A stretch of DNA of 64,000 nt, taken from Candidatus Poriferisodalis sp. (GTDB lineage: Bacteria; Actinomycetota; Acidimicrobiia; Acidimicrobiales; Poriferisodalaceae). Shown here piece after piece: positions 1 through 64,000 of the stretch. The DNA lies in assembly GCF_965203655.1 (NCBI RefSeq), contig NZ_CBDBDD010000007.1, positions 7,348-71,347 on the forward strand. Direction: 5' to 3'. Every line of letters starts with the position of its first letter. Position 1 is the first letter of the stretch. The notes beneath the pieces are model-generated. The model was not told where the DNA came from and made no database searches. It saw nothing but the letters and a program-made list of their open reading frames with translations. The position numbers and the translations under genes are program-made.

Positions 1-881
1 GGCTGCTGGCCGTCGCCGATGTGCTGGTGGAGAACTTCCGGCCCGGCAAGCTCGAAGCGCTCGGCCTGGTGCCCGACGAGCTGATCGAAGCCAACCCGAA
101 GCTGGTGGTGGTGCGGCTGACCGGCTTCGGCCAGGACGGCCCGTACCGCGACCGGCCGGGCTTCGCGACGCTCGCCGAGGCGATGAGCGGCTTCGCTTCG
201 ATGAATGGCGAGGCCGACGGCGCGCCGCTGCTGCCGCCGGTGGCGCTCACCGACGAGATCGCCGGACTGGCCGGAGCGTTCGCGGCGATGGTGGCCCTGC
301 GCAGCGGCGTCGGCCAAGTCGTCGACGTGAACCTGCTCGAATCCATGTCTCAGGCGATGGGTCCGCTCATGACCGCATGGCATACCGAGGGCTACCTGCA
401 GCCCCGCCTCGGATCAGGCATTCCCTACAGCGTCCCCCGCGGCACCTACCAGGCGTCCGACGGCAGATGGCTGGCTGTCAGCAGCTCCACCGACTCGGTC
501 GCTGCACGGGTCATGGAGATGATCGGCATCGGCGACGACGAGCGCTTCACCTCCTTCGAGGGCCGCATGGCCCATCGCGCCGAGTTGGACGAGGCAATGG
601 CCGACTGGGTGTCACAGCGCACGCTGGCTGAGGCAGTCGAGGCATTCGACAACGCCCAGGCAGCCGCAGCCCCGGTGCTGGACATGAGCCAGCTGGCAGA
701 CGACCCGCACGCCACATCCCGCGAAGTGTTCGTAGAGGTCGACGGCCTCATGCAGCAGAACGTGATCGCCCGCCTGAGCGCCACACCCGGTCAAGTCCGC
801 TGGACCGGCCGCAATGAAGGCGCCGACAACAACTGCCTCGCCGACATCGGTGACGACGCCGACCCCTGGCCCGACCCCTGA
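1..881 (+). CDS. Family III CoA transferase (CaiB/BaiF-like), 5-prime partial
   Basis: ORF 21..881 stays open back to base 3 (LLAVADVLVENFRPG). Shows the VENFRPG and RLTGFGQDGPY signatures typical of family III CoA transferases. Confidence 0.85.
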   Translation, partial: LLAVADVLVENFRPGKLEALGLVPDELIEANPKLVVVRLTGFGQDGPYRDRPGFATLAEAMSGFASMNGEADGAPLLPPVALTDEIAGLAGAFAAMVALRSGVGQVVDVNLLESMSQAMGPLMTAWHTEGYLQPRLGSGIPYSVPRGTYQASDGRWLAVSSSTDSVAARVMEMIGIGDDERFTSFEGRMAHRAELDEAMADWVSQRTLAEAVEAFDNAQAAAAPVLDMSQLADDPHATSREVFVEVDGLMQQNVIARLSATPGQVRWTGRNEGADNNCLADIGDDADPWPDP

Positions 882-2324
882 TCAGCCGTCGGACGAAATC
901 GGCGCCACGCCCTTCAGCTTGAGCAACACCCAACGCCCGGCCTTCATCAGCGGGTACGTGAAGCGCGAGATCAGCGGCGAGCTGAACGCCAGCCGGTTGA
1001 ACTTGTTGAAAGCACCATGGTCGGTGGACAGCAGCGCGAGCACGTTGAGCGCTTCATGACCGACGAAGTGCCGGTCGCCGATCCTCACCACCATCCCGTC
1101 ATTCAGATCGTGCGGCAGCCGCCGGACCTCGTCGACGATCGGGCCGCCCTGGCGCGCATCGACCAGCACGAATTCGCCCACAGTTTCCTGCAGCCGCAAG
1201 TACTGGGCGTAGTTGTTGCACATCGGGCACTCGCCGTCGTACACCAACCAGACCCGATCCGTCTCCTGAGGCCGTTGCGACCGCTGCCGCCGCTGCATGA
1301 GACGGAACGGTATGCCCACGAGCGGCAGCGAGCGCACGGTCCCCGACAACGAGAACCGGTCAGGAGCAAGAGGAGACAGCAAGAAGAAGAGACCCAACAG
1401 GAAAATACTGTATTCGTTGAAAATCCTGAGTGTCCAACCGCTCAATAGATGGAAGAGGATCAACGAGATCCCATACAGACGATGCAACCGGGGGCGGAAT
1501 ACAACCAGCAAGGCCGTTACTTGAACGTAGAGTAGCCCCAGCCACATCACGTAGCTCAAGAGTTCCCATCGCACGACAAACGGCAGGGCCGGAGGTATGT
1601 CGCCAAGCTGATCTAGTGCCCGATTGAGCGCAGTGCGCGTCAGGGCGCTGGGAGACAGTGCATCGAGACCGCTGAAGTAGAGCTTCTGAATCCCGGACAG
1701 CGTGTATGGCAACAGGACGAGAGCTTGTGCAAACCAGAATACGGTCAGAATTCGAGTAGCCCTGCGATACGTCGACTGCCGTCGCTCGCTGCCTGTGGGC
1801 AAAAAGATGAGAGCGAAACTGGTGAACAACAGAACATGCAGGCCGTGATTGATGGCTCCGTATGAGTTGCTGAGTGCCACCTGCAGCAGGACATAGAGAA
1901 ATGTCCCCAATCTGGGCAGGGCAGTTCGATGAGATATGGCGGACCACAGCGCAAACAAGACTCCTGCAGCCGTAAACGCCGTCGCATGTGTGAACCACGC
2001 CGGGTTCAGCAACCACTCAAATATGCGAATCGGCCAGAGCGGAGCATGCGGAGCTGTGCCCGTGTATGCCTGAGTAAATCTCAGCGAGGAAACGGCAATG
2101 AGCCATGCAACATAGAGATAGAAGACTCTTGCGAGCCACATGACTCTGGTCGTGGCTGATATCAAGTCAGACGGCGACCGTCGCTCGGTCGTGCGCAGAT
2201 TCAACACAGACCTGCGAAATTTGCGCAGTCGCGCCCTTGTCGCTCGGTGCAGATGCTTGCCGGTACGCAAGCGTCCACTGTCTGTTTCCTTCATCGCAGC
2301 AGTCGAGTCGTCAGTAGATGTCAA
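882..2324 (-). CDS. Polytopic membrane protein fused to a C-terminal DCC/DUF393 thiol-disulfide oxidoreductase domain
   Basis: The N-terminal ~330 aa are multi-TM and paralogous to 2321..3292. The C-terminal WLVYDGECPMCNNYAQYL carries the DxxCxxC motif of the DCC family. Start is either TTG 2324 or ATG 2294. Confidence 0.7.
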   Translation of the reverse strand: MTSTDDSTAAMKETDSGRLRTGKHLHRATRARLRKFRRSVLNLRTTERRSPSDLISATTRVMWLARVFYLYVAWLIAVSSLRFTQAYTGTAPHAPLWPIRIFEWLLNPAWFTHATAFTAAGVLFALWSAISHRTALPRLGTFLYVLLQVALSNSYGAINHGLHVLLFTSFALIFLPTGSERRQSTYRRATRILTVFWFAQALVLLPYTLSGIQKLYFSGLDALSPSALTRTALNRALDQLGDIPPALPFVVRWELLSYVMWLGLLYVQVTALLVVFRPRLHRLYGISLILFHLLSGWTLRIFNEYSIFLLGLFFLLSPLAPDRFSLSGTVRSLPLVGIPFRLMQRRQRSQRPQETDRVWLVYDGECPMCNNYAQYLRLQETVGEFVLVDARQGGPIVDEVRRLPHDLNDGMVVRIGDRHFVGHEALNVLALLSTDHGAFNKFNRLAFSSPLISRFTYPLMKAGRWVLLKLKGVAPISSDG

Positions 2325-3292
2325 AGAGCATTCCGCCGCTGCATGAGACGGAACGGTATGCCCACGAGCGGCAGCGAACGCACGGTTGCCGGCAGCGAGA
2401 ACCGATCAGGGGCCAACGGCGACAGCAGCAGGAACAGTCCCAGCATGACGATGTTGAGCGAGAACGAGATGTTCATGAGCCAATCGCTGGTGATGTGGAA
2501 CAGCATCAGCGCCGCGCCGAACGGCCGGTGCAGGTGGGGCCGGAACACCACCAGCAGCGCGAAGACTTCGATGTAGAGCGTGAGCCACCACATCGACTGC
2601 GCCAACCAGTTGTGCTGCGCCACGAACGGCAGCAAGAGCGGGATGTTGTCTGCTTCGAGCAGCGCCCGATCCAGCAGGATTCTCGACATCGCGTCAGTCG
2701 AGAACACCTCGAGGCGGCTATGCCAGAGCTTCCAGAAGCCCGACAGCGTGTACGACAGCAGAATCAGGCCCTGCGCAAACCACAAGACCGCGAGACAGCG
2801 GAGCACGCTCTTGCGTGCCATGAGGCGTCCCTCGTCGCGGCCCGGCAGGAACAGCAGCGCGAAGCCGACGAAGAGCATGATGTGCGAGCCGTGATTGATG
2901 GCACCGTAGGAATTGGCGAGCGCCACGTGCACCAGCAGGTAGGCGAAGCTGCCAAGACGCCACAGCAACAGCCGGGGGAAGCCCGCAGCCCCGATGGCAA
3001 ACAGCAGCCCAATCACCGTGACGACGCGGTCGTGTTCGAACCACCCTGATCCGGTCAGCCAACCCACGGCGTCGATGGGCCACAGCGGCGCCGTGGGCGG
3101 CTGCCCCATGTAGGCATGGGCGAACTGCAGTCCTGAGGTGCCGATGTTGAAGGCGAGGAAGAGGTAGTAGAAGCGGCCGAGCATGATCACACCGGTGGCT
3201 GCCGCCCTCAACTCAGCCTCCGAGCGTCGCTCGGCTTCACCGACCTGCAGTACTGACTTGCGGATCCGACGCATCGGCGCCGTGGCGCGCAC
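2321..3292 (-). CDS. Polytopic membrane protein, paralog of the membrane domain of 882..2324 (no DCC domain)
   Basis: Shares AYxGxxPxAPLWPI, NSYGAINHG and LSPLAPDRFSLxxTVRSLPLVGIPFRLMQRR with the downstream gene. Its stop overlaps the downstream TTG start. Confidence 0.7.
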   Translation of the reverse strand: MRATAPMRRIRKSVLQVGEAERRSEAELRAAATGVIMLGRFYYLFLAFNIGTSGLQFAHAYMGQPPTAPLWPIDAVGWLTGSGWFEHDRVVTVIGLLFAIGAAGFPRLLLWRLGSFAYLLVHVALANSYGAINHGSHIMLFVGFALLFLPGRDEGRLMARKSVLRCLAVLWFAQGLILLSYTLSGFWKLWHSRLEVFSTDAMSRILLDRALLEADNIPLLLPFVAQHNWLAQSMWWLTLYIEVFALLVVFRPHLHRPFGAALMLFHITSDWLMNISFSLNIVMLGLFLLLSPLAPDRFSLPATVRSLPLVGIPFRLMQRRNAL

Positions 3293-3298
3293 GGCCGT

Positions 3299-3844
3299 CT
3301 ACTCCGATTCCGCGGACGGCTCGATCCGGCCGGTGTCGGTGTTCCAGCGGCCGATGACGCTGACCGGCCGGTAGAAGTCGGTCCTGAGAGCGGTTCCGTC
3401 CGCGAGATCGTCGACACCGTCCCGAACATCACCCAGGTCGACTTCGGCTTCGATGATGCTGAAGTCGATGCTGCGATCTCCGAGCGTTCGCCGCACGATC
3501 GGTACCAGCACGTCGGAGACCGTGCCGTCGCAGGGATCGCCCCGGCGGCACGCCCAAGCAGTGCTGCTCAGCACCTTCCAGTCCCTGATGTCGGTGCTCG
3601 GGATCAGGTAGAAGCCGTCTTCGGCTGGCTCACCGTCGATCGCGTCGATGACCAGCCCGAACTCGGTTGTCTGCCAGTCGGGGATGTTCGCGAACAGCTT
3701 CCACCTGAAAAAGGGGAAGACCTCAGAGTGGTCATCCTCGATGACTCCGTTGAGCGGGATCATGGCGAGATAGAGGACGAAGAACGCCGGAACGAGCAGC
3801 TTCCACCGACGGCGGCGCCTGATGCGTGAGGCGGTGCCGGTCAC
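3299..3844 (-). CDS. Hypothetical N-terminally membrane-anchored protein
   Basis: Arg-rich N-terminus followed by one TM helix (WKLLVPAFFVLYLAMIPL). Same strand as the two membrane paralogs and 7 nt upstream of them. No recognisable family. Confidence 0.5.
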   Translation of the reverse strand: MTGTASRIRRRRRWKLLVPAFFVLYLAMIPLNGVIEDDHSEVFPFFRWKLFANIPDWQTTEFGLVIDAIDGEPAEDGFYLIPSTDIRDWKVLSSTAWACRRGDPCDGTVSDVLVPIVRRTLGDRSIDFSIIEAEVDLGDVRDGVDDLADGTALRTDFYRPVSVIGRWNTDTGRIEPSAESE

Positions 3845-3912
3845 AGGATCCTCAGGTCTCCGGCGGGTGTTGTCGTCGGCGTTGCGTGCAAGACATCAGC
3901 GTGGCGCGCTGT

Positions 3913-5883
3913 TCAGCCGGTGCCGGTGCGCGACTGCTCGGCCAGGCCGGCGATGTCGGCCATGATCGCGGCCAGCTCGAAGTCCTTCGGGGTGTAGACC
4001 GCGGCCACCCCCGCGTCGCGCAGTGCCTGATGGTCCGCGGGCGGGATGATGCCGCCGACGACCACCGGTGCGCTCACGCCCTCGGCGTCGAGGCACGCCA
4101 GCACCTCGGGCACCAGCTCCAGGTGACTGCCCGACAGGATCGACAGGCCGATCACGTCGACGTCCTCGTCGCGTGCGGTAGCGGCGATGTGACGCGGCGT
4201 CAGCCGGATGCCTTCGTACACGACTTCCATGCCGGCATCGCGAGCCGCGACCGCCACCTGCTCGGCACCGTTGGAATGGCCGTCCAGGCCTGGCTTGGCA
4301 ACCAGCACCCGGGGCGGTCCGCCCTCCATCGCCGCGCACCGCTGGGCCACGGTCGCCAGTGCCGTCCCTCTCGACGCCCCGCCGACGCCGCCCAAGCCGG
4401 TCGGTGCACGGAACTCGCCGAACACCTCGCGCAATGCCTGCGCCCACTCGCCGGTCGTCACCCCGGCATGGGCGGCCTCGATGCTCGGCCCCATGATGTT
4501 CACATCGCCTGAAGCGGCCACCCGCAGGTCGTCCAGGGCTGCGACGACCCGGTTCGAGTCGCGGGCGCCCCGCCAGCGTTCGAGGTCGGCAACCAGCTCG
4601 GCTTCGGTCTCGGGATCCACCCGCAGGATCGACTCGTCGCCCTCCAGCGGCGACGGAGCCGTCTCGGTGAACTCGTTCACCCCCACCACGGTCAGCTCGC
4701 TGGCCTCGATCTGGCGCACCCGCTCGGTGTGGCTCGCCACCAGTCGCCGCTTCAGCTCGGTGATCGCGGCGAACGCGCCCCCCATGGCGAGCACGTCGTC
4801 CAGCTCAGCCTGCGCAGCGTCGACCAGCTCGGCGGTGCGACCCTCGACCACGACCGAACCGTCGAAGATGTCGCCGTACTCCAGCAGGTCGGTCTCGTGC
4901 GCCAGCACTTGTTGGATGCGCAGCGACCACTGCTGGTCCCAGGGCCGCGGCAGCCCCAGTGCCTCATTCCAGGCAGGCAACTGCAACGAGCGGGTCCGCG
5001 CCCGCTGCGACAGCGTCACGCCCAAGGCTTCCAGCGTGATCCGGGCCACGTTGTTCTCGGGCTGCGCCTCGGTGAGCCCGAGCGAGTTCACCTGCACGCC
5101 GTAGCGGAACCGCCGCAGCTTGGGGTCGGCCACGCCGTAGCGCTCAGCGCAGATCTGGTCCCACATCTGGGTGAAGGCCCGCACCTTGCAGACCTCTTCG
5201 ATGAAGCGGATGCCGCCGTTCACGAAGAACGAGATGCTGCCCACCGTGGCGTCGAAGCGCTCGGCGGGCACCTTGCCGCTGTCGCGCACCGCGTCGAGCA
5301 CGTCGATCGCGGTGGCCAGCGCGTAGGCGATCTCCTGGGTGGGCGTGGCGCCGGCTTCCTGCAGGTGGTAGCTGCACACGTTGATCGGATTCCACTGCGG
5401 GACATGGGCCGCGCAGTACGCCACGACATCGACGGTGAGCCGACGGCTGGCTTCGGGCGGGAAGATGAACGTGCCCCGGCTCAGGTACTCCTTCACGATG
5501 TCGTTCTGGGTGGTGCCCCGCAGCGCCTCGGCCGCCACCCCGGTGTTCTGCGCGTTGGCGATGTACAGGCTCAGCAGCCACGGCGCGGTGGCATTGATGG
5601 TCATGGAGGTGTTCATGGCATCGGGCGGGATGCCCTCCATGAGCTGGGCCATGTGGCCCAGGTGCACTACGGGCACGCCGACCTTGCCGACTTCGCCGCG
5701 CGCCATCGGATGACCGGGGTCGTAACCGGTCTGTGTCGGCAGGTCGAAGGCCACCGACAGCCCTGTCTGGCCTTTGGCCAGCATCGACCGGTACAGCTCG
5801 TTGGATGCCCGGGCCGTGGAGTGCCCCGAGTACGTGCGCATCAGCCATGGCCGCGTGCGCTGTGGCGCATCGGATGCTGTCAT
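3913..5883 (-). CDS. Fused B12-dependent acyl-CoA mutase (catalytic domain plus C-terminal cobalamin-binding domain; MeaA/ethylmalonyl-CoA-mutase-like or MCM-like)
   Basis: PWLMRTYSGHSTARASNELY and GLSVAFDLPTQTGYD in the N-terminal part. C-terminal LVAKPGLDGHSNGAEQV is a DxHxxG-type B12 motif. ATG at 5883 was chosen because the longer ORF overlaps aat. Confidence 0.85.
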   Translation of the reverse strand: MTASDAPQRTRPWLMRTYSGHSTARASNELYRSMLAKGQTGLSVAFDLPTQTGYDPGHPMARGEVGKVGVPVVHLGHMAQLMEGIPPDAMNTSMTINATAPWLLSLYIANAQNTGVAAEALRGTTQNDIVKEYLSRGTFIFPPEASRRLTVDVVAYCAAHVPQWNPINVCSYHLQEAGATPTQEIAYALATAIDVLDAVRDSGKVPAERFDATVGSISFFVNGGIRFIEEVCKVRAFTQMWDQICAERYGVADPKLRRFRYGVQVNSLGLTEAQPENNVARITLEALGVTLSQRARTRSLQLPAWNEALGLPRPWDQQWSLRIQQVLAHETDLLEYGDIFDGSVVVEGRTAELVDAAQAELDDVLAMGGAFAAITELKRRLVASHTERVRQIEASELTVVGVNEFTETAPSPLEGDESILRVDPETEAELVADLERWRGARDSNRVVAALDDLRVAASGDVNIMGPSIEAAHAGVTTGEWAQALREVFGEFRAPTGLGGVGGASRGTALATVAQRCAAMEGGPPRVLVAKPGLDGHSNGAEQVAVAARDAGMEVVYEGIRLTPRHIAATARDEDVDVIGLSILSGSHLELVPEVLACLDAEGVSAPVVVGGIIPPADHQALRDAGVAAVYTPKDFELAAIMADIAGLAEQSRTGTG

Positions 5884-5888
5884 GGGCG

Positions 5889-6596
5889 TCAGCCCTCGAG
5901 CATGCGGAAGACCATCGGGCGCAGCCAGATTTCGGGCAGCGGCCGCGTGATGGCCTCGGCCAGCAGTTCCAGGTATGCCGCCCGCTCGACCTCCACGGCA
6001 CCCAACCCGGCCAGGTGCGGGGTCGTCCACTGCACGTCCAGCAGTGCTCCGCCGGTCACTTTGAGCGCATCGACGAGGGCGACCAGCGCCACCTTGGAGG
6101 CGTCGCTCTCGGTGTGGAACATCGACTCGCCGGCGAAGAAGGCGCCTACCGCCACACCGTAGAGACCGCCGACGAGTTCGTCGTCGAGCCAGGCCTCCAC
6201 GCTGTGGGCCCATCCCAGTTCGTGCAGGGACAGGTAGGCGCTGTGCATGTCGTCGCTGATCCAGCCATGGGGCCGGGCGGGATCTGCGCACGACTCCAGC
6301 ACCTGTTCGAAGGAGGTGTCGATGCGGATGTCGAAACGTCGGCACGCCCGCCGCAGCGAACGGCTGACGCGGAGGTAGCTGAGCGGCAGGATGCCGCGCG
6401 GGTCCGGCGACCACCAGCCGATGCTCTCGCCCAGCGGCATCGGGAACAGCCCCGTCCGGTAGGCGCCGAGCAGCGTGCCAGCTTCGAGATCGGCGCCGGC
6501 GCCCACCAGTCCGTTCTCGTCCGCCGTCGATGCCGGCGGGAAGGACCATCCCGACGCAGGCGGCTCCGTCGGGCCGTCTTCTGACTGGCGCTGCAT
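5889..6596 (-). CDS. aat: Leucyl/phenylalanyl-tRNA--protein transferase
   Basis: GLFPMP, WWSPDPRGILPL, GWAHSVEAW and LVGGLYGVAVGAFFAGESMF. ATG at 6596 gives 235 aa. Confidence 0.85.
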   Translation of the reverse strand: MQRQSEDGPTEPPASGWSFPPASTADENGLVGAGADLEAGTLLGAYRTGLFPMPLGESIGWWSPDPRGILPLSYLRVSRSLRRACRRFDIRIDTSFEQVLESCADPARPHGWISDDMHSAYLSLHELGWAHSVEAWLDDELVGGLYGVAVGAFFAGESMFHTESDASKVALVALVDALKVTGGALLDVQWTTPHLAGLGAVEVERAAYLELLAEAITRPLPEIWLRPMVFRMLEG

Positions 6597-6652
6597 CGGC
6601 GCGAGCCTACGCCTGTTGCGGGCGGACCGTTGGATGCGCCGCAGGGCGCTGC

Positions 6653-7573
6653 TCAGCCGCGCGCATCGCTGTACGCGTTGACCTGCGCCAGGGAGGCCTC
6701 GGTGACCGTCACGCTCTTCACCACGACATCCTGGACCGGCACGTCGCCCGCTCCGGTCTCGACGCCTTCGATCTCCATGACGATGTCCATGCCCTCGACG
6801 ACTTGGCCGAGCGGCGAGTACAGCGGCGGCAGCCCGGCACCGTCGGGGCCGGTGATCACGAAGAACTGCGAGCCGTTGGTCGCGGGGTTCCCCCGGTTGG
6901 CCATGGCAACGGAGCCGACCCGGTACCACTCTTCGGGCGGGAATGCGCCGGTGAACTGGTAGCCGGGGCCGCCCCTGCCGAAGTCGATCTGCACATCGCC
7001 GCCCTGGATCACGAAGTCGGAGATGATCCGGTGGAAGAGCGTGCCGTCGAAGGCCCCCCAGCGGGCCAGCACCACGAAGTTGTTGACGCTGTCGAGGTCG
7101 AGCGTGGGGTCGAGCACCATCGTGAAGGCGCCCATGTTCGTGTCGAACACGGCCGCGTACATCGTGTCGGCATCGATGCAGATCGGGGGCGGCTGGTCGA
7201 ATTGATTGCGCGGGCCGTCGCTGCCATCAGCAGCGGGACAGGCGGTCGGATCCGGCGCAGCGGTGTCAACGGGGCTGTCGTCGGCCGCAGGTTCGGCCGC
7301 GGCGTCGGTAGCCGGAGGCGTCTCATCGCTCGGCTCGTCGGTCTCGAACGCGGTGACCGGGGGTGCCTCGGTGGCCACGGTGGCGTCGTCGCTGCCTTCG
7401 TCGTCACCGCCGCTGAACGTGCTCCACAGCCACAGCGCAATCAGCACTGCAGCCACGACGAGCACCACCCGGAACACCTTGCGCCCCGTGGTGGAGCGCT
7501 TCTTGACGCGTTCGGCTTCGGCAATCGCCCGCATCCGGTTCTCGCGCTGGCGCTGTCTCTTCTCGCTGCCCAT
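6653..7573 (-). CDS. Cyclophilin-type peptidyl-prolyl isomerase with N-terminal TM anchor and acidic linker
   Basis: FHRIISDFVIQGGD and NGSQFFVITG. TM helix VFRVVLVVAAVLIALWLW. Confidence 0.85.
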   Translation of the reverse strand: MGSEKRQRQRENRMRAIAEAERVKKRSTTGRKVFRVVLVVAAVLIALWLWSTFSGGDDEGSDDATVATEAPPVTAFETDEPSDETPPATDAAAEPAADDSPVDTAAPDPTACPAADGSDGPRNQFDQPPPICIDADTMYAAVFDTNMGAFTMVLDPTLDLDSVNNFVVLARWGAFDGTLFHRIISDFVIQGGDVQIDFGRGGPGYQFTGAFPPEEWYRVGSVAMANRGNPATNGSQFFVITGPDGAGLPPLYSPLGQVVEGMDIVMEIEGVETGAGDVPVQDVVVKSVTVTEASLAQVNAYSDARG

Positions 7574-7696
7574 GAGCGGCGCTCTCCGTGTAGCTGAGGG
7601 GGCTGGTGGTGAATCCTGCCGACGGTCACACTACCGAGGCTCACCCCTCGGCCTGGTTGGGCGCATCGGCAGCGGGAATCGACTGACCGTGTTGTC

Positions 7697-10041
<2,345 letters not shown>

Positions 10042-10069
10042 GACACAGTGCCGAGGTTCTCTCGGCCGG

Positions 10070-11074
10070 CTAGCTGCCGCGCACCACCACTTCGGCGCCC
10101 GGCACTTCGGGTTCGTCGTCGACGATCTCGGCCGGGAAGCCCGGTGCTGTGATCGTCCGGCCGGTGGCGTCCTCGAGGCGCCGGATGATGTTCGGCGACC
10201 ATTCCCGCTCGCCGTAGCGAGCGGCGCCGTCGGCGAAGACGTCCACCAGTACGGGCGACAGCTCGAGCGGGATGCCGTGCTCCGCGGCGATGTCCGCGAA
10301 CAGGCCGATGTCCTTGCAGACGAGGTCCATGGTGAAGTTGATGTCGCGCGAGCCGTTCAGGATGACCTGGCTCTCGGTCTCGTGCACGAACGAGTTGCCC
10401 GAGCTGATGCGGATGGCCTCGTACGCGGTTGCCAGGTCCATGCCGGCGGCGTCGGAGGTGACCAGCGCCTCGCACAGCGAGACGAGGTTCGCGGTGGCTA
10501 GGTAGTTGGTCACGACCTTGAGGATCGACGCGGAGCCGAGCGGGCCGGTGTGCAGGATCCGCCGTCCCATCGTGGTGAGCAGCGGCAGCATGGCGTCGAA
10601 GGTCGAGCGGTCGCCCCCGGCGAAGATGGCGATGTTGCCGGTGGCAGCCCTGTGGCAGCCGCCCGATACCGGGCAGTCGATGGCGGCCCCGCCGGCAGCC
10701 TCCACCTGGGCGCCGAGCCGGCGCACCTCGTGATGATCGGTGGTGCTCATCTCGGCCCAGATCTTCGGGGCCGGCGCCTTGCTCGCGGCGAAACCGGCCA
10801 GCACGCCGTGGTCGGCTTCGAGCACAACCGCAGAAGCAGCAGGGGAGGGCAGGCAAGTGATCACCACGTCACAGCGTTCGGCCAGCTCCGCGCCCGAGGC
10901 AGCCGTCGAAGCCCCCGCATCCAGAAACGGCGCCATCGCCTCAGGGTCCAGATCGCGCACCACAAGCTCGACCCCGTTGCGCAACAAAGACCCCGCCAGC
11001 TTGCCGCCCACATTGCCAAGCCCAACAAACCCCACGCGCTGCGCGGTAGCCGACCCGGGAGGTACCTCAGCCAT
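10070..11074 (-). CDS. NAD(P)-dependent beta-hydroxyacid dehydrogenase family oxidoreductase
   Basis: VGFVGLGNVGGKLA Rossmann motif, with a HIBADH/6PGDH-like C-terminal region. Confidence 0.8.
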   Translation of the reverse strand: MAEVPPGSATAQRVGFVGLGNVGGKLAGSLLRNGVELVVRDLDPEAMAPFLDAGASTAASGAELAERCDVVITCLPSPAASAVVLEADHGVLAGFAASKAPAPKIWAEMSTTDHHEVRRLGAQVEAAGGAAIDCPVSGGCHRAATGNIAIFAGGDRSTFDAMLPLLTTMGRRILHTGPLGSASILKVVTNYLATANLVSLCEALVTSDAAGMDLATAYEAIRISSGNSFVHETESQVILNGSRDINFTMDLVCKDIGLFADIAAEHGIPLELSPVLVDVFADGAARYGEREWSPNIIRRLEDATGRTITAPGFPAEIVDDEPEVPGAEVVVRGS

Positions 11075-11140
11075 AACGCAAGTATCCGCCGCCCGCTACC
11101 CAGAGCGCGTACGCACCGAGACTCTGCGCCACCCGTTGTC

Positions 11141-11465
<325 letters not shown>

Positions 11466-11473
11466 TCGCTGGG

Positions 11474-11938
11474 CTAGTTGGTTGTCGCCGTGTCGCGGTG
11501 CAGCAGCTCGTGCGCCGTGCGACGAAGCAGCAGCGGGTTCAGCGGCTTGACCAGCCAGGCATCGGCCTCTGAGCGCCGGGCCAGGAACTCGTCTGCCTCC
11601 CGGTCGACCAGCATCAGCACGGGCACCCGCGGCAGCCGGCCCATGCCGGATTCCAGCCGCAGGTCCAAGCAGGTGGCCATCCCGCCCATGTTGCCGATCT
11701 GGAAGTCCAGGATCACCAGGTCCGGGGTGCTGGATTGCACCGCCGGCCGGACGTCGTGCCCGGAGCGAACGACCCGGAACGTGACATCGCCGCTGGCGAG
11801 CGCAGCCGCCACCTCTTCGACCACCCAGTCGGCGTCTGTGGCCAGCAACACCTCGGTCACGGGCCGCAGGGTAATGGCGCGAGCCAGCCCATCTGCCACT
11901 GACGTCGTGCCGGCACTCGCATCGGGCCGGAACCGCAC
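11474..11938 (-). CDS. Stand-alone response-regulator receiver domain protein
   Basis: DLVILDFQIGNMGG, VLMLVDR and WLVKP (CheY-like D and K positions). No output domain. Confidence 0.7.
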   Translation of the reverse strand: MRFRPDASAGTTSVADGLARAITLRPVTEVLLATDADWVVEEVAAALASGDVTFRVVRSGHDVRPAVQSSTPDLVILDFQIGNMGGMATCLDLRLESGMGRLPRVPVLMLVDREADEFLARRSEADAWLVKPLNPLLLRRTAHELLHRDTATTN

Positions 11939-11989
11939 CGCTCGGGGACGCTCCTAGAGTTCGGGCCGATCACTTCTCAGGGAGATTGG

Positions 11990-13420
11990 GTGCACGTACG
12001 ACGGACTCGCCGCCGGCCGCTTGCGCGTCTCGCAGCAGGAGTGCTGCTGCTGGTGGCCTTTGGAGGCCTCGTTGCGGGGCCTGCGTCGGCTCACGACGAA
12101 CCGGGCGCCCACGACGGCGAGACCGAGACTCCCGCGCCCGCCGGCGACGGCTCTCCCCGCCTGATCGTGGTGGTGGAGGTCAACGGGCTCATCGATCCGA
12201 TCATGTCGTCGTACATCCGGCGGCAGATCACCATCGCCGAGGGACGGCACGCCATCGGTGTGGTGCTGCACATGGACAGCGCAGGCACCACGCTCGACGA
12301 CGAAGCGCTCGTGAATCTGCTCGACAACGTGCGGCTCGCGCACGTGCCGGTGGGGGTCTGGGTCGGCCCGAGCGGTGCGCAAGCGCTCGGCGGCGCAGCT
12401 CACCTCGTCACCACGGCCGACTTCGCGGCGATCGCGCCGGGCGGCCGCATTGGCGACTTCACCGCGGTGCAGGGTCTCACTCATGCTCATGGTTCTCCGT
12501 TCACTTCGGAAAAGGTGCATCGTCACGACGACGACGGCCTGCACTCGGGTCCGAGCGTCCGCTACTTCAGTGCGGATGTCGCGATGGGCGCGGGTTTGAC
12601 ACACAGCACGGCGCCCACGATCGGCGAGTTCATCTTCGCCCTGTCTGACGACGGTTACCTGCCGCCGATCACGCAGGAGGTCACCGGCGACGACGGTGTG
12701 GTGCGGCGCGCTCCGGCTCCCGACGTCGTCGTGTCGTTTGTGAGCTTGCCGCTGATCGACGGCCTGTTCCACACGGCTGCGAGCCCGGCGATCACCTACC
12801 TGCTGCTGCTCGCAGCGCTGTCGATGCTGCTGCTCGACTTCTACACGGGCGGCATCGGCGTCGCGGCGGCGGTCGGGGCGGTGTGCGGGCTCCTGGCGGC
12901 GTTTGGCCTCGGGACGCTCGACATCCGCCCGTGGGCGCTGGTGCTGGTCGTCGTGGCGTTTGTGGCGTTTGCCATCGACATCCAGGCGGGCGTGCCGCGC
13001 TTCTGGACGGCCGTCGGGGGCGTCTTGGCGCTGGTCGGCTCGTTGGGGCTGTTCGGCCAGCACTCGATGAGCTGGATCCCGCTGCTCGTCGGTCTTGTCG
13101 GGGTGGGAGTGTTTGTGCTGTCAGGCATGCCGGCGCTGGTGCGGACCCGCTACGGCACCGCCACCGTCGGCCGCGAGTGGATGATCGGAGCCGACGGAAC
13201 GGCGGTGACTGATATCGATCCCGATGGCACGGTCGAGGTGCACGGCGCCCGGTGGCGTGCCCGGGTCAACCGGCTGACTCCGCTGGAGGCGGGGGAACCG
13301 CTGCGTGTCAGCGGGTTGAGCGGGGTCGTGCTCGAGGTGGAGCCGCTCGAGGGAGCCGCAGTGGACTATCGAGAGATGCGCCGAAAACGGGGTGAATCGA
13401 CGGTTTCCGAAACCGAATGA
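11990..13420 (+). CDS. NfeD-family membrane-bound serine protease (ClpP-class) with C-terminal OB domain
   Basis: Signal peptide, a ClpP-like N-terminal domain (VEVNGLIDPIMSSYIRR), multi-TM middle region, and VEVHGARWRARV NfeD C-terminus. Confidence 0.8.
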   Translation: MHVRRTRRRPLARLAAGVLLLVAFGGLVAGPASAHDEPGAHDGETETPAPAGDGSPRLIVVVEVNGLIDPIMSSYIRRQITIAEGRHAIGVVLHMDSAGTTLDDEALVNLLDNVRLAHVPVGVWVGPSGAQALGGAAHLVTTADFAAIAPGGRIGDFTAVQGLTHAHGSPFTSEKVHRHDDDGLHSGPSVRYFSADVAMGAGLTHSTAPTIGEFIFALSDDGYLPPITQEVTGDDGVVRRAPAPDVVVSFVSLPLIDGLFHTAASPAITYLLLLAALSMLLLDFYTGGIGVAAAVGAVCGLLAAFGLGTLDIRPWALVLVVVAFVAFAIDIQAGVPRFWTAVGGVLALVGSLGLFGQHSMSWIPLLVGLVGVGVFVLSGMPALVRTRYGTATVGREWMIGADGTAVTDIDPDGTVEVHGARWRARVNRLTPLEAGEPLRVSGLSGVVLEVEPLEGAAVDYREMRRKRGESTVSETE

Positions 13421-13435
13421 GATTTCGTTTAACTC

Positions 13436-13464
13436 TTGTCAAGCGCTTTTCTGTCCTCTAGTGT
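13436..13464 (+). promoter_or_regulatory. Candidate promoter of whiB (TTGTCA-17 nt-TAGTGT)
   Basis: The -35-like TTGTCA (13436-13441) and TANNNT-type -10 TAGTGT (13459-13464) sit in an AT-enriched spacer 22 nt upstream of the ATG. Confidence 0.3.
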
Positions 13465-13485
13465 CCCCCCCGACAAGGGGGACAT

Positions 13486-13752
13486 ATGAGCGCTTTGCTG
13501 GTCGATGAGTGGCAGGACAAGGCAGCTTGTCGAGGACCTCAGGCGGCGGTTTTCTTCCCGCCACCCCGCACCGAGCGGCGCGATGAAAAGGCTGAGCGCG
13601 AGGCTCGGGCCAAGTCCATCTGCGGCCAGTGCTCGGTGGTGACCGACTGTCTGGAACATGCGCTGGACGTCGGTGAGGCCCACGGCATCTGGGGCGGTCG
13701 CAACGAGATCGAGCGCCGCAACATGCTGCTCCTGCGCACCAACGGCATCTAG
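13486..13752 (+). CDS. WhiB-family Fe-S transcription factor
   Basis: Four Cys (AACRG...CGQCSVVTDC) and GIWGG. Confidence 0.9.
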   Translation: MSALLVDEWQDKAACRGPQAAVFFPPPRTERRDEKAEREARAKSICGQCSVVTDCLEHALDVGEAHGIWGGRNEIERRNMLLLRTNGI

Positions 13753-13830
13753 CAACACCCCGCGTCCCGACGGGCGCGGCACACCGACCAGTTCACGGCT
13801 GCACGCGGCGCTCTCCCGCTCAACAATCGT

Positions 13831-15666
13831 TTATTCAGATGCCTGGGGCATTCGCGGCCCGGCGATGCGCAGGTCCCCCCGCCGGCGCGTCACGCCCGTC
13901 CGGTCCAGGTAGCCCACCAGCGGCAGCGCGTACTTGCGGGTCGTGCCGAGTGCTTCGCGGATCTCTGCCACGGTGACGCCGTCAGGCTGACCGGCCAGCA
14001 GTGCCGCAATCTGCTCCGCTGCGCCCTCGACTGCCGCAGCGGCGAACCAGATGCCGTCTGCGTGAATCAAGTCTCCCCGGCGGGCCAGCGCCAGCAGTTC
14101 TTGCTGGGTGACACCGCTCGGCTCAGGCGGCGAGAACGGAGACGCTGCGAGCGCTGCGATGACGGGATGGTCGGCCAGGACATCAGCAGCATCGGCCTGC
14201 CGGGCACGACCGGCATCGACCGCGATCCCGTCCAGCGTCTCGATCGCCAGTCGCTGGCGTTCGTCCAGCCCGGCCATGTCCAACCCCAGCGGTCCGGCGC
14301 CTGCGACCTGTTCTCGCAGCTCGTCGAGCAAGGCGTCCACGAGTTCGGGCGGTGCAACCCAGTCGCCCAAGACGGGCTCGAAGCGCTGCCCGGTGAGGCG
14401 CTCGAGCTGTGTCGTCTTCGCCCAGCCGCGCTCGGCGAGCATGCGTTCGGGACGGGCGTCTGGCTTGGCGACCGAGGCTCGCAGCTGCGGATCGGGGTCG
14501 AGCACGGTGCCGCCGCCGATGGTTTGGCCCCGGCCGAAGTCCCGCAGCACGAAGCGGTCTCCCAGCACGAGCGGCAGCGCGACCGGCAGGTGCAGCCGGG
14601 CGTATCCGGTCTCGCCGGGGGCGATGCGCTCAGGACCGAGCACGCGCAGACGCACCGGCCATTCGCCCGACCCGAGGTACAGGGCGTAGGCGCCCCGCCG
14701 GGTCACATCGCTGCCGAGGCTGTCGAGCACGGTCAGCTCCACATCCACGCTGCGGGTGTGATGCCACTGGTCGGATCGCACGAGCGCGATGCCGCGTCCC
14801 AGGTCGTCGGCGTCGACGCCGGTGAGATTGAGCGCGACACGATGTCCCGGACCGATGCGCTCAACGGCCGTGCTCTGGGTCTGGATCGCCCGCACCCGCG
14901 CCGCCCGGCCGCCGGGCGCCGTGCGCAGCGCGTCGCCGGCCGAGATGCTGCCGCCCGCGAGCGTGCCGGTCACGATCCGCCCCGCCCCGGTCGCGGCGAA
15001 TGACCGGTCGATCCACAGGCGGGGCCGGTCGCGGTCGGCTGCGGTGGGCGTGGCAGCGCACAGGTCGTCGAGCGCGCCGCGCAGCTCGTCCAGCCCGGTG
15101 CCGTCGATGGCATCTGTTGCGACCACCGGTGCGTCAGCCAGGAACGTGCCCTCGACGTGGTCGGCGATGTCGAGACGGGCCAGTTCGGCGAGTTCGTCGT
15201 CGACCAAGCCGATCTGGCTGAGCACCACGACGCCGTGGGAGATGCCGAGCAGTTCCAGGATCGCCAGGTGCTCGGCCGACTGCGGTTTCCAGCCTTCCGG
15301 CGCTGCCACCACGAACAGGGAGGCGTCCACCGCTCCCACGCCGGCCAGCATGTTCTTCACGAAGCGGATGTGCCCGGGCACGTCCACGAAGCTGACCTGC
15401 CGGCCCGACGGCAGCGTGCAGAACGCGAAGCCGAGGTCGATGGTGAGCCCGCGCTCCTTCTCCTCGGCCAGCCGGTCAGGGTCGGTGCCGGTGAGGGCGC
15501 GCACCAGCGTCGACTTGCCGTGGTCCACGTGACCTGCGGTGCCGACGATGTGCACGCCGCCAGCTTGCCCCGCCCGGACGACGAGCGTGCGCGGACCGGC
15601 GCCTGTTCGTCGCGCCGCCATTACTTCCCGCTCTTGTTCGCTGCGCTCACGGGCCGCTCGGGCCAC
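13831..15666 (-). CDS. selB: Selenocysteine-specific elongation factor
   Basis: IVGTAGHVDHGKSTL and DVPGH GTPase motifs, with long C-terminal winged-helix region. Start is uncertain (GTG 15666, ATG 15621 or GTG 15555). Confidence 0.85.
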   Translation of the reverse strand: MARAARERSEQEREVMAARRTGAGPRTLVVRAGQAGGVHIVGTAGHVDHGKSTLVRALTGTDPDRLAEEKERGLTIDLGFAFCTLPSGRQVSFVDVPGHIRFVKNMLAGVGAVDASLFVVAAPEGWKPQSAEHLAILELLGISHGVVVLSQIGLVDDELAELARLDIADHVEGTFLADAPVVATDAIDGTGLDELRGALDDLCAATPTAADRDRPRLWIDRSFAATGAGRIVTGTLAGGSISAGDALRTAPGGRAARVRAIQTQSTAVERIGPGHRVALNLTGVDADDLGRGIALVRSDQWHHTRSVDVELTVLDSLGSDVTRRGAYALYLGSGEWPVRLRVLGPERIAPGETGYARLHLPVALPLVLGDRFVLRDFGRGQTIGGGTVLDPDPQLRASVAKPDARPERMLAERGWAKTTQLERLTGQRFEPVLGDWVAPPELVDALLDELREQVAGAGPLGLDMAGLDERQRLAIETLDGIAVDAGRARQADAADVLADHPVIAALAASPFSPPEPSGVTQQELLALARRGDLIHADGIWFAAAAVEGAAEQIAALLAGQPDGVTVAEIREALGTTRKYALPLVGYLDRTGVTRRRGDLRIAGPRMPQASE

Positions 15667-15767
15667 GGCTTCGCCATCCGGCTCAGCCTCTGGGTGTCGA
15701 ACCGCCCGACCGTCACCTCGGCAGCAAAATCGACTTGTGTATCCTGCCGGTGCGGCCGTAAGGTCGC

Positions 15768-15839
15768 TGGTGGAGCTAGACGGAATCGAACCGTCCGAGG
15801 CCAGGTTTCAGGTCGGCTCGCCGCACCAGCGGTAGCCCC
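15768..15839 (-). ncRNA. 72-nt tRNA-like element with encoded CCA and non-canonical D and anticodon arms
   Basis: Acceptor GGGGCUA/UAGCUCC (7 bp including one G-U), perfect T arm GACGG-UUCGAUU-CCGUC, discriminator A plus CCA. D arm is only 4 bp with a 5-nt loop. The anticodon arm has an 8-nt loop CCUGAAAC with an A-C closing mismatch. Confidence 0.4.
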
Positions 15840-15840
15840 A

Positions 15841-15872
15841 CGAGAGCCGCACTCTTCGGGGTGCGGCTCTCG
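15841..15872. other. 14-bp perfect/GU hairpin abutting the tRNA-like element
   Basis: CGAGAGCCGCAC(TC-TTCG-GG)GTGCGGCTCTCG. The loop reads C(UUCG)G on the + strand and C(CGAA)G on the sel-gene strand. Confidence 0.5.
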
Positions 15873-15967
15873 TCATGCTGGCAGACAGAACGCCAGCAAC
15901 TTCTGTGAATGTCTGATCTCACGCAGGCGCGCGTCGATGCAGCCTGCGGGTCAGAAGCCGTAGGGCT

Positions 15968-17251
15968 CTACTGCTGGCTGAGCGCGTGGCGGACGGCAGC
16001 CGCCACGACGGTGTCGTCGGCGGGGTCAACCGTGCGCAGGTCGAGCACGGTGGTCTGCTCGTTGACACGAGCGATCACCGGCGGATCGAACGCTCGCAGC
16101 GCAGCCGCGTAGTCGCCGTCGAGCTCGATGCCGGCTGACGGGATCTCCTGGCCGGGCAGCGACCCGGCACCGGCCAGTGCCGTCGTTTGCGACGGTCGGC
16201 CCACGCCGAGCGCCTCGGCTCGCTGGGCCAGCTCCTCGACCGGCACCCGGGCCATGCGCCAGAACGGGATCGCGTCAGCATCGCGGCGCAGGTAGGCCAG
16301 TGCCACCGATTGCAGCGCGTCCAGCACCAGCGATCCGGGCCGGAAGGCCCGCATCAGCGGGTGCGCCGCGCAGGCTGCGATCAGGTCGGCCCGGCCGCAG
16401 ATGATCCCGGCCTGAGGCCCGCCCATGAGCTTGTCGCCCGAGAACGTCACCAGCGCCGCGCCCGCTGCCAGTGTCTGGCGGGCACCCGGCTCACCGGCCA
16501 GCCAGTCGGGGCGCTGCCCCAGCCAATCGCAGCGTTCATCCAGCAGGCCCGAGCCCAGGTCGGACACCACCGGCGGCCCGATCTCCGCGAGGTCCGCCAC
16601 GTCGGCTTCCTCGGTGAAGCCGGTGATGCGGTAGTTGGACGGGTGCACCTTCAGCAGCAGTGCCACGTCGTCCCGCTCGGCGGCGGCTTGGTAGTCGGCG
16701 GCACGGGTGCGGTTGGTGGTGCCCACCTCCACGAGCCGTGCGCCTGACTGCTCCATCACCTCGGGCACCCGGAAGCCGCCGCCGATCTCCACGAGCTCGC
16801 CGCGCGACACGGTCACGCCGCGGTCACGGGCCAGGGCCGCCAGCACGAGCGTCACTGCGGCAGCGCAGTTGTTGACCACGAGCGCCGCCTCGGCCCCCGT
16901 CAGCGTTGCCAGCAGCAGTGACGCGTGCGTCGTACGCGAGCCGCGCCGACCCGATGCCAAGTCGAACTCCAGGTTGCTGAACCGCACCGGGCTGCTATCA
17001 GCCTCCGAACTGGACAGCGATCGACTGTGTTGATTCCCGAGCGGAGCGCGGCCGAGATTCGTGTGCAGCAAGACGCCGGTCGCGTTGACCGCAGGCCCCA
17101 GCAGGCTGCGGCGAAGCCGGTGCGCTTCGTCGACCGCCGAGTCGGGGTCGCCGGCGGCGATGGCCGTCCGGGCCGCGATGACCAGCAGCGGGTGCGGCAG
17201 GCCCACGTCCGCAATCCGCAACGCCAGATCGTTCACCGACGGCGGCCTCAT
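15968..17251 (-). CDS. selA: L-seryl-tRNA(Sec) selenium transferase
   Basis: FSGDKLMGGPQAGII (PLP-lysine motif) and NNCAAAV. Confidence 0.9.
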   Translation of the reverse strand: MRPPSVNDLALRIADVGLPHPLLVIAARTAIAAGDPDSAVDEAHRLRRSLLGPAVNATGVLLHTNLGRAPLGNQHSRSLSSSEADSSPVRFSNLEFDLASGRRGSRTTHASLLLATLTGAEAALVVNNCAAAVTLVLAALARDRGVTVSRGELVEIGGGFRVPEVMEQSGARLVEVGTTNRTRAADYQAAAERDDVALLLKVHPSNYRITGFTEEADVADLAEIGPPVVSDLGSGLLDERCDWLGQRPDWLAGEPGARQTLAAGAALVTFSGDKLMGGPQAGIICGRADLIAACAAHPLMRAFRPGSLVLDALQSVALAYLRRDADAIPFWRMARVPVEELAQRAEALGVGRPSQTTALAGAGSLPGQEIPSAGIELDGDYAAALRAFDPPVIARVNEQTTVLDLRTVDPADDTVVAAAVRHALSQQ

Positions 17252-17265
17252 CGCCCCGACTCGCT

Positions 17266-18459
17266 TCAGCCGCGGCGAGCGCTCAGCGTGACGGGGATGG
17301 GCCCGTCCATGCGAGCGGTGCAGGTGCCCATGTCCACCGGCGGGCAGATCTCGGTCACCAGCCGCTCGGTGATCGCCTCGAACACGCCCGCCGCCAGCCC
17401 GCCTGGCCCATTGCCAGTCACCGGCTCGCCGGAGTCGCCGCCAGCAGACACGGCCGGCTCCAGCGGGATCGAGCCCAGCAGCGGCACGCCCAGATCGGCC
17501 GCCAGGCGCTCGCCGCCGCCCTCGCCGAAGAACGACCAGCGCTGTCCGTCGGGTGCGGTGAACGCACCCATGTTCTCCACCACGCCCACGATCGGCATGT
17601 GGCTGCGACGGGCCATGTCGGCCACGCGCACCGCCACCTTCTGTGCGCTCAGCGCAGGCGTGGTCACCACCAGCATCTCGGCTTGGGGCAGCAGGCGGGC
17701 GAGCGCCATCTGCACATCGCCGGTGCCGGGCGGCATGTCGATGAGCAGGTAGTCCAGCTCACCCCAGTCCACGTCGTGCAGGAACTGCTCCACGGCCTTG
17801 GCGAGCATAAGACCCCGCCACATCAGGGCGGTTTCCTCGGTTTCCACCAGCAGCCCGGTCGAGACCACCTTCAGCAGGCCCTCGCCGGCAGGGCGTTCGT
17901 CGGGCACGATCTTGCCCCGCTCCTCGCCGTCGGCCGGGGGGCGGGCGCCGAGGCGGCCTTCCATGCCGAGCATCCGGGGGATGCTGAACCCCCAGATGTC
18001 TGCGTCCAGCACGCCCACGATGAAGCCGCGTGCGGCCAGCGCTGCAGCCAGGTTCACCGTCACCGACGACTTGCCCACGCCGCCCTTGCCGGACGCCACG
18101 GCCAGCACCCGTGTGCTGGCGTGCACCTGCGTCGGCGCGGCGTTGTCGCGCGCGGTGCGCCGGGCTCGTTCCATCACCCGGGCCTTCTCGGCGGCGTTCA
18201 GCTCGTCCCAGTGCAGCCGTACGTTCTCGATGCCTGCCAGCCCGGCCACCCGCGTCTCGCAGTCTCGCTTGATGGTGGCGCGCAGCGGGCAGCCGGCGGT
18301 GGTCAATGCCACGGTCACGTGCCCGGTGGTGCCTTCGCGGTAGGCGTTGCGCACCATGCCCAGGTCGACGATGTTGTCGCCCAGCTCGGGGTCCATGACG
18401 CCCCGCAGGATGGCGATCATCGCCTCGTCATTCGCCGGAGCATCGGTGGGCGCGCTCAC
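17266..18459 (-). CDS. Mrp/ApbC-family Fe-S cluster carrier ATPase with N-terminal DUF59-like domain
   Basis: ILRGVMDPELGDNIVDLGMV, VASGKGGVGKSSVT and a CxxC-type C-terminus. GTG 18459 was chosen as start (ATG 18420 or 18588 are possible). The 585-aa ORF overlaps the divergent erpA-like gene. Confidence 0.85.
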   Translation of the reverse strand: MSAPTDAPANDEAMIAILRGVMDPELGDNIVDLGMVRNAYREGTTGHVTVALTTAGCPLRATIKRDCETRVAGLAGIENVRLHWDELNAAEKARVMERARRTARDNAAPTQVHASTRVLAVASGKGGVGKSSVTVNLAAALAARGFIVGVLDADIWGFSIPRMLGMEGRLGARPPADGEERGKIVPDERPAGEGLLKVVSTGLLVETEETALMWRGLMLAKAVEQFLHDVDWGELDYLLIDMPPGTGDVQMALARLLPQAEMLVVTTPALSAQKVAVRVADMARRSHMPIVGVVENMGAFTAPDGQRWSFFGEGGGERLAADLGVPLLGSIPLEPAVSAGGDSGEPVTGNGPGGLAAGVFEAITERLVTEICPPVDMGTCTARMDGPIPVTLSARRG

Positions 18460-18636
18460 GGAGCGCAGGGTAATGGCGCTGCGTGCAGGCCCACGAGTCG
18501 GTGCATCCGGTGGCCCCGCGGCCGGGCCCGCCGGGCAGCATCTGCGCACGGCGCTCGCCGGTGCAATGGGGCCAGATGGCACTAGCATCGGTCTCAGAAC
18601 GTTTGCCCCTGTGGGGCTGATTCGGGAGTCGCTGTT

Positions 18637-18972
18637 GTGATCACCCTGACCGATACCGCCGCTGAGAAGGTCCAGGAACTCATCACCCAGGAGTTGTCCG
18701 AGGCCGGTGGCGAGACCGAGTTGGCGCTGCGCGTCGCCGTCCGGCCGGGCGGCTGCTCGGGCTTCAGCTACGAGATGTTCTTCGACTCCGAGGTCGCCAA
18801 CGACGACATGTCGCACGCGTATGGCGACATCAAGGTGGTGTCCGATCCAATGAGCGCCCAGTTGCTCGAAGGTGCCACGCTTGACTTCACCGACGGCTTG
18901 ATGGGCTCGGGCTTCGCGATCGACAACCCGAACGCGCAGCGCACCTGCGGCTGCGGCAACTCGTTCAGCTGA
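18637..18972 (+). CDS. HesB/IscA/ErpA-family iron-sulfur cluster insertion protein
   Basis: RPGGCSGFSY and C-terminal CGCGNSF. Confidence 0.85.
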   Translation: MITLTDTAAEKVQELITQELSEAGGETELALRVAVRPGGCSGFSYEMFFDSEVANDDMSHAYGDIKVVSDPMSAQLLEGATLDFTDGLMGSGFAIDNPNAQRTCGCGNSFS

Positions 18973-19106
18973 GCCGCCCCGAGTCCAAGCCAGTACTGCC
19001 CGAGCCTGAGCCGGCCCGGGCATCGGCGCTCACCGGCGACACACTCCAGTTCACCGTCGACGGCCGCGCCGTCGAGGTTCCCGACAACGGCGACACCCTG
19101 CTCGGC

Positions 19107-20702
19107 GTGCTGCGCGACCGCCTCGGCATCGAAGCGGTGCTCGACGGCTGCAGCCCGCAGGGCCAGTGTGGCTGCTGCACCGTGCTGGTCGACGACGCAC
19201 CCCGCGTGGCCTGCGTCACCCCTGCCCGCCGGGTGGCCGGACGCCACGTCACCACTGCCGCCGGCCTGAGTGCCGCAGAGCAACAGCGATGGTCTGACGC
19301 ATTCCTCGCCTGCGGCGCAACCCAATGCGGCTTCTGCACCCCAGGCATCGTCTGCCGGTTCGTAGGCCACGAACGCCGCGGCGCCGACCTCTCCGATCGC
19401 ACCACGGTCGACAAAGCCCTGGCCGCGCACCTCTGCCGCTGCACCGGCTGGCAGACCATCCGAGAAGCAGCGGCGCACGCCGCCGCGCTGTCGCCCCAAG
19501 CTTCAGTGCGCGATCCCGCGGCCACTGCCGCCGCTCCGCCCGTGCGCGATGCCGCTGCCCCCGTCGCCGCACCCCGGTCTGCGGATGCGACGGACCGCGA
19601 TCCCGACGCAGCAGCCCGCCGCGCGTCGATCGAGACCGGCGGCCCCCAGCGGTCGGTGCCCGGCAGCGTCCTCGGCGGGTTCGACTTCGGTGCCGACGGC
19701 GCACCGCCAGGCACGCTCACCGCCATCGCCGGCCCGACTGGCGATTGGCACACAGCCGAGAGCCTGACCGAAGCCCGCCGCCAAGCCGGCAAAGTGCAAG
19801 GCCGCCGAACCACCCTCGAACCCACCCCACCCATCGAGATCCCCGAGCCCCCGCCCGGCACCGAATGGGCCGTCCAGCTCGCCACCTGCTGGACCGAACC
19901 CGCCTACCTAGAAACCGACGCCGCCTGGTGCGAACCCGGCGGCAACCCGTCCGATCCCTTGGCAAACGGCGGAGCCTTCGGCGGCAAAGCCACATCACCA
20001 GTCCGCGACGAGGCACGGCAGCTCGCCGCCGACCTCGACCAACCAGTCCGTGTCCTCTGGTCAAGAGAAGACACCGTCCGCCGCGGCCCCAAGCGCCCAC
20101 CCCTAGCAGCAGGCCTGCGCACCGACGGCACCGGCATCATCCGAATAGCCCGCACCCCCGGCGCAGCCCAACTCCTCCATTCGGTACTGCCCCAAGCCAA
20201 GATCGAGGAAGTCGACATCCCGGGCCCCCCAACGTCGACCCAGCTGCGCGCCGCGGTCTGGGCCGAAGCCCAGATGCTGGCCGCAGCCCTGCAGTGCCTG
20301 CAAGCCGGCAATCCGCCAAGAGCCACCACGGCCACCGTCGAGGTCACGTCACCCGAAGGCGCCAAAGCAAGCGCCACAGTCAGCCCAGACGGCATCGAAG
20401 TGCACATCGAAGCCGGCAAGCCCCTCGACGAGATCACATTGCGCAGCTACGCAATAGGCGCCACCCACATGGCCTGGAGCTGGGTCACCTCCGAGTCACT
20501 CACAGTCGACCCCAAACGCGAAGTCCAAGACCTCACGATCCGCAGCTTCGGAATAGCCCGCTCAGCCAACACCCCCCACATCAACGTGTCGATCGAGTCC
20601 TCGCAAAGGCCACCAGTCGCCGCAGGCAACGCCGCATTCGCAGCAGTAGCAGCAGCCACCTGGCTAACCCGCGGAGCTCCACCCCACCTCCCCACCGACT
20701 AG
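19107..20702 (+). CDS. [2Fe-2S] (CoxS/XdhC-type small-subunit) domain fused to a shortened molybdo-hydroxylase-like domain; the true start is probably upstream
   Basis: GCSPQGQCGCCTV, CGATQCGFCTPG and LCRCTGW cluster motifs, with a later GGAFGGK motif. The conserved N-terminal strand is encoded in frame upstream of the first canonical start. Confidence 0.7.
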   Translation: MLRDRLGIEAVLDGCSPQGQCGCCTVLVDDAPRVACVTPARRVAGRHVTTAAGLSAAEQQRWSDAFLACGATQCGFCTPGIVCRFVGHERRGADLSDRTTVDKALAAHLCRCTGWQTIREAAAHAAALSPQASVRDPAATAAAPPVRDAAAPVAAPRSADATDRDPDAAARRASIETGGPQRSVPGSVLGGFDFGADGAPPGTLTAIAGPTGDWHTAESLTEARRQAGKVQGRRTTLEPTPPIEIPEPPPGTEWAVQLATCWTEPAYLETDAAWCEPGGNPSDPLANGGAFGGKATSPVRDEARQLAADLDQPVRVLWSREDTVRRGPKRPPLAAGLRTDGTGIIRIARTPGAAQLLHSVLPQAKIEEVDIPGPPTSTQLRAAVWAEAQMLAAALQCLQAGNPPRATTATVEVTSPEGAKASATVSPDGIEVHIEAGKPLDEITLRSYAIGATHMAWSWVTSESLTVDPKREVQDLTIRSFGIARSANTPHINVSIESSQRPPVAAGNAAFAAVAAATWLTRGAPPHLPTD

Positions 20703-20728
20703 CGGCACGCAAGCAGCACAGCGCAAGA

Positions 20729-20900
20729 GGCATGGGACGGGGCGGCGTGCCCGCGCGCAGTTATGAAGCGCCCCCAAGCCACGCCCAGCAAGCGCAGAAG
20801 GCGCTTCATCTGTTTGAAGCACGGGTGCGCTGCCCCGTCCCATGCCGCCCGACGACTTGAGCAAAGCAAGGAAGCCCCACCCCGTCCCATGCCGCCCGAC
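20729..20900. repeat. Composite intergenic inverted and direct repeat element
   Basis: Perfect 15-bp inverted repeat (IR) GGCATGGGACGGGGC (20729-20743) / 20832-20846. Nested 10-bp IR ATGAAGCGCC (20763-20772) / 20800-20809. Perfect 21-bp direct repeat CCCCGTCCCATGCCGCCCGAC at 20833-20853 and 20880-20900. Confidence 0.7.
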
Positions 20901-20935
20901 CAAGAAGCGACTGCGAGCGCTAGCGTCAGCCAGCG

Positions 20936-21397
20936 ATGGCTGAACCAGCAATTGACAAACTCCGCCGCCTAGTAGCCGCCGAAAACGGACTCTGCACCTT
21001 CGCCTGCCTAGACGGCAGCGGAGCACCCCACGTGTCCATCATCAACGCCGGCGTCATGGATCACCCCGTGACCGGCGAGACCAGCGTCGCCTGCGTCGTA
21101 AGGGCTAACGCCCGCAAGGCACGCCTGCTGCGCAGCGACCCGCGAGCCGCAATCGCGTTCCGGCACCGCTGGGACTGGGTGGCTACCCACGGCACAGCGC
21201 AGCTCATCGGCTTGGACGACCCCACCGAGGGCGTCAGCGATGCCGACATCCCCGAGCTGCTGCGAGACGTGTTCCGCTCGGCGGGCGGCACGCACGAAGA
21301 CTGGGACACCTACGACCGGGTCATGGCCGCCGAGCGTCGCCTGGCGATCTTCGTCTCGCTGGATCACATCACGTCCAACACCGGCAGCATCACCTGA
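20936..21397 (+). CDS. Pyridoxamine 5-prime-phosphate oxidase-fold (PPOX-class, likely F420/FMN-binding) protein
   Basis: Size and split-barrel-like pattern (VACVVRANARKARLLRSDPRAAIAF...ATHGTAQL). Confidence 0.65.
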   Translation: MAEPAIDKLRRLVAAENGLCTFACLDGSGAPHVSIINAGVMDHPVTGETSVACVVRANARKARLLRSDPRAAIAFRHRWDWVATHGTAQLIGLDDPTEGVSDADIPELLRDVFRSAGGTHEDWDTYDRVMAAERRLAIFVSLDHITSNTGSIT

Positions 21398-21423
21398 GCG
21401 CTGCAGCAGAAGGGAAGTGCCAG

Positions 21424-21771
21424 ATGGCCGCACCCGTCGCTCACTATTCCAAGTGGTACCGAGCGGGCGATTTCGTCTTCGTCTCGGGCCAGATCGGCCT
21501 GCGTGACGGAGCGCTCGTCGAAGGCGTCGAGGCGCAAGCACGTGAGGTGCTCGCGAACGTCGCTGAGGCGCTGGCCGAGGCAGGCGGCGGATTCGACGAC
21601 GTCGTCAAGTGCCTCGTGTTCATGACCGACATCGGCAATTTCTCGCTGATCAACTCGATCTACGCCGAGGCCTTCGGCGAGCACCGCCCTGCCAGAAGCG
21701 CCATCGGCGTGGCAGCGCTGCCGCTCGGCGCCGAGGTCGAGATCGAGGCCATCGCCTTCCTGCCCGAATAG
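21424..21771 (+). CDS. RidA/YjgF-family reactive intermediate deaminase
   Basis: GDFVFVSGQIG, KCLVFMTDI, PARSAIGVAALPLGAEVEIEA. Confidence 0.85.
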   Translation: MAAPVAHYSKWYRAGDFVFVSGQIGLRDGALVEGVEAQAREVLANVAEALAEAGGGFDDVVKCLVFMTDIGNFSLINSIYAEAFGEHRPARSAIGVAALPLGAEVEIEAIAFLPE

Positions 21772-21792
21772 CAGCCAACTACGCTTCGAGTC

Positions 21793-21948
21793 ATGGCCGG
21801 CGCCATCGTCATAGTGATCGTGCTCCTGCTGAGCCCCTTCATCATCACGATCTCGCTCGCAGCAGTGGCAGCAGCCCTCGGCAAGCTCCTCACCGACGAC
21901 GCCGAGAAGCGCCACGAAGGCAGCTCCCTCGTAGAAACCAACTTCTGA
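21793..21948 (+). CDS. Small (51 aa) hydrophobic protein, unlisted ORF
   Basis: ATG 21793 to TGA 21946-21948. MAGAIVIVIVLLLSPFIITISLAAVAAALGKLL followed by an acidic tail. Third codon positions are GC-rich like neighbouring genes. Confidence 0.35.
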   Translation: MAGAIVIVIVLLLSPFIITISLAAVAAALGKLLTDDAEKRHEGSSLVETNF

Positions 21949-21951
21949 CGA

Positions 21952-22626
21952 CTAGCGCCAGCGATACGTCCCCAGCCGATAGCCAACCGAGCGAACCGTC
22001 TGTATCAAGTCGGCATTCTCCTCGCCCAGCTTCGCCCGCAGCCGCCGGATATGAACATCCACGGTCCGCGCCCCGCCGTAGTACTCGTACCCCCACACCT
22101 GGTTCAGCAACGCCTCGCGCGTGAACACCCGCCCGGGCTGCGATGCCAGGAAGCGCAGCAGCTCGTACTCCATGTAGGTGAGGTCGAGCGGGCGCTCGTC
22201 CACGACGGCTTCGTAGGTGTCGAGGTTGATGCGCAGCGGCCCGTACGTGATGATCTCGGTGGATCCGTCGCCCGAGCCCGCGGCCAGATGCGCCAGCCGG
22301 GCTTCGAGTTCGCGCGGGTGAAACGGGTCCAGGCAGAAGTCGTCGAACAGCTCGTCACGCATCGTCAGCTCGTCGAGGGCGTTGCCGCGCACCAGCAGCA
22401 GCACGGCCGTGCTGGCACTTTCTCGCAGCGATTGAGCCACCGCCCATGCTGCGTCGGTGCCGTCACCCGTGCCGCTGTCGAGACGGATGATTGCCCCCGT
22501 CCACCCCTCGGACGGAGCATCGGCGGTCACTTCAGCAGCGTCGGCCACCGGCTTCCAGGCGTAGCCGCCGAGGTCCAGGAACTGTGCCAGCTCGGGGCTC
22601 ACGGTTCCGGGATGGACGGCGTACAT
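21952..22626 (-). CDS. glnR: OmpR-family orphan regulator with atypical receiver domain (GlnR-like)
   Basis: C-terminal winged helix LTYMEYELLRFL...YGGARTVDVHIRRLRAKLG...VRSVGYRL. The N-terminal domain lacks an obvious phospho-acceptor context. Lies directly downstream of glnA. ATG 22626 was chosen to avoid overlapping glnA. Confidence 0.75.
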   Translation of the reverse strand: MYAVHPGTVSPELAQFLDLGGYAWKPVADAAEVTADAPSEGWTGAIIRLDSGTGDGTDAAWAVAQSLRESASTAVLLLVRGNALDELTMRDELFDDFCLDPFHPRELEARLAHLAAGSGDGSTEIITYGPLRINLDTYEAVVDERPLDLTYMEYELLRFLASQPGRVFTREALLNQVWGYEYYGGARTVDVHIRRLRAKLGEENADLIQTVRSVGYRLGTYRWR

Positions 22627-22634
22627 GCCCAAAG

Positions 22635-23990
22635 TCAAACTGCAGCGAAGTAATTGTCCAACTCGAATTGAGTCACCTGGGCCTGATAGGCCGACCATTC
22701 GCGGCGCTTGTTGCGCAGGAACCAGCGGAACAGGTGCTGACCCAGCGTCTCGGCCACCAGCGCGCTGCCTTCCATCTCGTCGAGCGCTTCGTCCAGCGAG
22801 GCGGGCAGGTGATGGCCATAGGACGGGCCTCCGTGGTCGCTGTAGCCGGTGATCGACGGGGGAGTCTCAGGCGGCAGTTCGTAGCCCTGCTCGATGCCGG
22901 TCAGGCCCGCCGCCAGGATCACCGCAAAGGCGAGATAGGGGTTGCAGGCGGGGTCCGGTGCGCGGTACTCGACCCGTGTGGATTCCTCCCGCTCGGTGCG
23001 GGTCGGCGGCACCCGGATGAGCGCCGCGCGGTTGCTGCGTGCCCACGAGATCGCCACCGGTGCCTCGTACCCGGCGATCAGCCGCTTGTAGCTGTTGACG
23101 AGCTGGTTGGTGACTGCGGTGATCTCCCGCGCGTGGGTCAGCAGGCCCGCCACGAAGCCCCGTGCCACGTCGGAGAGTCCGTCGGCGGCGCTGGGGTCGC
23201 TGAAGGCGTTGCGTCCTTCGGAGAACAGCGACAGGTGGGTGTGCATGCCGGAGCCCTGCACGCCGGCGAGCGGCTTGGGCATGAAGGTGGCGTGCACGCC
23301 GTGCTCGAAGGCGATCTCGCGCACCAGCAGCCGGAAGGTCATCACGCTGTCGGCCATGGTGAGCGCGTCGGCATAGCGCAGGTCGATCTCGTGCTGCGAG
23401 GGGGCATCCTCGTGGAACGAGTACTCGACGGGGATTCCCATGGTCTCGAGCGCGCTCAGCGTGCGATGGCGAATGTCCGACGCGATGTCAGCAGTGGTGA
23501 GATCGAAGTAGCTGCCGCCGTCGAGCGGCACGGGTTGCCCGTCGACCCGATCTGGTTCGAACAGGAAGTACTCCATCTCGGGCGCCACATAGAACGTGTA
23601 TCCCGCGGCGTGCGCCCGGTCCATGACCCGGCGCAGCACACCCCTGGGATCACCATCGAAGGGAGTGCCATCGGCGCCGGTGATGTCGCAGAACATGCGC
23701 GCCGAGATGTCCTCGCCGTTCTGGCCGCTGCGCGAGGCCATCAGCTCGAAGGTCTCGGGATCGGGCCGCGCCACCATGTCCGCCTCGGCGATGCGGCTGA
23801 AGCCCTCGATGGAGGAGCCGTCAAACACCATGCCCTGCTCGAAGGCCGTCTCGAGCTCGGCCGGCGAGATGGCGAACGACTTGAGCTGCCCGGCGACGTC
23901 GGTGAACCACAGGCGGATGAGTCGCACGCCGCGCTCGGTGACGCGGTGAAGCACGTAGTCCTGCGGTCGTTCACGACTCGAGATCGTCAC
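22635..23990 (-). CDS. glnA: Glutamine synthetase type I (GlnA2-like)
   Basis: VRLIRLWFTDVAGQLKSFAI, FDGSSIEGF, MPKPLAGVQGSGMHTHLSL. Confidence 0.92.
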   Translation of the reverse strand: MTISSRERPQDYVLHRVTERGVRLIRLWFTDVAGQLKSFAISPAELETAFEQGMVFDGSSIEGFSRIAEADMVARPDPETFELMASRSGQNGEDISARMFCDITGADGTPFDGDPRGVLRRVMDRAHAAGYTFYVAPEMEYFLFEPDRVDGQPVPLDGGSYFDLTTADIASDIRHRTLSALETMGIPVEYSFHEDAPSQHEIDLRYADALTMADSVMTFRLLVREIAFEHGVHATFMPKPLAGVQGSGMHTHLSLFSEGRNAFSDPSAADGLSDVARGFVAGLLTHAREITAVTNQLVNSYKRLIAGYEAPVAISWARSNRAALIRVPPTRTEREESTRVEYRAPDPACNPYLAFAVILAAGLTGIEQGYELPPETPPSITGYSDHGGPSYGHHLPASLDEALDEMEGSALVAETLGQHLFRWFLRNKRREWSAYQAQVTQFELDNYFAAV

Positions 23991-24082
23991 GGCGGCCTCC
24001 CCTGGCCCGGGTGCCCTGAGGCAGTTGGCTGAGGCCCCATTGTCGGCGGCGCGCTCTCGGCTGATCCAGAGTCCGCAGCCAG

Positions 24083-24104
24083 CTTCACGCGCTGTTCACA
24101 TTTG
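24083..24104 (+). promoter_or_regulatory. Two phased 11-nt GTTCAC-type direct repeats in the glnA/glnII divergent spacer (PHO-box-like or GlnR-box-like)
   Basis: CTTCACGCGCT (24083-24093) followed by GTTCACATTTG (24094-24104). Another CTGTTCACAT lies at 24213-24222. Confidence 0.3.
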
Positions 24105-24260
24105 GGCAATGGCCCGGAAACCCTGGCTCGTTTGTATCGTGCGCACGGACATTGGTGTCAGCCGCCAACCGGGCCAGCCGCTCGCGGGCTCGCAGGCACA
24201 GTGACTGACTTCCTGTTCACATCTTCATTCCCGCAACCGAATGCAGCGAAGGAGCATGCA

Positions 24261-25274
24261 GTGACCTACCGCGCCGAGTACATCTGGACGGACGGCACAG
24301 AGCCCACGGCCGAGGTTCGTTCCAAGACGAGAGTCCTGGCCGACGGCGAGGAGCCTGGCATCTGGGGATTTGATGGCTCCAGCACCAATCAGGCCGAAGG
24401 CAGCGACTCCGATGTCGTGCTGAAGCCGGTCTACAACTGCCCCGATCCGCTGCGGGGCGGCAACGACATCATGGTGATGTGCGAGACCTTCCTGCCCGAG
24501 ACGATGGAGCCGCATCCGACCAACATGCGGGCCAAGACCAGGGCGATCCTCGACAAGTACGGCGGTCAGGACTTCTGGTTCGGTCTCGAGCAGGAGTACA
24601 CCATGCTCGACCCGGTCACCAAGTGGCCCTCGGGCTTCCCGCCCAACGGTTTCCCCGGTCCCCAGGGGCCGTACTACTGCGGCGTGGGCGCACTGCGCAT
24701 CCACGGCCGTGACGTGGTCGAGCAGCACACCACCTGGTGCATCGAGGCGGGCTTGAACATCTCGGGCACCAACGCCGAGGTGATGCCCGGCCAGTGGGAG
24801 TTCCAGATCGGCCCGTGCGATGCGCTGACCGTGGGCGACGAGATCTGGCTGGCCCGCTACCTGCTGTACCGCGCCGGCGAGGATCACGAGATCGAGATCA
24901 GCCTGGCCGCCAAGCCCATGCAGGGTGACTGGAACGGTGCGGGCATGCACACCAACGTGTCCACCCAGGCGATGCGTGAGAACTACGACGCTGTGGTGAA
25001 GGCAGCGGAGTCGCTGGGTGCGCCGGGCAAGCCCGAGCAGCACATCGCCGGCTACGGCCACGGCATCGAGCTGCGCCTGACCGGCGAGCACGAGACCGAG
25101 CGCTACGACACGTTCAGCTTCGGCGTGTCCGACCGTGGTGCGTCGGTGCGCATCCCGTGGCAGGTCCACCAGGACGGCAAGGGCTACATCGAGGATCGCC
25201 GGCCGAACGCCAACGCCGATCCCTACGTGGTGACGGCCCTGCTGAGCCAGACGATTGGCGAAGCGCTGGCCTAA
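24261..25274 (+). CDS. glnII: Glutamine synthetase type II (eukaryote-like GSII)
   Basis: YRAEYIWTDG and GFDGSSTNQAEGSDSDV, 337 aa. GTG 24261 lies 6 nt after GAAGGAG. Confidence 0.88.
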   Translation: MTYRAEYIWTDGTEPTAEVRSKTRVLADGEEPGIWGFDGSSTNQAEGSDSDVVLKPVYNCPDPLRGGNDIMVMCETFLPETMEPHPTNMRAKTRAILDKYGGQDFWFGLEQEYTMLDPVTKWPSGFPPNGFPGPQGPYYCGVGALRIHGRDVVEQHTTWCIEAGLNISGTNAEVMPGQWEFQIGPCDALTVGDEIWLARYLLYRAGEDHEIEISLAAKPMQGDWNGAGMHTNVSTQAMRENYDAVVKAAESLGAPGKPEQHIAGYGHGIELRLTGEHETERYDTFSFGVSDRGASVRIPWQVHQDGKGYIEDRRPNANADPYVVTALLSQTIGEALA

Positions 25275-27055
25275 CGGAAAAAGTTCGTGATCGGCATCCG
25301 CCGGTCTTTGCCGAAGCTCTTCGCGGTGATGCGAGGGCCGGGCGGCGATTGACGCCGCTTGTACTCGGCGATGTCGACGAGTCGTGTCACACGGTGCACG
25401 ACGTCGGGGTCGGCGCTGAGCTGCTGCGCGACGTCGAGCATCTCGGCGGCGCTGAGGTCGCCTTCCACGTAGGCCTCCACCAGCGGGTCCAGCAGTTCGT
25501 ACGGCGGCAGGCTCTGGTCGTCACGCTGGTCGGGCCGCAGCTCGGCTGAGGGCGGCTTGTCGATGCACGCCTGCGGGACGCGTTCGCCGTCGCCCTGGCG
25601 GTTGCGCCAGCGGCACAGCTCGTACACCAGCAGCTTGGGCACGTCCCGGATGACGGCATACGCGCCGGCGGTGTCGCCGTACAGCGTCGTGTAGCCGACG
25701 GAGGTCTCGGTCTTGTTGCCGGTGGTGAGCACCAGCCAGCCGAACCGGTTCGACAGCGCCATGAGCAGCACGCCACGGATGCGGCTCTGGAGGTTCTGAT
25801 CGGTCAGATCGGCCGCGGCGACCTCGGCCGCGGAGCCGCCCGGAGCAGCGGGTGCGTCCAGCATCCCGGCGAGCGCAGCGTGCGCGGGCTCAATCGGCAC
25901 AGTGCGGAAGTCGATGCCGAGGTTCTTTGCGAGCTGCGCGGCATCGGTGCGCGATCCGTCGCTGGAGTAGCGAGAAGGCATCGACACGCCGTGCACATGC
26001 GCCGACCCGAGCGCATCAGCGGCGATGGCGGCAACCGCACTGGAGTCGATGCCGCCCGACAGCCCGACCGCCACGTCAGTGAAGCCGTTCTTGCGCACGT
26101 AGTCACGAGTAGCCACCACCAGCGCCTGCCAGACCTCCTCCAGCGGATCGGGCAGTGCTGCAACGACGCCGCCGCCAGCAGAGGGTTCGCCCGCCAAGGG
26201 AACCTCGCAAACCGCAACCTGGGGCGTGAAAGCATCAAGCCGGCAGATGACCTGCCCGGAGGCATCGGTCACAAACGAGTTGCCGTCAAAGACCAGCTCG
26301 TCCTGCCCGCCCACCTGGTTGACATAGACAACAGGAACCCCCAGCGCCGCGGCCCGCGTCCGGGCAACAGCCTCCCGGTCAGCCTGCTTGCCCCGCCGGT
26401 AAGGCGACCCGTTCAGGTTCACCAGCACCTGCGCGCCCATCGCAACCTGCGCCAGCGCCGGACTCGTATCGGCCTCGCCCCCCACGACCGAAGGCAGCCC
26501 GCCGTCATCAGCGGTCGCATCAGCAGTACGAGGCGGCCCCCAAAGGTCCTCACAGATCGAAACACCCACCGCCACCCCGTCGACAGTCAGCAACGGCCCC
26601 GCGTCGCTGCCAGGCACGAAGTAGCGCTGCTCATCAAACACGGCGTAATTCGGCAGCAGATGCTTGCGAAACACCCCACGAACCGCACCGTCCCAGCAAA
26701 GAGCAGCCGAATTCCACAACCGAACCGGCCCACCCCACCCCGTGTCCTCAGGAAACCCCACCACCGCAGGCACCGCCCCCGTATGGGAAGCAATCCGCGA
26801 CAGCGCCTGCGCAGCCCCCTCCACAAAAGCAGGCTTCAACAACAAATCCTCAGGCGGATACCCACTAACCGTCAGCTCACTGAACACCACCACCTGCGCC
26901 CCCGCGCGCACAGCCTCGTCGTAGGCAGCCAAGACCATCTCAGCGTTCCCATCCAAATCACCAAGCCGCAAATTGAGCTGAGCCAGCCCCACAAGCACCG
27001 CCACCAGAAAAACCCTACGCAAGCACAGGCGCGCGGAGGCATCGGAGCAAGTCAT
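25271..27055 (-). CDS. nadE: Glutamine-dependent NAD+ synthetase (CN-hydrolase plus NAD synthase domains)
   Basis: LAQLNLRLGD...VVFSELTVSGYP N-terminal nitrilase-like domain. GLSGGIDSS PP-loop. The start is probably a few codons inside the listed ORF. Confidence 0.88.
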   Translation of the reverse strand: MTCSDASARLCLRRVFLVAVLVGLAQLNLRLGDLDGNAEMVLAAYDEAVRAGAQVVVFSELTVSGYPPEDLLLKPAFVEGAAQALSRIASHTGAVPAVVGFPEDTGWGGPVRLWNSAALCWDGAVRGVFRKHLLPNYAVFDEQRYFVPGSDAGPLLTVDGVAVGVSICEDLWGPPRTADATADDGGLPSVVGGEADTSPALAQVAMGAQVLVNLNGSPYRRGKQADREAVARTRAAALGVPVVYVNQVGGQDELVFDGNSFVTDASGQVICRLDAFTPQVAVCEVPLAGEPSAGGGVVAALPDPLEEVWQALVVATRDYVRKNGFTDVAVGLSGGIDSSAVAAIAADALGSAHVHGVSMPSRYSSDGSRTDAAQLAKNLGIDFRTVPIEPAHAALAGMLDAPAAPGGSAAEVAAADLTDQNLQSRIRGVLLMALSNRFGWLVLTTGNKTETSVGYTTLYGDTAGAYAVIRDVPKLLVYELCRWRNRQGDGERVPQACIDKPPSAELRPDQRDDQSLPPYELLDPLVEAYVEGDLSAAEMLDVAQQLSADPDVVHRVTRLVDIAEYKRRQSPPGPRITAKSFGKDRRMPITNFFR

Positions 27056-27138
27056 AGGTACGCTGCGCCCTCACCGGGGGAAGCAACAGCAACCGCCGGT
27101 CGTAAAGGCAAGCGGGGGACGACCAGCGAGGTGGCGCG

Positions 27139-28074
27139 GTGGCCAAAGAGAGGGTCGAACGTGACGAGGAAGACCTCGTCCGCCTGTACCTGACCGACAT
27201 CGGCCAGTACCCCCTGCTGAACAAGGACGACGAGGTCCGGCTCGCGCAGCTGATCGAGAAGGGCATCGCCGCCAAGGATTCGCTCGAATCTGCCCGCGAC
27301 ATTTCCAGCGCGCAACGCCGCCGTCTCATCCGAGCGCAGCAGCAGGGCGCCCGTGCCGAGCGCACTTTCGTGCAGTCCAACCTGCGGCTCGTGGTGTCGA
27401 TCGCGAAGAAGTACCAGGCGTCGGGGCTGCCGCTGTTGGATCTCATCCAGGAGGGCAACTTGGGCCTGATGCACGCGGTCGAGAAGTTCGACTGGCGCAA
27501 GGGCTTCAAGTTCTCGACCTATGCGACATGGTGGATCCGCCAGGCGATCACGCGCGGCATCGCCAACACCGGCCGCACGATCCGGCTGCCCGTGCACGCC
27601 GGCGACACGCTGGCCCGCCTGCAGAAGGCCCGCTCCCGGCTCGAGCTGAAATACGGTCGCCCTGCCACGCTCGGCGAGCTGGCGGTCGAGGTCGACATGC
27701 CCGAGCAGAAGGTCACCGAGGCGCTGCGGTTCGCTGCTGAGCCGCTGTCGCTGTCGGAGCCGCTGCGCGAGGACAGCGACGCCGAGCTGGGCGATGTCGT
27801 CGAGGACCGCGCGGCGGAGTCGCCGTTCGAGGTCGCGGCCACCACGCTGCTGCCGAGCGAGATCACCCGGCTGCTGTCACCGCTGGATGAGCGCGAGCGC
27901 GAGATCCTCAAGCTCCGCTACGGCCTCGACCGCGGCGAGCCCCGCACGCTCGAAGAGGTGGGCGAGCACTTCCAGCTCACCCGCGAGCGCATCCGCCAGA
28001 TCGAGGCCCGGGCGATGTCCAAGCTGCGCCATCCCAGCACTGATACCGGCGCACGCGACCTGCTGTCGGTCTAG
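27139..28074 (+). CDS. Sigma-70 family RNA polymerase sigma factor (group 1/2-like, short N-terminus)
   Basis: LVRLYLTDIGQYPLL, NLRLVVSIAKKY, TYATWWIRQAITR, LEEVGEHFQLTRERIRQIE. Confidence 0.88.
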   Translation: MAKERVERDEEDLVRLYLTDIGQYPLLNKDDEVRLAQLIEKGIAAKDSLESARDISSAQRRRLIRAQQQGARAERTFVQSNLRLVVSIAKKYQASGLPLLDLIQEGNLGLMHAVEKFDWRKGFKFSTYATWWIRQAITRGIANTGRTIRLPVHAGDTLARLQKARSRLELKYGRPATLGELAVEVDMPEQKVTEALRFAAEPLSLSEPLREDSDAELGDVVEDRAAESPFEVAATTLLPSEITRLLSPLDEREREILKLRYGLDRGEPRTLEEVGEHFQLTRERIRQIEARAMSKLRHPSTDTGARDLLSV

Positions 28075-28162
28075 CGAGCCACCTGTCGGTCTGGCCAGCA
28101 ACGCGTCGGTCTAGCGGGCCACGCGACGGTCAAACCAGCCACGCGACGGGGCCGACAGTGGT
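28063..28162 (+). repeat. Five phased 20-bp degenerate tandem repeats spanning the sigma-gene stop codon
   Basis: CTGTCGGTCTAGCGAGCCAC / CTGTCGGTCTGGCCAGCAAC / GCGTCGGTCTAGCGGGCCAC / GCGACGGTCAAACCAGCCAC / GCGACGGGGCCGACAGTGGT, spaced exactly 20 nt apart. Confidence 0.65.
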
Positions 28163-28192
28163 CGCGAGCGCCTGAACGCCGCGCCGGCCGGC

Positions 28193-28267
28193 TTAGGCCT
28201 CGGACAGGCGGCGGACCACGATGACGATCAGGGCGCCGACGATCACGGCGAGCAGCAGCTTCTTCAT
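28193..28267 (-). CDS. Possible 24-aa hydrophobic peptide (MKKLLLAVIVGALIVIVVRRLSEA)
   Basis: ATG 28267 preceded by GAGGACGAAGCACC, with TAA at 28193-28195. Too short to score and not in the ORF track. Confidence 0.25.
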   Translation of the reverse strand: MKKLLLAVIVGALIVIVVRRLSEA

Positions 28268-28363
28268 GGTGCTTCGTCCTCTGTGAGGGGTGAGCCGACG
28301 GCATCGGCACAGCGAATGTTATGCGGACACGTCGTGAACTCCGCACGCGCCCGGCGAGATGAT

Positions 28364-28459
28364 TGGCGGAGGTGGACGGGAATCGAACCCGCCGGACGGG
28401 GATCACCCGTCCCGCCCGCTTTGAAGGCGGGGGAGCCCACCAGGCGCTCAGACACCTCC
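28364..28459 (-). tRNA. selC: tRNA-Sec (anticodon UCA)
   Basis: 96 nt. Anticodon arm CCCGC-CUUCAAA-GCGGG. Long variable arm GGACGGG-UGAUC-CCCGUCC. T loop UUCGAUU. 6-bp-type D stem with a 4-nt loop. Discriminator G plus encoded CCA. Confidence 0.8.
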
Positions 28460-28624
28460 GCCGGTCATCTTTGCCCACCGCCGGTCGTCGCGCCACTCGA
28501 AATGGGCCTGAGCGCCGAGATAGGCGGACTGTCCCGAAAACCCATTTGATCGCGCTGCCTCGCATCGGCAAGGGTGAGCCGGTAATGAAGTTTCAGTCAA
28601 TCTGAATGATTATCGGGGATACCA

Positions 28625-29257
28625 ATGATCTATGCTTATCTCGGCGCGAAAGGCGGCGTCGGCAACACCGTGACAGCCCTGCTGGCTGCAGTCAGCGCGA
28701 AGCGTTCGGGCCGCGACGTCGTGCTGGCCGACCTCACCGGCGACTTCGGCGTGGTGCTCGGCACAGCGCCCGACCTGCCCGGCATCGCCGAATGGACCGC
28801 AGCATCGGAGCTCTCGCTGGGGTCCGCATCGGCATTGGCGGTCGATGTCGCGCCGGGCATCAGCCTGCTGCCACGCGGCAGCGGCGACATCGACGCATCC
28901 CGGCTCGCCACGCTGTGGTCGCTGCTTGCGGGCAAGCCGAGGGTCAACATCATCGACGCGGGCCGCGGCCGCACTGCCCTGTCGCAGGTGTCGGGTCCGC
29001 GGGTGAGGCGCCTGCTCACGATGACCTGCTGCTACCAGGCCCTGCACCGGGCTCGTGAACTGGTGCCGCAGGTCGATGACGTCATCGTGCTCACCGACAC
29101 GCAGCGGGCATTGGGCCTGGCCGACATCGAGGCCGCACTGGGCCGTCACGCCGACGCAGTCCTCGCCGTCGACCGCTCCGTCTCACGCTGGGCCGACGCA
29201 GGACTGCTGCTGGATCGCGGCGCGAAGCCCGCACGGTCGCTGGACGTCTTCTTGTGA
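28625..29257 (+). CDS. ParA/MinD-like ATPase of Tad loci (Ssd/TadZ/CpaE-like)
   Basis: Deviant Walker A LGAKGGVGNTVTA. GTGA overlap with the tadA-like gene. Confidence 0.7.
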   Translation: MIYAYLGAKGGVGNTVTALLAAVSAKRSGRDVVLADLTGDFGVVLGTAPDLPGIAEWTAASELSLGSASALAVDVAPGISLLPRGSGDIDASRLATLWSLLAGKPRVNIIDAGRGRTALSQVSGPRVRRLLTMTCCYQALHRARELVPQVDDVIVLTDTQRALGLADIEAALGRHADAVLAVDRSVSRWADAGLLLDRGAKPARSLDVFL

Positions 29258-30351
29258 GCCGCCGCAGCCGGGCGGTGGGCACTCACCCCGCGAGCCGGAC
29301 GTTCGTCGAGCAGATCCACGAGCGATTCCTGCCGGCACCTGCGCCCGAGCCGCGTGACGTGGCCGCGGCGGTGGACACCGCTGCGCCCCTGCTCGACCGC
29401 AACGACGCGGCCGAGCTCGTCTCGGAGGTGCTGGCCCGCCTGGCCGGCATCGGCCCGCTCGCGGACATCTGGTCCGACGACGAGGTGACCGAGGTGATGA
29501 TCAACGGTCCGGGGCCGATCACGATCGAACGGCGCGGCGGCCTGTCGGTGGTGGGCCGGATCAGCGCAGCCGAGGTGCATCGCCTGGTCGAGTACCTGCT
29601 GGGGCCGACGGGGCGGCGTGTGGACCGTCGCCTGCCCATGGTGGATGTTCGGCTCGACGACCGCACGCGCTGTCACATCGCCGTGCCGCCGGTTGCGGTG
29701 GACGGCCCGTACATCACGCTGCGGCGCTTTCCTGCCCACGTGCGCCAGCTCGACGAGCTGGCCGCGCCGCCCGAAGCAGCGTGCCTGCGCGGGCTCGTCG
29801 CGCAGCGTGCCAACCTGATCGTGTTCGGTCCCACCAGCACCGGCAAGACCTCGCTGCTGGCAAGCCTGCTGGCTGCGGTGGCTTCCTCCGAGCGACTGGT
29901 GGTCGTCGAGGAAGCCGCGGAGCTGCCGCGCCTGGGCGACGGCACCGTGCGGCTCGAGGGTCAGCCGCCCAATGTCGACGGGGTCGGTGCAGTGACCATG
30001 GCCGAGCTGGTGGTTGCGGCACTGCGGATGCGGCCCGATCGCCTGGTCATCGGCGAGGTGCGCGGCCCCGAGGCAGCGGCGTTGCTGCAGGCGCTCACGA
30101 CCGGGCATCGGGGCTCGGTGTCCACCCTGCACGCCGACGATCCGTCCCATGCGCTGTGGCGGCTCGAACAGCTCGCCCGGGCCGGCGGCGCAGTCGGCGA
30201 CGTGTCAAGCCATGTCGCGTCGGTCCTAGACGGTCTGGTCCACATGAGCCGCTGCGCCGACGGGCGCAGGACCGTCTCGGCGATCTACGAAGTACACGCC
30301 GATGGCTCGCTGCGTCGCACCGCGACCGGTGTGCAGGCCGTGGCCTCCTGA
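29254..30351 (+). CDS. tadA: Tad/Flp pilus secretion ATPase (TadA/CpaF family)
   Basis: Walker A GPTSTGKTS, LVVVEEAAEL, IGEVRGPEA, TGHRGSVSTLHA. Confidence 0.88.
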   Translation: MSRRSRAVGTHPASRTFVEQIHERFLPAPAPEPRDVAAAVDTAAPLLDRNDAAELVSEVLARLAGIGPLADIWSDDEVTEVMINGPGPITIERRGGLSVVGRISAAEVHRLVEYLLGPTGRRVDRRLPMVDVRLDDRTRCHIAVPPVAVDGPYITLRRFPAHVRQLDELAAPPEAACLRGLVAQRANLIVFGPTSTGKTSLLASLLAAVASSERLVVVEEAAELPRLGDGTVRLEGQPPNVDGVGAVTMAELVVAALRMRPDRLVIGEVRGPEAAALLQALTTGHRGSVSTLHADDPSHALWRLEQLARAGGAVGDVSSHVASVLDGLVHMSRCADGRRTVSAIYEVHADGSLRRTATGVQAVAS

Positions 30352-30366
30352 TGGGGGCGGCTGGGC

Positions 30367-31008
30367 GTGGTGCGGATCGTCGTGCTGCTGGCGCTGGCAG
30401 GGATGCTCACCTCGCCCGCCGCGCGCCGCCTGTACCGGACGAGGCGCCGCAGACGGCACGAGCGGGCTGCCCTCGCGGCGCGCTCGGAGCGCATGGGCGA
30501 CTTCTGCGCCGCGGTCTCGCGCCGGCTGGGCGGGGGAGACACGCTGCTGCAGGCGCTGGGCAACGCTGCGGCAGACGGTCCGATGTCGGGGCCGCTCGGC
30601 CGGATCACCGAAGAGCACGAGCGCGGGGTCACCCTCAGCCGTGCCGTGCAGCGCTGGGCCGCGCGCGAGCAAACCTCCGAAGCGGCGCTGCTGTCGACTG
30701 CGGTCACGCTGGCGTCGGACCGGGTGGGGGCCCAGCCGCAGCTGTTCGACCGCGTGGCGGCAACCAGCCGCGCGCGGGCCGACATGACCGCCGAGGCTCG
30801 AGTGCAAGCCGCTCAGGCGCGCGCGTCCATCTGGGTCGTCGCGGTGCTGCCGTGGGCGGTCGCGCTGGCGCTGCTGGCCGAAGGGGGCGCCGCCGCACGG
30901 GTGCTCACCTCGACGCCGCTGGGCTGGTTCTGCATCGGCGGGGCGCTGCTGGCAGAGCTGGCAGGCGTGGCGTGGATGCGCACCCTGGTCGGGCGGGCGC
31001 TGAGATGA
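30367..31008 (+). CDS. TadB-like inner-membrane pilus assembly protein
   Basis: Position after tadA, N- and C-terminal TM segments, and ATGA overlap with the next gene. Confidence 0.6.
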   Translation: MVRIVVLLALAGMLTSPAARRLYRTRRRRRHERAALAARSERMGDFCAAVSRRLGGGDTLLQALGNAAADGPMSGPLGRITEEHERGVTLSRAVQRWAAREQTSEAALLSTAVTLASDRVGAQPQLFDRVAATSRARADMTAEARVQAAQARASIWVVAVLPWAVALALLAEGGAAARVLTSTPLGWFCIGGALLAELAGVAWMRTLVGRALR

Positions 31009-31640
31009 GCGTGTTCTCCAGCGTCGTGCTGACGAATCCGGTGGTCGTCGGGGCGTTCGCCGCAGTCGCTGCCGGCTGGGCCGGTTTCGTCGTTCGGCCC
31101 GAGCCTGCTCGCCGCCGCACCCGGCTGCTCGCTCTCAGCGCCGATCGCGGCCCCGGCGGTGTCGGCGCCCCGCGGCCGCGCCCGACTCGGCTGCGCTCCG
31201 GCCCCCGGCCGGAGCGTGTGGCTGCCGAGCTGTCCGCGGTCGTCGAGGTGATGGGCGTGGCCTTGGCATCGGGTCTGTCGATCACGGCGTCGCTGCAGCT
31301 CGCACTGGCCCACTGCGACGCTGCACACGAGACCAGACACCGCCTCGCCGCCTCGCCGGACCGACCGCTGGACGAGGCCCTGGACGACTTCGGCAGCGCC
31401 TGCGGCCCGCGTGCCCGGGCGTTCGCCGAAGCAGTCTCGGGCTCGCTGCGCACCGGCATCCCGCTCGCGCCCGAGCTGGACCGTCTCGGGCGCGAGCTGC
31501 GCGAGGACATGCGCCGCCGCCTCGAGCACCGGGTGCGCCGCCTGCCGGTGCTGTTGCTGTTCCCCCTGGTGCTGTGCGTGCTGCCGGCGCTCGGGCTGGT
31601 CGCGATCGTGCCCGTGCTGGTCGCTGCGTTCGGCGCGTGA
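31005..31640 (+). CDS. TadC-like inner-membrane pilus assembly protein
   Basis: The last 211 codons of ORF 29781..31640 start at ATG 31005. TM at both ends (LPVLLLFPLVLCVLPALGLVAIVPVLVAAF). Confidence 0.6.
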   Translation: MSVFSSVVLTNPVVVGAFAAVAAGWAGFVVRPEPARRRTRLLALSADRGPGGVGAPRPRPTRLRSGPRPERVAAELSAVVEVMGVALASGLSITASLQLALAHCDAAHETRHRLAASPDRPLDEALDDFGSACGPRARAFAEAVSGSLRTGIPLAPELDRLGRELREDMRRRLEHRVRRLPVLLLFPLVLCVLPALGLVAIVPVLVAAFGA

Positions 31641-31670
31641 ATCACGCATTGCCCCATCCCCCTACCGCCA

Positions 31671-31928
31671 ATGACACATCCCACAGGAGCTCCCATGACC
31701 GTCACACCCGCAACACCCCTCACACCCGTCACATCCCATCGACGCACGCACCGGCTCGCGCCGGCCCAAAATGCCGACGAATCCGGCCAGACCACCGCCG
31801 AGTACGCGCTGCTCACCGGGGCCATCGCCCTGCTGGTCGCGGCAGTCACTGCCTGGGCCACCAGCACCGGCAAGATCGGCCGCCTGCTCGACGCCGTCTT
31901 CAACTACCTGACGAAAGCCATCTCCTGA
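31671..31928 (+). CDS. flp: Flp/Fap-family prepilin
   Basis: G-QTTAEY-ALLTGAIALLVAAV matches the Flp GxxxxEY processing motif plus hydrophobic stem. The start may instead be ATG 31695. Confidence 0.65.
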   Translation: MTHPTGAPMTVTPATPLTPVTSHRRTHRLAPAQNADESGQTTAEYALLTGAIALLVAAVTAWATSTGKIGRLLDAVFNYLTKAIS

Positions 31929-32308
31929 CCACGACGCAGCCGGCGCAACCCGAGGCGCAGCAGGGCCAGGCCACCGTCGAGCTGGCGCTGCTCATGCCGT
32001 TCTTGGTGCTGCTGCTCATGTGCATCATCCAGACGGCACTCGTCGCCCGCGACGCCGTGCTGGTGTCACATGCCGCGCGGGTGGGTGCGCGCATCGCCAG
32101 CGTCGATCAGTCGCTCAGCGGCATCCGCAGCGCCGTGACGGAGGCGACGCCGCTCGACCCGGCGCGCCTCGACGTCGGGCGGGAGGTGGCTGGCGACCTC
32201 GTACGCGTCACGGTGCAGTACCGCTCCCCGACCGAGGTCCCGCTGGTCGGGGCCCTCGTCGGCGATGTCGGCCTCACCGAATCGGCCGCGATGCCCATCG
32301 AGCGCTGA
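31925..32308 (+). CDS. TadE-like pseudopilin / pilus assembly protein (start codon unresolved)
   Basis: GQATVELALLMPFLVLLLMCIIQ is a TadE N-terminal motif. There is no ATG/GTG/TTG between the Flp gene and this motif, and CTG 31925 is the nearest in-frame candidate. Confidence 0.5.
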   Translation: MTTTQPAQPEAQQGQATVELALLMPFLVLLLMCIIQTALVARDAVLVSHAARVGARIASVDQSLSGIRSAVTEATPLDPARLDVGREVAGDLVRVTVQYRSPTEVPLVGALVGDVGLTESAAMPIER

Positions 32309-32507
32309 TTTGTTGCTGAGTTCTGCCAGCGTTCTGCCGGCGTTCTGACAACCCGCTGCGCTCCATCAGCGGCGACGTTGCACGGCGCCGAAATTGCCGC
32401 TTGCGCATGTCACACCCATGGGGTTCAATGGCAAGTCACACACCTGTAATTACAGATCAGGAAGCTCGACACCTGCACACCTGTCGAGAAACTGCCCGGG
32501 AGGATCA

Positions 32508-32786
32508 ATGGCATTCGCAACTGAAGAAGACGTCGACGTATCAGAAGGGAACTGGTGGGACCAGGCCAACTGCCTCGGCGTCGATCCCGACCTGTTCTTT
32601 CCCGAGCGCGGGGCCAGCACACGCGAGGCCAAGGCCGTCTGCCGTGGCTGCATCGTGAGCGACGACTGCCTCGAGTACGCGCTGCAGAACAGCGAGAAGT
32701 TCGGCATCTGGGGCGGCATGAGCGAGCGTGAGCGCCGTCGGGTCCGCCGCCAGCGGGCGCTCACGAGACGAGCCGCCGCCGGCTGA
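32508..32786 (+). CDS. WhiB-family Fe-S transcription factor
   Basis: ANCLG...CRGCIVSDDC and GIWGG. ATG 32508 follows GGGAGGA. Confidence 0.88.
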   Translation: MAFATEEDVDVSEGNWWDQANCLGVDPDLFFPERGASTREAKAVCRGCIVSDDCLEYALQNSEKFGIWGGMSERERRRVRRQRALTRRAAAG

Positions 32787-32859
32787 CGCCTCTCGGCTGC
32801 ATCAAGCCGGTGAGTCCAGCCGGCTCTCCGTCTGAGCGAGCACTGGTACGCTCGCGAGC

Positions 32860-33057
32860 GTGATGGCGATCGCGCTCGGGCCTCCCGAACTGCTCATCCT
32901 TCTCATCATCGTGCTGGTGCTCTTCGGCGGAGCCAAGCTGCCCAAGCTGGCTCGCTCGCTGGGTCAGGCACAGCGCGAGTTCCGCGAAGGTGTCAACGAC
33001 GAGGACAAGGAAGCCGGCGGCAGCTCATCGAGCGACTCCAAGTCCAAGGACGCCTGA
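32860..33057 (+). CDS. tatA: Twin-arginine translocase subunit TatA/E
   Basis: ELLILLIIVLVLFGGAKLPKLARSLGQAQREFREG. Confidence 0.85.
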   Translation: MMAIALGPPELLILLIIVLVLFGGAKLPKLARSLGQAQREFREGVNDEDKEAGGSSSSDSKSKDA

Positions 33058-33058
33058 G

Positions 33059-33370
33059 TCAGGCGGCCCTGGCCGCACGACGACGGTCTCGCAGTATCCG
33101 GCGGCGCTGCCGTTCTGAGGTGCCGCCCCACACGCCGTGGGTGATGTTGTTGGCGAGCGCGTACTCGCGGCAGGGGTCCTTCACCGGGCACTCGGCGCAC
33201 ACCTTCTGAGCAGCGATCACGCCGGCGCCGTCATTGGGGAAGAAGACGTTCGGATCGATGTCGGCGCAATTGCGTCGTGTGACCCACTCGGCCGCGACGC
33301 TCTCGGAGCCCGGGCCTGGACATATCTGCGGTTGGTATATCGGATTGACCTGCAACATCATGAGAACCAA
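33059..33370 (-). CDS. WhiB-family Fe-S transcription factor
   Basis: RRNCADIDP...CAECPVKDPC and GVWGG. Start uncertain within the first ~6 codons. Confidence 0.85.
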   Translation of the reverse strand: MVLMMLQVNPIYQPQICPGPGSESVAAEWVTRRNCADIDPNVFFPNDGAGVIAAQKVCAECPVKDPCREYALANNITHGVWGGTSERQRRRILRDRRRAARAA

Positions 33371-33501
33371 CGCCGCAGGACCCCGTCCGGTTCCCCGTTG
33401 AGCCGACTTTCATCAAACTTTCATGTTGAGACCGTCGTTGAAGCCGTCGGACCGGCCGGTCTCAGTACCCTTCCCGTCGGCCCCGACACAAGAGGAACTC
33501 C

Positions 33502-33786
33502 GTGTCCGACATCGCCACCGAAGAAGAGCAGCTCCCCCCTGAGGTCGGCATCCGCATCGTGTACCTGGGACCCGTCGCTCCCCACTGGGAGATCGAGGGG
33601 ATCTACGGCGACCAGGCCGCCGTCGAGGAGTTCAGCCGCCGCACCAACGCACGCCTGCAGCTGCTGCCGCCCCACGATCCGCAGTTCCGCCGCAACCGCG
33701 AGCGGGTCGTGCGCGACGCCGAGCGAGAGAACTACGAGCTGCACTGGGATCTGGGCATGCCCGAGGACGAAGAAGACGCTGAGTAG
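33502..33786 (+). CDS. Hypothetical acidic protein (94 aa)
   Basis: GTG 33502 follows AGAGGA. Coding-like codon bias. No recognisable family. Confidence 0.5.
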   Translation: MSDIATEEEQLPPEVGIRIVYLGPVAPHWEIEGIYGDQAAVEEFSRRTNARLQLLPPHDPQFRRNRERVVRDAERENYELHWDLGMPEDEEDAE

Positions 33787-33824
33787 TTCAGTCGGGTAGT
33801 TCAGTCAGGCAGCCCCGTCGAGCA

Positions 33825-33868
33825 GTTCACCGGTTGTTCACGGCATCCGTGGCGACCGTTCACCCCGA
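33825..33868 (+). promoter_or_regulatory. PHO box: four phased 11-nt direct repeat units upstream of pstS
   Basis: GTTCACCGGTT / GTTCACGGCAT / CCGTGGCGACC / GTTCACCCCGA, contiguous with an 11-nt period, ending 42 nt upstream of the pstS ATG. Matches the actinobacterial GTTCAC-type PhoP/RegX3 repeat unit. Confidence 0.55.
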
Positions 33869-33909
33869 ACCCGCGCTGCTGTCACCGGCCGTTCGTAGCG
33901 TGCGCGGAC

Positions 33910-35040
33910 ATGCGAAAGACCCCCCAGTCATCCCGCCGCGGCACGAAGCTGCTCGTGGCATTGCTCACTGCGTTCGCTCTGGTAGCCGCTGCGTGCGGCA
34001 GCGACGACGACTCGTCTGACGACGGCGCCGCCAGCGCAGCTGCAACGACAGCAGCGGCTCCCGCCGCGACCCAGGCCCCTGCAGCCGACGATTCGGGCGA
34101 CGAGATGGCCGACTCGATCAGCGGCTCCATCGACGTCACCGGCTCCTCGACGGTCGAGCCCGTCACCAACCTGCTGGCAGAGGCGTTCTCCGAGAGGCAC
34201 CCAGACGTGGCGTTCTCGGTCGCAGGCCCCGGCTCGGGCGACGGTCACAAGGCCGCAGCGGCAGGCGAAGTGCCCATCTGGAACAGCTCCCGCCAGATCA
34301 AGGACTCCGAGGCCGAAGACATCAGCGCCGCCGGCATCGAGTTCATCGAGCTGCGCGTCGGCATCGACGGCATCTCGGTGATCACCGCCGCCAGCAACGA
34401 CTCGGTCGACTGCCTCAGCTTCGAAGACCTCTACAGCTTGGTCGGCATCGAGTCGACCGGATTCAGCTCGTGGGCAGATGCCAACAGCCTGAACGCCGAG
34501 CTGGGCGGCACCGGCCCGTTCGGGCACGGCGCTCTGGAGATCTTCGCCCCGGGCGAGGAGTCGGGCACCTTCGACAGCTTCATCGAGATCGCCCTCGAGG
34601 GCGTGTGGGAGCACCGTGTCGAAGAGGGCCATGCTGACGAGAACTTCGCCGTGCGTCCCGACTACAACGCCTCGGCCAATGACAACGTGATCATCGACGG
34701 CATCGCCGGCAACCAGTCCAGCCTCGGCTGGGTGGGCTTCGCCTTCGCCGACGAGAACCGCGACAAAGTGAAGCTGGTGGAGGTCGACGGCGGCGACGGC
34801 TGCGTGGCGCCGACGCCCCAGACCATCGCCTCGGCCGAGTTCCCGATCGCCCGCTTCCTGTACACCTACATCGACGCTGCGCAGGCCTCCGACCCCGCCA
34901 TCAAGGCGTTCGTCGACTTCATGCTGAGCGACGAGGGCCAGACCTACGTGGTCGACGCCGGCTACGTCAACCTCGACCCTGCCGACCTCGAGCAGTCGCG
35001 CAGCAACTGGGTCAACCTGACCACCGGCAAGACCTTCTAG
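33910..35040 (+). CDS. pstS: Phosphate ABC transporter substrate-binding lipoprotein
   Basis: Lipobox LVAAACG, GSIDVTGSSTVEPV, and pstCAB downstream. Confidence 0.9.
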   Translation: MRKTPQSSRRGTKLLVALLTAFALVAAACGSDDDSSDDGAASAAATTAAAPAATQAPAADDSGDEMADSISGSIDVTGSSTVEPVTNLLAEAFSERHPDVAFSVAGPGSGDGHKAAAAGEVPIWNSSRQIKDSEAEDISAAGIEFIELRVGIDGISVITAASNDSVDCLSFEDLYSLVGIESTGFSSWADANSLNAELGGTGPFGHGALEIFAPGEESGTFDSFIEIALEGVWEHRVEEGHADENFAVRPDYNASANDNVIIDGIAGNQSSLGWVGFAFADENRDKVKLVEVDGGDGCVAPTPQTIASAEFPIARFLYTYIDAAQASDPAIKAFVDFMLSDEGQTYVVDAGYVNLDPADLEQSRSNWVNLTTGKTF

Positions 35041-35090
35041 CCGCACGCAGGTCCAGCCCGCAGATCCGGGACCCCTCCCTCCCGCTGATG

Positions 35091-35126
35091 GTCCCCCTCA
35101 GGTGCACCGAAGTTCCTGAGGGGGAC
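35091..35126 (+). terminator. 12-bp stem-loop between pstS and pstC (attenuator or partial terminator)
   Basis: GTCCCCCTCAGG-12 nt loop-CCTGAGGGGGAC followed by ATCGGCGGGTTTCT. Confidence 0.5.
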
Positions 35127-35143
35127 ATCGGCGGGTTTCTAGA

Positions 35144-36088
35144 ATGACACCGCCCATGCCACCGGACACCTCCAACCTGAGCGTCGCCGACTTGCGGACA
35201 TCGGCAGGCCGGCGGGCCTGGTCGGCCGGGGCACGCTGGGCCTTCGCGCTCGCGGCCCTCGCCACCGTGCTGGTGAGCGCACTCATCATCTGGACGGTCG
35301 CGTCGGGGGCGTGGACGTTCATCAGCCAGGTGCCCTTCGACAATCTGACCGAGATCGGCTGGTTCCCCCGCCGGGGCCTGTTCGACCTCAGCACCTTGCT
35401 GGTCAACTCGGTGCAGATCTCCGTCATCGCCATGCTGGTGGCAGTGCCGTCGGGCTTCGGCGCTGCGATCTACCTCTCCGAATACGCGCATCCCAAGGTG
35501 CGCAAGGTGATGAAGCCCACCCTCGAGCTGCTGGCCAGCGTGCCCAGCGTCGTGCTCGGCGTGTTCGCCATCAGCTTCATCACCCCGTCGATCCTCACCA
35601 ACTTCTTCAACGAGATCAACTTCTTCAACAAGCTGGCGGCGGGCATCGCGGTCGGCCTGCTGGTGATCCCGCTGATCGCCTCCATCTCCGAGGACGCCCT
35701 GCGGGCAGTGCCCTTGGCGCTGCGGGAAGCCTCCTCGGGTCTCGGCGCCCGCAAGGTCACCACCTCGATCCGGGTGGTGCTGCCCGCCGCGATGTCGGGC
35801 CTGATGGCGGCCATCATCGTCGGCTTCAGCCGCGCCATCGGCGAGACGATGGTGGTCACGATGGCGTCGGGCGGCGGCGACACCTCGCTGTTCAATCTGG
35901 CGCTCACCGAATCCGGCGGCACCTTCACCTCCGCGATGGCGGCGCTCGGCCTCGGCACCGACCAGGTGGCCGGCAACAACTTGGCGTTCCAGAGTCTCTA
36001 CTTCCTGGGCGCGCTGCTGTTCGCCATCACGCTGGTGCTCAACATGCTCGGCGATCTCATCGTCCGCCGACTGCAGAACAAGTACTGA
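35144..36088 (+). CDS. pstC: Phosphate ABC transporter permease PstC
   Basis: Multi-TM; EAA-like region ALREASSGLGARKVTT. Confidence 0.9.
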   Translation: MTPPMPPDTSNLSVADLRTSAGRRAWSAGARWAFALAALATVLVSALIIWTVASGAWTFISQVPFDNLTEIGWFPRRGLFDLSTLLVNSVQISVIAMLVAVPSGFGAAIYLSEYAHPKVRKVMKPTLELLASVPSVVLGVFAISFITPSILTNFFNEINFFNKLAAGIAVGLLVIPLIASISEDALRAVPLALREASSGLGARKVTTSIRVVLPAAMSGLMAAIIVGFSRAIGETMVVTMASGGGDTSLFNLALTESGGTFTSAMAALGLGTDQVAGNNLAFQSLYFLGALLFAITLVLNMLGDLIVRRLQNKY

Positions 36089-36101
36089 TGGCTCCGTTGA
36101 C

Positions 36102-37040
36102 ATGACCGTTCTCACGACACCTGCAGGCATCGCCACCGGCGCAGCCGACGCCCTGCGCAAGCGCCCCGGCGCCGATGTGGCCGGCTCGGCCTTCAAGTGG
36201 CTGCTCATCGGCGCCACCGTGTTCGCCACGGGCTTTCTGGCGGTGCTGCTCGCCGTGATGATCGTGGACGGCTGGGATGTGCTGTCGGGCAACCTGTGGT
36301 ACTTCCTCACCCACGGCTTCTCCCAGCGCTCTGCCGGCGAGGCCGGCGTGTGGCAGGGCATCCTCGGCAGCCTGCAGGTGGCGCTGGTGACCGGGGTGTT
36401 CGCGATCCCGACCGGCGTAGCCACGGCCATCTACCTCGTCGAGTACGCACAGGGCAACCGCTTCGCCCGCATCGTCGAGCTGAACATCCGCAACTTGGCC
36501 GGCGTGCCCTCGATCGTGTACGGGCTGCTGGGCCTGGCGGTGTTCGCTCAGACGCTGCGGGGATTCAGCGGTGGCACCACCGCGATTGCAGGCGGGATGA
36601 CGCTGGCGGCGATGGTGCTGCCGATCGTGGTGATCACCTCGGTGGAGGCGCTCAAGGCTGTGCCGGACTCGCTGCGCGAAGCCGCCTACGGTGTGGGGGC
36701 CACCAAGTGGGAGGTGCTCTCACGCCAGGTTCTGCCCGCGGCACTGTCCACGATTCTCACCGGCACGGTGCTGGCGCTGGCGCGCGCCCTGGGCGAGGCC
36801 GCCCCGCTGATCTTGGTGGGGGCTGCGACCGGCTTCATGAGCTTCGGCGACGCCAACGTGTTCGAGACCTTCACCGGGCCCTACACGGCGCTGCCGGTGC
36901 TGATCTTCAACTTCGCCCGCCAGCCCGGAGCGGACTGGGGGGTGAACGCCGCCGCGGCGAGCGTCATCATCCTGGTGCTGGTGCTCGCAGTGAACGGCTT
37001 GGCTATCTATCTTCGCAACCGATTCGAGAAGCAGTGGTGA
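36102..37040 (+). CDS. pstA: Phosphate ABC transporter permease PstA
   Basis: Multi-[18 protein letters not shown]. Confidence 0.9.
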
Positions 37041-37059
37041 TGACACAGGTGGCGCCTTC

Positions 37060-38016
37060 ATGACACCCGAAGAGGCCGTGATGACCCAAGAGTCCGACGC
37101 ATCAATGCCCGACGTGGCCCAATCCGGTGTGAGCGGGCCCGGTGTGAGCGAGCCGGGCGCGGTCGTCGACGGCATGACATCGCCTGGGCCGCGCATTGAC
37201 GTGAGCGGTGCGGCGATGGGACACACCCGCGCCGACACCCAGACGGTGTTCCGCTGTGACGACGTGCACGTGTACTACACCGACTTCCTCGCCTTGCGCG
37301 ACGTCTCGCTCGACATCGCTGCGCACGAGGTGACGGCGTTCATCGGTCCCTCGGGCTGCGGCAAGACGACGTTCCTGCGCTGCTTCAACCGCATGAACGA
37401 CCTCATCGAGGGCGCCCGGGTGGAGGGCTCGATCAACTACCACGGTGTCGAGCTGTACCAGGACGAGGTCGACCCGGTCGAGGTGCGCCGCCGGGTGGGC
37501 ATGGTGTTCCAGAAGCCCAACCCGTTCCCCAAGTCGATCTACGACAACATCGCCTACGGCCCGAGGCTGGCGGGCGCCAAGCGGTCCGAGCTCGACGACA
37601 TCGTGGAGCGCTCGCTGACACGGGCGGCGCTGTGGGACGAGGTGCGCGACCGGCTCAAAACATCGGCCTACGGCCTGTCGGGCGGCCAGCAGCAGCGGCT
37701 GTGCATCGCCCGGGCCATTGCGGTGCAGCCCGACGTGGTGCTGATGGATGAGCCCTGCTCGGCGCTCGACCCGATCGCCACCGGCCGCATCGAGGAGCTC
37801 ATCGCCGAGCTGAAGACCGAGTACACGATCATCATCGTCACCCACAACATGCAGCAGGCCGCCCGCATCAGCGACATGACGGCGTTCTTCTCGGTGCAGG
37901 CGAATGAGATGGGCCAGCGCACCGGCGAGCTGGTCGAGTACGCACCCACCAGCCTGATCTTCACCAATCCCGACGATCCCCGAACCGAGGCCTACATCAC
38001 CGGGCGGGTGGGCTGA
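37060..38016 (+). CDS. pstB: Phosphate ABC transporter ATP-binding protein PstB
   Basis: [36 protein letters not shown]. The ~52-aa N-terminal extension is doubtful (alternative ATG 37081 or 37216). Confidence 0.9.
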
Positions 38017-38063
38017 GCCGCAGAACAGCGACCGGGCAGCGCAGATACGCCACACTGCATGAC

Positions 38064-38771
38064 ATGACCGAAGAAGTACGGACCGAGTTCCATCAGCTGA
38101 TGGACGAGGTTCGTGCCGATCTCGTGCAGATGGGCGGCATGGTGGCCGAGGGCATCTCGGCGGTGACAGCCGCACTGCTCGCGGGCGACATCGGCGGGGC
38201 CGACCAGATCATCGCCGCAGACGACGAGCTTGACCTGCTCAGCATCGAGACCGAGGAGAAGTGCGTCCGGCTGCTGGCGCTGCAGCAGCCGGTGGCGGTG
38301 GACCTGCGCACGATCCTGACCGACCTGCGGATGATCTCCGAGATCGAGCGCAGCGGCGACTTGGTCACCAACATCGCCAAGGCGGTGGCGCGGCTGCACG
38401 GCGCCGAGCTCGAGCCGCGGGTGCGGGGCCTCATCGACCGGATGCGCCAGCAGGCGGTGAAGCTGACGGCGATGGCCATGGATGCCTACGCCGAGCGCGA
38501 CGCCGGCCTGGCGTCGGTGCTCAACGACATGGACGACGTGCTCGACGACCTGCACAACGAGTACATCGTGTCGGTGTTCGCGTCGCACGAGCTCGGCAAG
38601 ATCGAGATCCAGCACGCCGTGCAGCTCGCAGTGGTGGGCCGCTTCTACGAGCGCATCGGCGACCACGCGGTCAACGTCGCGGAGCGGGTCGAGTTCTTGG
38701 TGACCGGGGAGCTGCCCGAGCACCTGGGTGCTAACCGGGCCCGGGCCCGGCGGGAGCAGGACGAGATGTGA
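38064..38771 (+). CDS. phoU: Phosphate signalling complex protein PhoU
   Basis: Two PhoU repeats (ERSGDLVTNIA and ERIGDHAVNVAE). Confidence 0.9.
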   Translation: MTEEVRTEFHQLMDEVRADLVQMGGMVAEGISAVTAALLAGDIGGADQIIAADDELDLLSIETEEKCVRLLALQQPVAVDLRTILTDLRMISEIERSGDLVTNIAKAVARLHGAELEPRVRGLIDRMRQQAVKLTAMAMDAYAERDAGLASVLNDMDDVLDDLHNEYIVSVFASHELGKIEIQHAVQLAVVGRFYERIGDHAVNVAERVEFLVTGELPEHLGANRARARREQDEM

Positions 38772-40201
38772 TTGCAGCGCTGGTGGCGATCGCGTCCGCT
38801 CTGGCGCTGGCACTCGTGATCGTCGTGGTGACGGCTGTGCGAGCGCGCCGCTCGGCGGCTGAGCGCCTGGGCAGGGTGGTGCACCAGTTCGTGGCGCACG
38901 ATGGCGAGCGGCCGCGGCCTGCCGAGGCCGAGGTCGATGGGTACAAGCTCGACGACTGGCTCACCTACCTGGAGTCGGTGGCCACCACGGCGGCGATGAC
39001 GGCCAACCTGGCCGAGCGGGACCGCGCCCGCTGGCAGCTCGCCATGGACGAGCTCGCCATCGGTGTCGTGCTGGTGGACGAGGACGGCACCGTGTGCGCT
39101 ACCAACGCACTGGCCGACGAGATGATGTCGGCGCGCGATGCCATGGCCCTGGTCGGCGCGGGCGTGCGGGAGTTGCTGGAGCAGGCAGGCGCGGGGCACG
39201 CACGCTTCCGCACGGTGAAGCTCACGGGCCCGCCGCCGCGGGTGCTCGAGATCAGCGCGCATCCGGTGGCCAGCGACAGCCATGCGCTGGGGGCGGTGGC
39301 GGTGATTGCTGACCGCACCGAAGGCGCCCGGGTGGACGAGGTACGGCGTGACTTCGTGGCCAACCTGAGCCATGAGCTGCGCACGCCGGTGGGCGCGATC
39401 GCGCTGCTGTCCGAGACGCTGGAGCACGAGGACGACCCGGCGGTGCGGGGCCGGCTGGTGGGCCGCATCAGCGCTGAGGCCGAGCGGGTCCGGCTCATCA
39501 TCGACGACCTGCTGGAGCTGAGCCGGGTCGAGCTGGAGGGTTCGATGCGGCAGGAGGAGGTGCCGGTCGTGCCGCTGCTGAGCGAGGTGGCGCACCAGTA
39601 TTCCGAGCACGCACGCACCCACGACGTGGAGCTGGTGCGACCCGAGGCCTCGAACGGGTCGGCGATCGTGCTGCACGCCGACCGCGGCCAGCTGCTGCGG
39701 GCCGTGGGGAACCTGGTCGACAACGCCATCAAGTACAGCGACCCCGGCTCGGAGGTGCGCCTGAGCGTGCTGCCGAGCTCGGGAAACGACCGACCGCCCT
39801 CGGAGGTGCTCGCAGAGGCGGACGCGGCCGTCGCTCGGATCGGGCCTGCAGAGATGTCGGGATCATCGGATGTGCCTGCACCGCCGGGCAGCCCGGAGCT
39901 GTTCGACCCTGAGCGGTCAGAAGCAGGGGAGCCGGCGTGGGTGGACATCGTGGTTGCCGATGAGGGCATCGGCATTCCCGCGGACGAGACCGAGCGGGTC
40001 TTCGAGCGCTTCTACCGGGTCGACAAGGCCCGCGCCCGGGCCACCGGCGGCACCGGCTTGGGCCTCAGCATCGTGCGCCACGTGGTGGCGAACCACGGCG
40101 GCGAGGTGATGCTGCACACCCGTGAGGGCGTCGGCACGACCTTCACGCTCAGATTCCCCGCACCCGACGACACGGGCACACTTGACGAGGCAGACATATG
40201 A
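38768..40201 (+). CDS. Sensor histidine kinase (SenX3/PhoR-like)
   Basis: H-box FVANLSHELRTP, N-box DNAIKYS, G-boxes DEGIGIP and GGTGLGLSIV. GTGA overlap with phoU and ATGA overlap with the regulator. Confidence 0.85.
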   Translation: MIAALVAIASALALALVIVVVTAVRARRSAAERLGRVVHQFVAHDGERPRPAEAEVDGYKLDDWLTYLESVATTAAMTANLAERDRARWQLAMDELAIGVVLVDEDGTVCATNALADEMMSARDAMALVGAGVRELLEQAGAGHARFRTVKLTGPPPRVLEISAHPVASDSHALGAVAVIADRTEGARVDEVRRDFVANLSHELRTPVGAIALLSETLEHEDDPAVRGRLVGRISAEAERVRLIIDDLLELSRVELEGSMRQEEVPVVPLLSEVAHQYSEHARTHDVELVRPEASNGSAIVLHADRGQLLRAVGNLVDNAIKYSDPGSEVRLSVLPSSGNDRPPSEVLAEADAAVARIGPAEMSGSSDVPAPPGSPELFDPERSEAGEPAWVDIVVADEGIGIPADETERVFERFYRVDKARARATGGTGLGLSIVRHVVANHGGEVMLHTREGVGTTFTLRFPAPDDTGTLDEADI

Positions 40202-40893
40202 CATCGGTACTGGTAGTTGACGACGAGCCGTCCTTCACCGAGGCGCTCTCGGTGGGCCTGCGGCGTGAGGGCTTCGAGGTGCGCACCGCCGCCGACGGCC
40301 GCGCCGCGCTGGAAGAGATCAGCGAGTCCGAACCGGACCTGATCCTGCTCGACGTGATGCTGCCGGGCATGTCGGGGCTGGACGTGTGCCGGGAGATCCG
40401 CAAGACGACACGGGTGCCGCTGATCATGGTGACCGCCCGCGGCGAGGAGATCGATGCCGTGGTGGGCCTCGAGGTCGGCGCGGACGACTACGTCTCCAAG
40501 CCGTACCGCATGCGCGAGCTGGTGGCACGCATGCGGGCGGTGCTGCGGCGCGCCTCCCCGCAGCCCTCCGAGCCCGAGGCGACCTGTCTGGTCGAGGGCG
40601 ATGTGATGCTCGACATCGACCGCCACGAGCTGCGTGTGCGCGGCGAGCTGGTGTCCCTCGCGCTGAAGGAGTTCGAGCTGCTGGCCTACCTGCTCTCCAA
40701 TGCCGGCCGGGTGGTCACTCGCGACAGCCTCATGCAGAACGTGTGGGGCTACAACTACGTCGGCGACACCAAGACGATCGACGTGCATGTGAAGCGGTTG
40801 CGGGCCAAGATCGAGGACGATCCGTCCGACCCGCAGCGCATCACCACCATCCGGGGCCTGGGCTACCGCTACGAGCGGAGCGTGACGAACTGA
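40198..40893 (+). CDS. OmpR-family response regulator (RegX3/PhoP-like)
   Basis: VLVVDDE, LILLDVMLPGMSG, SKPY, and winged helix TIDVHVKRLRAKIE...IRGLGYRY. Confidence 0.88.
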   Translation: MTSVLVVDDEPSFTEALSVGLRREGFEVRTAADGRAALEEISESEPDLILLDVMLPGMSGLDVCREIRKTTRVPLIMVTARGEEIDAVVGLEVGADDYVSKPYRMRELVARMRAVLRRASPQPSEPEATCLVEGDVMLDIDRHELRVRGELVSLALKEFELLAYLLSNAGRVVTRDSLMQNVWGYNYVGDTKTIDVHVKRLRAKIEDDPSDPQRITTIRGLGYRYERSVTN

Positions 40894-40909
40894 ACCGGGG
40901 TAGCCGCTG

Positions 40910-42265
40910 ATGCAGCCCTTCACGTGGCTTGCCCGCACGCATCTGCTGTCGGCCGCCGGCGATGCGCTGATCGCGATCGCGCTGGCAGGGTCGCTGTTCT
41001 TCAACCTGGATCCGGCGGCTGCGAGACCCAGGGTGGCGCTGTACCTGCTGGTGACGATGGCGCCGTTCGCGGTGGTGGGGCCGCTGATCGGGCCGTTGGT
41101 GGACCGTGCCCGTGGCGGCCGCCGGGGGATGATCATCGGGGCGGGCATCGCCCGGGCGATCCTGGCACTGCTGATGGTGCGGCACCTCGACTCGCTGTGG
41201 TTGTTCCCCGAGGCGTTCGGTGCGCTGGTGGCGGGCAAGACGTACCACGTGGCCAAGAGCGCCGTGGTGCCGGGGCTGGTGCGCGAGGAGCGCGACCTGG
41301 TGGAAGCCAACTCCAAGCTGATGCTGCTGAGCGGGCTGGGGGGTGCGCTGGCGGCCGGTCCCGGTGTGCTGCTGAGCCTGGCCTCGTCGCGCTGGGTGCT
41401 GGTGCTGGCGGCGGTGGTCTTCGTGCTGATGACGTTCCCTGCACGGCGGCTGCCCCGCTTTGCCGTGCGGCCGCGGCGTGTGCCGCCGAGCCCGCCGCCC
41501 CAGCCGCTCCCGTCACGCCCGCCGCACGTCGCCCCCCAGCAGCCCCCACCCGCCGCGGCCACCAGGCGTCGTGGCGCGATGCTGCTGGCCGGCTCGGCCA
41601 TGGGCGTCGTGCGGATGATGACCGGCTTCACGCTGTTCCTGATCGCGTTCTGGCTGCGCACCGACGACGCTGCCCCGTGGTGGTTCGGCTTCATGTTCAC
41701 CGCCAGCGCCATCGGGCAGCTCATCGGCGCGGTGGGAGCGCCGTGGCTGCGGCGCCGTGTCCGCGAGGAGATCCTGCTCGCGTGCACCTTGCTGCTGGCC
41801 GCCGCCATGTCGTTCTACGTCGTGACCTCGCCCGACCGCGGCTCGGTGCTGGGGCTGGCCTTGGTGATCGGGCTGATGTCGGCGCTGGGCAAGCTGTGCT
41901 TCGACGCCATCGTGCAGCGCGACGAGGTGCCCGCAGACCAGGGCCGCACGTTCGCCCGCTTCGAGACCCGCTTCCAGCTGATGTGGGTGATCGGCGGGCT
42001 CGTGCCGGTGGCTGCGCCGAGCGGCATCCTGCCGTTGCGCGCCGGGGTGATGCTGCTGGGCATTGCCGCCACGGTGGCGGTGGTGCTCTACGCCGGCGGC
42101 CTGTGGGCGCTGGCCCGGGGCCGGCGTCCCCCCTCGGAGATCATCGTCACGCGGGTGCGCACCCGCATCACCCAGACCCGAGTCCGCCGCCGCAGCCAGA
42201 TCCGGGGGCAGCGTCAGCCGTCAGATCCGGCTCGAGGCGTCGGCCGGGCCCCGGGTCTCGACTAG
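40910..42265 (+). CDS. MFS-type transporter
   Basis: About 12 predicted TM segments, with a GPLVDRARGGRR loop resembling MFS motif A. Confidence 0.65.
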   Translation: MQPFTWLARTHLLSAAGDALIAIALAGSLFFNLDPAAARPRVALYLLVTMAPFAVVGPLIGPLVDRARGGRRGMIIGAGIARAILALLMVRHLDSLWLFPEAFGALVAGKTYHVAKSAVVPGLVREERDLVEANSKLMLLSGLGGALAAGPGVLLSLASSRWVLVLAAVVFVLMTFPARRLPRFAVRPRRVPPSPPPQPLPSRPPHVAPQQPPPAAATRRRGAMLLAGSAMGVVRMMTGFTLFLIAFWLRTDDAAPWWFGFMFTASAIGQLIGAVGAPWLRRRVREEILLACTLLLAAAMSFYVVTSPDRGSVLGLALVIGLMSALGKLCFDAIVQRDEVPADQGRTFARFETRFQLMWVIGGLVPVAAPSGILPLRAGVMLLGIAATVAVVLYAGGLWALARGRRPPSEIIVTRVRTRITQTRVRRRSQIRGQRQPSDPARGVGRAPGLD

Positions 42266-43404
42266 TCCAAGGGCAGGTCGAGGCGGGCCAGCCACAGGCC
42301 CGGCGCCGCGACTTCGTTGGGCGTGGGCAGTGAGCCCGGCTCGAACAGGCGCGCCAGCCCGTCGCGTCCCGCCCGTTCGATCACGCCGACGATGAACGCC
42401 TCGCCCCGGTCACGGGCCTCGGCGCTCAGCCGCACGCCGAGCAGGCGATCCGCAAAATCGGCGCCCTGTGTGAGCTGGCGGCGGCGCACCGCCTCGCTGA
42501 GCGCGCCGAAGCTGCCGATGAGCCGCGAGCCCGCCTGCGCGACGACGTCGTCGATGTAGGCGTTCACGACGCTGAGCAGCGTCTCGAGCCGCTGCACGAT
42601 GTCGTTCTGGCTGTCGTCGCGTGACACCCCCAGCAGCAGCTCGGGGTTGCCGAAGATGCGCTGGAGCTGCGAGGTGAGCTGGGAGGGGTCGCTCATCATG
42701 TCGGGGTCGAGGTCGAGCATCTCCTCGAATGCCCGGTCGCTGCGCTGGAACCCCTCCACGTAGCGCAGCAGCAGCCCGTCGAGTTCTGCACGCACGTGGG
42801 GCACGGCCAACATCGAATGCATGGCGTGCTCGCGGATGGCCACCCACAGCATGACGTCGTCGACGTCGAGGCTCCATTCGGATGCGAAGTCGGTGATGTT
42901 GGCGGGCACGATGAGGATCCGTCCCATCGGCACGCCGAGATCGGAGTTGCCGAATGCCTTCGTGGCGAGGTGGCCCGCCATCATGCCGGCGGTCATCGCC
43001 ACGGTCATCGGGCTCATCATGCGGAGCAGGCCCGCGAAGGGGTCGTCGACCGATTCGTTGGCGAGACGTTCGGACAGCCGGTCCATGAGCGGGCGGATCG
43101 CGTCGAGGGCTGCCGCCGCCCAGCCCGAGCGCGTGACAGGCTCGGTGCGTGCGGGGACGATGTCGAGATGGGTCACGTGGGCCGTGTGCAGCTCGGCGAC
43201 ACGGCTGATCTCGCTGAGGCGGTGCCGGATGACCGGGTCGACGTTGTGCTCAGGCGTGCCGCCGGTGGCGAGCTGGGTGGCCGTCTGGCGGGCGCCTTCC
43301 CACAGGGATGCTTCGTTGCCGAGCATCCCGGCGATGTCGCCGAGGAAGGGGATGCCCTTGAACGGGTCGGCCCCCGGGTCGTCGGCCCCGGCGTCGTCAG
43401 CCAC
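42262..43404 (-). CDS. DUF2342-like (putative zinc-metalloprotease-fold) actinobacterial protein
   Basis: Overall resemblance (FKGIPFLGDIAGMLG N-terminus, LWVAIREHAMH region). Recalled from memory of the family, not verified. Confidence 0.5.
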   Translation of the reverse strand: MADDAGADDPGADPFKGIPFLGDIAGMLGNEASLWEGARQTATQLATGGTPEHNVDPVIRHRLSEISRVAELHTAHVTHLDIVPARTEPVTRSGWAAAALDAIRPLMDRLSERLANESVDDPFAGLLRMMSPMTVAMTAGMMAGHLATKAFGNSDLGVPMGRILIVPANITDFASEWSLDVDDVMLWVAIREHAMHSMLAVPHVRAELDGLLLRYVEGFQRSDRAFEEMLDLDPDMMSDPSQLTSQLQRIFGNPELLLGVSRDDSQNDIVQRLETLLSVVNAYIDDVVAQAGSRLIGSFGALSEAVRRRQLTQGADFADRLLGVRLSAEARDRGEAFIVGVIERAGRDGLARLFEPGSLPTPNEVAAPGLWLARLDLPLD

Positions 43405-43463
43405 AACCGAATCGTACGGCTGCGGTGCGGGCGTGTGGCCCGCGGCCCGATTGACTGAGGACA

Positions 43464-44468
43464 GTGATCGTGGACTCAGGCGCTAGCTCCAGCCGGGTCG
43501 CGGTGTCGGGCACGGGCGGCGTGATCGGCGCCCGCGTGCTGCAGTGGCTGGCGCAGTCGTTCGACGTGATCGACATCGACCAGATGATCGACGCCGACCA
43601 GGCGGCGCACGTGAGCGAGGCCGTCTCGGGCGCCGACGCGCTGGTGCACCTGCGGCTGACCCGCGAGATCACTTCTGACCGGCTGCGATGGGTGCTCGCC
43701 GCGGCGGATGTGCCGCACCTGACGCTGGTGTCGAGCGCCAGCGTGTACGGGGCGTGGCCGAACCATCCGACGCCGATCTCGGAGGACATGCCGGTGCGGC
43801 CGAACCTGGAGTCGTCGTTTGCCGTGCACCACGCCGATGCCGAGCGCACCGTGCTGGAGTGGCGCGACGCTGCGGGGGAGCGGTCCGGACAGTCCGGGCG
43901 GCAGGTGGCCATCCTGCGGCCGGCGCCGGTGGTGTCGAGCGGTCTCGGCGGCCCGATCGGCGAGGCGATGCTGGCGGCTGCGCCGATCCGCACCGGCAGC
44001 GATGACCCGCCGGTGCAGTTCCTGCACCTCGACGACTTGGCGTCTGCGGTGGTGCTGGCGGTGCGGCAGCGTCTCGCGGGTGTGTTCAACGTGGCGCCCG
44101 ACGGCTGGCTGGCACCCAGCGAGCTGCGGGCGCTGCTGGGGGCTCGGCCCAAGGTCAGGCTGCCGCTGCCTGCACCGGAGCGGCTCGACCGCTACGTGGC
44201 TCGCCGGGTGGGTCACGCTGCACCCGACGGCCTGCTGCCCTTCACCCGCTTCAGCTGGGTGGTGGCCAATGACCGGCTCCGTGCCGCCGGCTGGGAGCCC
44301 CGCTACAGCAGCGCGCAGGCGTACGTGATCGCAGACGCCGGGATGCCGTGGGACGATCTCAATGCACGTCAGCGCCAGTACGCGATGCTGGCGGGCGCGG
44401 GGGCTGCGCTGGTTGTCGGCGGCTGGGCTGCCACAGCCTGGCTCCGGCGCTCCTACGCTTTGCGATGA
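43464..44468 (+). CDS. NAD-dependent epimerase/dehydratase (SDR) family protein
   Basis: VAVSGTGGVIGARV Rossmann motif and SSASVYG. Confidence 0.7.
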   Translation: MIVDSGASSSRVAVSGTGGVIGARVLQWLAQSFDVIDIDQMIDADQAAHVSEAVSGADALVHLRLTREITSDRLRWVLAAADVPHLTLVSSASVYGAWPNHPTPISEDMPVRPNLESSFAVHHADAERTVLEWRDAAGERSGQSGRQVAILRPAPVVSSGLGGPIGEAMLAAAPIRTGSDDPPVQFLHLDDLASAVVLAVRQRLAGVFNVAPDGWLAPSELRALLGARPKVRLPLPAPERLDRYVARRVGHAAPDGLLPFTRFSWVVANDRLRAAGWEPRYSSAQAYVIADAGMPWDDLNARQRQYAMLAGAGAALVVGGWAATAWLRRSYALR

Positions 44469-44917
44469 TGACCACTTGGATCGAGCTGACGCCCGACGAG
44501 CTGCCCATTGCGGCCGTCTACGAATGGGCGCTTGATCCATCGGCGGGTGCGGTGGTGCTGTTCTCGGGCACGGTGCGCGACCATGCCGACTACCGCACCG
44601 GCGTGACCCGGCTCGTATACGAGGCGTACGAGTCCGAGGTGACGCCCCGGATGTCGGAGATCGCCGCCGAGATGCGCCGGCGGTGGCCGAGCGTGTGCAA
44701 GGCGGCGCTGCTGCACCGGGTGGGCACGCTGGCCCTCACCGAGTGCTCGGTGGTGGTGGCGGTGTCGGCGCCGCATCGGGATGCAGCATTCGAAGCCGCG
44801 CGCTTCGGCATCGATACCTTGAAGGCCACAGTGCCGATCTGGAAGCAAGAGCACCACGACGGCGGGACTGACTGGGGCCTGCAGTCGCAGCCGATTGCCG
44901 AGGTGCCCCGCGCATGA
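44465..44917 (+). CDS. moaE: Molybdopterin synthase catalytic subunit
   Basis: GAVVLFSGTVRD, HRVGTLALTECSVVVAVSAPHR, VPIWKQE. ATGA overlap with the epimerase gene. Confidence 0.85.
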   Translation: MMTTWIELTPDELPIAAVYEWALDPSAGAVVLFSGTVRDHADYRTGVTRLVYEAYESEVTPRMSEIAAEMRRRWPSVCKAALLHRVGTLALTECSVVVAVSAPHRDAAFEAARFGIDTLKATVPIWKQEHHDGGTDWGLQSQPIAEVPRA

Positions 44918-45333
44918 GCCCGCTGCTGTTCCTGGCCATTGCGGTGGTGGTGCCGCTGCTGGGGATGGCGGTGCTGGGCGCGATCGCTCGGGTGCAGAAC
45001 AACCGTGTGACCGATGACGAGACCGAGCCCTTCCGCCGCAAGCTGAAGGCGATCGCTCCGCGCGGGCCGGAGGATTCGCCGCGCGCTCCAGGCTTGAGGG
45101 GCCTGTTCCGCCGAGCGCCCAAGCAGTCGAGCCGGGACCTCTCGACGGCAGAATTGCCAGGCTCCGCCATTCCTGCGCCACGCTCTCGCACAGCGAAGAG
45201 CATCCGTCTGATCGAGCGCGAGTATTCGCTGCCGGTGCTTCCGCCGCTCAGCGCTGATCTGGATGCCCGTGTGCCTCGCCGGGCTCGCCCGCGCCCGCCG
45301 GGCCATGACCGGGGGAATCGCTCTGGCTCGTGA
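44914..45333 (+). CDS. Hypothetical protein with N-terminal TM helix and disordered basic tail
   Basis: ATGA-coupled to moaE. MSPLLFLAIAVVVPLLGMAVLGAI. The low-complexity C-terminus overlaps the mreB start by 29 nt. Confidence 0.4.
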   Translation: MSPLLFLAIAVVVPLLGMAVLGAIARVQNNRVTDDETEPFRRKLKAIAPRGPEDSPRAPGLRGLFRRAPKQSSRDLSTAELPGSAIPAPRSRTAKSIRLIEREYSLPVLPPLSADLDARVPRRARPRPPGHDRGNRSGS

Positions 45334-46327
45334 CCTGGCAATCGACCTCGGCACCGCGAACACGCTGGTGTACGAGCGGGGGCGCGGCATCGTGTTCAAC
45401 GAGCCGTCCGTCATCGCGCTCAACGAGCGCTCGGGCGATGTGCTGTCCGTCGGCCGCGAAGCGTGGCAGATGATCGGCCGGACGCCCAGCTACATCATCG
45501 CGGCACGCCCGCTGCGCAACGGCGCCATCACCGACTTCGACATCACCCAGCGGATGATCCGGCTGATCCTCCAAGGTGTCGGCGTCGGCCGGTTCGGCCG
45601 GACCCGGGTTGCTGTGTGCGTGCCGTCGCTGATCACCCCGGTCGAGCGGCGAGCGGTGATCGAGGCGGCACGCCGGGCGGGTGCCTCCGACGTGCGGCTG
45701 ATCGAGCAGCCGATCGCCGCAGCCATCGGCTCCGGGCTGCCGATCCACGAGCCGGCGGGGTCGCTGGTCATCGATGTCGGCGGCGGCACTGCCGAGATCG
45801 CCATGGTCTCGCTCGGCGGCTTGGTCTCGCTCAAGGCCGTGCGTGTGGGCTCGTTCGACTTCGACACCGCGTTGATGAACTACTCGCGGCGGGTCCACGG
45901 CATTGCCATCGGCGAGCGCACCGCCGAGGAGCTCAAGATCAGCATCGGGTCCGCGTGGCCGGTCGACGACAAGTTCGACGCCGAGGTGAAGGGCCGCGAC
46001 CTCTCGTCGGGATTGCCTCGCACGTTCGTCATCACGCCGACCGAAGTGCGCTCTGCGCTGGCCGACACGGTCGAGCAGATCGTCGAATCCGTGCTCGAGT
46101 GCCTTGGCGAGGCACCGCCGGAGCTGGCACAGGACCTGATTCACACCGGCGCGCTCATGGTAGGCGGGGGGTCGCTGCTGCAGGGACTCGACCAGCGCAT
46201 CGCATCGGAGGCGCGTGTGCCGGTGCTGCGGTCCGAGTCGCCGCTCGAGACGGTGGTGCTGGGCGCCGGGCGTGCACTCGAGAACTTCGAGTCCCTCCAC
46301 GCCTCGCACACGATTCCCGGCCGGTAG
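45305..46327 (+). CDS. mreB: Rod-shape-determining actin homolog MreB
   Basis: LAIDLGTANTLVY, VIDVGGGTAEIA, GGGSLLQGLD. No mreC or mreD follows. Confidence 0.9.
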   Translation: MTGGIALARDLAIDLGTANTLVYERGRGIVFNEPSVIALNERSGDVLSVGREAWQMIGRTPSYIIAARPLRNGAITDFDITQRMIRLILQGVGVGRFGRTRVAVCVPSLITPVERRAVIEAARRAGASDVRLIEQPIAAAIGSGLPIHEPAGSLVIDVGGGTAEIAMVSLGGLVSLKAVRVGSFDFDTALMNYSRRVHGIAIGERTAEELKISIGSAWPVDDKFDAEVKGRDLSSGLPRTFVITPTEVRSALADTVEQIVESVLECLGEAPPELAQDLIHTGALMVGGGSLLQGLDQRIASEARVPVLRSESPLETVVLGAGRALENFESLHASHTIPGR

Positions 46328-46381
46328 CTGCGCCGCTGGGCGCGCCGGCGAGATCAGGCGGCGTCGAGGCTGCTGGGCCGA

Positions 46382-47092
46382 TCAGCGGACCGGCACGCCG
46401 AGCAGCTCGCCGGCGACGGCGCGCACCTGGCGGTCGCGGTCATCGAGCGAGGCGCGCACGGCGTCGACGGCACGGTCGTCGTCGAATTGGTGCAATCCCA
46501 GCAGGGCCCGGCGCCGGATCTGTGGCCGGTCCTCCATGGCAGCGAGCAGCACCTCCAGCGATCTCGCCCTGGCATCGTCGTGACCGGCGCCAGCCGCGCT
46601 GCGCTCTGCCGAATCCGGGCCCGCCGCGATCGTGTCGAGCCCCGCGGCGATGGCGCCGAGCGCAGCAACTGCGCTCTCACGGCACAACGGGTCGTCATGA
46701 TCGCGGGCGACGCGGCACAGCTCGCGCACCGGCGCGGCGTCCCGGTCGCGCTCGCCGAGTGCAGCAGCCGTGGCCTCCACCACCGAGGCGTCGGCGTCGC
46801 TCAGCATCGGTATGAGGTCGACCTCCGGCGGGGCCAGTTCTGCGGCCCGCCTGCGGACCCCGGTCGCGTCGTCGCTCAGCGCCGAGCGAACCTGGGCGGC
46901 GCTGAGTTCGCCGCAGCGTGCGAGCGCACCGAGTGCCGCTGCGCGGACGTCGGCATCGCTGTCCGTCAGGAACTGCGCTGCCGCCTCGCTATCGCCCCGA
47001 TGACCTGCCACCACCGCTTCCAGCCGTCGCGCATACGCGTCGTCGGTGTGGTCAGGAAGTGCTGGGCCCGGGGCGTCGGGCGGTGGCGACAC
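46382..47092 (-). CDS. HEAT-repeat protein
   Basis: Repeated DxDxxVRxAAxxALG units. Confidence 0.65.
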   Translation of the reverse strand: MSPPPDAPGPALPDHTDDAYARRLEAVVAGHRGDSEAAAQFLTDSDADVRAAALGALARCGELSAAQVRSALSDDATGVRRRAAELAPPEVDLIPMLSDADASVVEATAAALGERDRDAAPVRELCRVARDHDDPLCRESAVAALGAIAAGLDTIAAGPDSAERSAAGAGHDDARARSLEVLLAAMEDRPQIRRRALLGLHQFDDDRAVDAVRASLDDRDRQVRAVAGELLGVPVR

Positions 47093-47103
47093 GCGGCCTC
47101 AGC

Positions 47104-47286
47104 TCATCCCACGAGCGCTTCGAGCAGGAGCGCCCCCAGTGCAGCAGCGATCAGCACGACCGCCACCAGCGTGATCGTGCAGATGGCCACAAAGACGGCG
47201 AGCCCGACGACGGCGACCAGCCGCCGCCAGATCCCTGTCGGCTTGTAGGCCCAGCGCCCCGTCTCCATCAGCCCAATATGCCCCAT
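47104..47286 (-). CDS. Possible 60-aa membrane protein
   Basis: MGHIGLMETGRWAYKPTGIWRRLVAVVGLAVFVAICTITLVAVVLIAAALGALLLE. The shorter start inside ORF 47104..47481 was chosen. Confidence 0.3.
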   Translation of the reverse strand: MGHIGLMETGRWAYKPTGIWRRLVAVVGLAVFVAICTITLVAVVLIAAALGALLLEALVG

Positions 47287-47303
47287 TCCCGGCCGAGTCG
47301 CGC

Positions 47304-48713
47304 GTGCCTGCCGCAGGGCACATGGCACGCTGTGCGCCTGTGAGCGATGCGTCCGGCGGCAGACCGGCAGACGAACCCGAAGACGACCCCGCCGGCGCTC
47401 CCGCCGGCAGCCCCGGCGACGATGCCGACGAGGCGATCGACAGCGGCGGCGAGTCCGAAGCAGGACTCGGCTGGCGTGCACTGGCGGGCTCGCTCGACGA
47501 TCCCCTGCTCGGCGCTCCGCTGCCGCCGATCACTCCAGACCCGGTCGCCTCTGAGCCAGCGGTTGCCGATCTGCCGGTCGCCGATCCGGCGGCCCCCGAT
47601 CCGGCGGTCCCCGATCCGGCCGCTGCCGATCCGATCTCAGCCGATGCCGCCGCTGCGGATCTGGCCGCCGAAGGCGCCGTCGTCGCCCCGACCCATCCCT
47701 CCCCCCGCCAGTACTCCCGCACCGCGGTCACGGTCGCACTCGCCATCACCCTCGCCGCCATCGCCGTGGCCGCCGGCTTCGAGACCCGCCTGGCAGGCAA
47801 GGCCGTCGTCGCCCCCGGCGGCACGTTCGACATCGAGGAGTTCGTCCAAGTCAACGACCACCCGGCGTACGCCTCCGACGCCTCCATCAGCCTCGTCAGC
47901 GTCCGCACCAGCTTCGCCCCGTCGCTGTTCGAGCTGGCAGGCGGCTGGCTCGACGGTGCCCTCGAGGTCGTCGACATCACCGACATCCTGGGCGAGCGCA
48001 CCATCGCGGAGAACCGCGAAGACGGTCGCCTCCAGATGGACCAGTCCACCCAGATCGCCGTGGCCGTGGCGCTCGAACACCTGGGTCACGACATCATGAC
48101 GCCCGTCGGCGCCCGCATCGAGTGGATCGTCGACGGCAGCCCCGCCGAGGAGGGCGAGCTCGGCGAGGGCGACATCGTGCAGACGGTCGACGGCAGCCCC
48201 ATCCTCACCGCGCCCGCCCTGTCCGATGCCATCAAGGCCTACCAGCCCGGCGCCCAGGCAACCCTCACAGCGCTCGCCCCAGACGGCCAGACCCGCACCG
48301 TCACGGTCACGCTGGGCGAGCGAGACGGTCTCGCGCACCTCGGCGTCGTCGTGACCACCCATGTCACCTTCGCCGAGCTCCCCATCGACGTCACGCTCAA
48401 TGTCGAGAGGATCGGCGGCCCTTCAGCAGGCCTGGCCTTCACCCTGTCTGTCATCGACGCGCTCACGCCAGAGCCGCTCACCGGCAATCTCGACGTGGCT
48501 GCTACCGGCACCATCCAGCACGACGGCACGGTCGGGTCCATCGGCGGCGTGCCGCAGAAAGCTCACTCCACCGTGCGCGCCGGCACCGACCTCTTCCTGG
48601 TGCCGGCCTCCCAAGCCGACGAGGCTGCCGCCGTCGCCGAGCCGTCCGTCACCGTCGTCGGCGTCGAGACCCTCGCAGAAGCCCTCGCCGCCATAGCCGC
48701 CCACCAGCGCTGA
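47304..48713 (+). CDS. Membrane-anchored PDZ plus Lon-like (S16) protease, YlbL/SdrC-like
   Basis: TM at about aa 140. PDZ region (GDIVQTVDGSPI). GGPSAGLAFTLSVIDAL (catalytic Ser) and GGVPQKAHS (Lys). Confidence 0.8.
   Translation: MPAAGHMARCAPVSDASGGRPADEPEDDPAGAPAGSPGDDADEAIDSGGESEAGLGWRALAGSLDDPLLGAPLPPITPDPVASEPAVADLPVADPAAPDPAVPDPAAADPISADAAAADLAAEGAVVAPTHPSPRQYSRTAVTVALAITLAAIAVAAGFETRLAGKAVVAPGGTFDIEEFVQVNDHPAYASDASISLVSVRTSFAPSLFELAGGWLDGALEVVDITDILGERTIAENREDGRLQMDQSTQIAVAVALEHLGHDIMTPVGARIEWIVDGSPAEEGELGEGDIVQTVDGSPILTAPALSDAIKAYQPGAQATLTALAPDGQTRTVTVTLGERDGLAHLGVVVTTHVTFAELPIDVTLNVERIGGPSAGLAFTLSVIDALTPEPLTGNLDVAATGTIQHDGTVGSIGGVPQKAHSTVRAGTDLFLVPASQADEAAAVAEPSVTVVGVETLAEALAAIAAHQR
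47565..47669 (+). repeat. Seven tandem 15-nt coding repeats (pentapeptide A/P-D-P/L-A-x) in the protease N-terminal tail
   Basis: GCCGATCTGCCGGTC, GCCGATCCGGCGGCC, CCCGATCCGGCGGTC, CCCGATCCGGCCGCT, GCCGATCCGATCTCA, GCCGATGCCGCCGCT, GCGGATCTGGCCGCC. Confidence 0.8.
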
Positions 48714-48785
48714 CCCAGAAGAACGAGGTGCCGCCAGCCACCGCAAGATCGTCCGCGCACTCCTGGCGGCTGGGTCGGCGGTGGG

Positions 48786-49922
48786 TCAGTTGGACCAGAT
48801 GTTGATGAGGTCGGTGGCGGCGTACCAGTTGCGGTCGCGTCCTACTCCGGGTGACCGAGCGTCGATGGGGGTGACGATGCCGTGGTCGGCGAGCGTCTGC
48901 AGGGCGGTTCTGCCGGCGGCCCTGCTGACGTTCACGAGATCGGCTGCATCAGGTGCGCTGAGCACCGGTTGAGCGATCAGTGACGGCACGAGCGCCCGTG
49001 CCGCGCTGTCAGAGCGCAGCCCGCGCAGCCGTCGGTTCCATGCATCGATGATGCGGCGAGTCCTGGCGGCGAGCTGATCAGTGATGTCTGCGGCCGCTTG
49101 TGCAACTTGAGCGAACCAGCGGATCCACGGGCCGGCGTGTCCTTGTTCGAACATGTGCAGTCCCGAGAGGTAGCCGCCGGTGTCGCGTGCAATGGCAACG
49201 CTGATCGGAACTGTTGAGTGGCGGGTCACGTTGGCCCGGCGCAAGGCTCTGCTGACGAGTATCCGTCCGAGCCGGCCGTTGCCGTCGCCGTAGGGATGGA
49301 TCGCTTCGAACTGCGCATGCAGGATCGCGGCGTGCGAGATCGGGTCGATGTCGACCCGCTCGTTGGCAAACCTGACGAGGTCGCCCATCAATTCGGGGAT
49401 CTCGCCCGGCGGCGGCGGGACATAGGCGGCATCGAGAGGCGAGCTGCCTCCCACGCAGCCGACGCGGTGGCGGAACGTGCCGATCATCTCGGGATCCAGG
49501 TCGCTGTGGCGCATGAGTCGGGCATGCCACCGGTGCAGGGCCTCGATGCTGAGAGGGGTGTGTGCTTCGTCGAGAGCGGTGCCGATGACGGCGAGATTGT
49601 CGGCCACCCAGCCGGCGGCACCGCCCGCGTCGGTGCGTTCGGCGACCAGAACTGACAGCAGGGGTTCTCGAAGACCTTCGATTCCCGACGATGCCACTCC
49701 TTCGTGGCGCAGCAGCAGGCGTGACAATGCCTCCCAGCTGCTCGGCACCAGTTGATCGGCAGCCCGGACCGCGGCGATTGCTTGTTCGGTGGCGCGGGCT
49801 TCCGGAACCGTGAGGGCGAAGTCTCGGTCGGCCAGCTTCGCGGGCTTCCACGTGCGGACCTCGCGGCCGTTCCATTCGGCTGCAACAACCGTGCCGGCGC
49901 CGCCGCTCTCGAACAAGCTCAT
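48786..49922 (-). CDS. Fic-family protein (AMPylase-type) with intramolecular inhibitory motif and C-terminal wHTH
   Basis: HPYGDGNGRLGR matches HxFx(D/E)GNGRxxR. An upstream SSGIEG matches the (S/T)xxxE(G/N) inhibitory helix. ATG 49922 was chosen as start. Confidence 0.85.
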   Translation of the reverse strand: MSLFESGGAGTVVAAEWNGREVRTWKPAKLADRDFALTVPEARATEQAIAAVRAADQLVPSSWEALSRLLLRHEGVASSGIEGLREPLLSVLVAERTDAGGAAGWVADNLAVIGTALDEAHTPLSIEALHRWHARLMRHSDLDPEMIGTFRHRVGCVGGSSPLDAAYVPPPPGEIPELMGDLVRFANERVDIDPISHAAILHAQFEAIHPYGDGNGRLGRILVSRALRRANVTRHSTVPISVAIARDTGGYLSGLHMFEQGHAGPWIRWFAQVAQAAADITDQLAARTRRIIDAWNRRLRGLRSDSAARALVPSLIAQPVLSAPDAADLVNVSRAAGRTALQTLADHGIVTPIDARSPGVGRDRNWYAATDLINIWSN

Positions 49923-49954
49923 TTGGAAAGAATAGCGCTTTAATCTTTCCAAAT
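49921..49954. promoter_or_regulatory. Perfect 11-bp inverted repeat overlapping the Fic start codon (operator candidate)
   Basis: ATTTGGAAAGA-12 nt-TCTTTCCAAAT in an AT-rich spacer, with a third ATTTGG half-site at 49962-49967. Confidence 0.45.
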
Positions 49955-50039
49955 AGCAGCAATTTGGCAAGGCTCGCGCGCGCCGCCGGAACAGGGCCGC
50001 TATGTCGGCTGTCGGTCAGTGCGGGGTGAGTGACATGGG

Positions 50040-51326
50040 CTAGGTGTCGAGCACTTCGGCGCCGTCGGCGGTCACGTAGACCTGGTTTTCGAGCTTGACG
50101 CCTTCGGTGCCGCCGGGTTCGCCCACGTACACCTCCAAGCACAGCACCACGCCGTCCTCGACCGTGCCGTCGTATCCGTGTGTGTCCCAGTCCTGGAGGT
50201 AGTGGATCATGGGGTACTCGGTGGACAGGCCCAGCCCGTGGGCAACGTCGGCGTAGCGGTTGGGCAGGTAGCGGTCGGGGAGCTGGTAGCTGCGCTCGGC
50301 GAACTCGCGGAACGTCAGCCCGGGCTCGAGCAGCTCACGGTTGTGGGCGAGCACGTCGCAGGCGAGCGAGTGAAGCGACCGCTGCGCCGGGGTGGGCTCT
50401 CGGCCCGGCGTCACCCAGCTGCGCGACATGTCGGCCGCATACCCGTAGGGGCCGATCAGGTCGGTGTCGAAGCTGACGAGGTCGCCGGCCTCGATCACCC
50501 GATGAGAGCACTCCGCGAACCACGGATTGGTCCGTGGGCCGCTCGTCAGCAGCCGGGTCTCGATCCATTCGCCGCCGCGGGCGATGTTGCCGGCGTGCAG
50601 GTGCGCCCACAGATCGGCCTCGGTGACCCCCGGCCGCAGCGCCCGCCACATCTCGCCCACGGCCTGCCCGGCAGCATGAACAGCCCGGCGCATCGCCACG
50701 ATCTCCTCGGGATGCTTGCGGTAACGGGCCAGCTCGGTGAACGCCATGGTGGTCACCGTGTCCACCCCGCGGCGCCGCAGGGCCGCCAGCCCCAGCGGCT
50801 CGCACTTGTCGAACGCGACCCGCAGCGAACCCCGGCCGTGCAGGCGCACGAGATCCGCTATCCCGTCGGCCCACCGATCCGCCGCCTCGGCCTCGCGGGG
50901 ACCGTTCTCGAAATAGAACCAGCCCACCGCCGGCCTCACCTTGTCGATCAGCGGCAGATGCGCGCTGAGATGCCCGCACCGGGCCAGGTCGAACAGCACC
51001 ACCGGCCCCTCGGTCGCCACGAACGCGTACCGCACCGGATTGTGGGCGGTCCACACCGCCATATTGGTGGCGTCGGTGGCGTAGCGGATGTTGATCGGGT
51101 CGAACAGCACAATGCCCGCAACATCGGCGGCCTCGAGCTGACTCCGCAGCCGCCCCAGCCGCCACGACCGCACAGCATCCATGTCCGGCGCCCGCAAACC
51201 AGCCGCCTCCCACTCAGCGACCGCCGCGCCCGACACACCCCCAGCGCTCACAGCAGCGACCGTAATCGCCACCCTCCACCCATCTCGGCGACCCGCCAGC
51301 CAGCGAGACTGCGGCTGATCAACCAA
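50040..51326 (-). CDS. M24-family metallopeptidase-fold protein (creatinase/prolidase/DddP-like)
   Basis: Creatinase-like N-terminal domain (IVLFDPINIRYATD). Pita-bread C-domain (FDTDLIGPYGYAADMSRSW, HGLGLS, LEVYVGE). An alternative start lies at ATG 51182. Confidence 0.8.
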   Translation of the reverse strand: MVDQPQSRWLAGRRDGWRVAITVAAVSAGGVSGAAVAEWEAAGLRAPDMDAVRSWRLGRLRSQLEAADVAGIVLFDPINIRYATDATNMAVWTAHNPVRYAFVATEGPVVLFDLARCGHLSAHLPLIDKVRPAVGWFYFENGPREAEAADRWADGIADLVRLHGRGSLRVAFDKCEPLGLAALRRRGVDTVTTMAFTELARYRKHPEEIVAMRRAVHAAGQAVGEMWRALRPGVTEADLWAHLHAGNIARGGEWIETRLLTSGPRTNPWFAECSHRVIEAGDLVSFDTDLIGPYGYAADMSRSWVTPGREPTPAQRSLHSLACDVLAHNRELLEPGLTFREFAERSYQLPDRYLPNRYADVAHGLGLSTEYPMIHYLQDWDTHGYDGTVEDGVVLCLEVYVGEPGGTEGVKLENQVYVTADGAEVLDT

Positions 51327-51354
51327 CAGATCACCGCCGCCGACCGAGCGTTCG

Positions 51355-51765
51355 CTACTCCCAGGGGTTGATCAGTCTGAGGTCGAGTCCTTCGAAGTCC
51401 GAGACATTGCGAGTGGCTAGGGCCAACCGTCGAACGCCGGCCGTGGCTGCTATGAGCGCATCGCTCAATTCGAGGGTGCGACCGGCGCGCCGCGCCTGCG
51501 CTCGCAGTTCGGCGGCGTGCTCTGCTTCGGCCGCGTCGACAGGCACGATCCGCCGCACCTCAGAGACGAGCCGCCTGACGACACTTGCGATGGCGTCGCG
51601 ACGACGGCCCGGCGCCAATAGCTCGATTCCGTACTCAAGCTCGTGCACCACGATCGCCGACAGCCACAGGTTCGGCTCGCTCGACAGGAACGCCATGACG
51701 TTCGCGTCGGGTTCTGGCCGGACAGTCTCGGAGACGACGTTGGTGTCGAGCACGATGCCGTTCAC
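51355..51765 (-). CDS. vapC: PIN-domain toxin VapC
   Basis: IVLDTNVVSE plus later conserved acidic residues. 4-nt overlap with the upstream antitoxin gene. Confidence 0.85.
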   Translation of the reverse strand: MNGIVLDTNVVSETVRPEPDANVMAFLSSEPNLWLSAIVVHELEYGIELLAPGRRRDAIASVVRRLVSEVRRIVPVDAAEAEHAAELRAQARRAGRTLELSDALIAATAGVRRLALATRNVSDFEGLDLRLINPWE

Positions 51766-52091
51766 GAAACGTGCTCTGCGCCACCCGCGCCCGCGCCGCC
51801 TGCCCCAGCACCGCCGATGTCATCGTCGATAAACGGAATGGGCCGACTCGAGCGGCGATCCGGCAGTTCCAGCTCGTAACCGCGGGGCATGTTCTCGACG
51901 AGCCAGCGCCCCACGTGCATCTCAGGCTCGGCCCGTTCCCGCCAGACATGCTCAGGAACGATCACAAACGTTCTGCGTGTGCCGATGCGCTGGGGCCCGT
52001 CCTCTTCGGCGCAACGGAGAATGTGAGACAGGCGCGCCTTCGCCTCGGCCACCGTCCAGACCCGGTCCGTTCCCGTCACATCCGCCGACAT
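51762..52091 (-). CDS. Phd/YefM-like antitoxin with Gly/Ala-rich tail
   Basis: WTVAEAKARLSHILRCAEEDGPQRIGTRRTFVIVPEHVW. ATG 52091 was chosen as start. Confidence 0.7.
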   Translation of the reverse strand: MSADVTGTDRVWTVAEAKARLSHILRCAEEDGPQRIGTRRTFVIVPEHVWRERAEPEMHVGRWLVENMPRGYELELPDRRSSRPIPFIDDDIGGAGAGGAGAGGAEHVS

Positions 52092-52126
52092 CAAGCCCTC
52101 CGCCAGAACCAGTGCCCAACCCAAAC

Positions 52127-52143
52127 TAGTCCATATTGGACTA
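52127..52143. promoter_or_regulatory. Palindrome TAGTCCA-TAT-TGGACTA between the two divergent vapBC operons
   Basis: Perfect 7-bp arms, 36-52 nt upstream of the minus-strand antitoxin start. A TATGAT -10-like box at 52199-52204 sits 7 nt before ATG 52211. Confidence 0.4.
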
Positions 52144-52207
52144 TAACCGCATGGCTTGACATCCCGCCGAGCCAGCGGCTTGGTCTGCATTGTGATGATA
52201 TGATGCA

Positions 52208-52429
52208 GTGATGCGAACGACGATCGACCTGCCGGCCGATGTGCATGCCCTCGCTCGCGAGATCGCGCACCAACAGCGCAAGTCGCTGAGCCAAGTCGTC
52301 ACTGAGCTGATCCGGCTGGCGCTCAGCCCGGTCGATGCACCCGCAGCGCCGTCAGCCGCGGGGCTGCCGACCCTGCGGGTCGGGCGGGCCGTCACAGCCG
52401 AAGACGTCCGATCCCTCGAAGACGAATGA
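52208..52429 (+). CDS. vapB: VapB-type (RHH-like) antitoxin
   Basis: MRTTIDLPADVHALAREIAHQQRKSLSQVV. Possibly leaderless from ATG 52211. Overlaps vapC by 4 nt. Confidence 0.75.
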   Translation: MMRTTIDLPADVHALAREIAHQQRKSLSQVVTELIRLALSPVDAPAAPSAAGLPTLRVGRAVTAEDVRSLEDE

Positions 52430-52824
52430 CCGCAGCGCTCGCCGACGGAAACGTCCTGATCGCGCTCGTCGTCGAAGACCACGTCCATCACCGTCTGGCC
52501 CGAGCCTGGTTCGACGGCCACGACGATGAGCTGGCCACCTGCCCCATCACCCAGGGGACGCTGCTGCGCTTTCTGATCCGCGAAGGCATCGGCGCGCTCG
52601 ACGCGCTCGGCGCGCTGGCGCAGCTTCAGTCGCTGCCCCAGCACGTGTTCTGGGCAGACGAGATCGGCTTCGACGCCACAACGCTCGCCGGAGTCATCGG
52701 GCATCGCCAAGTGACCGACGCCTACCTCGCCGCTCTCGCCCGGCACTTCGGCGGCCGTCTCGCAACACTCGACCGCGGCCTCGCAGCGCTGCACCCCCAA
52801 ACAGCGCTGCTGGTAGCAACCTGA
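52426..52824 (+). CDS. vapC: PIN-domain toxin VapC
   Basis: LADGNVLIALVVEDHVHH and later QVTDAYLAALA, typical of the TA-associated PIN family. Confidence 0.8.
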   Translation: MTAALADGNVLIALVVEDHVHHRLARAWFDGHDDELATCPITQGTLLRFLIREGIGALDALGALAQLQSLPQHVFWADEIGFDATTLAGVIGHRQVTDAYLAALARHFGGRLATLDRGLAALHPQTALLVAT

Positions 52825-53092
52825 CGGCCCACCACAGCGAGCGCCGGCGGCTATGCGCGCACGATGTCGACGTCGATGCGGGCCGGATCTCCTTTTGCAG
52901 GCACATCCAAAATTCGCCGAATTCTGATGGGTAGCTATGCATTTTTCGGCAGCGTGGCGGGGCGTGCTGGCGAGAGCCCAGCTGCGCGAGAATCATCTGC
53001 TGAAGAATCCGTTGTGCAATACAGCAAGCAGTGGTAGTGCAATTCTTCAATTAGTGTCCATGCAAAACGATCATTTGCGCTAGTGTGGAAGT

Positions 53093-54373
53093 GTGGTCGC
53101 ACGCATCGAGGAGCACATCGCCCGGCACCTCAGTCCCCATGTCAGCCATGCGCTTGGCGGCTTTCGTGTCGTGGTGTTGCACGGTGCGCGCCAGTCGGGG
53201 AAGACGACCCTGGCGCGCAGAGTGGCGGAGCGTGCAGGCGGCACCTATGTCACCCTTGAGGACGAGCCGATGCTGCAGGCTGCGCTTGACGATCCTGCGG
53301 CGCTGCTGAATGCGTGGCCGACGCCGCTGGCTGTCGACGAGGTGCAGCTGGCCGGCGACCGGCTGATCAGGGCGGTCAAGCGCTTGGCAGACGAAGAGCA
53401 GACGCCGGGCCGGTTCCTGCTGACCGGTTCCACCGATTTCCTGTCGGTGCCGACTATCAGCGAGTCGCTGGCCGGGCGGGCGCGGCTGATGCGCCTGACC
53501 CCCTTGTCCCAGGCCGAGATCGCCGGCGCCGAGGAGCCGCCGATCGAGAGGTGGATGAGCGGCGACAGCCAGCCCGGCGCCCCGCGCCCTGGCACCTCGC
53601 CGCCGCTGACCCGACGCGACTACGCCGAGCTGATCTGCACCGGCGGCTACCCGGAGGTGCTGCGGCTGCCCGAGGACCTGCGTGCGGGCTGGTTCGAGAG
53701 CTACATCGAGACCGTCGTGGGCCGTGACATCACCGCGCTCGCGGACATCCGGCGATCCACAGCACTGGCGCCGCTGCTGCGCTGGACCGCCGCCCAGACA
53801 TCCCAGGAACTGAACCTCACCGCGGCGTCGAGGCGGCTCGCCATCAGCCAGCCGACCGTCGTCAGCTACCTCGATTGGCTCCGGGCCGTGTTCTTGACCC
53901 AGGAGCTCCCGGCCTGGTCGCGCAACCTGTCGGCGCGAGCGATCCGGCGCCCGAAGCTGCACATTGCCGACACCGCTCTCGCCGCGCACCTGCTCGGCTC
54001 CGGGCCGCAGGCGCTGCTGGCGCCGACATCACAGGCATTCGGCATGCTGGCGGAGTCGTTCGTCGTCAACGAGATCGCCCGTCAATCCACTAGCGCCGCG
54101 GCTCGCATCAGCTTGATGCACTACCGCGACGCGCACCATGAGGCAGACATCATCCTTGAGACACCCGACGGCTCGGTGACTGCCATCGAGGTCAAGGCCA
54201 GCAGCTCTCCCTCGCCCCGCGCAGCAGACCACCTTCGCTGGCTGCGCGACCGGCTCGACACCGTGGCTCCCGGGGCGTTCGCCGGCGGGATCGTGCTGCA
54301 CATGGGCGAGCACGAGGTGAGCCTAGGAGACCGCATCAGCATGCGGCCCATCTCGTCACTCTGGAAAAGCTGA
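53093..54373 (+). CDS. AAA-type ATPase with DUF4143-like C-terminal domain
   Basis: Walker A HGARQSGKTTLAR. The C-terminal EADIILE...AIEVKAS restriction-endonuclease-like fold is typical of DUF4143 proteins. Confidence 0.8.
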   Translation: MVARIEEHIARHLSPHVSHALGGFRVVVLHGARQSGKTTLARRVAERAGGTYVTLEDEPMLQAALDDPAALLNAWPTPLAVDEVQLAGDRLIRAVKRLADEEQTPGRFLLTGSTDFLSVPTISESLAGRARLMRLTPLSQAEIAGAEEPPIERWMSGDSQPGAPRPGTSPPLTRRDYAELICTGGYPEVLRLPEDLRAGWFESYIETVVGRDITALADIRRSTALAPLLRWTAAQTSQELNLTAASRRLAISQPTVVSYLDWLRAVFLTQELPAWSRNLSARAIRRPKLHIADTALAAHLLGSGPQALLAPTSQAFGMLAESFVVNEIARQSTSAAARISLMHYRDAHHEADIILETPDGSVTAIEVKASSSPSPRAADHLRWLRDRLDTVAPGAFAGGIVLHMGEHEVSLGDRISMRPISSLWKS

Positions 54374-54387
54374 CGACGGGGCTTGGG

Positions 54388-54579
54388 TCAGGTGATGTTC
54401 AGGAGCCAGGACACGCCGAATCGGTCCTCGACCCAGCCGAAGCGCCTGCCCAGCACTCGGAACTCGGCAACCTTCACCTGGCCGGCCGGCCCGTCGCCAT
54501 CGCCTTCAAGCAGCACGCGGCGGGTGATCCCGATATGAGCCGCAGCGATGCCGAGTCGGCAGGCGGCGCGTACGTGGCG
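54388..54579 (-). pseudogene. C-terminal remnant of a VOC/PhnB-like (glyoxalase-fold) gene
   Basis: Reading frame RRFGWVEDRFGVSWLLNIT-stop resembles the conserved C-terminus of PhnB-like VOC proteins. It has no start codon, and the frame is closed exactly at the hipA stop codon. Confidence 0.45.
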
Positions 54580-55884
54580 TTATGGGGCGAGGATGGTGTG
54601 GCTGCGCTGGGTTATGGCGTTGAGGAGGCGGCTGGGGGTGCCTGAGGCGCGCATGGCGACGGGCAGTGTGTCGATCTCGGCGGCCAGTCGGTGGGGTGTC
54701 TCGCGGGCGATGCGCATGACCTCGGCGGCTGCCCAGTCGGGGTCGGCACCCAGGGTGCGGGCGGTGTCGCGCCAGTCGTCGATGCGGGCGCCTGTGCCCA
54801 CCTGGTAGCCGGCGCCGAGGGTCATGGCGAGGTGGACGTCGTGGGGCGCTACGTCGGTGTAGGGCAGCCAGGAGGCGGTGTCGTACAGCGGTGCCAGCCG
54901 GCAGACGCCGCCGGGCAGGTGCACCAGCGCGTGGTTCTTGGAGTGGGCGTCGTTGGCGACGATCACCCAGCAGTAGACGAGCCGCCGGAGGAGGGCCGCG
55001 ATGTCGGCCGCGGCGTCGCTGCTGTGGGTGTGCAGCAGGCCGGCGATGTCGGCGGGCGACGGTCCGCCGTCTCGCTGGAACCGCAGCGCCGCGGGACGGC
55101 CGAGCGCCTGGCACATGTCTTCTTGGTGGGTGCGTGCCAGCGATTCGGGGTCGGCGGGGCCCCGGACGCGGTCGTAGCGCTGCACCACGAGCGTCTCGAC
55201 GCCGCCGATCACCGCGACCTCGGTGCGGACCGCGTCGATGCCGAGCGCGCGGGCGGTCGCGAGCGCGAGATGCTCGCCGACCGCTTGGCCTGGGTAGATG
55301 GCTACCGAGGGCTTGAGGATGTGGCTGGTGGGCTCGTCGCCGACGGCTCGGTGCCACGCGTCGTCGCTGCGGCGCAGGGCCAGCTTGGGCATGGTGCCCG
55401 CGAGGCTGAAGCTGGCGAGCGGGTCCGTGCGCCATCCGCCCAAGCGTGCGCCCTCGGCGAGATCGCGCACTGCGGCGGCGAGGTCGGCATCGGTGATCGG
55501 CTCGAGCGCCGAGGGGCGATCAGCGTGCCGAGCGGCGGGGCCGCCGACGGGCGCGGCTGCTGCGGGCTCGAACTGCACAGCGCCGGCGCATTCGGCGCCG
55601 ATGGGCGTGGCGAGCAGGTCGAACGGGTCGACCGACGCAGCGCCCACGCTGGCGCGCCACCGCTCGCGGTCGGCGGGCAGGTCCGGCAGCAGGCCGTCCA
55701 GCCAGTTCCCGACCGCCGCGCCGCCATGGGGCTGGGCCCGCATCGGCAGCGACAGCGACAGCGGGACCGCGTCGGGGTGAGCGAGGTAGCCGGCGTCATA
55801 AGCGAGCACCGTGCCGGCCGGCGTGCGGGAGACGACCGCGGCATCGATGCCGCCGACGCGCACCCTCAACGCGTCGGGCGTCAT
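54580..55884 (-). CDS. hipA: HipA-family serine/threonine kinase toxin
   Basis: N-terminal coupling domain (AVGNWLDGLLPD) and catalytic VANDAHSKNHALVH. ATG 55884 overlaps the hipB stop (ATGA). Confidence 0.85.
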   Translation of the reverse strand: MTPDALRVRVGGIDAAVVSRTPAGTVLAYDAGYLAHPDAVPLSLSLPMRAQPHGGAAVGNWLDGLLPDLPADRERWRASVGAASVDPFDLLATPIGAECAGAVQFEPAAAAPVGGPAARHADRPSALEPITDADLAAAVRDLAEGARLGGWRTDPLASFSLAGTMPKLALRRSDDAWHRAVGDEPTSHILKPSVAIYPGQAVGEHLALATARALGIDAVRTEVAVIGGVETLVVQRYDRVRGPADPESLARTHQEDMCQALGRPAALRFQRDGGPSPADIAGLLHTHSSDAAADIAALLRRLVYCWVIVANDAHSKNHALVHLPGGVCRLAPLYDTASWLPYTDVAPHDVHLAMTLGAGYQVGTGARIDDWRDTARTLGADPDWAAAEVMRIARETPHRLAAEIDTLPVAMRASGTPSRLLNAITQRSHTILAP

Positions 55885-56162
55885 GGCCGGTCGGCTACCA
55901 CGTCGCGGTAGGTCGGGCGCTCGCTGTTCGCTTCGCGCACGACAAGGTCGCAGCCGAGCGCGTTGCAGATCTTGACGAGGCCGTCGAGCTGCATGGTGAG
56001 CTTGCCCGCCTCCGCATCGCACACGAGCTTGCGAGACACGCCCGCCGCATCCGCGAGCGCCTGCTGGGTCATGCCGAGCTCCCGGCGCCGGCTGGCTACC
56101 ACGTTCGCCAGCGATCCCGGCGTGCGCACAACGAAGGCTGCCAACGGTCTCACGGCGCACAC
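55881..56162 (-). CDS. hipB: XRE-family HTH antitoxin HipB
   Basis: RRRELGMTQQALADAAGVSRKLVCDAEAGK. Confidence 0.8.
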   Translation of the reverse strand: MCAVRPLAAFVVRTPGSLANVVASRRRELGMTQQALADAAGVSRKLVCDAEAGKLTMQLDGLVKICNALGCDLVVREANSERPTYRDVVADRP

Positions 56163-56319
56163 CCTAACCCGATGTCACCGTCCGCACGCACCAAACGGTC
56201 TATCACCGAACGCATACAAACAGCGTGATGACACCATACGCATGCACACGATCCCAACGCAGGCTACGACCCTTGACGCGACCGGCCCGACGCAGATCCC
56301 GCCGCCCGCCGCAGCCTTG

Positions 56320-56368
56320 GAGCTGCCAGGACCCGAAATCACACGGAAGGGAGCCGAACAAGAAGAGG
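56320..56368 (+). repeat. Leader cassette copy 1 (diverged)
   Basis: GAGCTGCCAGGACCCGAAATCACACGGAAGGGAGCCGAACAAGAAGAGG, 41/49 identical to copy 3. TTG 7 nt downstream (56376) opens a 23-codon ORF. Confidence 0.7.
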
Positions 56369-56522
56369 CTGAACGTTGGCTGCTCGTGCGCGTGAAAATC
56401 GTTGGACTTCGGCACCGTCGATCACCCATGATCGAGCGATCTGCTGACCGCTCAACTGGCCCGCCCTGGAGACCCTCGTACACTGCGGTGCTGTAGGACG
56501 GATGCCGAGGAGGTGTATTCGA

Positions 56523-56720
56523 ATGAGCGACAGCGGCGACGATGTCAAGGTCATTCACTACACCGACGAGGACGTCCGCGAAGGCAATCAGCGCATGCTC
56601 GAGGATGTCGGCTGCACTTGGGAGCAGCTGCAGGCGCAGGCCCAAGCCGGCCGTTTCGAGAGCGCGAAGGCCCGCGACGTGTGGCTCGTCATCTCGTCCT
56701 TTGAACCAGCTACAGCGTGA
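56523..56720 (+). CDS. Hypothetical small acidic protein (65 aa)
   Basis: ATG 56523 lies 9 nt after GAGGAGG. No recognisable family. Overlaps the next ORF by 20 nt. Confidence 0.5.
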   Translation: MSDSGDDVKVIHYTDEDVREGNQRMLEDVGCTWEQLQAQAQAGRFESAKARDVWLVISSFEPATA

Positions 56721-57312
56721 CCTGGAGCGCCAGGCGAAGCAGTTCGCCGGCGAGACAGCGGATGTGCTCAATGGCACCGTCACTGACGGCATCCGATTGG
56801 ACTGCGGGCTGTACACGCACGGGTCGCACGGACAGGCGATAGTCACCTACAAGCTGGACCGCATCAATCGCCGTGGCGAACCCATCCCGCTGAAGATCTC
56901 ACGTACACCGGCAAAGCTGTCGCTGCGTGTGTTCCATGCGCTGCGAATGGACGACGAGAGCCGTCATCTGGCCAACATCAAGAGCACGTACGGGCTCTAC
57001 GTTCAGCACAAGAGCGCTTTCGCGTATCACTACGAGCGCGATGCCGACAACGACTACCCGGCAGCGCACCTGCACATCGACGGCAAGGCCAAACGCTTGC
57101 AGAGGATTCTTGACGTCGTCGGCCGCGGCAAGGACAAGCCGACCGCCCTGCACTTGCCCGTCGGGGGCCGCAGGTATCGGCCGAGCCTCAGCCGTCTCGC
57201 CCGGCCGTCATCTAACGGTTCGACGGCCTCTGAACTAACGCTTCGGCGGCCGCCGCGCGAGCTGTCAGGGCTCGAAATCGCATGGAAAGGAGCCGAACAA
57301 GGAGAAACATAA
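56701..57312 (+). CDS. Hypothetical protein (~203 aa; start TTG 56701 or GTG 56764)
   Basis: Frame +1 relative to the small ORF. No recognisable family. The last ~17 codons run through leader cassette copy 2, so the C-terminus may not be native. Confidence 0.45.
   Translation: MNQLQRDLERQAKQFAGETADVLNGTVTDGIRLDCGLYTHGSHGQAIVTYKLDRINRRGEPIPLKISRTPAKLSLRVFHALRMDDESRHLANIKSTYGLYVQHKSAFAYHYERDADNDYPAAHLHIDGKAKRLQRILDVVGRGKDKPTALHLPVGGRRYRPSLSRLARPSSNGSTASELTLRRPPRELSGLEIAWKGAEQGET
57259..57307 (+). repeat. Leader cassette copy 2 (5-prime UTR and RBS of the CWB2 protein gene)
   Basis: GAGCTGTCAGGGCTCGAAATCGCATGGAAAGGAGCCGAACAAGGAGAAA, 48/49 identical to copy 3. TTG 57315 lies 7 nt downstream. 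Confidence 0.75.
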
Positions 57313-57314
57313 CC

Positions 57315-60233
57315 TTGACTACCTACTCGAAGCGGCGAAGCAGGCGTTCCCTCGCTGCGGTCCTGGCGGCGATGCTCATCGCATCGGTGCTCGCGGTCGT
57401 AGCGGGATCCCCAGCCCAAGCCGCAAACACTTCTTTCGAGGTGAAGAGAGATCACGACAACAACGCGGCTACGGCGTCAGTCCGTGAGTTCGCTGGTCAG
57501 GATCGCTACGACACAGCGCTGCGACTGGCGAAGAACTTCGCCACCTCAAAGGGCGGCCTTGGCTCCGTTCCGGCAGCGTTCGTCTCGTCTGGCGAGACAT
57601 TGGTCGACTCCATCTCGGTCGCCGGTCTTGCCGGCTATGTAGATGCCCCGATCTTGCTGACCCCCACGGGCAGCTTGCATGGCGGCGTCGCTGACTTCAT
57701 CGAGGACTACGGCGTCAGCACGGTGTACGTGCTGGGCGGCTCGGCCGCCATTGCCGATTCAGTGGTGACTTCCATTGAGGGGCTCACCTCGAAGCCGAAG
57801 GTGACCCGTGTTTCGGGCGACGACCGGTACGCAACTGCCGCTGCGATCGCATCGATGATCGACGCTGAGTCGTCTTGGTGCGATACCGACGCGGTGAGTG
57901 CGGTGCTGATCAACGGCGCCACCGACATGATGCCGTTCGGCGTGGCTGTGCAGACGATTGCCTATCGCCTGCAGCTTCCTGTGCTGATGACGGCCGCTGA
58001 CGAGCTGCCTGACGCGACCGCGGAGTACATCACCGAGAACGATGTGGAGCATGTCCAGATCGTCGGTGGTACTGGCACAGTGTCGGCTGATGTTGCTTCG
58101 GCGCTGACCACGCTCGGTGTCGACACCGTGGCCCGTGTGGAGGGCGACTCCGCTGCGGCAGTGTCAGTCGCACTGGCTGCGCTCGCGAACGACGGCTGCG
58201 GCGACGACCTCGGCTTGGTGTCCAACGACCGCGTGGCATTGGTGCGCGGCAATCCCGACGGCGTGGTCGCTGCTCCGGTGCTGGCATCCAGCTTCGCCGG
58301 CGGCTATCTGGTGACCCCGCTGGTTGTGGGCGACAGCCTGCCGGCCTCGGTGCGCGACCATCTCGCCGCCACGCCGCAGAACATCGGCACCAACCGGCTG
58401 AACCTGGGCATCCTCGCTGTCGGTGGCACCGCTGCGGTCAGCGAGGCCACCATGAAGGCTGCGCTCGAAGCGGCAGCCTCGACTGCTGCGCTGACCGTGC
58501 GGATCGGCGCCGCGAGCGACACCAACAAGGACGGGGCGACCAACGCGGACGACCCGGTGCGGCCCGACCCGGCGGCTACCGGCACGGCGACCGCCATCGA
58601 TGCGAGCGCTAGCCCGCCGACTGGGCCGATGATCTCGCTGTACTTCAGCGATGCTGTGACCGCGACCGCCAACGTGGAGCGGATCAAGGACGTCGTCGAG
58701 ATCAATGGCATCCCGGCGATTGTGCTCAACGCTGCGGGGAACGCCGGCGCCGTGTGCGACCAGACCCGGATCGACGTCACGCTCGGCCAGGCGCTCAGCG
58801 CTGGCGATGTGATCTCGATCGACGGCTCGGCTGTCAAGCTCGGCACGTCGACTGATCAGCGCACCTTCGGGTCCGCGACCACGACAGTGACCGCTCCTGC
58901 GCCGGACCGTGTGCGGCCGACGATCTCGATCGTGGGCATCGCGGGCGCGGCGACGGCAAGGGCGACGTTCGAGATCAGCTTCAATGACAATGTCGGCCTG
59001 GCAGGCACTGCACAGCTCGCCACCGATGAGGTGAGGATCGTCGGCGGACCCGGCGGCACGAGCCCTGCACCGACGGTGACCGTGGCTCATACTGCGGGCA
59101 CAAATTCGGCGGTGGCGACCGTCAGCCGCGACTTGGTGGCTGGTGATCGGCTGATCATCAACCCGGGCGCAGTTGAGGACGCTGCGGGCAACAAGAGCGC
59201 CGGCACGTCGGGTGCGGCGATCAAGGCGCAGGCCAGCCCGCGCATCAACCGGGTGCTGATGAGCGATCTGAAGCACACCGCGCACGCCACATGGACGGTC
59301 CCGGCCGGTTCTGTGGGCGGCGTCACCGGAACCGGCGCCGGGATCACGATCCGGGCGAAGGGCGACGGCGACGCCGCGGGCGCTGCAGGCAATGACTGGT
59401 CGATGGTGTTCGACCGGGCCAGCACCTACAGCCCTGCCAAGCCGCTGGACATCGGCGTGAGCGTCGATCCCAAGGGCAAGCGCGTGACGGTGCGGTTCAA
59501 CAACGGCCCCGCCACTGCCACCTTGGGCGATCTGATCAAGACGTTGAACGCCGATGCCGAGTTCTCGGCGCTGTTCTCGGCGGGCTTCACCAGCTGCTCC
59601 TTGGCGGCGGAGAACAGTGCGGGCAGTGCTGTGCTGGGCTTGGTTACGGCTCGGAACGTGGCCGCTGGCTTCAGCGACTCGGGTCGCACCCAGTTCGCCA
59701 TCGAGGTGAACTTCAACGCCTACGTTGACGTGATCCGCAACCCGAACCTGCTCGAGGACCTTCTGGCGGCTACCAGGGTCCGCACACGGCCCAGCGCGGC
59801 TGAGACCGTGGCAGAGGGGAACACCCGGGTGCAGACTGCCGCGACCGGCGGCGACGGTGCCGCTGCTGGCGGCGGTCTGACGATCTTCGCGGACTTGAAC
59901 GCTGACAGCCCGGCGCTGCCCGTTGTGGACGCCAGCGCGGCTCCGGTGCGGTCGGTGCGCTATGAGTTCGAGACATCGCAGGTGCGCTACCTGCCGATGG
60001 CACGCGACCTCGTGCAGACCGCTGCAGGCCACGCCGGCGCAGCTGCCGTCACCGGGCCTCCGGCGTACTCGGCGATCACCGCTGACGCCGGGGTAGCGAC
60101 CGGCTACGCCGCCGACGCCCCCGCGACCGGCACAACCGACACCACAACCGCGGCTGACAGGGTCGATGAGAACCTCAACGGCTCGTCGCAGAACCGCATC
60201 CAGGTGTCCAACAGCGTCAAGGCTCCCTCCTAG
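57315..60233 (+). CDS. Secreted 972-aa protein with three N-terminal CWB2 cell-wall-binding repeats and a long Ala/Thr/Gly-rich C-terminal region (S-layer-like)
   Basis: Signal peptide KRRSRRSLAAVLAAMLIASVLAVVAGSPAQA-A. Three units of the G-DRY-TA...APILL...V(Y/Q)(V/I)LGG type, matching the Pfam CWB2 pattern. Confidence 0.8.
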   Translation: MTTYSKRRSRRSLAAVLAAMLIASVLAVVAGSPAQAANTSFEVKRDHDNNAATASVREFAGQDRYDTALRLAKNFATSKGGLGSVPAAFVSSGETLVDSISVAGLAGYVDAPILLTPTGSLHGGVADFIEDYGVSTVYVLGGSAAIADSVVTSIEGLTSKPKVTRVSGDDRYATAAAIASMIDAESSWCDTDAVSAVLINGATDMMPFGVAVQTIAYRLQLPVLMTAADELPDATAEYITENDVEHVQIVGGTGTVSADVASALTTLGVDTVARVEGDSAAAVSVALAALANDGCGDDLGLVSNDRVALVRGNPDGVVAAPVLASSFAGGYLVTPLVVGDSLPASVRDHLAATPQNIGTNRLNLGILAVGGTAAVSEATMKAALEAAASTAALTVRIGAASDTNKDGATNADDPVRPDPAATGTATAIDASASPPTGPMISLYFSDAVTATANVERIKDVVEINGIPAIVLNAAGNAGAVCDQTRIDVTLGQALSAGDVISIDGSAVKLGTSTDQRTFGSATTTVTAPAPDRVRPTISIVGIAGAATARATFEISFNDNVGLAGTAQLATDEVRIVGGPGGTSPAPTVTVAHTAGTNSAVATVSRDLVAGDRLIINPGAVEDAAGNKSAGTSGAAIKAQASPRINRVLMSDLKHTAHATWTVPAGSVGGVTGTGAGITIRAKGDGDAAGAAGNDWSMVFDRASTYSPAKPLDIGVSVDPKGKRVTVRFNNGPATATLGDLIKTLNADAEFSALFSAGFTSCSLAAENSAGSAVLGLVTARNVAAGFSDSGRTQFAIEVNFNAYVDVIRNPNLLEDLLAATRVRTRPSAAETVAEGNTRVQTAATGGDGAAAGGGLTIFADLNADSPALPVVDASAAPVRSVRYEFETSQVRYLPMARDLVQTAAGHAGAAAVTGPPAYSAITADAGVATGYAADAPATGTTDTTTAADRVDENLNGSSQNRIQVSNSVKAPS

Positions 60234-60303
60234 GAGCGAGCTGCACAGTTGACCTGAACCGTTCGGGCGGGCTGCCCGCCTGATCGGCAAAGAACAACAA
60301 CGA

Positions 60304-60335
60304 AAGAGCCCCGGGGTTTCGGCCCCGGGGCTCTT
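60304..60335. terminator. 13-bp GC-rich stem-loop after the CWB2 gene
   Basis: AAGAGCCCCGGGG-TTTCGG-CCCCGGGGCTCTT. There is no T tract on the + side, and the U-rich flank is on the opposite strand. Confidence 0.5.
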
Positions 60336-60476
60336 CGCGTGCGGGCCCCTGTCGTCGTTGCGCTCCGTGCGGTCTGTTGGTCGGTGTCGGGCGGAGGCGC
60401 TAGTGTGAGAGCACGAAGACCCATCGGTTGGCCGCCTGGTTCATCCGGGAAGCACGGTGACCGGTTCTATTGATCC

Positions 60477-60508
60477 CAGGGGTGCCATTGGCACCCCTGA
60501 ATCTTTTT
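60477..60508 (+). terminator. Intrinsic-terminator-like palindrome with T tract just upstream of the NYN gene RBS
   Basis: CCAGGGGTGCCATTGGCACCCCTGG-type perfect palindrome (60477-60499) followed by AATCTTTTT, then GGAGGG and GTG 60518. Confidence 0.55.
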
Positions 60509-60517
60509 GGAGGGCTC

Positions 60518-61138
60518 GTGTCGGCCGGTCCAGCGTCGCAGCACTATCGCGTGCGCGTGTTCGTCGATTTCTGGAACTACACGCTCGCGATGAGGGACGC
60601 CGACGCCGGGTTCCGCACCGACTGGTCGCTGCTAGGTCCCGCAGTGTCGTCCGCGGCGGCTTCCTCGGTTGGCTCTCAGGTCCGGCACACCTACCAAGGC
60701 ATGTCCGTTCACGGCTCATATGACCCGTCTCGGGACCGCAAGCTGCTGAACTGGGCGACAACGGTGCTGGGCGGCTTTGCCGGGGTGCGTGTGGACTTCT
60801 CCCCTCGGCGCAAGAGACGCGGCGCGCCGTCGTGTCCGCGCTGTCACGCATCGGTTGACAGGTGCCCCCAATGCGGCAGCGACATGCGAGGCACCGAGGA
60901 AAAGGGCGTCGACGTGCGCATGGCCATAGAGATGATCAGCCTGGCGATGCTGGGCAGCTACGACATCGCTGTGCTCGTCTCGTCAGACCGCGACTTCATA
61001 CCGGTCGCGGAGTTCCTCAGCTCTCGGGGGATCACGGTGATTCACGCCGCGTTCGGCAGCCTCGGGGCCGAGCTCTCCCAGAGCTGCTGGACGCGCATCG
61101 ACCTGCCTCACCTGCGGCCCAGCTTCGAGCGCTCATAG
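60518..61138 (+). CDS. NYN-domain (LabA/DUF88-like) putative RNase with inserted CxxC-x7-CxxC zinc ribbon
   Basis: VRVFVDFWNY, EKGVDVRMAIEM and VLVSSDRDFIPV are the NYN acidic motifs. The insert is SCPRCHASVDRCPQCGS. Confidence 0.8.
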   Translation: MSAGPASQHYRVRVFVDFWNYTLAMRDADAGFRTDWSLLGPAVSSAAASSVGSQVRHTYQGMSVHGSYDPSRDRKLLNWATTVLGGFAGVRVDFSPRRKRRGAPSCPRCHASVDRCPQCGSDMRGTEEKGVDVRMAIEMISLAMLGSYDIAVLVSSDRDFIPVAEFLSSRGITVIHAAFGSLGAELSQSCWTRIDLPHLRPSFERS

Positions 61139-61623
61139 CAACAACGACGCGTCGCAGCGGCGCGTCGTGCGGCCCGTGGTACAGATGCAACCCGTCGACG
61201 AACGCTGCTGCCCCTACGTCCATGCTCGCCTGCTCTCGGGTTTGCCGGACGACATGCCGCAGCCCGATCAACGCAGGTCGGATGTATAATCCCGCCCAGA
61301 GCTGTCCTGCGCGGGTGACCGCCAGGAGCGAGAAATGCCCCCCAACCGACGGGGGCATTTCTGCGCCATGGACACCGCCAGGGCATTGCTCCTGCTCACA
61401 GGACGAAGCCGACACGCGGCTGGCAATACCGCGCCGGGCCGCTGCCGAACGCCGGGCCATCACCTGGCGGCTTGAGGGCCTCTGATCTAACACTTCGAGG
61501 TCCAATGAAGCAGCCGTCGCGACGCGACGGCACCCATCGGCGTGACCGCAGCGCAGCATCGCTCGGTGACGCGAGGCATGCACGGTCGGCACGATCCAGA
61601 TGCTTCGTAAGCGGCCGGCGAGC

Positions 61624-61672
61624 GAGCTGTCAGGGCTCGAAATCGCACGGAAAGGAGCCGAACAAGGAGAAA
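61624..61672 (+). repeat. Leader cassette copy 3
   Basis: GAGCTGTCAGGGCTCGAAATCGCACGGAAAGGAGCCGAACAAGGAGAAA. GTG 61680, 7 nt downstream, opens a 17-codon ORF ending at 61733. The next gene starts at 61812. Confidence 0.75.
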
Positions 61673-61811
61673 AGGAACCGTGGCTGCTTGGGCGAGCGGC
61701 GGCCTTGGCGCTGGACCAATGAAAGAGCATTGAAAAATACTGAAATTCATTTTCCGAATCAAGAGAGGCTCCCTGCTGTCCACAGCGGATCGCTGCAGAA
61801 AGGAATCCGCT

Positions 61812-62123
61812 GTGTCTGAACAAGATCGTTCTCGCCTCTACGCTTGGTGGTGCGAGCAGGCCGACGAGTCGCTCGCCGAATACGTCATGTCCTGTCTGAG
61901 CCCTGTGTCGCTTCCCGATCTCGCCACCAAGGACGACTTCAGGGTTCTCAAGAGCGACATAGCGCGTCTCGATACCGCGTTCGAGCGACTTGAGTCCAAG
62001 TTCGAGCGGCTCGTCGATGCCCGCGAGGCCGACCGCAAGGAAGCGCGGCATCAGTTCCGCTGGCTGGCCGGCATCGGCGTGTCGATCCTCGGCGTCGTGG
62101 TAGGGCTCGGCATTTTCTCGTAG
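61812..62123 (+). CDS. Small coiled-coil protein with C-terminal TM anchor (DUF1640/XhlA-like architecture), paralog A
   Basis: SRLYAWW, AEYVMSCL, a LATKDDFRVLKSDIARLD coiled coil, and the C-terminal WLAGIGVSILGVVVGLGIF. Confidence 0.6.
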   Translation: MSEQDRSRLYAWWCEQADESLAEYVMSCLSPVSLPDLATKDDFRVLKSDIARLDTAFERLESKFERLVDAREADRKEARHQFRWLAGIGVSILGVVVGLGIFS

Positions 62124-62356
62124 CGCTCGTCGGCACAGCCCCGACTCCAGCGCGCAGCCACACGGCCCCTCGACGCTCGGCGCCGCCGGCGTGATCGGCT
62201 GAGCGCCCCACAGCTTGCGCACCCCTGCTCCGCTCGAACAATGTCGCAAGCTCATGGCCGCCTGGGCCAACTTCGTCGCCCCCCGCCCCCGCCGACAGCG
62301 CCCGTGATGCAGAACCGCGTGTCGAGCCAGAGGCCGGTCCTCGTTGATGGGGCTGA

Positions 62357-62929
62357 TCAGAGATTCACGAGTTCCGGCGGCGCCCAAGCAGGCCAGCCTG
62401 ATTGCCGCACGAGCAGGCCGTTTCGGTAGTGAGCGACGAGGCGGAACGGCGTCGATGCCGAAGTGTTGTCATAGACATGCGATTGGCCGGCTATCCGGAC
62501 GGCAGCAGCGACATGGCCCCACAGTCGACGGTGGCGTGAACGGATCTTGTCCTCAGGAACTGCGTGGCCGCCGTTGGAGACGCGATCTTCGACTCTGGCG
62601 ACCGCAAAATCCTCTGGGACGATGACGACATGCAGGACAACGATGTAGCCGGATCGGGACGCGTTGCGCACAAGGCCGACCTTGGACTCGTGCGAGAACA
62701 CCGTCTCGGCCACAAATGATCGATGCGCTTGGATCAACTGCTCTCGGCGCTGTTCCGCCATCTGCGCCGCTTGGTAGGCGTGCTCACCTGGATCATCGGG
62801 CCATCGCTCGGCTGCGATCCGGTCGGCGTTGACGAACTCCAAAGACGAGGGTGCGAGCACGCGTTCAACAAAGGTCGTCTTGCCGGCACCGTTGGGACCC
62901 GCGATGACATGCAGCACCGGTGAGGTCAT
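62357..62929 (-). CDS. Zeta-toxin-like / AAA P-loop kinase-fold protein
   Basis: Walker A IAGPNGAGKTT. 190 aa from ATG 62929. Lies downstream of a ParD-like gene. Confidence 0.8.
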   Translation of the reverse strand: MTSPVLHVIAGPNGAGKTTFVERVLAPSSLEFVNADRIAAERWPDDPGEHAYQAAQMAEQRREQLIQAHRSFVAETVFSHESKVGLVRNASRSGYIVVLHVVIVPEDFAVARVEDRVSNGGHAVPEDKIRSRHRRLWGHVAAAVRIAGQSHVYDNTSASTPFRLVAHYRNGLLVRQSGWPAWAPPELVNL

Positions 62930-62961
62930 CACGAGCTCCGCGATCAATCCTGGGGCCGCGG

Positions 62962-63312
62962 CTACGGCTGTCGAGTGACGATGTTCCCGTCGTCGTCGAG
63001 TTCGACATACGAGCGGCCTTCGGCCGCGAACTCGTCGGCCAAGTTGAGGTCTCGGCGGCGCTGGTCGGTGCGTTCGGCCCATTCTGCCCGCACAACAGCC
63101 TGCTCTCGTTCGTTCAGGTCGTCGTAGGAAGCTCTGCATCCGAGCACCTGCTCGATCGCCTGGGTCGAGACGTTCGGCGCAGACTCGAGCTCCTTGCCGA
63201 TCCGCGCCCAGTGGCTCACTTGCTGGGCGGCGCTGCGGCTCATCAGCGGTGCCAACGCAGTGGCGAGGGCATGGATGTCCTCATCGACTCGAATCGGTGT
63301 GCTTGTCGCCAC
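62962..63312 (-). CDS. ParD-like antitoxin partner of the zeta-like protein
   Basis: IRVDEDIHALATALAPLMSRSAAQQVSHWARIGKELE and EQAVVRAEWAER. GTG 63312 lies 7 nt after GGGAGG. Confidence 0.65.
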   Translation of the reverse strand: MATSTPIRVDEDIHALATALAPLMSRSAAQQVSHWARIGKELESAPNVSTQAIEQVLGCRASYDDLNEREQAVVRAEWAERTDQRRRDLNLADEFAAEGRSYVELDDDGNIVTRQP

Positions 63313-63363
63313 ACGACCACCTCCCAAGCAACTGTAGCAGATTGCTACCAACAGAAGCCCGCC

Positions 63364-63717
63364 GTGTCTGAAGAGGATCGCTCTCGCCTCTACGCTTGGT
63401 TCCGTGAGCAGCTCGACGAGCGCCGCGCGGAGTACATGATGTCGTGCCTCGCGCCCGCGCCGCTGTCGGACCTGGTGACCAAGGAGCATCTTGAGAGGGT
63501 GCTGTCGTCGGCGTTCTCGGAGTTCGCGCTGAATCAGTCCGACTGGCGCGAAGCCGACCGCAAGCAAATCGCCGACGAGCGCGAGGCCGACCGTCAGGAG
63601 GCCCGCAAGCGTCACAGGTGGCTGGTGGGGATCGCTGTTGTGTTGGCGTTGGAGATCGTGGCGGCCGAGGCGGGCTGGTTGCAGCCGCTCACCGACCTGC
63701 TCACCGCGGCGTCCTGA
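63364..63717 (+). CDS. Small coiled-coil protein with C-terminal TM anchor, paralog B
   Basis: The first ~45 nt are nearly identical to paralog A (GTGTCTGAA.A.GATCG.TCTCGCCTCTACGCTTGGT). Shares SRLYAW, AEYMMSCL, READRK and RWLVGIAVV. Confidence 0.6.
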   Translation: MSEEDRSRLYAWFREQLDERRAEYMMSCLAPAPLSDLVTKEHLERVLSSAFSEFALNQSDWREADRKQIADEREADRQEARKRHRWLVGIAVVLALEIVAAEAGWLQPLTDLLTAAS

Positions 63718-64000
63718 TCCGCTGAGCGGTTCGCGGCTCGCGCACCCTGCTCCGTTCGAGCAGGCGCCCTGGGGGCGACGTCAGTGCGCGATCTGGGCCG
63801 GCCGAAAATTCCCCTATGACGCGGCGGCGAAGGCCGTTACACTGGTCCTGTTCCGCGTATCTCGCGTATGCGGATCACCAGGTGGGGCCCACTGGGTGCG
63901 AATGCGCTGCGGTGAGCCCTTCAACCGGTCGGCGCTGTCACAAACCGCGGCGACGCGGGGTTTGACAATGCAGAGCGGGAGCATCTCCCGTCGTACAGAA

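Follow-up and report, generated by a model that had tools for sequence, protein, structure and literature searches.

A conserved tRNA-like RNA module with alanine-type acceptor features at two loci of Candidatus Poriferisodalis

In a 64-kb stretch of high-GC DNA (the window) from Candidatus Poriferisodalis, an uncultured and sponge-associated genus of the Acidimicrobiia, a tRNA-like sequence is encoded between selA and selB, and this arrangement raises the question of whether the RNA serves the sel genes or is located there by accident. The SelA proteins of the nearest relatives are 84-97% identical to SelA of the window, and an alignment of the selA-selB spacers of these relatives delimits a conserved module of about 190 nt around the tRNA-like sequence. 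In the 5' to 3' direction, this module is composed of a 47-nt upstream block, a 5' hairpin, a 2-nt linker, the tRNA-like RNA, a 3' hairpin and a tail.

Module parts and genomic setting

The features discussed below are listed in the order in which they are read on the minus strand, followed by the gene for the selenocysteine tRNA.

15968..17251, minus strand: selA (TIGR00474 equivalog, 396 bits), context, outside the module
15727-15918, minus strand: module, about 190 nt conserved, from the alignment of the relatives' spacers
15872..15918, minus strand: upstream block GAUCAGAMAUUCA...CUGCCAGCAUGAC, kept at both genomic loci
15842..15871, minus strand: 5' hairpin GAGAGCCGCAC-CCCGAAGA-GUGCGGCUCUC, ending 2 nt 5' of G1 of the tRNA-like RNA
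15768..15839, minus strand: tRNA-like RNA, 72 nt, sequence GGGGCUACCGCUGGUGCGGCGAGCCGACCUGAAACCUGGCCUCGGACGGUUCGAUUCCGUCUAGCUCCACCA, read from 15839 down to 15768
15833-15839 with 15772-15778, minus strand: acceptor stem GGGGCUA/UAGCUCC, in which pair 3:70 is G:U
15821-15832, minus strand: D-like hairpin CCGC-UGGU-GCGG, as supported by covariation
15796-15820, minus strand: anticodon-like arm
15779-15795, minus strand: T arm GACGG-UUCGAUU-CCGUC with the loop UUCGAUU
15771, minus strand: discriminator A73
15768-15770, minus strand: encoded CCA
15752..15767, minus strand: 3' hairpin GCGACC-UUAC-GGCCGC, directly after the CCA, kept in all copies
15727..15751, minus strand: tail (...AUACACAAGUCGAUUU; ...ACACAAG.CGAUU), apparently single-stranded, at the end of the module
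13831..15555, minus strand: selB (TIGR00475, 301 bits; ORF 13831-15666), context, outside the module
28364-28459, minus strand: genuine tRNA-Sec (selC), located by ARAGORN

The original prediction had described a 72-nt tRNA-like sequence on the strand of selA and selB, equipped with an acceptor stem, a T arm, a discriminator A and an encoded CCA, and all of these parts are present at 15768-15839. The spacer that contains it is longer than the roughly 300 nt which had been estimated and amounts to 346-412 nt, depending on the choice of the selB start; the start common to the relatives is the GTG at 15555, and the ORF remains in frame up to 15666 with an ATG at 15621. Also, the view that the element is not selC was borne out. 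A tRNA-Sec is characterized by a 13-bp acceptor plus T domain, a long variable arm, a UCA anticodon and a discriminator G (PMC7609411), and these features are found in the window's own selC, which ARAGORN placed where it had been expected. The element has 7 + 5 bp, no variable arm, no UCA anticodon and a discriminator A, and was therefore rejected as a tRNA-Sec. A recent duplication of selC was rejected as well, because only the UGGU and a generic T loop are common to both RNAs and selC obtains 11.9 bits with the family model.

The searches with ARAGORN and Rfam that had been suggested gave a best match and no assignment. With default settings, ARAGORN called the 72-nt element neither as tRNA nor as tmRNA, and when relaxed settings were applied to the individual copies the results were inconsistent (a 4-base anticodon 'tgaa', Val(tac), or no call). 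When 1 kb around the element was compared to Rfam with permissive E-values, no family reached its gathering score; the best match was to tmRNA, with 24.2 bits versus a gathering threshold of 47, and covered the two tRNA-like ends (acceptor and T arm) only. The Rfam models for tRNA and tRNA-Sec scored the element below this 24-bit match, and a match to mascRNA-menRNA was weak (17 bits versus a threshold of 42.5). Similarly, the folding energy of the element was unremarkable (z = -1.8), as 9 of 200 shuffled sequences were equally stable.

Covariation in the tRNA-like RNA and its flanking parts

The final alignment contained 23 copies of the module (22 distinct) from two genomic loci and was modelled with a six-helix structure. 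Across the 22 distinct copies, 95% of the cells of the 39 modelled pairs are paired, and 9 pairs show compensatory changes, a number which was reached in none of 500 shuffles, while slid controls gave 0-1. In the acceptor stem, pair 4:69 takes three forms (G-C, C-G and A-U) and pairs 5:68 and 6:67 also covary. The T arm is 99% paired with one compensatory change at pair 50:64, and one pair of the anticodon-like arm changes in a compensatory way. Within the sel locus itself, a comparison of selA-selB spacers, as proposed by the original prediction, revealed 15 related spacers that are homologous to the one studied here and in which compensatory changes were found. Given the 9 pairs with compensatory changes, there is strong reason to regard the tRNA-like element as a conserved structure under selection, and its interpretation as a decaying pseudogene is not upheld. 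In particular, the earlier suggestion of a tRNA-Phe-like pseudogene is at odds both with the compensatory changes and with the alanine-type identity of the acceptor.

This identity resides in the pair G3:U70, which had escaped the original prediction and is kept in all 22 distinct copies, and in A73, which is invariant, as is the CCA. Together, G3:U70 and A73 correspond to the alanine identity set that tRNA-Ala and tmRNA have in common. In the clade of the window, the acceptor reads GGGGCUA/UAGCUCC-A-CCA, which we take to be the acceptor sequence of E. coli tRNA-Ala. Some copies carry lesions (for instance L115 and L109); within the element, the 2:71 pair is broken in L019 and L020 and the T stem has a G53-to-A change in L109, which is a sole copy. 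The persistence of G3:U70 may in part reflect the young age of the genus.

For the D-like arm, a register with a 1-nt linker and a 5-nt loop had been proposed, and this had to be abandoned, since it pairs the invariant C of alignment column 44 with column 52, where the G-to-C change that is observed would break the pair. The covariation supports a 4-bp CCGC/GCGG stem with a UGGU loop which abuts the acceptor stem without any linker; its outer pair switches from C-G to G-C (9 versus 13 distinct sequences) and the hairpin is 100% paired. In the anticodon-like arm, the lower helix CGAG/CUCG is invariant and extending the arm through it leaves a one-nucleotide bulge; the upper stem is often mismatched (88% paired). 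The loop comprises 8-9 nt in the format Y-U-NNN-A-Y, and its central triplet is GAA, GAU or CAG among close relatives. An 8-nt loop and a GAA reading had been reported for this arm; the arm can extend further than drawn and the triplet drifts. Such drift and a loop of 8-9 nt suggest that the tRNA-like RNA is not a decoder, and the former idea of a functional decoding tRNA with an expanded loop finds no support in a triplet that varies in this manner.

The 5' hairpin is indeed located 2 nt upstream of the element (15842-15871), but the 14-bp stem attributed to it does not exist on the sel strand, where 11 bp are followed by a C.A mismatch and one further pair that closes CGAA; only the opposite strand approaches 13-14 bp, with a UUCG loop. 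In the alignment, its 10 modelled pairs are paired in 99% of the cells and two of them show compensatory changes (A-U to G-C and G-C to A-U). The 3' hairpin shows one compensatory change (C-G to U-A in L095) and has an internal A.C mismatch in many copies. In the tail, ACACAAG and GAUU hardly vary at either locus. No long-range pairing partner for the upstream block or the tail was detected by eye or with RNAalifold, and inspection of the alignment revealed no conserved reading frame downstream of the element. An ORF through the hairpin, from an ATG at 15876 to the loop TGA, was rejected because the ATG is ATA in several relatives and a 1-nt indel occurs in the hairpin loop. Likewise, the loop 'UGA' was rejected as a mimic of a Sec codon or specifier that pairs with the tRNA-Sec anticodon, as copies from the second locus have CUCAGAC.

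The upstream block is AT-rich relative to the rest of the genome and has at its 3' end the motif TGC-CAGCAT (15883-15875), 4 nt 5' of the 5' hairpin. A manual count in the alignment shows 'TGn' plus NANNNT in 21 of 23 copies; the A in position 2 and the T in position 6 of NANNNT occur in all 23. TGC-CAGCAT resembles an extended -10 promoter element, and the conservation of the block and of this motif at both loci would fit such a promoter with a transcript beginning at the hairpin; a start 6-8 nt 3' of the motif would land on the first bases of the 5' hairpin. A simple scan for sigma-70 promoters and terminators found nothing.

Occurrence at selA-selB and at a second locus

In order to describe the distribution of the module, 80 selA loci were fetched with one genome per species, 22 from Poriferisodalis and 58 from other Acidimicrobiia. 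A homologous spacer with the module was present in 15 of these 80 loci, all of them from Poriferisodalis, so that 16 genomes are known when the window is counted. The module is missing from 7 of the 22 Poriferisodalis junctions: four of these (L002, L005, L006 and L013) have a selA-selB gap of about 30-50 nt, one (L021) has an unrelated 100-nt spacer, and in two (L009 and L015) the junction contains an ORF of about 880 residues. In all 58 loci from other Acidimicrobiia, selA and selB abut without the module, and with strict search patterns the module is known only from the genus Candidatus Poriferisodalis. Imperfect direct repeats flank the insert at the sel locus. Neither an integrase nor a transposase gene was noticed among the immediate neighbours of the module between selA and selB.

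In metagenomes, a pattern scan picked up a complete module that is flanked by a short-chain dehydrogenase (SDR) gene and the gene for an ABC-transporter solute-binding protein (SBP) (L092). Starting from homologues of the SDR protein, the corresponding locus was located in Poriferisodalis genomes and examined with a covariance model that had been derived from the copies of the sel locus. The module at SDR-SBP carries the same upstream block, both hairpins and the tail, and it appears to move as one unit. At both loci it is co-oriented with the flanking genes. A promoter-like sequence of the SBP gene, TTTACA-N18-TATAGT, is located between module and gene and is also found in SDR-SBP alleles that lack the module, which suggests that the module is not needed in cis at this locus. 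The state of both loci in individual genomes was as follows.

L008 (3,897,541 bp): selA-selB with module; SDR-SBP empty
L018 (2,651,081 bp): selA-selB with module; SDR-SBP empty
L009 (3,662,822 bp): selA-selB without module; SDR-SBP with module
L015 (4,441,744 bp): selA-selB without module; SDR-SBP with module
L014 (4,389,052 bp): module at both loci; the SDR-SBP copy has an 8-nt duplication inside the T arm
L013: selA-selB empty; SDR-SBP presumably with module

For L013, the module at SDR-SBP is presumed because its SDR protein is identical to the one adjoining the module in all six places shown. No genome with neither copy was encountered among the five genomes scored at both loci, or in L013 if the presumed copy is counted, which is suggestive of at least one module copy being kept per genome; this reciprocal retention is not significant by itself (hand-computed one-sided Fisher test, about 0.2, for five related genomes plus the presumed one). 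In a neighbour-joining tree, copies from the sel locus and from the SDR locus form two separate clades that are 17-20% apart, and this clustering by locus indicates two old paralogous loci with differential loss and not a hopping repeat. No locus has more than one copy, and the 64-kb window and about 120 fetched loci yielded no others. At both loci, the empty alleles differ over the whole spacer and are thus not clean excisions.

The module is independent of the sel genes, in that it occurs at an unrelated locus and is lacking at many sel junctions. For this reason, the best reading is that the tRNA-like element forms the core of a stand-alone small-RNA gene and that its location in the selA-selB spacer is incidental. 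Its place in the selAB operon would then be an accident of insertion and a caution against deducing function from neighbouring genes.

Relation to known RNAs and candidate functions

[quoted passage not shown] However, its D segment is a covarying 4-bp hairpin, whereas the D loop of tmRNA is stem-less and held in an extended form by SmpB (PMC3968760), and its junction is a Watson-Crick CGAG/CUCG helix instead of the CGAC...GGAC of tmRNA. An mRNA-like domain, a resume codon, a tag frame or pseudoknots were not found in the element, which has a closed hairpin of about 25 nt between the D-like segment and the T arm. Also unlike tmRNA, it stays below the Rfam gathering score and receives no tmRNA call from ARAGORN. 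Neither the tmRNA nor the tRNA-Ala of the host was present in any fetched locus.

A closer resemblance exists to tmRNA relatives that consist of the TLD only. Such tmRNAs without a CDS have been described from the mycobacteriophage DS6A, from jakobid and oomycete mitochondria and from plastids of Mallomonadaceae (PMC4131195; PMC11915505). We located the DS6A RNA at JN698994 28478-28560 (83 nt); with the Rfam tmRNA model it reaches 43.2 bits (threshold 47) and is aligned through the D loop and P2a, and the covariance model of the present family gives it only 11.7 bits. Common to both are a 7-bp acceptor with G3:U70, a discriminator A and a UUCGAUU T loop, a UGG-containing segment after the acceptor strand, a helix that replaces the long body of tmRNA, the lack of a tag frame and a size of about 65-85 nt; moreover, DS6A infects an actinobacterial host. 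In contrast, the DS6A RNA ends in CUA and the element in CCA, and the element is chromosomal, occurs at two paralogous loci and is flanked by conserved hairpins and a tail. A molecule similar to the DS6A RNA strongly inhibits tmRNA, perhaps by titration of SmpB, according to the accounts of this work in later papers (PMC4131195, citing Mao et al. 2009; PMC11915505). By analogy, the element may work like a TLD-only tmRNA, yet it cannot be filed as one.

With tRNA-Ala, the element has a canonical T arm in common and its 3' half weakly matches phage tRNA-Ala genes in BLAST searches, but it has no alanine anticodon, the triplet in its loop of 8-9 nt drifts, its D loop is limited to 4 nt, positions 8-9 are missing, the length is 72 nt and ARAGORN with default settings misses it. 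Compared to canonical tRNAs (RF00005), the connector has 0 nt instead of 2, the D loop 4 nt instead of 7-11, and a variable triplet in an 8-9-nt loop replaces the fixed anticodon in a 7-nt loop on a 5-bp stem. tRNA-Other of Bacillus cereus is also a tRNA-shaped, non-decoding chromosomal gene of narrow lineage range with a proposed role in trans (PMC3399842); it has another identity set and no sequence relationship to the element, and it flanks a genomic island, whereas no island or integrase is evident here. Finally, the mascRNA/MALAT1 signals and RNase P sites in bacterial operons resemble the module by a tRNA-like fold beside longer transcripts and by stabilising structures directly next to the sites where cleavage by RNase P and at the 3' end is predicted. 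mascRNA is eukaryotic, however, and the element differs by an encoded CCA, alanine identity and an apparent promoter of its own. Judged by these comparisons, the element would be an unannotated, conserved pseudo-tRNA gene of alanine type, and its RNA would add a new variant to the tRNA-like and tmRNA-TLD-like RNAs.

On the explanation that we favour, with a probability of roughly 0.5, the module gives rise to a trans-acting, processed pseudo-tRNA of alanine identity. It would be transcribed from its own promoter-like block, and the primary transcript would begin at or near the stable 5' hairpin. The tRNA-type features predict a cut by RNase P after the 2-nt linker, which would generate G1, and trimming of the 3' side to the encoded CCA, just ahead of the 3' hairpin. 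The resulting 72-nt product would possess a canonical acceptor/T-arm half, and its GG-containing D-like loop could dock on the T loop. Charging by AlaRS would be expected from the full alanine set (G3:U70, A73, G1-C72 and mostly G2-C71). With an anticodon-like loop of 8-9 nt, the central triplet of which is free to change, the RNA would be non-decoding and, in analogy to TLD-only tmRNAs, would act in trans on the tRNA-Ala/tmRNA machinery, that is on AlaRS and EF-Tu and perhaps also on SmpB and the ribosome. RNase P, AlaRS and EF-Tu are suggested as partners by the alanine identity set, the canonical T loop and the GG-containing D-like loop. Binding by SmpB is uncertain, since the paired D-like stem and the closed anticodon-like arm would fill the space that SmpB takes up on tmRNA.

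A narrower proposal, which we consider possible and put forward tentatively, is that of a dedicated alanine-charged, non-decoding chromosomal pseudo-tRNA, a free-standing mimic of the tmRNA TLD of which at least one of the two paralogs is kept, and which modulates ribosome rescue (by competition for SmpB, EF-Tu or AlaRS, or by rescue without a tag) or donates alanine to a non-ribosomal acceptor. Any particular downstream role, be it modulation of rescue or donation of alanine, is far less secure than the pseudo-tRNA as such. If the pseudo-tRNA is real, it would offer a new and tractable case of tRNA mimicry beyond translation, having processing hairpins on either side, clear covariation and two paralogous loci that are retained reciprocally, and few bacterial pseudo-tRNAs with proven roles are known to us. 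A free-standing TLD mimic would represent a class of trans-acting tRNA-like regulators that has not been described before from bacteria, whether free-living or symbiotic; to our knowledge, the CDS-less, TLD-only relatives of tmRNA are confined to one mycobacteriophage, some mitochondria and two plastids. The reach of this example is so far limited to a single uncultured genus of sponge symbionts.

The module might instead act in cis as punctuation or insulator, with RNase P and 3' processing cutting a polycistronic transcript, so that the upstream mRNA would be left with the 5' hairpin as a protective 3' end and the downstream mRNA with the 3' hairpin as a protective 5' end, the freed tRNA-like RNA being a by-product, as mascRNA is for MALAT1. 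This explanation is unlikely in our judgement, although hairpins flank both ends of the RNA (2 nt before G1 and 0 nt after the CCA), the module is co-oriented with its neighbours at both loci, the tight coupling of selA and selB in relatives implies expression of selB through the module or from it, and the weak mascRNA-menRNA match of 17 bits is in line with it. Against it, relatives manage without the module at either junction, the SBP gene has promoter-like sequence of its own after the module, the conserved upstream block suggests separate transcription, the fact that either paralog may be the one retained speaks for a role in trans, and RNase P has no need of G3:U70, A73 and an encoded CCA. 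RNase P/Z processing that uncouples selA from selB, as envisaged by the original prediction, is plausible as far as the processing is concerned and would part the cistrons if selA, module and selB were on one transcript; a function specific for sel finds no support. The same prediction had raised an autoregulatory decoy, in which SelA or SelB is bound by the tRNA mimic, or by the hairpin beside it, and expression of the sel operon is thereby tuned. We regard this as extremely unlikely: the location between selA and selB in 16 genomes including the window, and a UGGU D-like loop identical to that of this genome's tRNA-Sec, are outweighed by sister genomes that have the module at the unrelated SDR-SBP locus and none at selA-selB and by its absence from 7 of 22 Poriferisodalis and 58 of 58 other junctions. 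The same distribution speaks against a SECIS-like operator of selAB that is bound by SelB, which should be tied to the sel operon across relatives. In addition, acceptor and T stems of 7 + 5 bp with alanine identity and discriminator A do not correspond to the 13-bp form of tRNA-Sec to which SelB and SelA respond (PMC7609411), and a D loop of UGGU is found in ordinary phage tRNAs as well.

A decoding tRNA that carries alanine to Phe, Ile or Leu codons, or to quadruplets, by means of its expanded loop, for deliberate mistranslation or recoding, would accord with the conserved Y-U-NNN-A-Y format of the loop, with alanine identity and with the cloverleaf that relaxed ARAGORN draws for some copies, and natural G3:U70 tRNAs with non-alanine anticodons as well as tRNAs with non-canonical structures exist (PMC7609411). 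It is nevertheless very unlikely, for with GAA, GAU and CAG in close relatives the amino acid replaced would differ from one to the next, the 8-9-nt loop sits on an upper stem that is often mismatched, there are no positions 8-9 between acceptor and D stems, default ARAGORN is silent and the Rfam tRNA score is lower than the tmRNA match. Somewhat more can be said for a functionless relic, i.e., a decayed fragment of tRNA-Ala or tmRNA, the remnant of an integration site, or a small selfish mobile insert. Presence and absence vary at both loci among close relatives, imperfect direct repeats surround the insert at the sel locus, integration often takes place at tmRNA and tRNA genes (PMC11915505), and the copies L115 and L109 are damaged. 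Compensatory changes in 5 of 6 helices, copy numbers of at most one per locus with none extra in 64 kb and about 120 loci, copies that group by locus without mixing, empty alleles that are not clean excisions, and a selA-selB junction at which no integrase or transposase gene adjoins the module nonetheless make a relic quite unlikely. A MITE-like mobile element was rejected on similar grounds, as the direct repeats are fuzzy, empty alleles involve replacement of the whole spacer and multiple copies are lacking. With regard to a phage origin, a pattern scan of IMG/VR yielded only ordinary phage tRNAs with UGGU D loops, and BLAST against phages matched only the 3' ends of tRNA-Ala genes.

The selA-selB junction and the start of selB

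The selA-selB junction seems to be a hotspot of insertion. The insert at the sel locus is bordered by imperfect direct repeats (TTCTGACCC..CAGGC and TTCGACACC..AGAGGC), at the following positions:

Window, 15940-15960 and 15690-15710: imperfect direct repeats at the sel-locus insert
selA loci of four relatives (L003, L004, L007 and L011): the corresponding flanks

These repeats may represent a target duplication, a recombination site or a chance resemblance. A TCTGACA motif similar to them is also found near the module copies at the second site, which lies between a short-chain dehydrogenase (SDR) gene and the gene for an ABC solute-binding protein (SBP). In two Poriferisodalis genomes, an ORF of about 880 residues that is rich in repeats is located between selA and selB (L009 5318-7984; L015 5375-8008), and the tRNA-like module is absent from the selA-selB junction of both.

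An additional block of about 70 nt precedes the conserved GTG start of selB (15555) in the window (15556-15666, minus strand) and in the selA loci L001 and L004 of relatives. This block supplies an in-frame ATG at 15621, preceded by GGGAAG, and therefore selB may possess a lineage-specific N-terminal extension.

Module copies and spacers at the SDR locus

At the SDR locus, an 8-nt tandem duplication (GACGGTTC) is present within the T arm of the module copy in L115 (4074-4225), and also in L101 (4074-4225). The genome with this duplication (4,389,052 bp) harbors an intact copy at its sel locus (L014), and the copy in L115 looks like a redundant paralog that is decaying. In the only module copy seen in a genome of 3,662,822 bp (L109 4033-4176), the final pair of the T stem is disrupted by a G-to-A substitution, and the tail reads UAUACAAG in place of UACACAAG. 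The SDR-SBP spacer of L093 lacks the module and holds three tandem repeats of the 17-nt sequence with which the SDR gene ends (ACTGCGCTTCGATTGAT; about 4960-5030).

Other tRNAs and tRNA-like RNAs

The tRNA-Sec of the window (28364-28459, minus strand) has a UGGU D loop identical to that of the tRNA-like element, and its acceptor and T stems apparently comprise 7+6 bp, not 8+5 bp. Four-nucleotide UGGU D loops also occur in tRNAs within phage tRNA arrays (IMG/VR contigs L081-L091; for example L085 1375-1470 and L091 10007-10099), in which ARAGORN assigned a 4-base anticodon (cggg) to one tRNA and an anticodon that reads a stop codon (tta) to another.

The published tmRNA of Mycobacterium phage DS6A, which consists of the tRNA-like domain without a tag reading frame, corresponds to 28478-28560 of JN698994, between gp33 and gp34, and is not annotated in that GenBank record. 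With the Rfam tmRNA model it obtained 43.2 bits, slightly below the gathering score.

Follow-up and report, generated by a model that had tools for sequence, protein, structure and literature searches.

The leader copies and their neighbours

The stretch of DNA described here, a 64-kb window in all, contains a 49-nt string that the first-pass annotation had reported in three copies on one strand. Our search of the window finds it at 56320-56368, 57259-57307 and 61624-61672. Copies 2 and 3 match over the 49 nt with a single pyrimidine (Y) position as their sole difference, a match expected 0.00 times in shuffled versions of the window, and copy 1 departs from copy 2 at 8 of the 49 positions. 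A repeat search makes copy 1 the third member of a single family (56307-56381, 57246-57320 and 61611-61685). A profile search recovers copy 1 as well (59.6 bits, E 2.7e-17) and finds no fourth copy across the rest of the window. The start codons lie where they had been placed, TTG at 56376, TTG at 57315 and GTG at 61680, and open reading frames of 23, 972 and 17 codons. The similarity said to continue upstream of the string is also real, reaching about 16 nt beyond the core, to 56304; what did not survive is the idea of 49 nt as the full unit. The repeat is longer, running from 56304, an edge set by synteny breakpoints, to about 30 nt inside the ORF, and copies 2 and 3 are 98% identical over 62 nt.

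We call the repeat the type A leader; all features given below lie on the forward strand. Copy 2 (57246..57320) is the functional copy. It precedes a gene for a 972-aa secreted surface protein (57315..60233) with the signal peptide MTTYSKRRSRRSLAAVLAAMLIASVLAVVAGSPAQA and the cell-wall-binding domain CWB2 (PF04122, E 2e-23), as had been claimed. Matches in the PDB liken its CWB2 region to Cwp6 and Cwp8 of Clostridioides difficile, and the protein has 589 homologues, several per contig. Copy 1 (56304..56382) is an orphan with both of its Shine-Dalgarno motifs mutated (GGAAGGGAG and AAGAAG). Copy 3 (61606..61703) is an orphan too, made up of the leader and about 25 nt of a decayed CWB2 gene start.

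A strong GC-rich hairpin (60303..60336) stands 3' of the CWB2 stop codon in a flank that is conserved among paralogs: 60200-60343 is 73-94% identical to CWB2 3' flanks at seven of the related loci we compared (L001, L002, L005, L016, L019, L020 and L021). The terminator scan gave this hairpin a terminator-like score, for the minus strand. It is near-palindromic and so folds on the CWB2 transcript too, with AAAG before the stem and TTC after it, which makes it a candidate terminator for the CWB2 gene. Immediately upstream of copy 2 is a module (57198..57245) that combines the motif TCTGAACTAAC with an inverted repeat of 7 bp, GGCCGTC...GACGGCC. Alignment reveals a second copy of this hairpin module of about 48 nt at 61450..61497, some 110 nt upstream of copy 3. 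A different CWB2 leader, type B, occupies the very end of the window (63925..64000), which cuts it about 28 nt before its expected start codon. We recognise it by its likeness to L021, where positions 4214-4291 are 92% identical and lead on to GAACAAGGAGAAACAGAACCTTG and a CWB2 gene for 1013 aa.

Among the other ORFs of the island, those of 65, 203, 103 and 265 aa received no annotation from Pfam, NCBIfam or PADLOC. Copy 2 had been described as overlapping the last codons of the 203-aa ORF, and the frame 56542-57312 does read through it; the overlap is not kept in L001, where the homologue of this ORF stops some 100 nt short of the element and has no C-terminal read-through. The 207-aa ORF at 60862-61485 is probably no real gene; it is uncalled in the 98%-identical contig L022. 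We also considered the 203-aa and 207-aa ORFs as paralogs and dropped the idea, having found no likeness between them; only their 3' non-coding modules are similar.

Anatomy of the leader

From 5' to 3', the parts of a type A leader are a weak hairpin, a Shine-Dalgarno motif without a start codon (GGAAAGGAG), the true Shine-Dalgarno motif AAGGAG and a TTG start. Copy 2, which carries GCTGTCAGG, displays the tandem double Shine-Dalgarno of the earlier description, GGAAAGGAG and then AAGGAG. Its hairpin is CGAGCT-GTCAG-GGCTCG and its TTG begins 10 nt past the end of AAGGAG. GGAAAGGAG sits 30 nt upstream of the TTG, and no ATG, GTG or TTG occurs ahead of the true Shine-Dalgarno. Relative to the start codon the element extends from -65 to -8. 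Going by motif and spacing, AAGGAG and the TTG 10 nt on would be the ribosome-binding site and start, while GGAAAGGAG with the 5' hairpin may be a ribosome stand-by site or a 5' stabiliser for the mRNA of a highly expressed surface protein. The 5' half of the element, start-less Shine-Dalgarno included, is missing from the CWB2 leaders of L021, a more distant genome, and from the type B leader of the window, and is thus not needed for CWB2 expression generally.

About 33 nt of primary sequence are very strongly conserved across copies. Structure is another matter. The hairpin, of 5-6 bp, is 73% paired across copies, and one of its pairs is GC in 12, GU in 6 and AU in 5; such covariation is weak and could be mere relatedness. 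The alifold consensus has 5 pairs, 0 of them covarying, and the leader folds no better than shuffled sequence (MFE z between -0.6 and 0). In the search for conserved RNA structure that the first-pass annotation had suggested, single-sequence and alignment folds alike yield a short hairpin and nothing more. A GGCTC-GAGCC helix that would hide the first Shine-Dalgarno was examined and rejected: its pairing is disrupted in 15 of the 26 copies, and the T/C variation is never compensated. That annotation had recognised no named riboswitch or leader, and Rfam agrees, with no match at the gathering threshold and chance-level hits only up to an E of 10.

Scanning for promoters turned up no sigma-70-like site within the element or close to it, by a consensus that may not fit the uncharacterised promoters of Acidimicrobiia. 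By eye, the upstream regions hold a semi-conserved cgtgaacggccgtctgag motif but no consistent -10 or -35.

A leader family in Acidimicrobiia

A core search of further genomes had been proposed, and many more copies exist: we count about 40 further ones in assemblies of Candidatus Poriferisodalis and of Acidimicrobiia related to it. With one genome per species, exact-pattern scanning returned 15 matches at 13 loci, all in Acidimicrobiia MAGs, and a metagenome scan returned four true loci. Viral contigs held 0 copies, so there is no sign of a phage origin. The profile search identified 26 distinct copies in L001-L017 and additional ones in L019-L029. About half of the copies head full-length CWB2 genes whose signal peptides are nearly identical; the remainder are orphans. 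Thirteen distinct copies precede full-length CWB2 ORFs of 913-996 aa, with the spacing AAGGAG-10 nt-TTG, and the full-length ORFs begin MTT[YTH][ST]K[RM]RG[RK]RSLAAILAAML. Several further leader-borne CWB2 ORFs are cut by contig ends.

The CWB2 genes at related loci stand in arrays of three to five on the same strand, with toxin-antitoxin and defence genes between them. Every full gene comes with a leader of its own, and all copies in an array are in direct orientation. The several paralogs of a genome share a conserved 5' block ahead of bodies that vary, and the block bears signs of recombination. We encountered no programmed switching of the kinds looked for (an invertase, a single expression site, phase variation), and no invertase in the arrays inspected. 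A MITE or other transposable element was also considered and set aside, the array copies being co-oriented, always attached to a CWB2 start remnant and confined to these islands; terminal inverted repeats and target-site duplications were not evident in the copy alignments. A literature search on Poriferisodalis and on S-layers of sponge Acidimicrobiia found nothing.

Orphan copies and their short ORFs

What follows the start codon of an orphan is instructive. In every tail class, homology reaches at least about 30 nt into the ORF, and the tails of orphans show successive stages in the decay of the signal peptide: MTTTKARRGKRSLAAILAA... (57 aa), MATTKKRQGTRSLAPVLA (69 aa), MAARAMRRGMRFLAAPRAV, MAARAKRRREPCA and MAAWASGG. 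The short ORFs behind orphans range from 9 to 81 codons and are unrelated in sequence. In the ORF map, the 23-codon ORF after copy 1 (56376..56447) encodes MAARARENRWTSAPSITHDRAIC, which by its sequence we read as a decayed CWB2 gene start fused to unrelated sequence. It recurs only at the orthologous loci of L001, L011, L022 and L025-L027, where the DNA is 95-99% identical, and has 3 synonymous and 3 non-synonymous changes by hand count, too few to inform on selection.

The 17-codon ORF after copy 3 (61680..61733 in the same map), MAAWASGGLGAGPMKEH, is unconserved. In the 98%-identical strain L022 its counterpart has 44 codons and reads MAARAKRRRWTNER..., which speaks against the earlier suggestion of control by an upstream ORF, as does the variety of the short ORFs in general. 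The tail class of copy 3 is shared with L011_1871 and L013_4559 (90% over 78 nt), and the copy 3 spacer is homologous to the spacer between the NYN and CWB2 genes of L021, where a leader and a full CWB2 gene are found.

Orphans, too, vary hardly at all in the 3' half of the core, and their tails fall to about 55-60% identity. This near-invariance could mark a retained function, rather than a likeness driven by conversion. The near-invariance of the 33-nt core in orphans, along with the interleaving of the arrays with defence genes, is also compatible with an exchange site maintained for that purpose or with a regulatory RNA.

Breakpoints and signs of gene conversion

Homology between the window and other assemblies begins or ends at the edges of the element: at 56304, 56323, 56366, 57309 and about 61702. 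L003 is 96% identical to the window as far as 56366 and divergent beyond. Five others (L011, L022, L025, L028 and L029) are 97-99% identical from 56304 on, and the DNA upstream is different. L025 matches the window up to 57309 and then has a tail that is not CWB2. The comparison DNA is mostly from metagenome assemblies, in which repeats may yield chimeric joins; each block arrangement is present in at least two independent assemblies.

Differences between near-identical strains pile up in the elements. Against L022 they amount to 12.5% in elements and 1.29% elsewhere; against L027, 5.1% and 1.3%; and against L025, 6.2% and 0.5%. Three of the four comparisons thus have a 4- to 12-fold enrichment, and the fourth, with L026, has no surplus of differences in elements. 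The conversion patches reach past the element into the region coding for the signal peptide and into the CWB2 body. Variants specific to one genome cross tail classes: GAATTC is found in all L015/L016 copies, and in OZ241968 six of ten copies have GAGATCGC and one more has GAGTTCGC. Whole-core identity between copies with different tails is 0.873 in the same genome and 0.850 in different genomes. This gap is small, and the case for concerted evolution accordingly rests on the shared variants and the strain comparisons, not on that average.

Interpretation

We think it likely that a multi-paralog CWB2 family shares this element as its 5' leader and translation start, and that the gene starts at copies 1 and 3 have been orphaned. 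The family occurs in sponge-associated Acidimicrobiia, Candidatus Poriferisodalis and its relatives, with copy 2 as the working leader of the 972-aa member. Copies 1 and 3 would have kept the leader, the start codon and a few decayed signal-peptide codons, their gene bodies having been lost or replaced through the exchange of adjoining accessory blocks. Breakpoints at the element edges, together with the enrichment of differences there, indicate that the copies act as portable homology. At about 65-110 nt each, they allow blocks to be shuffled within an island of surface-protein and toxin-antitoxin or defence genes; by the comparisons, recombination and gene conversion between copies both join differing upstream and downstream blocks and overwrite the copies with one another. 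RecA-type homologous recombination would most simply account for the exchange.

The joints of cassette shuffling were among the readings offered by the first-pass annotation, and the homology edges and piled-up strain differences support it. Its propagated promoter or 5' UTR is half right, since what has been propagated is a 5' UTR with a ribosome-binding site and not a promoter moving alone. The leader travels with the first CWB2 codons, and the orphans are truncated gene starts. Relatives largely display the decaying CWB2 5' ends and unconserved short ORFs that were named as grounds against a regulatory element; the absence of further copies, named beside them, is not what we find.

Could the leader have been recruited as a mobile expression module for unrelated accessory genes, such as the pair of 65-aa and 203-aa ORFs or the small membrane protein, with the orphans functional and under selection? 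In the window, L022, L025 and L016, small genes on the same strand begin 80-400 nt downstream of orphans. Most orphans have a TTG or GTG at the exact position and a nearly invariant 3' half of the core with both Shine-Dalgarno motifs, and near-identical DNA upstream of unrelated genes has been described before (PMC3575422). We nevertheless regard this as unlikely. The orphans L019_18924 and L020_8734 face convergent minus-strand genes, an ORF screen left those of L008 and L013 without a plausible same-strand ORF after them, and the orphan of L012 has a hairpin directly 3' of its 9-codon ORF. The 65-aa gene has a ribosome-binding site of its own, GAGGAGG, and is present in L023 without an element upstream. 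Both Shine-Dalgarno motifs of copy 1 are mutated, and the element and its surroundings yielded no promoter consensus. That the type A leader is maintained on purpose, as an exchange site or a shared regulatory RNA for rapid swapping or co-regulation of surface-layer paralogs and toxin-antitoxin or defence blocks in these sponge symbionts, and so forms the core of a surface-variation system built round a portable 5' module, is an idea we consider just as doubtful.

Two more specialised devices are less probable still. As the target of a dedicated site-specific recombinase, an analogue of att or attC through which accessory blocks are inserted and excised, the element would explain why same-orientation copies bound blocks and why its edges are breakpoints, and a P4-type tyrosine integrase does border one CWB2 array (L019 733-1908). 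Yet there are 0 recombinases among the called genes of L020-L030 and none consistently nearby elsewhere, a weak negative for L001-L018 and the window's island, which were screened by ORF maps with Pfam on ten window ORFs. The element also has no inverted-repeat architecture of a binding site, a CWB2 start-codon remnant is always attached to it, and conversion patches that pass beyond it into the signal-peptide region and CWB2 body fit homologous recombination; a dedicated recombinase is in our view very improbable. More improbable by a shade is control by a cis-regulatory RNA or a uORF attenuator. Through its structure or a leader peptide, such an element would sense a signal and control downstream translation or termination. 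The strong conservation of the 33 nt, a small hairpin with some compensatory change and the fixed distance from element to short-ORF start would be expected of one. Against it are the near-zero folding z-scores and consensus pairs that do not covary, the broken sequestering helix, the lack of any Rfam match at the gathering threshold or relevant hit to E 10, and short ORFs of 9-81 codons that are unlike even between 98%-identical strains.

Taken as the leader of a CWB2 family, a ribosome-binding-site repeat before unrelated genes becomes the footprint of surface-protein gene turnover, with the short shared leader acting as a recombination hotspot in CWB2 arrays. For annotators there is a warning: neither the short ORFs that begin M-A-A nor the tail by which the 203-aa ORF reads through into copy 2 should be taken for genes. 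Sponge-associated Acidimicrobiia have large arrays of CWB2 paralogs amid toxin-antitoxin and candidate defence genes, and these vary between near-identical strains. If CWB2 proteins do form a surface layer or serve as phage receptors, an uncultured symbiont would be diversifying its surface at this locus under pressure from phage or host. The leader itself may serve as a compact module for strong expression in high-GC actinobacteria.

Relation to known systems

The vsp/vlp lipoproteins of Mycoplasma and the sap S-layer genes of Campylobacter fetus are surface families with a conserved block of 5' non-coding and signal-peptide sequence. The CWB2 family resembles them in its many paralogs per genome, near-identical 5' UTR and signal peptide, variable bodies and recombination that joins different genes at the conserved 5' block. 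It differs in that its arrays are co-oriented, with no invertase or single movable promoter evident, and in its by-products, which are orphaned expression ends rather than silent promoter-less cassettes. The host differs too, being an uncultured sponge-associated actinobacterium.

In C. difficile, cassettes of CWB2 (Cwp) and S-layer genes are exchanged whole between lineages by homologous recombination via flanking genes (PMC7677006), and SlpA is a phage receptor (PMC8809339). Common to both systems are the type of cell-wall-binding domain and surface loci diversified by homologous recombination. Here, in contrast, the homology comes from a short common leader and a common 3' flank containing a GC-rich hairpin, and toxin-antitoxin and defence genes are interspersed among the genes of the arrays.

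Start-less Shine-Dalgarno or polypurine stabilisers at the 5' ends of mRNAs are known from cryIIIA, Bacillus subtilis leaders and mycobacterial katG (PMC3997798, PMC2358910). GGAAAGGAG is like them in lying in a 5' UTR, start-less, upstream of the real ribosome-binding site and beside a small 5' hairpin, a likeness read from the sequence; unlike a general stabiliser, it is missing from the other leader types of the CWB2 family. Putative mobile promoters (Matus-Garcia et al. 2012, summarised in PMC3575422) are at least 80% identical over at least 50 nt, and the coding sequences next to them are non-homologous. Copies 2 and 3 are that similar, and they stand before ORFs that annotation would call unrelated. 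Yet the first 30 nt or so of these ORFs are homologous, a case which that class excludes, and the element lies at -65 to -8 rather than at -150 to -50.

The repeats and the genes they open

The three repeats are the 5' leader, particular to this lineage, and the translation start shared by a family of genes for surface proteins bearing CWB2, a cell-wall-binding domain (PF04122). Copy 2 is in use; the other two, copies 1 and 3, are gene starts that have been orphaned. The first-pass annotation had described them well: the same 49-nt string recurs as an exact match at 57259-57307 and 61624-61672 (copies 2 and 3), with 0.00 such matches expected in shuffled windows, and copy 1 (56320-56368), read from the sequence, has 8 mismatches to copy 2 over the 49 positions. 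The start codons and the ORF lengths of 23, 972 and 17 codons after copies 1, 2 and 3 also stand. A repeat finder placed all three in one family of 75-nt members starting at 56307, 57246 and 61611. Against a profile built from related copies they reached 59.6, 71.4 and 65.9 bits, with no fourth copy in the 64-kb window; a search of the same 64 kb with the ribosome-binding core returned only copies 2 and 3. The 972-aa product of copy 2 has a signal peptide, and its CWB2 domains (PF04122) resemble those of C. difficile Cwp6 and Cwp8.

Many copies exist in other genomes, as the first reading had proposed we check. A search of one genome per bacterial species with a degenerate 25-nt pattern gave 15 sites in 13 loci, every one from metagenome-assembled genomes (MAGs) of Acidimicrobiia: two chromosomes of Candidatus Poriferisodalis, a genus within Acidimicrobiales (one chromosome with six sites), and two other Acidimicrobiia/Acidimicrobiales MAGs. 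With a looser pattern, metagenome contigs yielded four true loci, and viral contigs none. Once profile searches of the fetched loci had added diverged copies, there were 26 distinct copies in the window and comparison loci L001-L017, with further ones in loci obtained through protein look-ups. Clusters, with two to four copies on one strand within 8 kb, occur in L001, L003, L008, L011, L013, L016/L017, L019, L020, L022 and L025.

Directly behind 13 distinct copies lie full-length CWB2 ORFs (913-996 aa), and several additional copies lead CWB2 ORFs interrupted by contig ends. The first ~35 residues of these ORFs are near-identical (MTT[YTH][ST]K[RM]RG[RK]RSLAAILAAML..AVVAGSPAQA). The family has 589 homologues at E ≤ 1e-5, nearly all either lacking an organism label or from Acidimicrobiia/Poriferisodalis, and single contigs hold several paralogs.

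Orphaned gene starts

All copies that do not lead CWB2 ORFs are orphans. In every class, nucleotide homology to the CWB2 gene start runs ~30 nt or more beyond the start codon, and the translated tails form a decay series of the CWB2 N-terminus: MTTTKARRGKRSLAAILAA... (57 aa, L003), MATTKKRQGTRSLAPVLA... (69 aa, L016), MAARAMRRGMRFLAAPRAV (L022 and L025), MAARAKRRREPCA (L013), MAAWASGG (window copy 3) and MAARARENRW (window copy 1). In five orphans the start codon or the second Shine-Dalgarno is gone (L003_1716, L013_3427, L019_18924, L020_8734 and L025_6956). Because L019_18924 and L020_8734 aim at the 3' end of minus-strand genes, and our own ORF screen found no plausible same-strand ORF downstream of several orphans in L008 and L013, not all orphans are leaders of the genes that follow. 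The intergenic region of copy 3 is homologous to the L021 spacer between an NYN gene and the next CWB2 gene, so a CWB2 gene start is expected at that place.

The short ORFs behind orphans span 9-81 codons, and the idea that those in the window are regulatory uORFs fared poorly. Behind copy 3 the ORF has 17 codons in the window and 44, of other sequence, in L022, a contig that shares 98% identity with the window across 5.9 kb. Elsewhere the 23-codon ORF behind copy 1 is confined to orthologous loci sharing 95-99% DNA identity, among which a hand count of its few changes gave three synonymous against three non-synonymous. Among the short ORFs behind copies we found no evidence of a conserved leader peptide. 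Two longer ORFs nearby are probably annotation traps: the 203-aa ORF (56701-57312) reads through copy 2 in the window's strain group only, its L001 homologue ending ~100 nt upstream of the element, and the 207-aa ORF (60862-61485) has no gene call in L022.

Breakpoints and strain differences

The suggestion that the copies mark recombination joints was borne out, homology between the window and its relatives beginning or ending at the element in L001, L003, L011, L022/L024, L025, L028 and L029. L003 follows the window at 96% identity from the hipA side to 56366, inside copy 1, then takes another tail, a truncated CWB2 start. Homology begins at 56304 in L011, L022/L024, L025, L028 and L029 (97-99% identity) and at 56323 in L001 (95%), with different DNA upstream in each case. 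At copy 2, L025 matches at about 98% to 57309, the end of the core, and continues into a non-CWB2 tail. L023 matches over the 65-aa gene only (98%), and there the gene has no element upstream.

Close relatives differ from the window disproportionately in the elements: 12.5% there (46 of 117 differences within 369 nt) against 1.29% elsewhere for L022, 5.1% against 1.3% for L027, and 6.2% against 0.5% for L025. L026 lacks this excess; it shows a patch within the body of the CWB2 gene. A stretch of L022 that covers the copy 2 core and ~70 nt at the start of the CWB2 ORF reads like another paralog class (MTTTKMRRGK...), although beyond it the gene is 99% identical to the window; this stretch is a conversion tract. 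Some variants are specific to a genome across tail classes: GAATTC is in all L015/L016 copies, and on the OZ241968 chromosome GAGATCGC is in 6 of 10 copies, with GAGTTCGC in one more. The within-genome excess in whole-core mean identity is small (0.873 vs 0.850), so the claim of concerted change rests on the specific variants and the strain comparisons.

Two patches lie outside the elements. A 200-nt stretch (61304-61503) of the intergenic region between the NYN gene and copy 3 holds ~45 of the 117 differences from 98%-identical L022; it resembles a further recombination patch, lying 5' of the element. Against L026 (98.7% identical), 67 of 86 differences fall in seven 100-nt bins of the CWB2 gene body (58300-58999), a cluster that suggests mosaic exchange also within the variable part of the protein.

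Anatomy of the leader

The leader consensus is gGGCT-GTCAG-GGCCC GAAATCACAC GGAAAGGAG CC GAAC AAGGAG AAACATAACC TTG. It matches no Rfam family, folds no better in energy than shuffled sequence, and yields an alignment fold of five pairs, none covarying. Pairing in its 5' hairpin reaches 73%, and one of the pairs occurs as GC (12), GU (6) and AU (5); the covariation score was above that of every shuffle, which is weak support because the sequences are related. We rejected a helix concealing the first Shine-Dalgarno, which is broken in 15 of 26 copies. GGAAAGGAG, which matches the complement of the usual 16S rRNA 3' tail over 8 nt, stands 30 nt from the start without a start codon behind it; between the end of AAGGAG and the TTG there are 10 nt. 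Start-less Shine-Dalgarno or polypurine 5' stabilisers are known from Bacillus and mycobacterial katG (PMC3997798; PMC2358910), and the leader, which shares their layout, may have such a role at the RNA level.

The 5' half is not universal. In the leaders of L021, whose genes are at about 50% protein identity, the shared part comes down to GAACAAGGAGAAAC..TTG and the signal peptide, preceded by another conserved 5' part. A third CWB2 leader type, at 63925-64000 (GCTGTCACAAACCGCGG...TTTGACAATGCAGAGCGGGAGCATCTCCCGTCGTACAGAA), is cut by the window end; in L021 it is followed by a ribosome-binding site and then a CWB2 gene of 1013 aa, and the island therefore has at least two CWB2 genes and two orphan starts. 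CWB2 genes also have a 3' flank in common, which holds a strong GC-rich hairpin (60303-60336); a scan scored the hairpin terminator-like on the minus strand, and its position points to a CWB2 terminator.

The island and other window features

In L019, L020 and L021, three to five CWB2 genes stand in same-strand arrays, with PIN, HipA, RES, RelA/SpoT, nucleotidyltransferase/HepT, AbiEi, HicA, NYN and AAA_14/DUF4143 genes between them. Like kinds surround the window copies: an AAA_14/DUF4143 gene (53093-54373) matching the PADLOC candidate defence family PDC-S01 (E 1.7e-137), HipA (54580-56160, minus strand), NYN (60470-61138, a weak match to PADLOC HEC-09) and a zeta-toxin-like ATPase (62357-63139, minus strand). 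With these genes the region looks like a defence and toxin-antitoxin island. In L019 a P4-type tyrosine integrase (733-1908, minus strand; Arm-DNA-bind_3, Phage_int_M, Phage_integrase) directly adjoins the first CWB2 gene of a four-gene array and may mark an island boundary.

Two small paralogous genes for putative membrane proteins are marked by a 150-nt direct repeat of 71% identity (family D2; 61784-61933 and 63336-63485); their homologues adjoin CWB2 arrays in L009, L015, L016, L019, L020 and L021. Elsewhere in the window are a selenocysteine tRNA (28368-28459, minus strand, 67 bits), tandem 20-nt GTCGGTCTAGCGAGCCACCT-like units ~220 nt from it (family D5; 28065-28144), and a 116-nt direct repeat of 84% identity (family D3; 1287-1402 and 2333-2448) within a stretch whose GC content is lower, at 58-61% against 68% overall.

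Portable homology in a surface-protein family

The copies provide short portable homology for gene conversion and for the exchange of blocks; their island holds surface-protein paralogs side by side with toxin-antitoxin and defence genes. The mechanism is likely to be general homologous recombination, not a dedicated recombinase. The main caveat is that metagenome assemblies supplied most of the DNA compared; it is eased because every arrangement is present in at least two independent assemblies and orphan arrays occur in complete-chromosome MAGs. The present instance, in relatives of Candidatus Poriferisodalis, was not found in the searchable literature; as a general kind, multigene families of surface proteins that recombine and have a conserved 5' block are well known.
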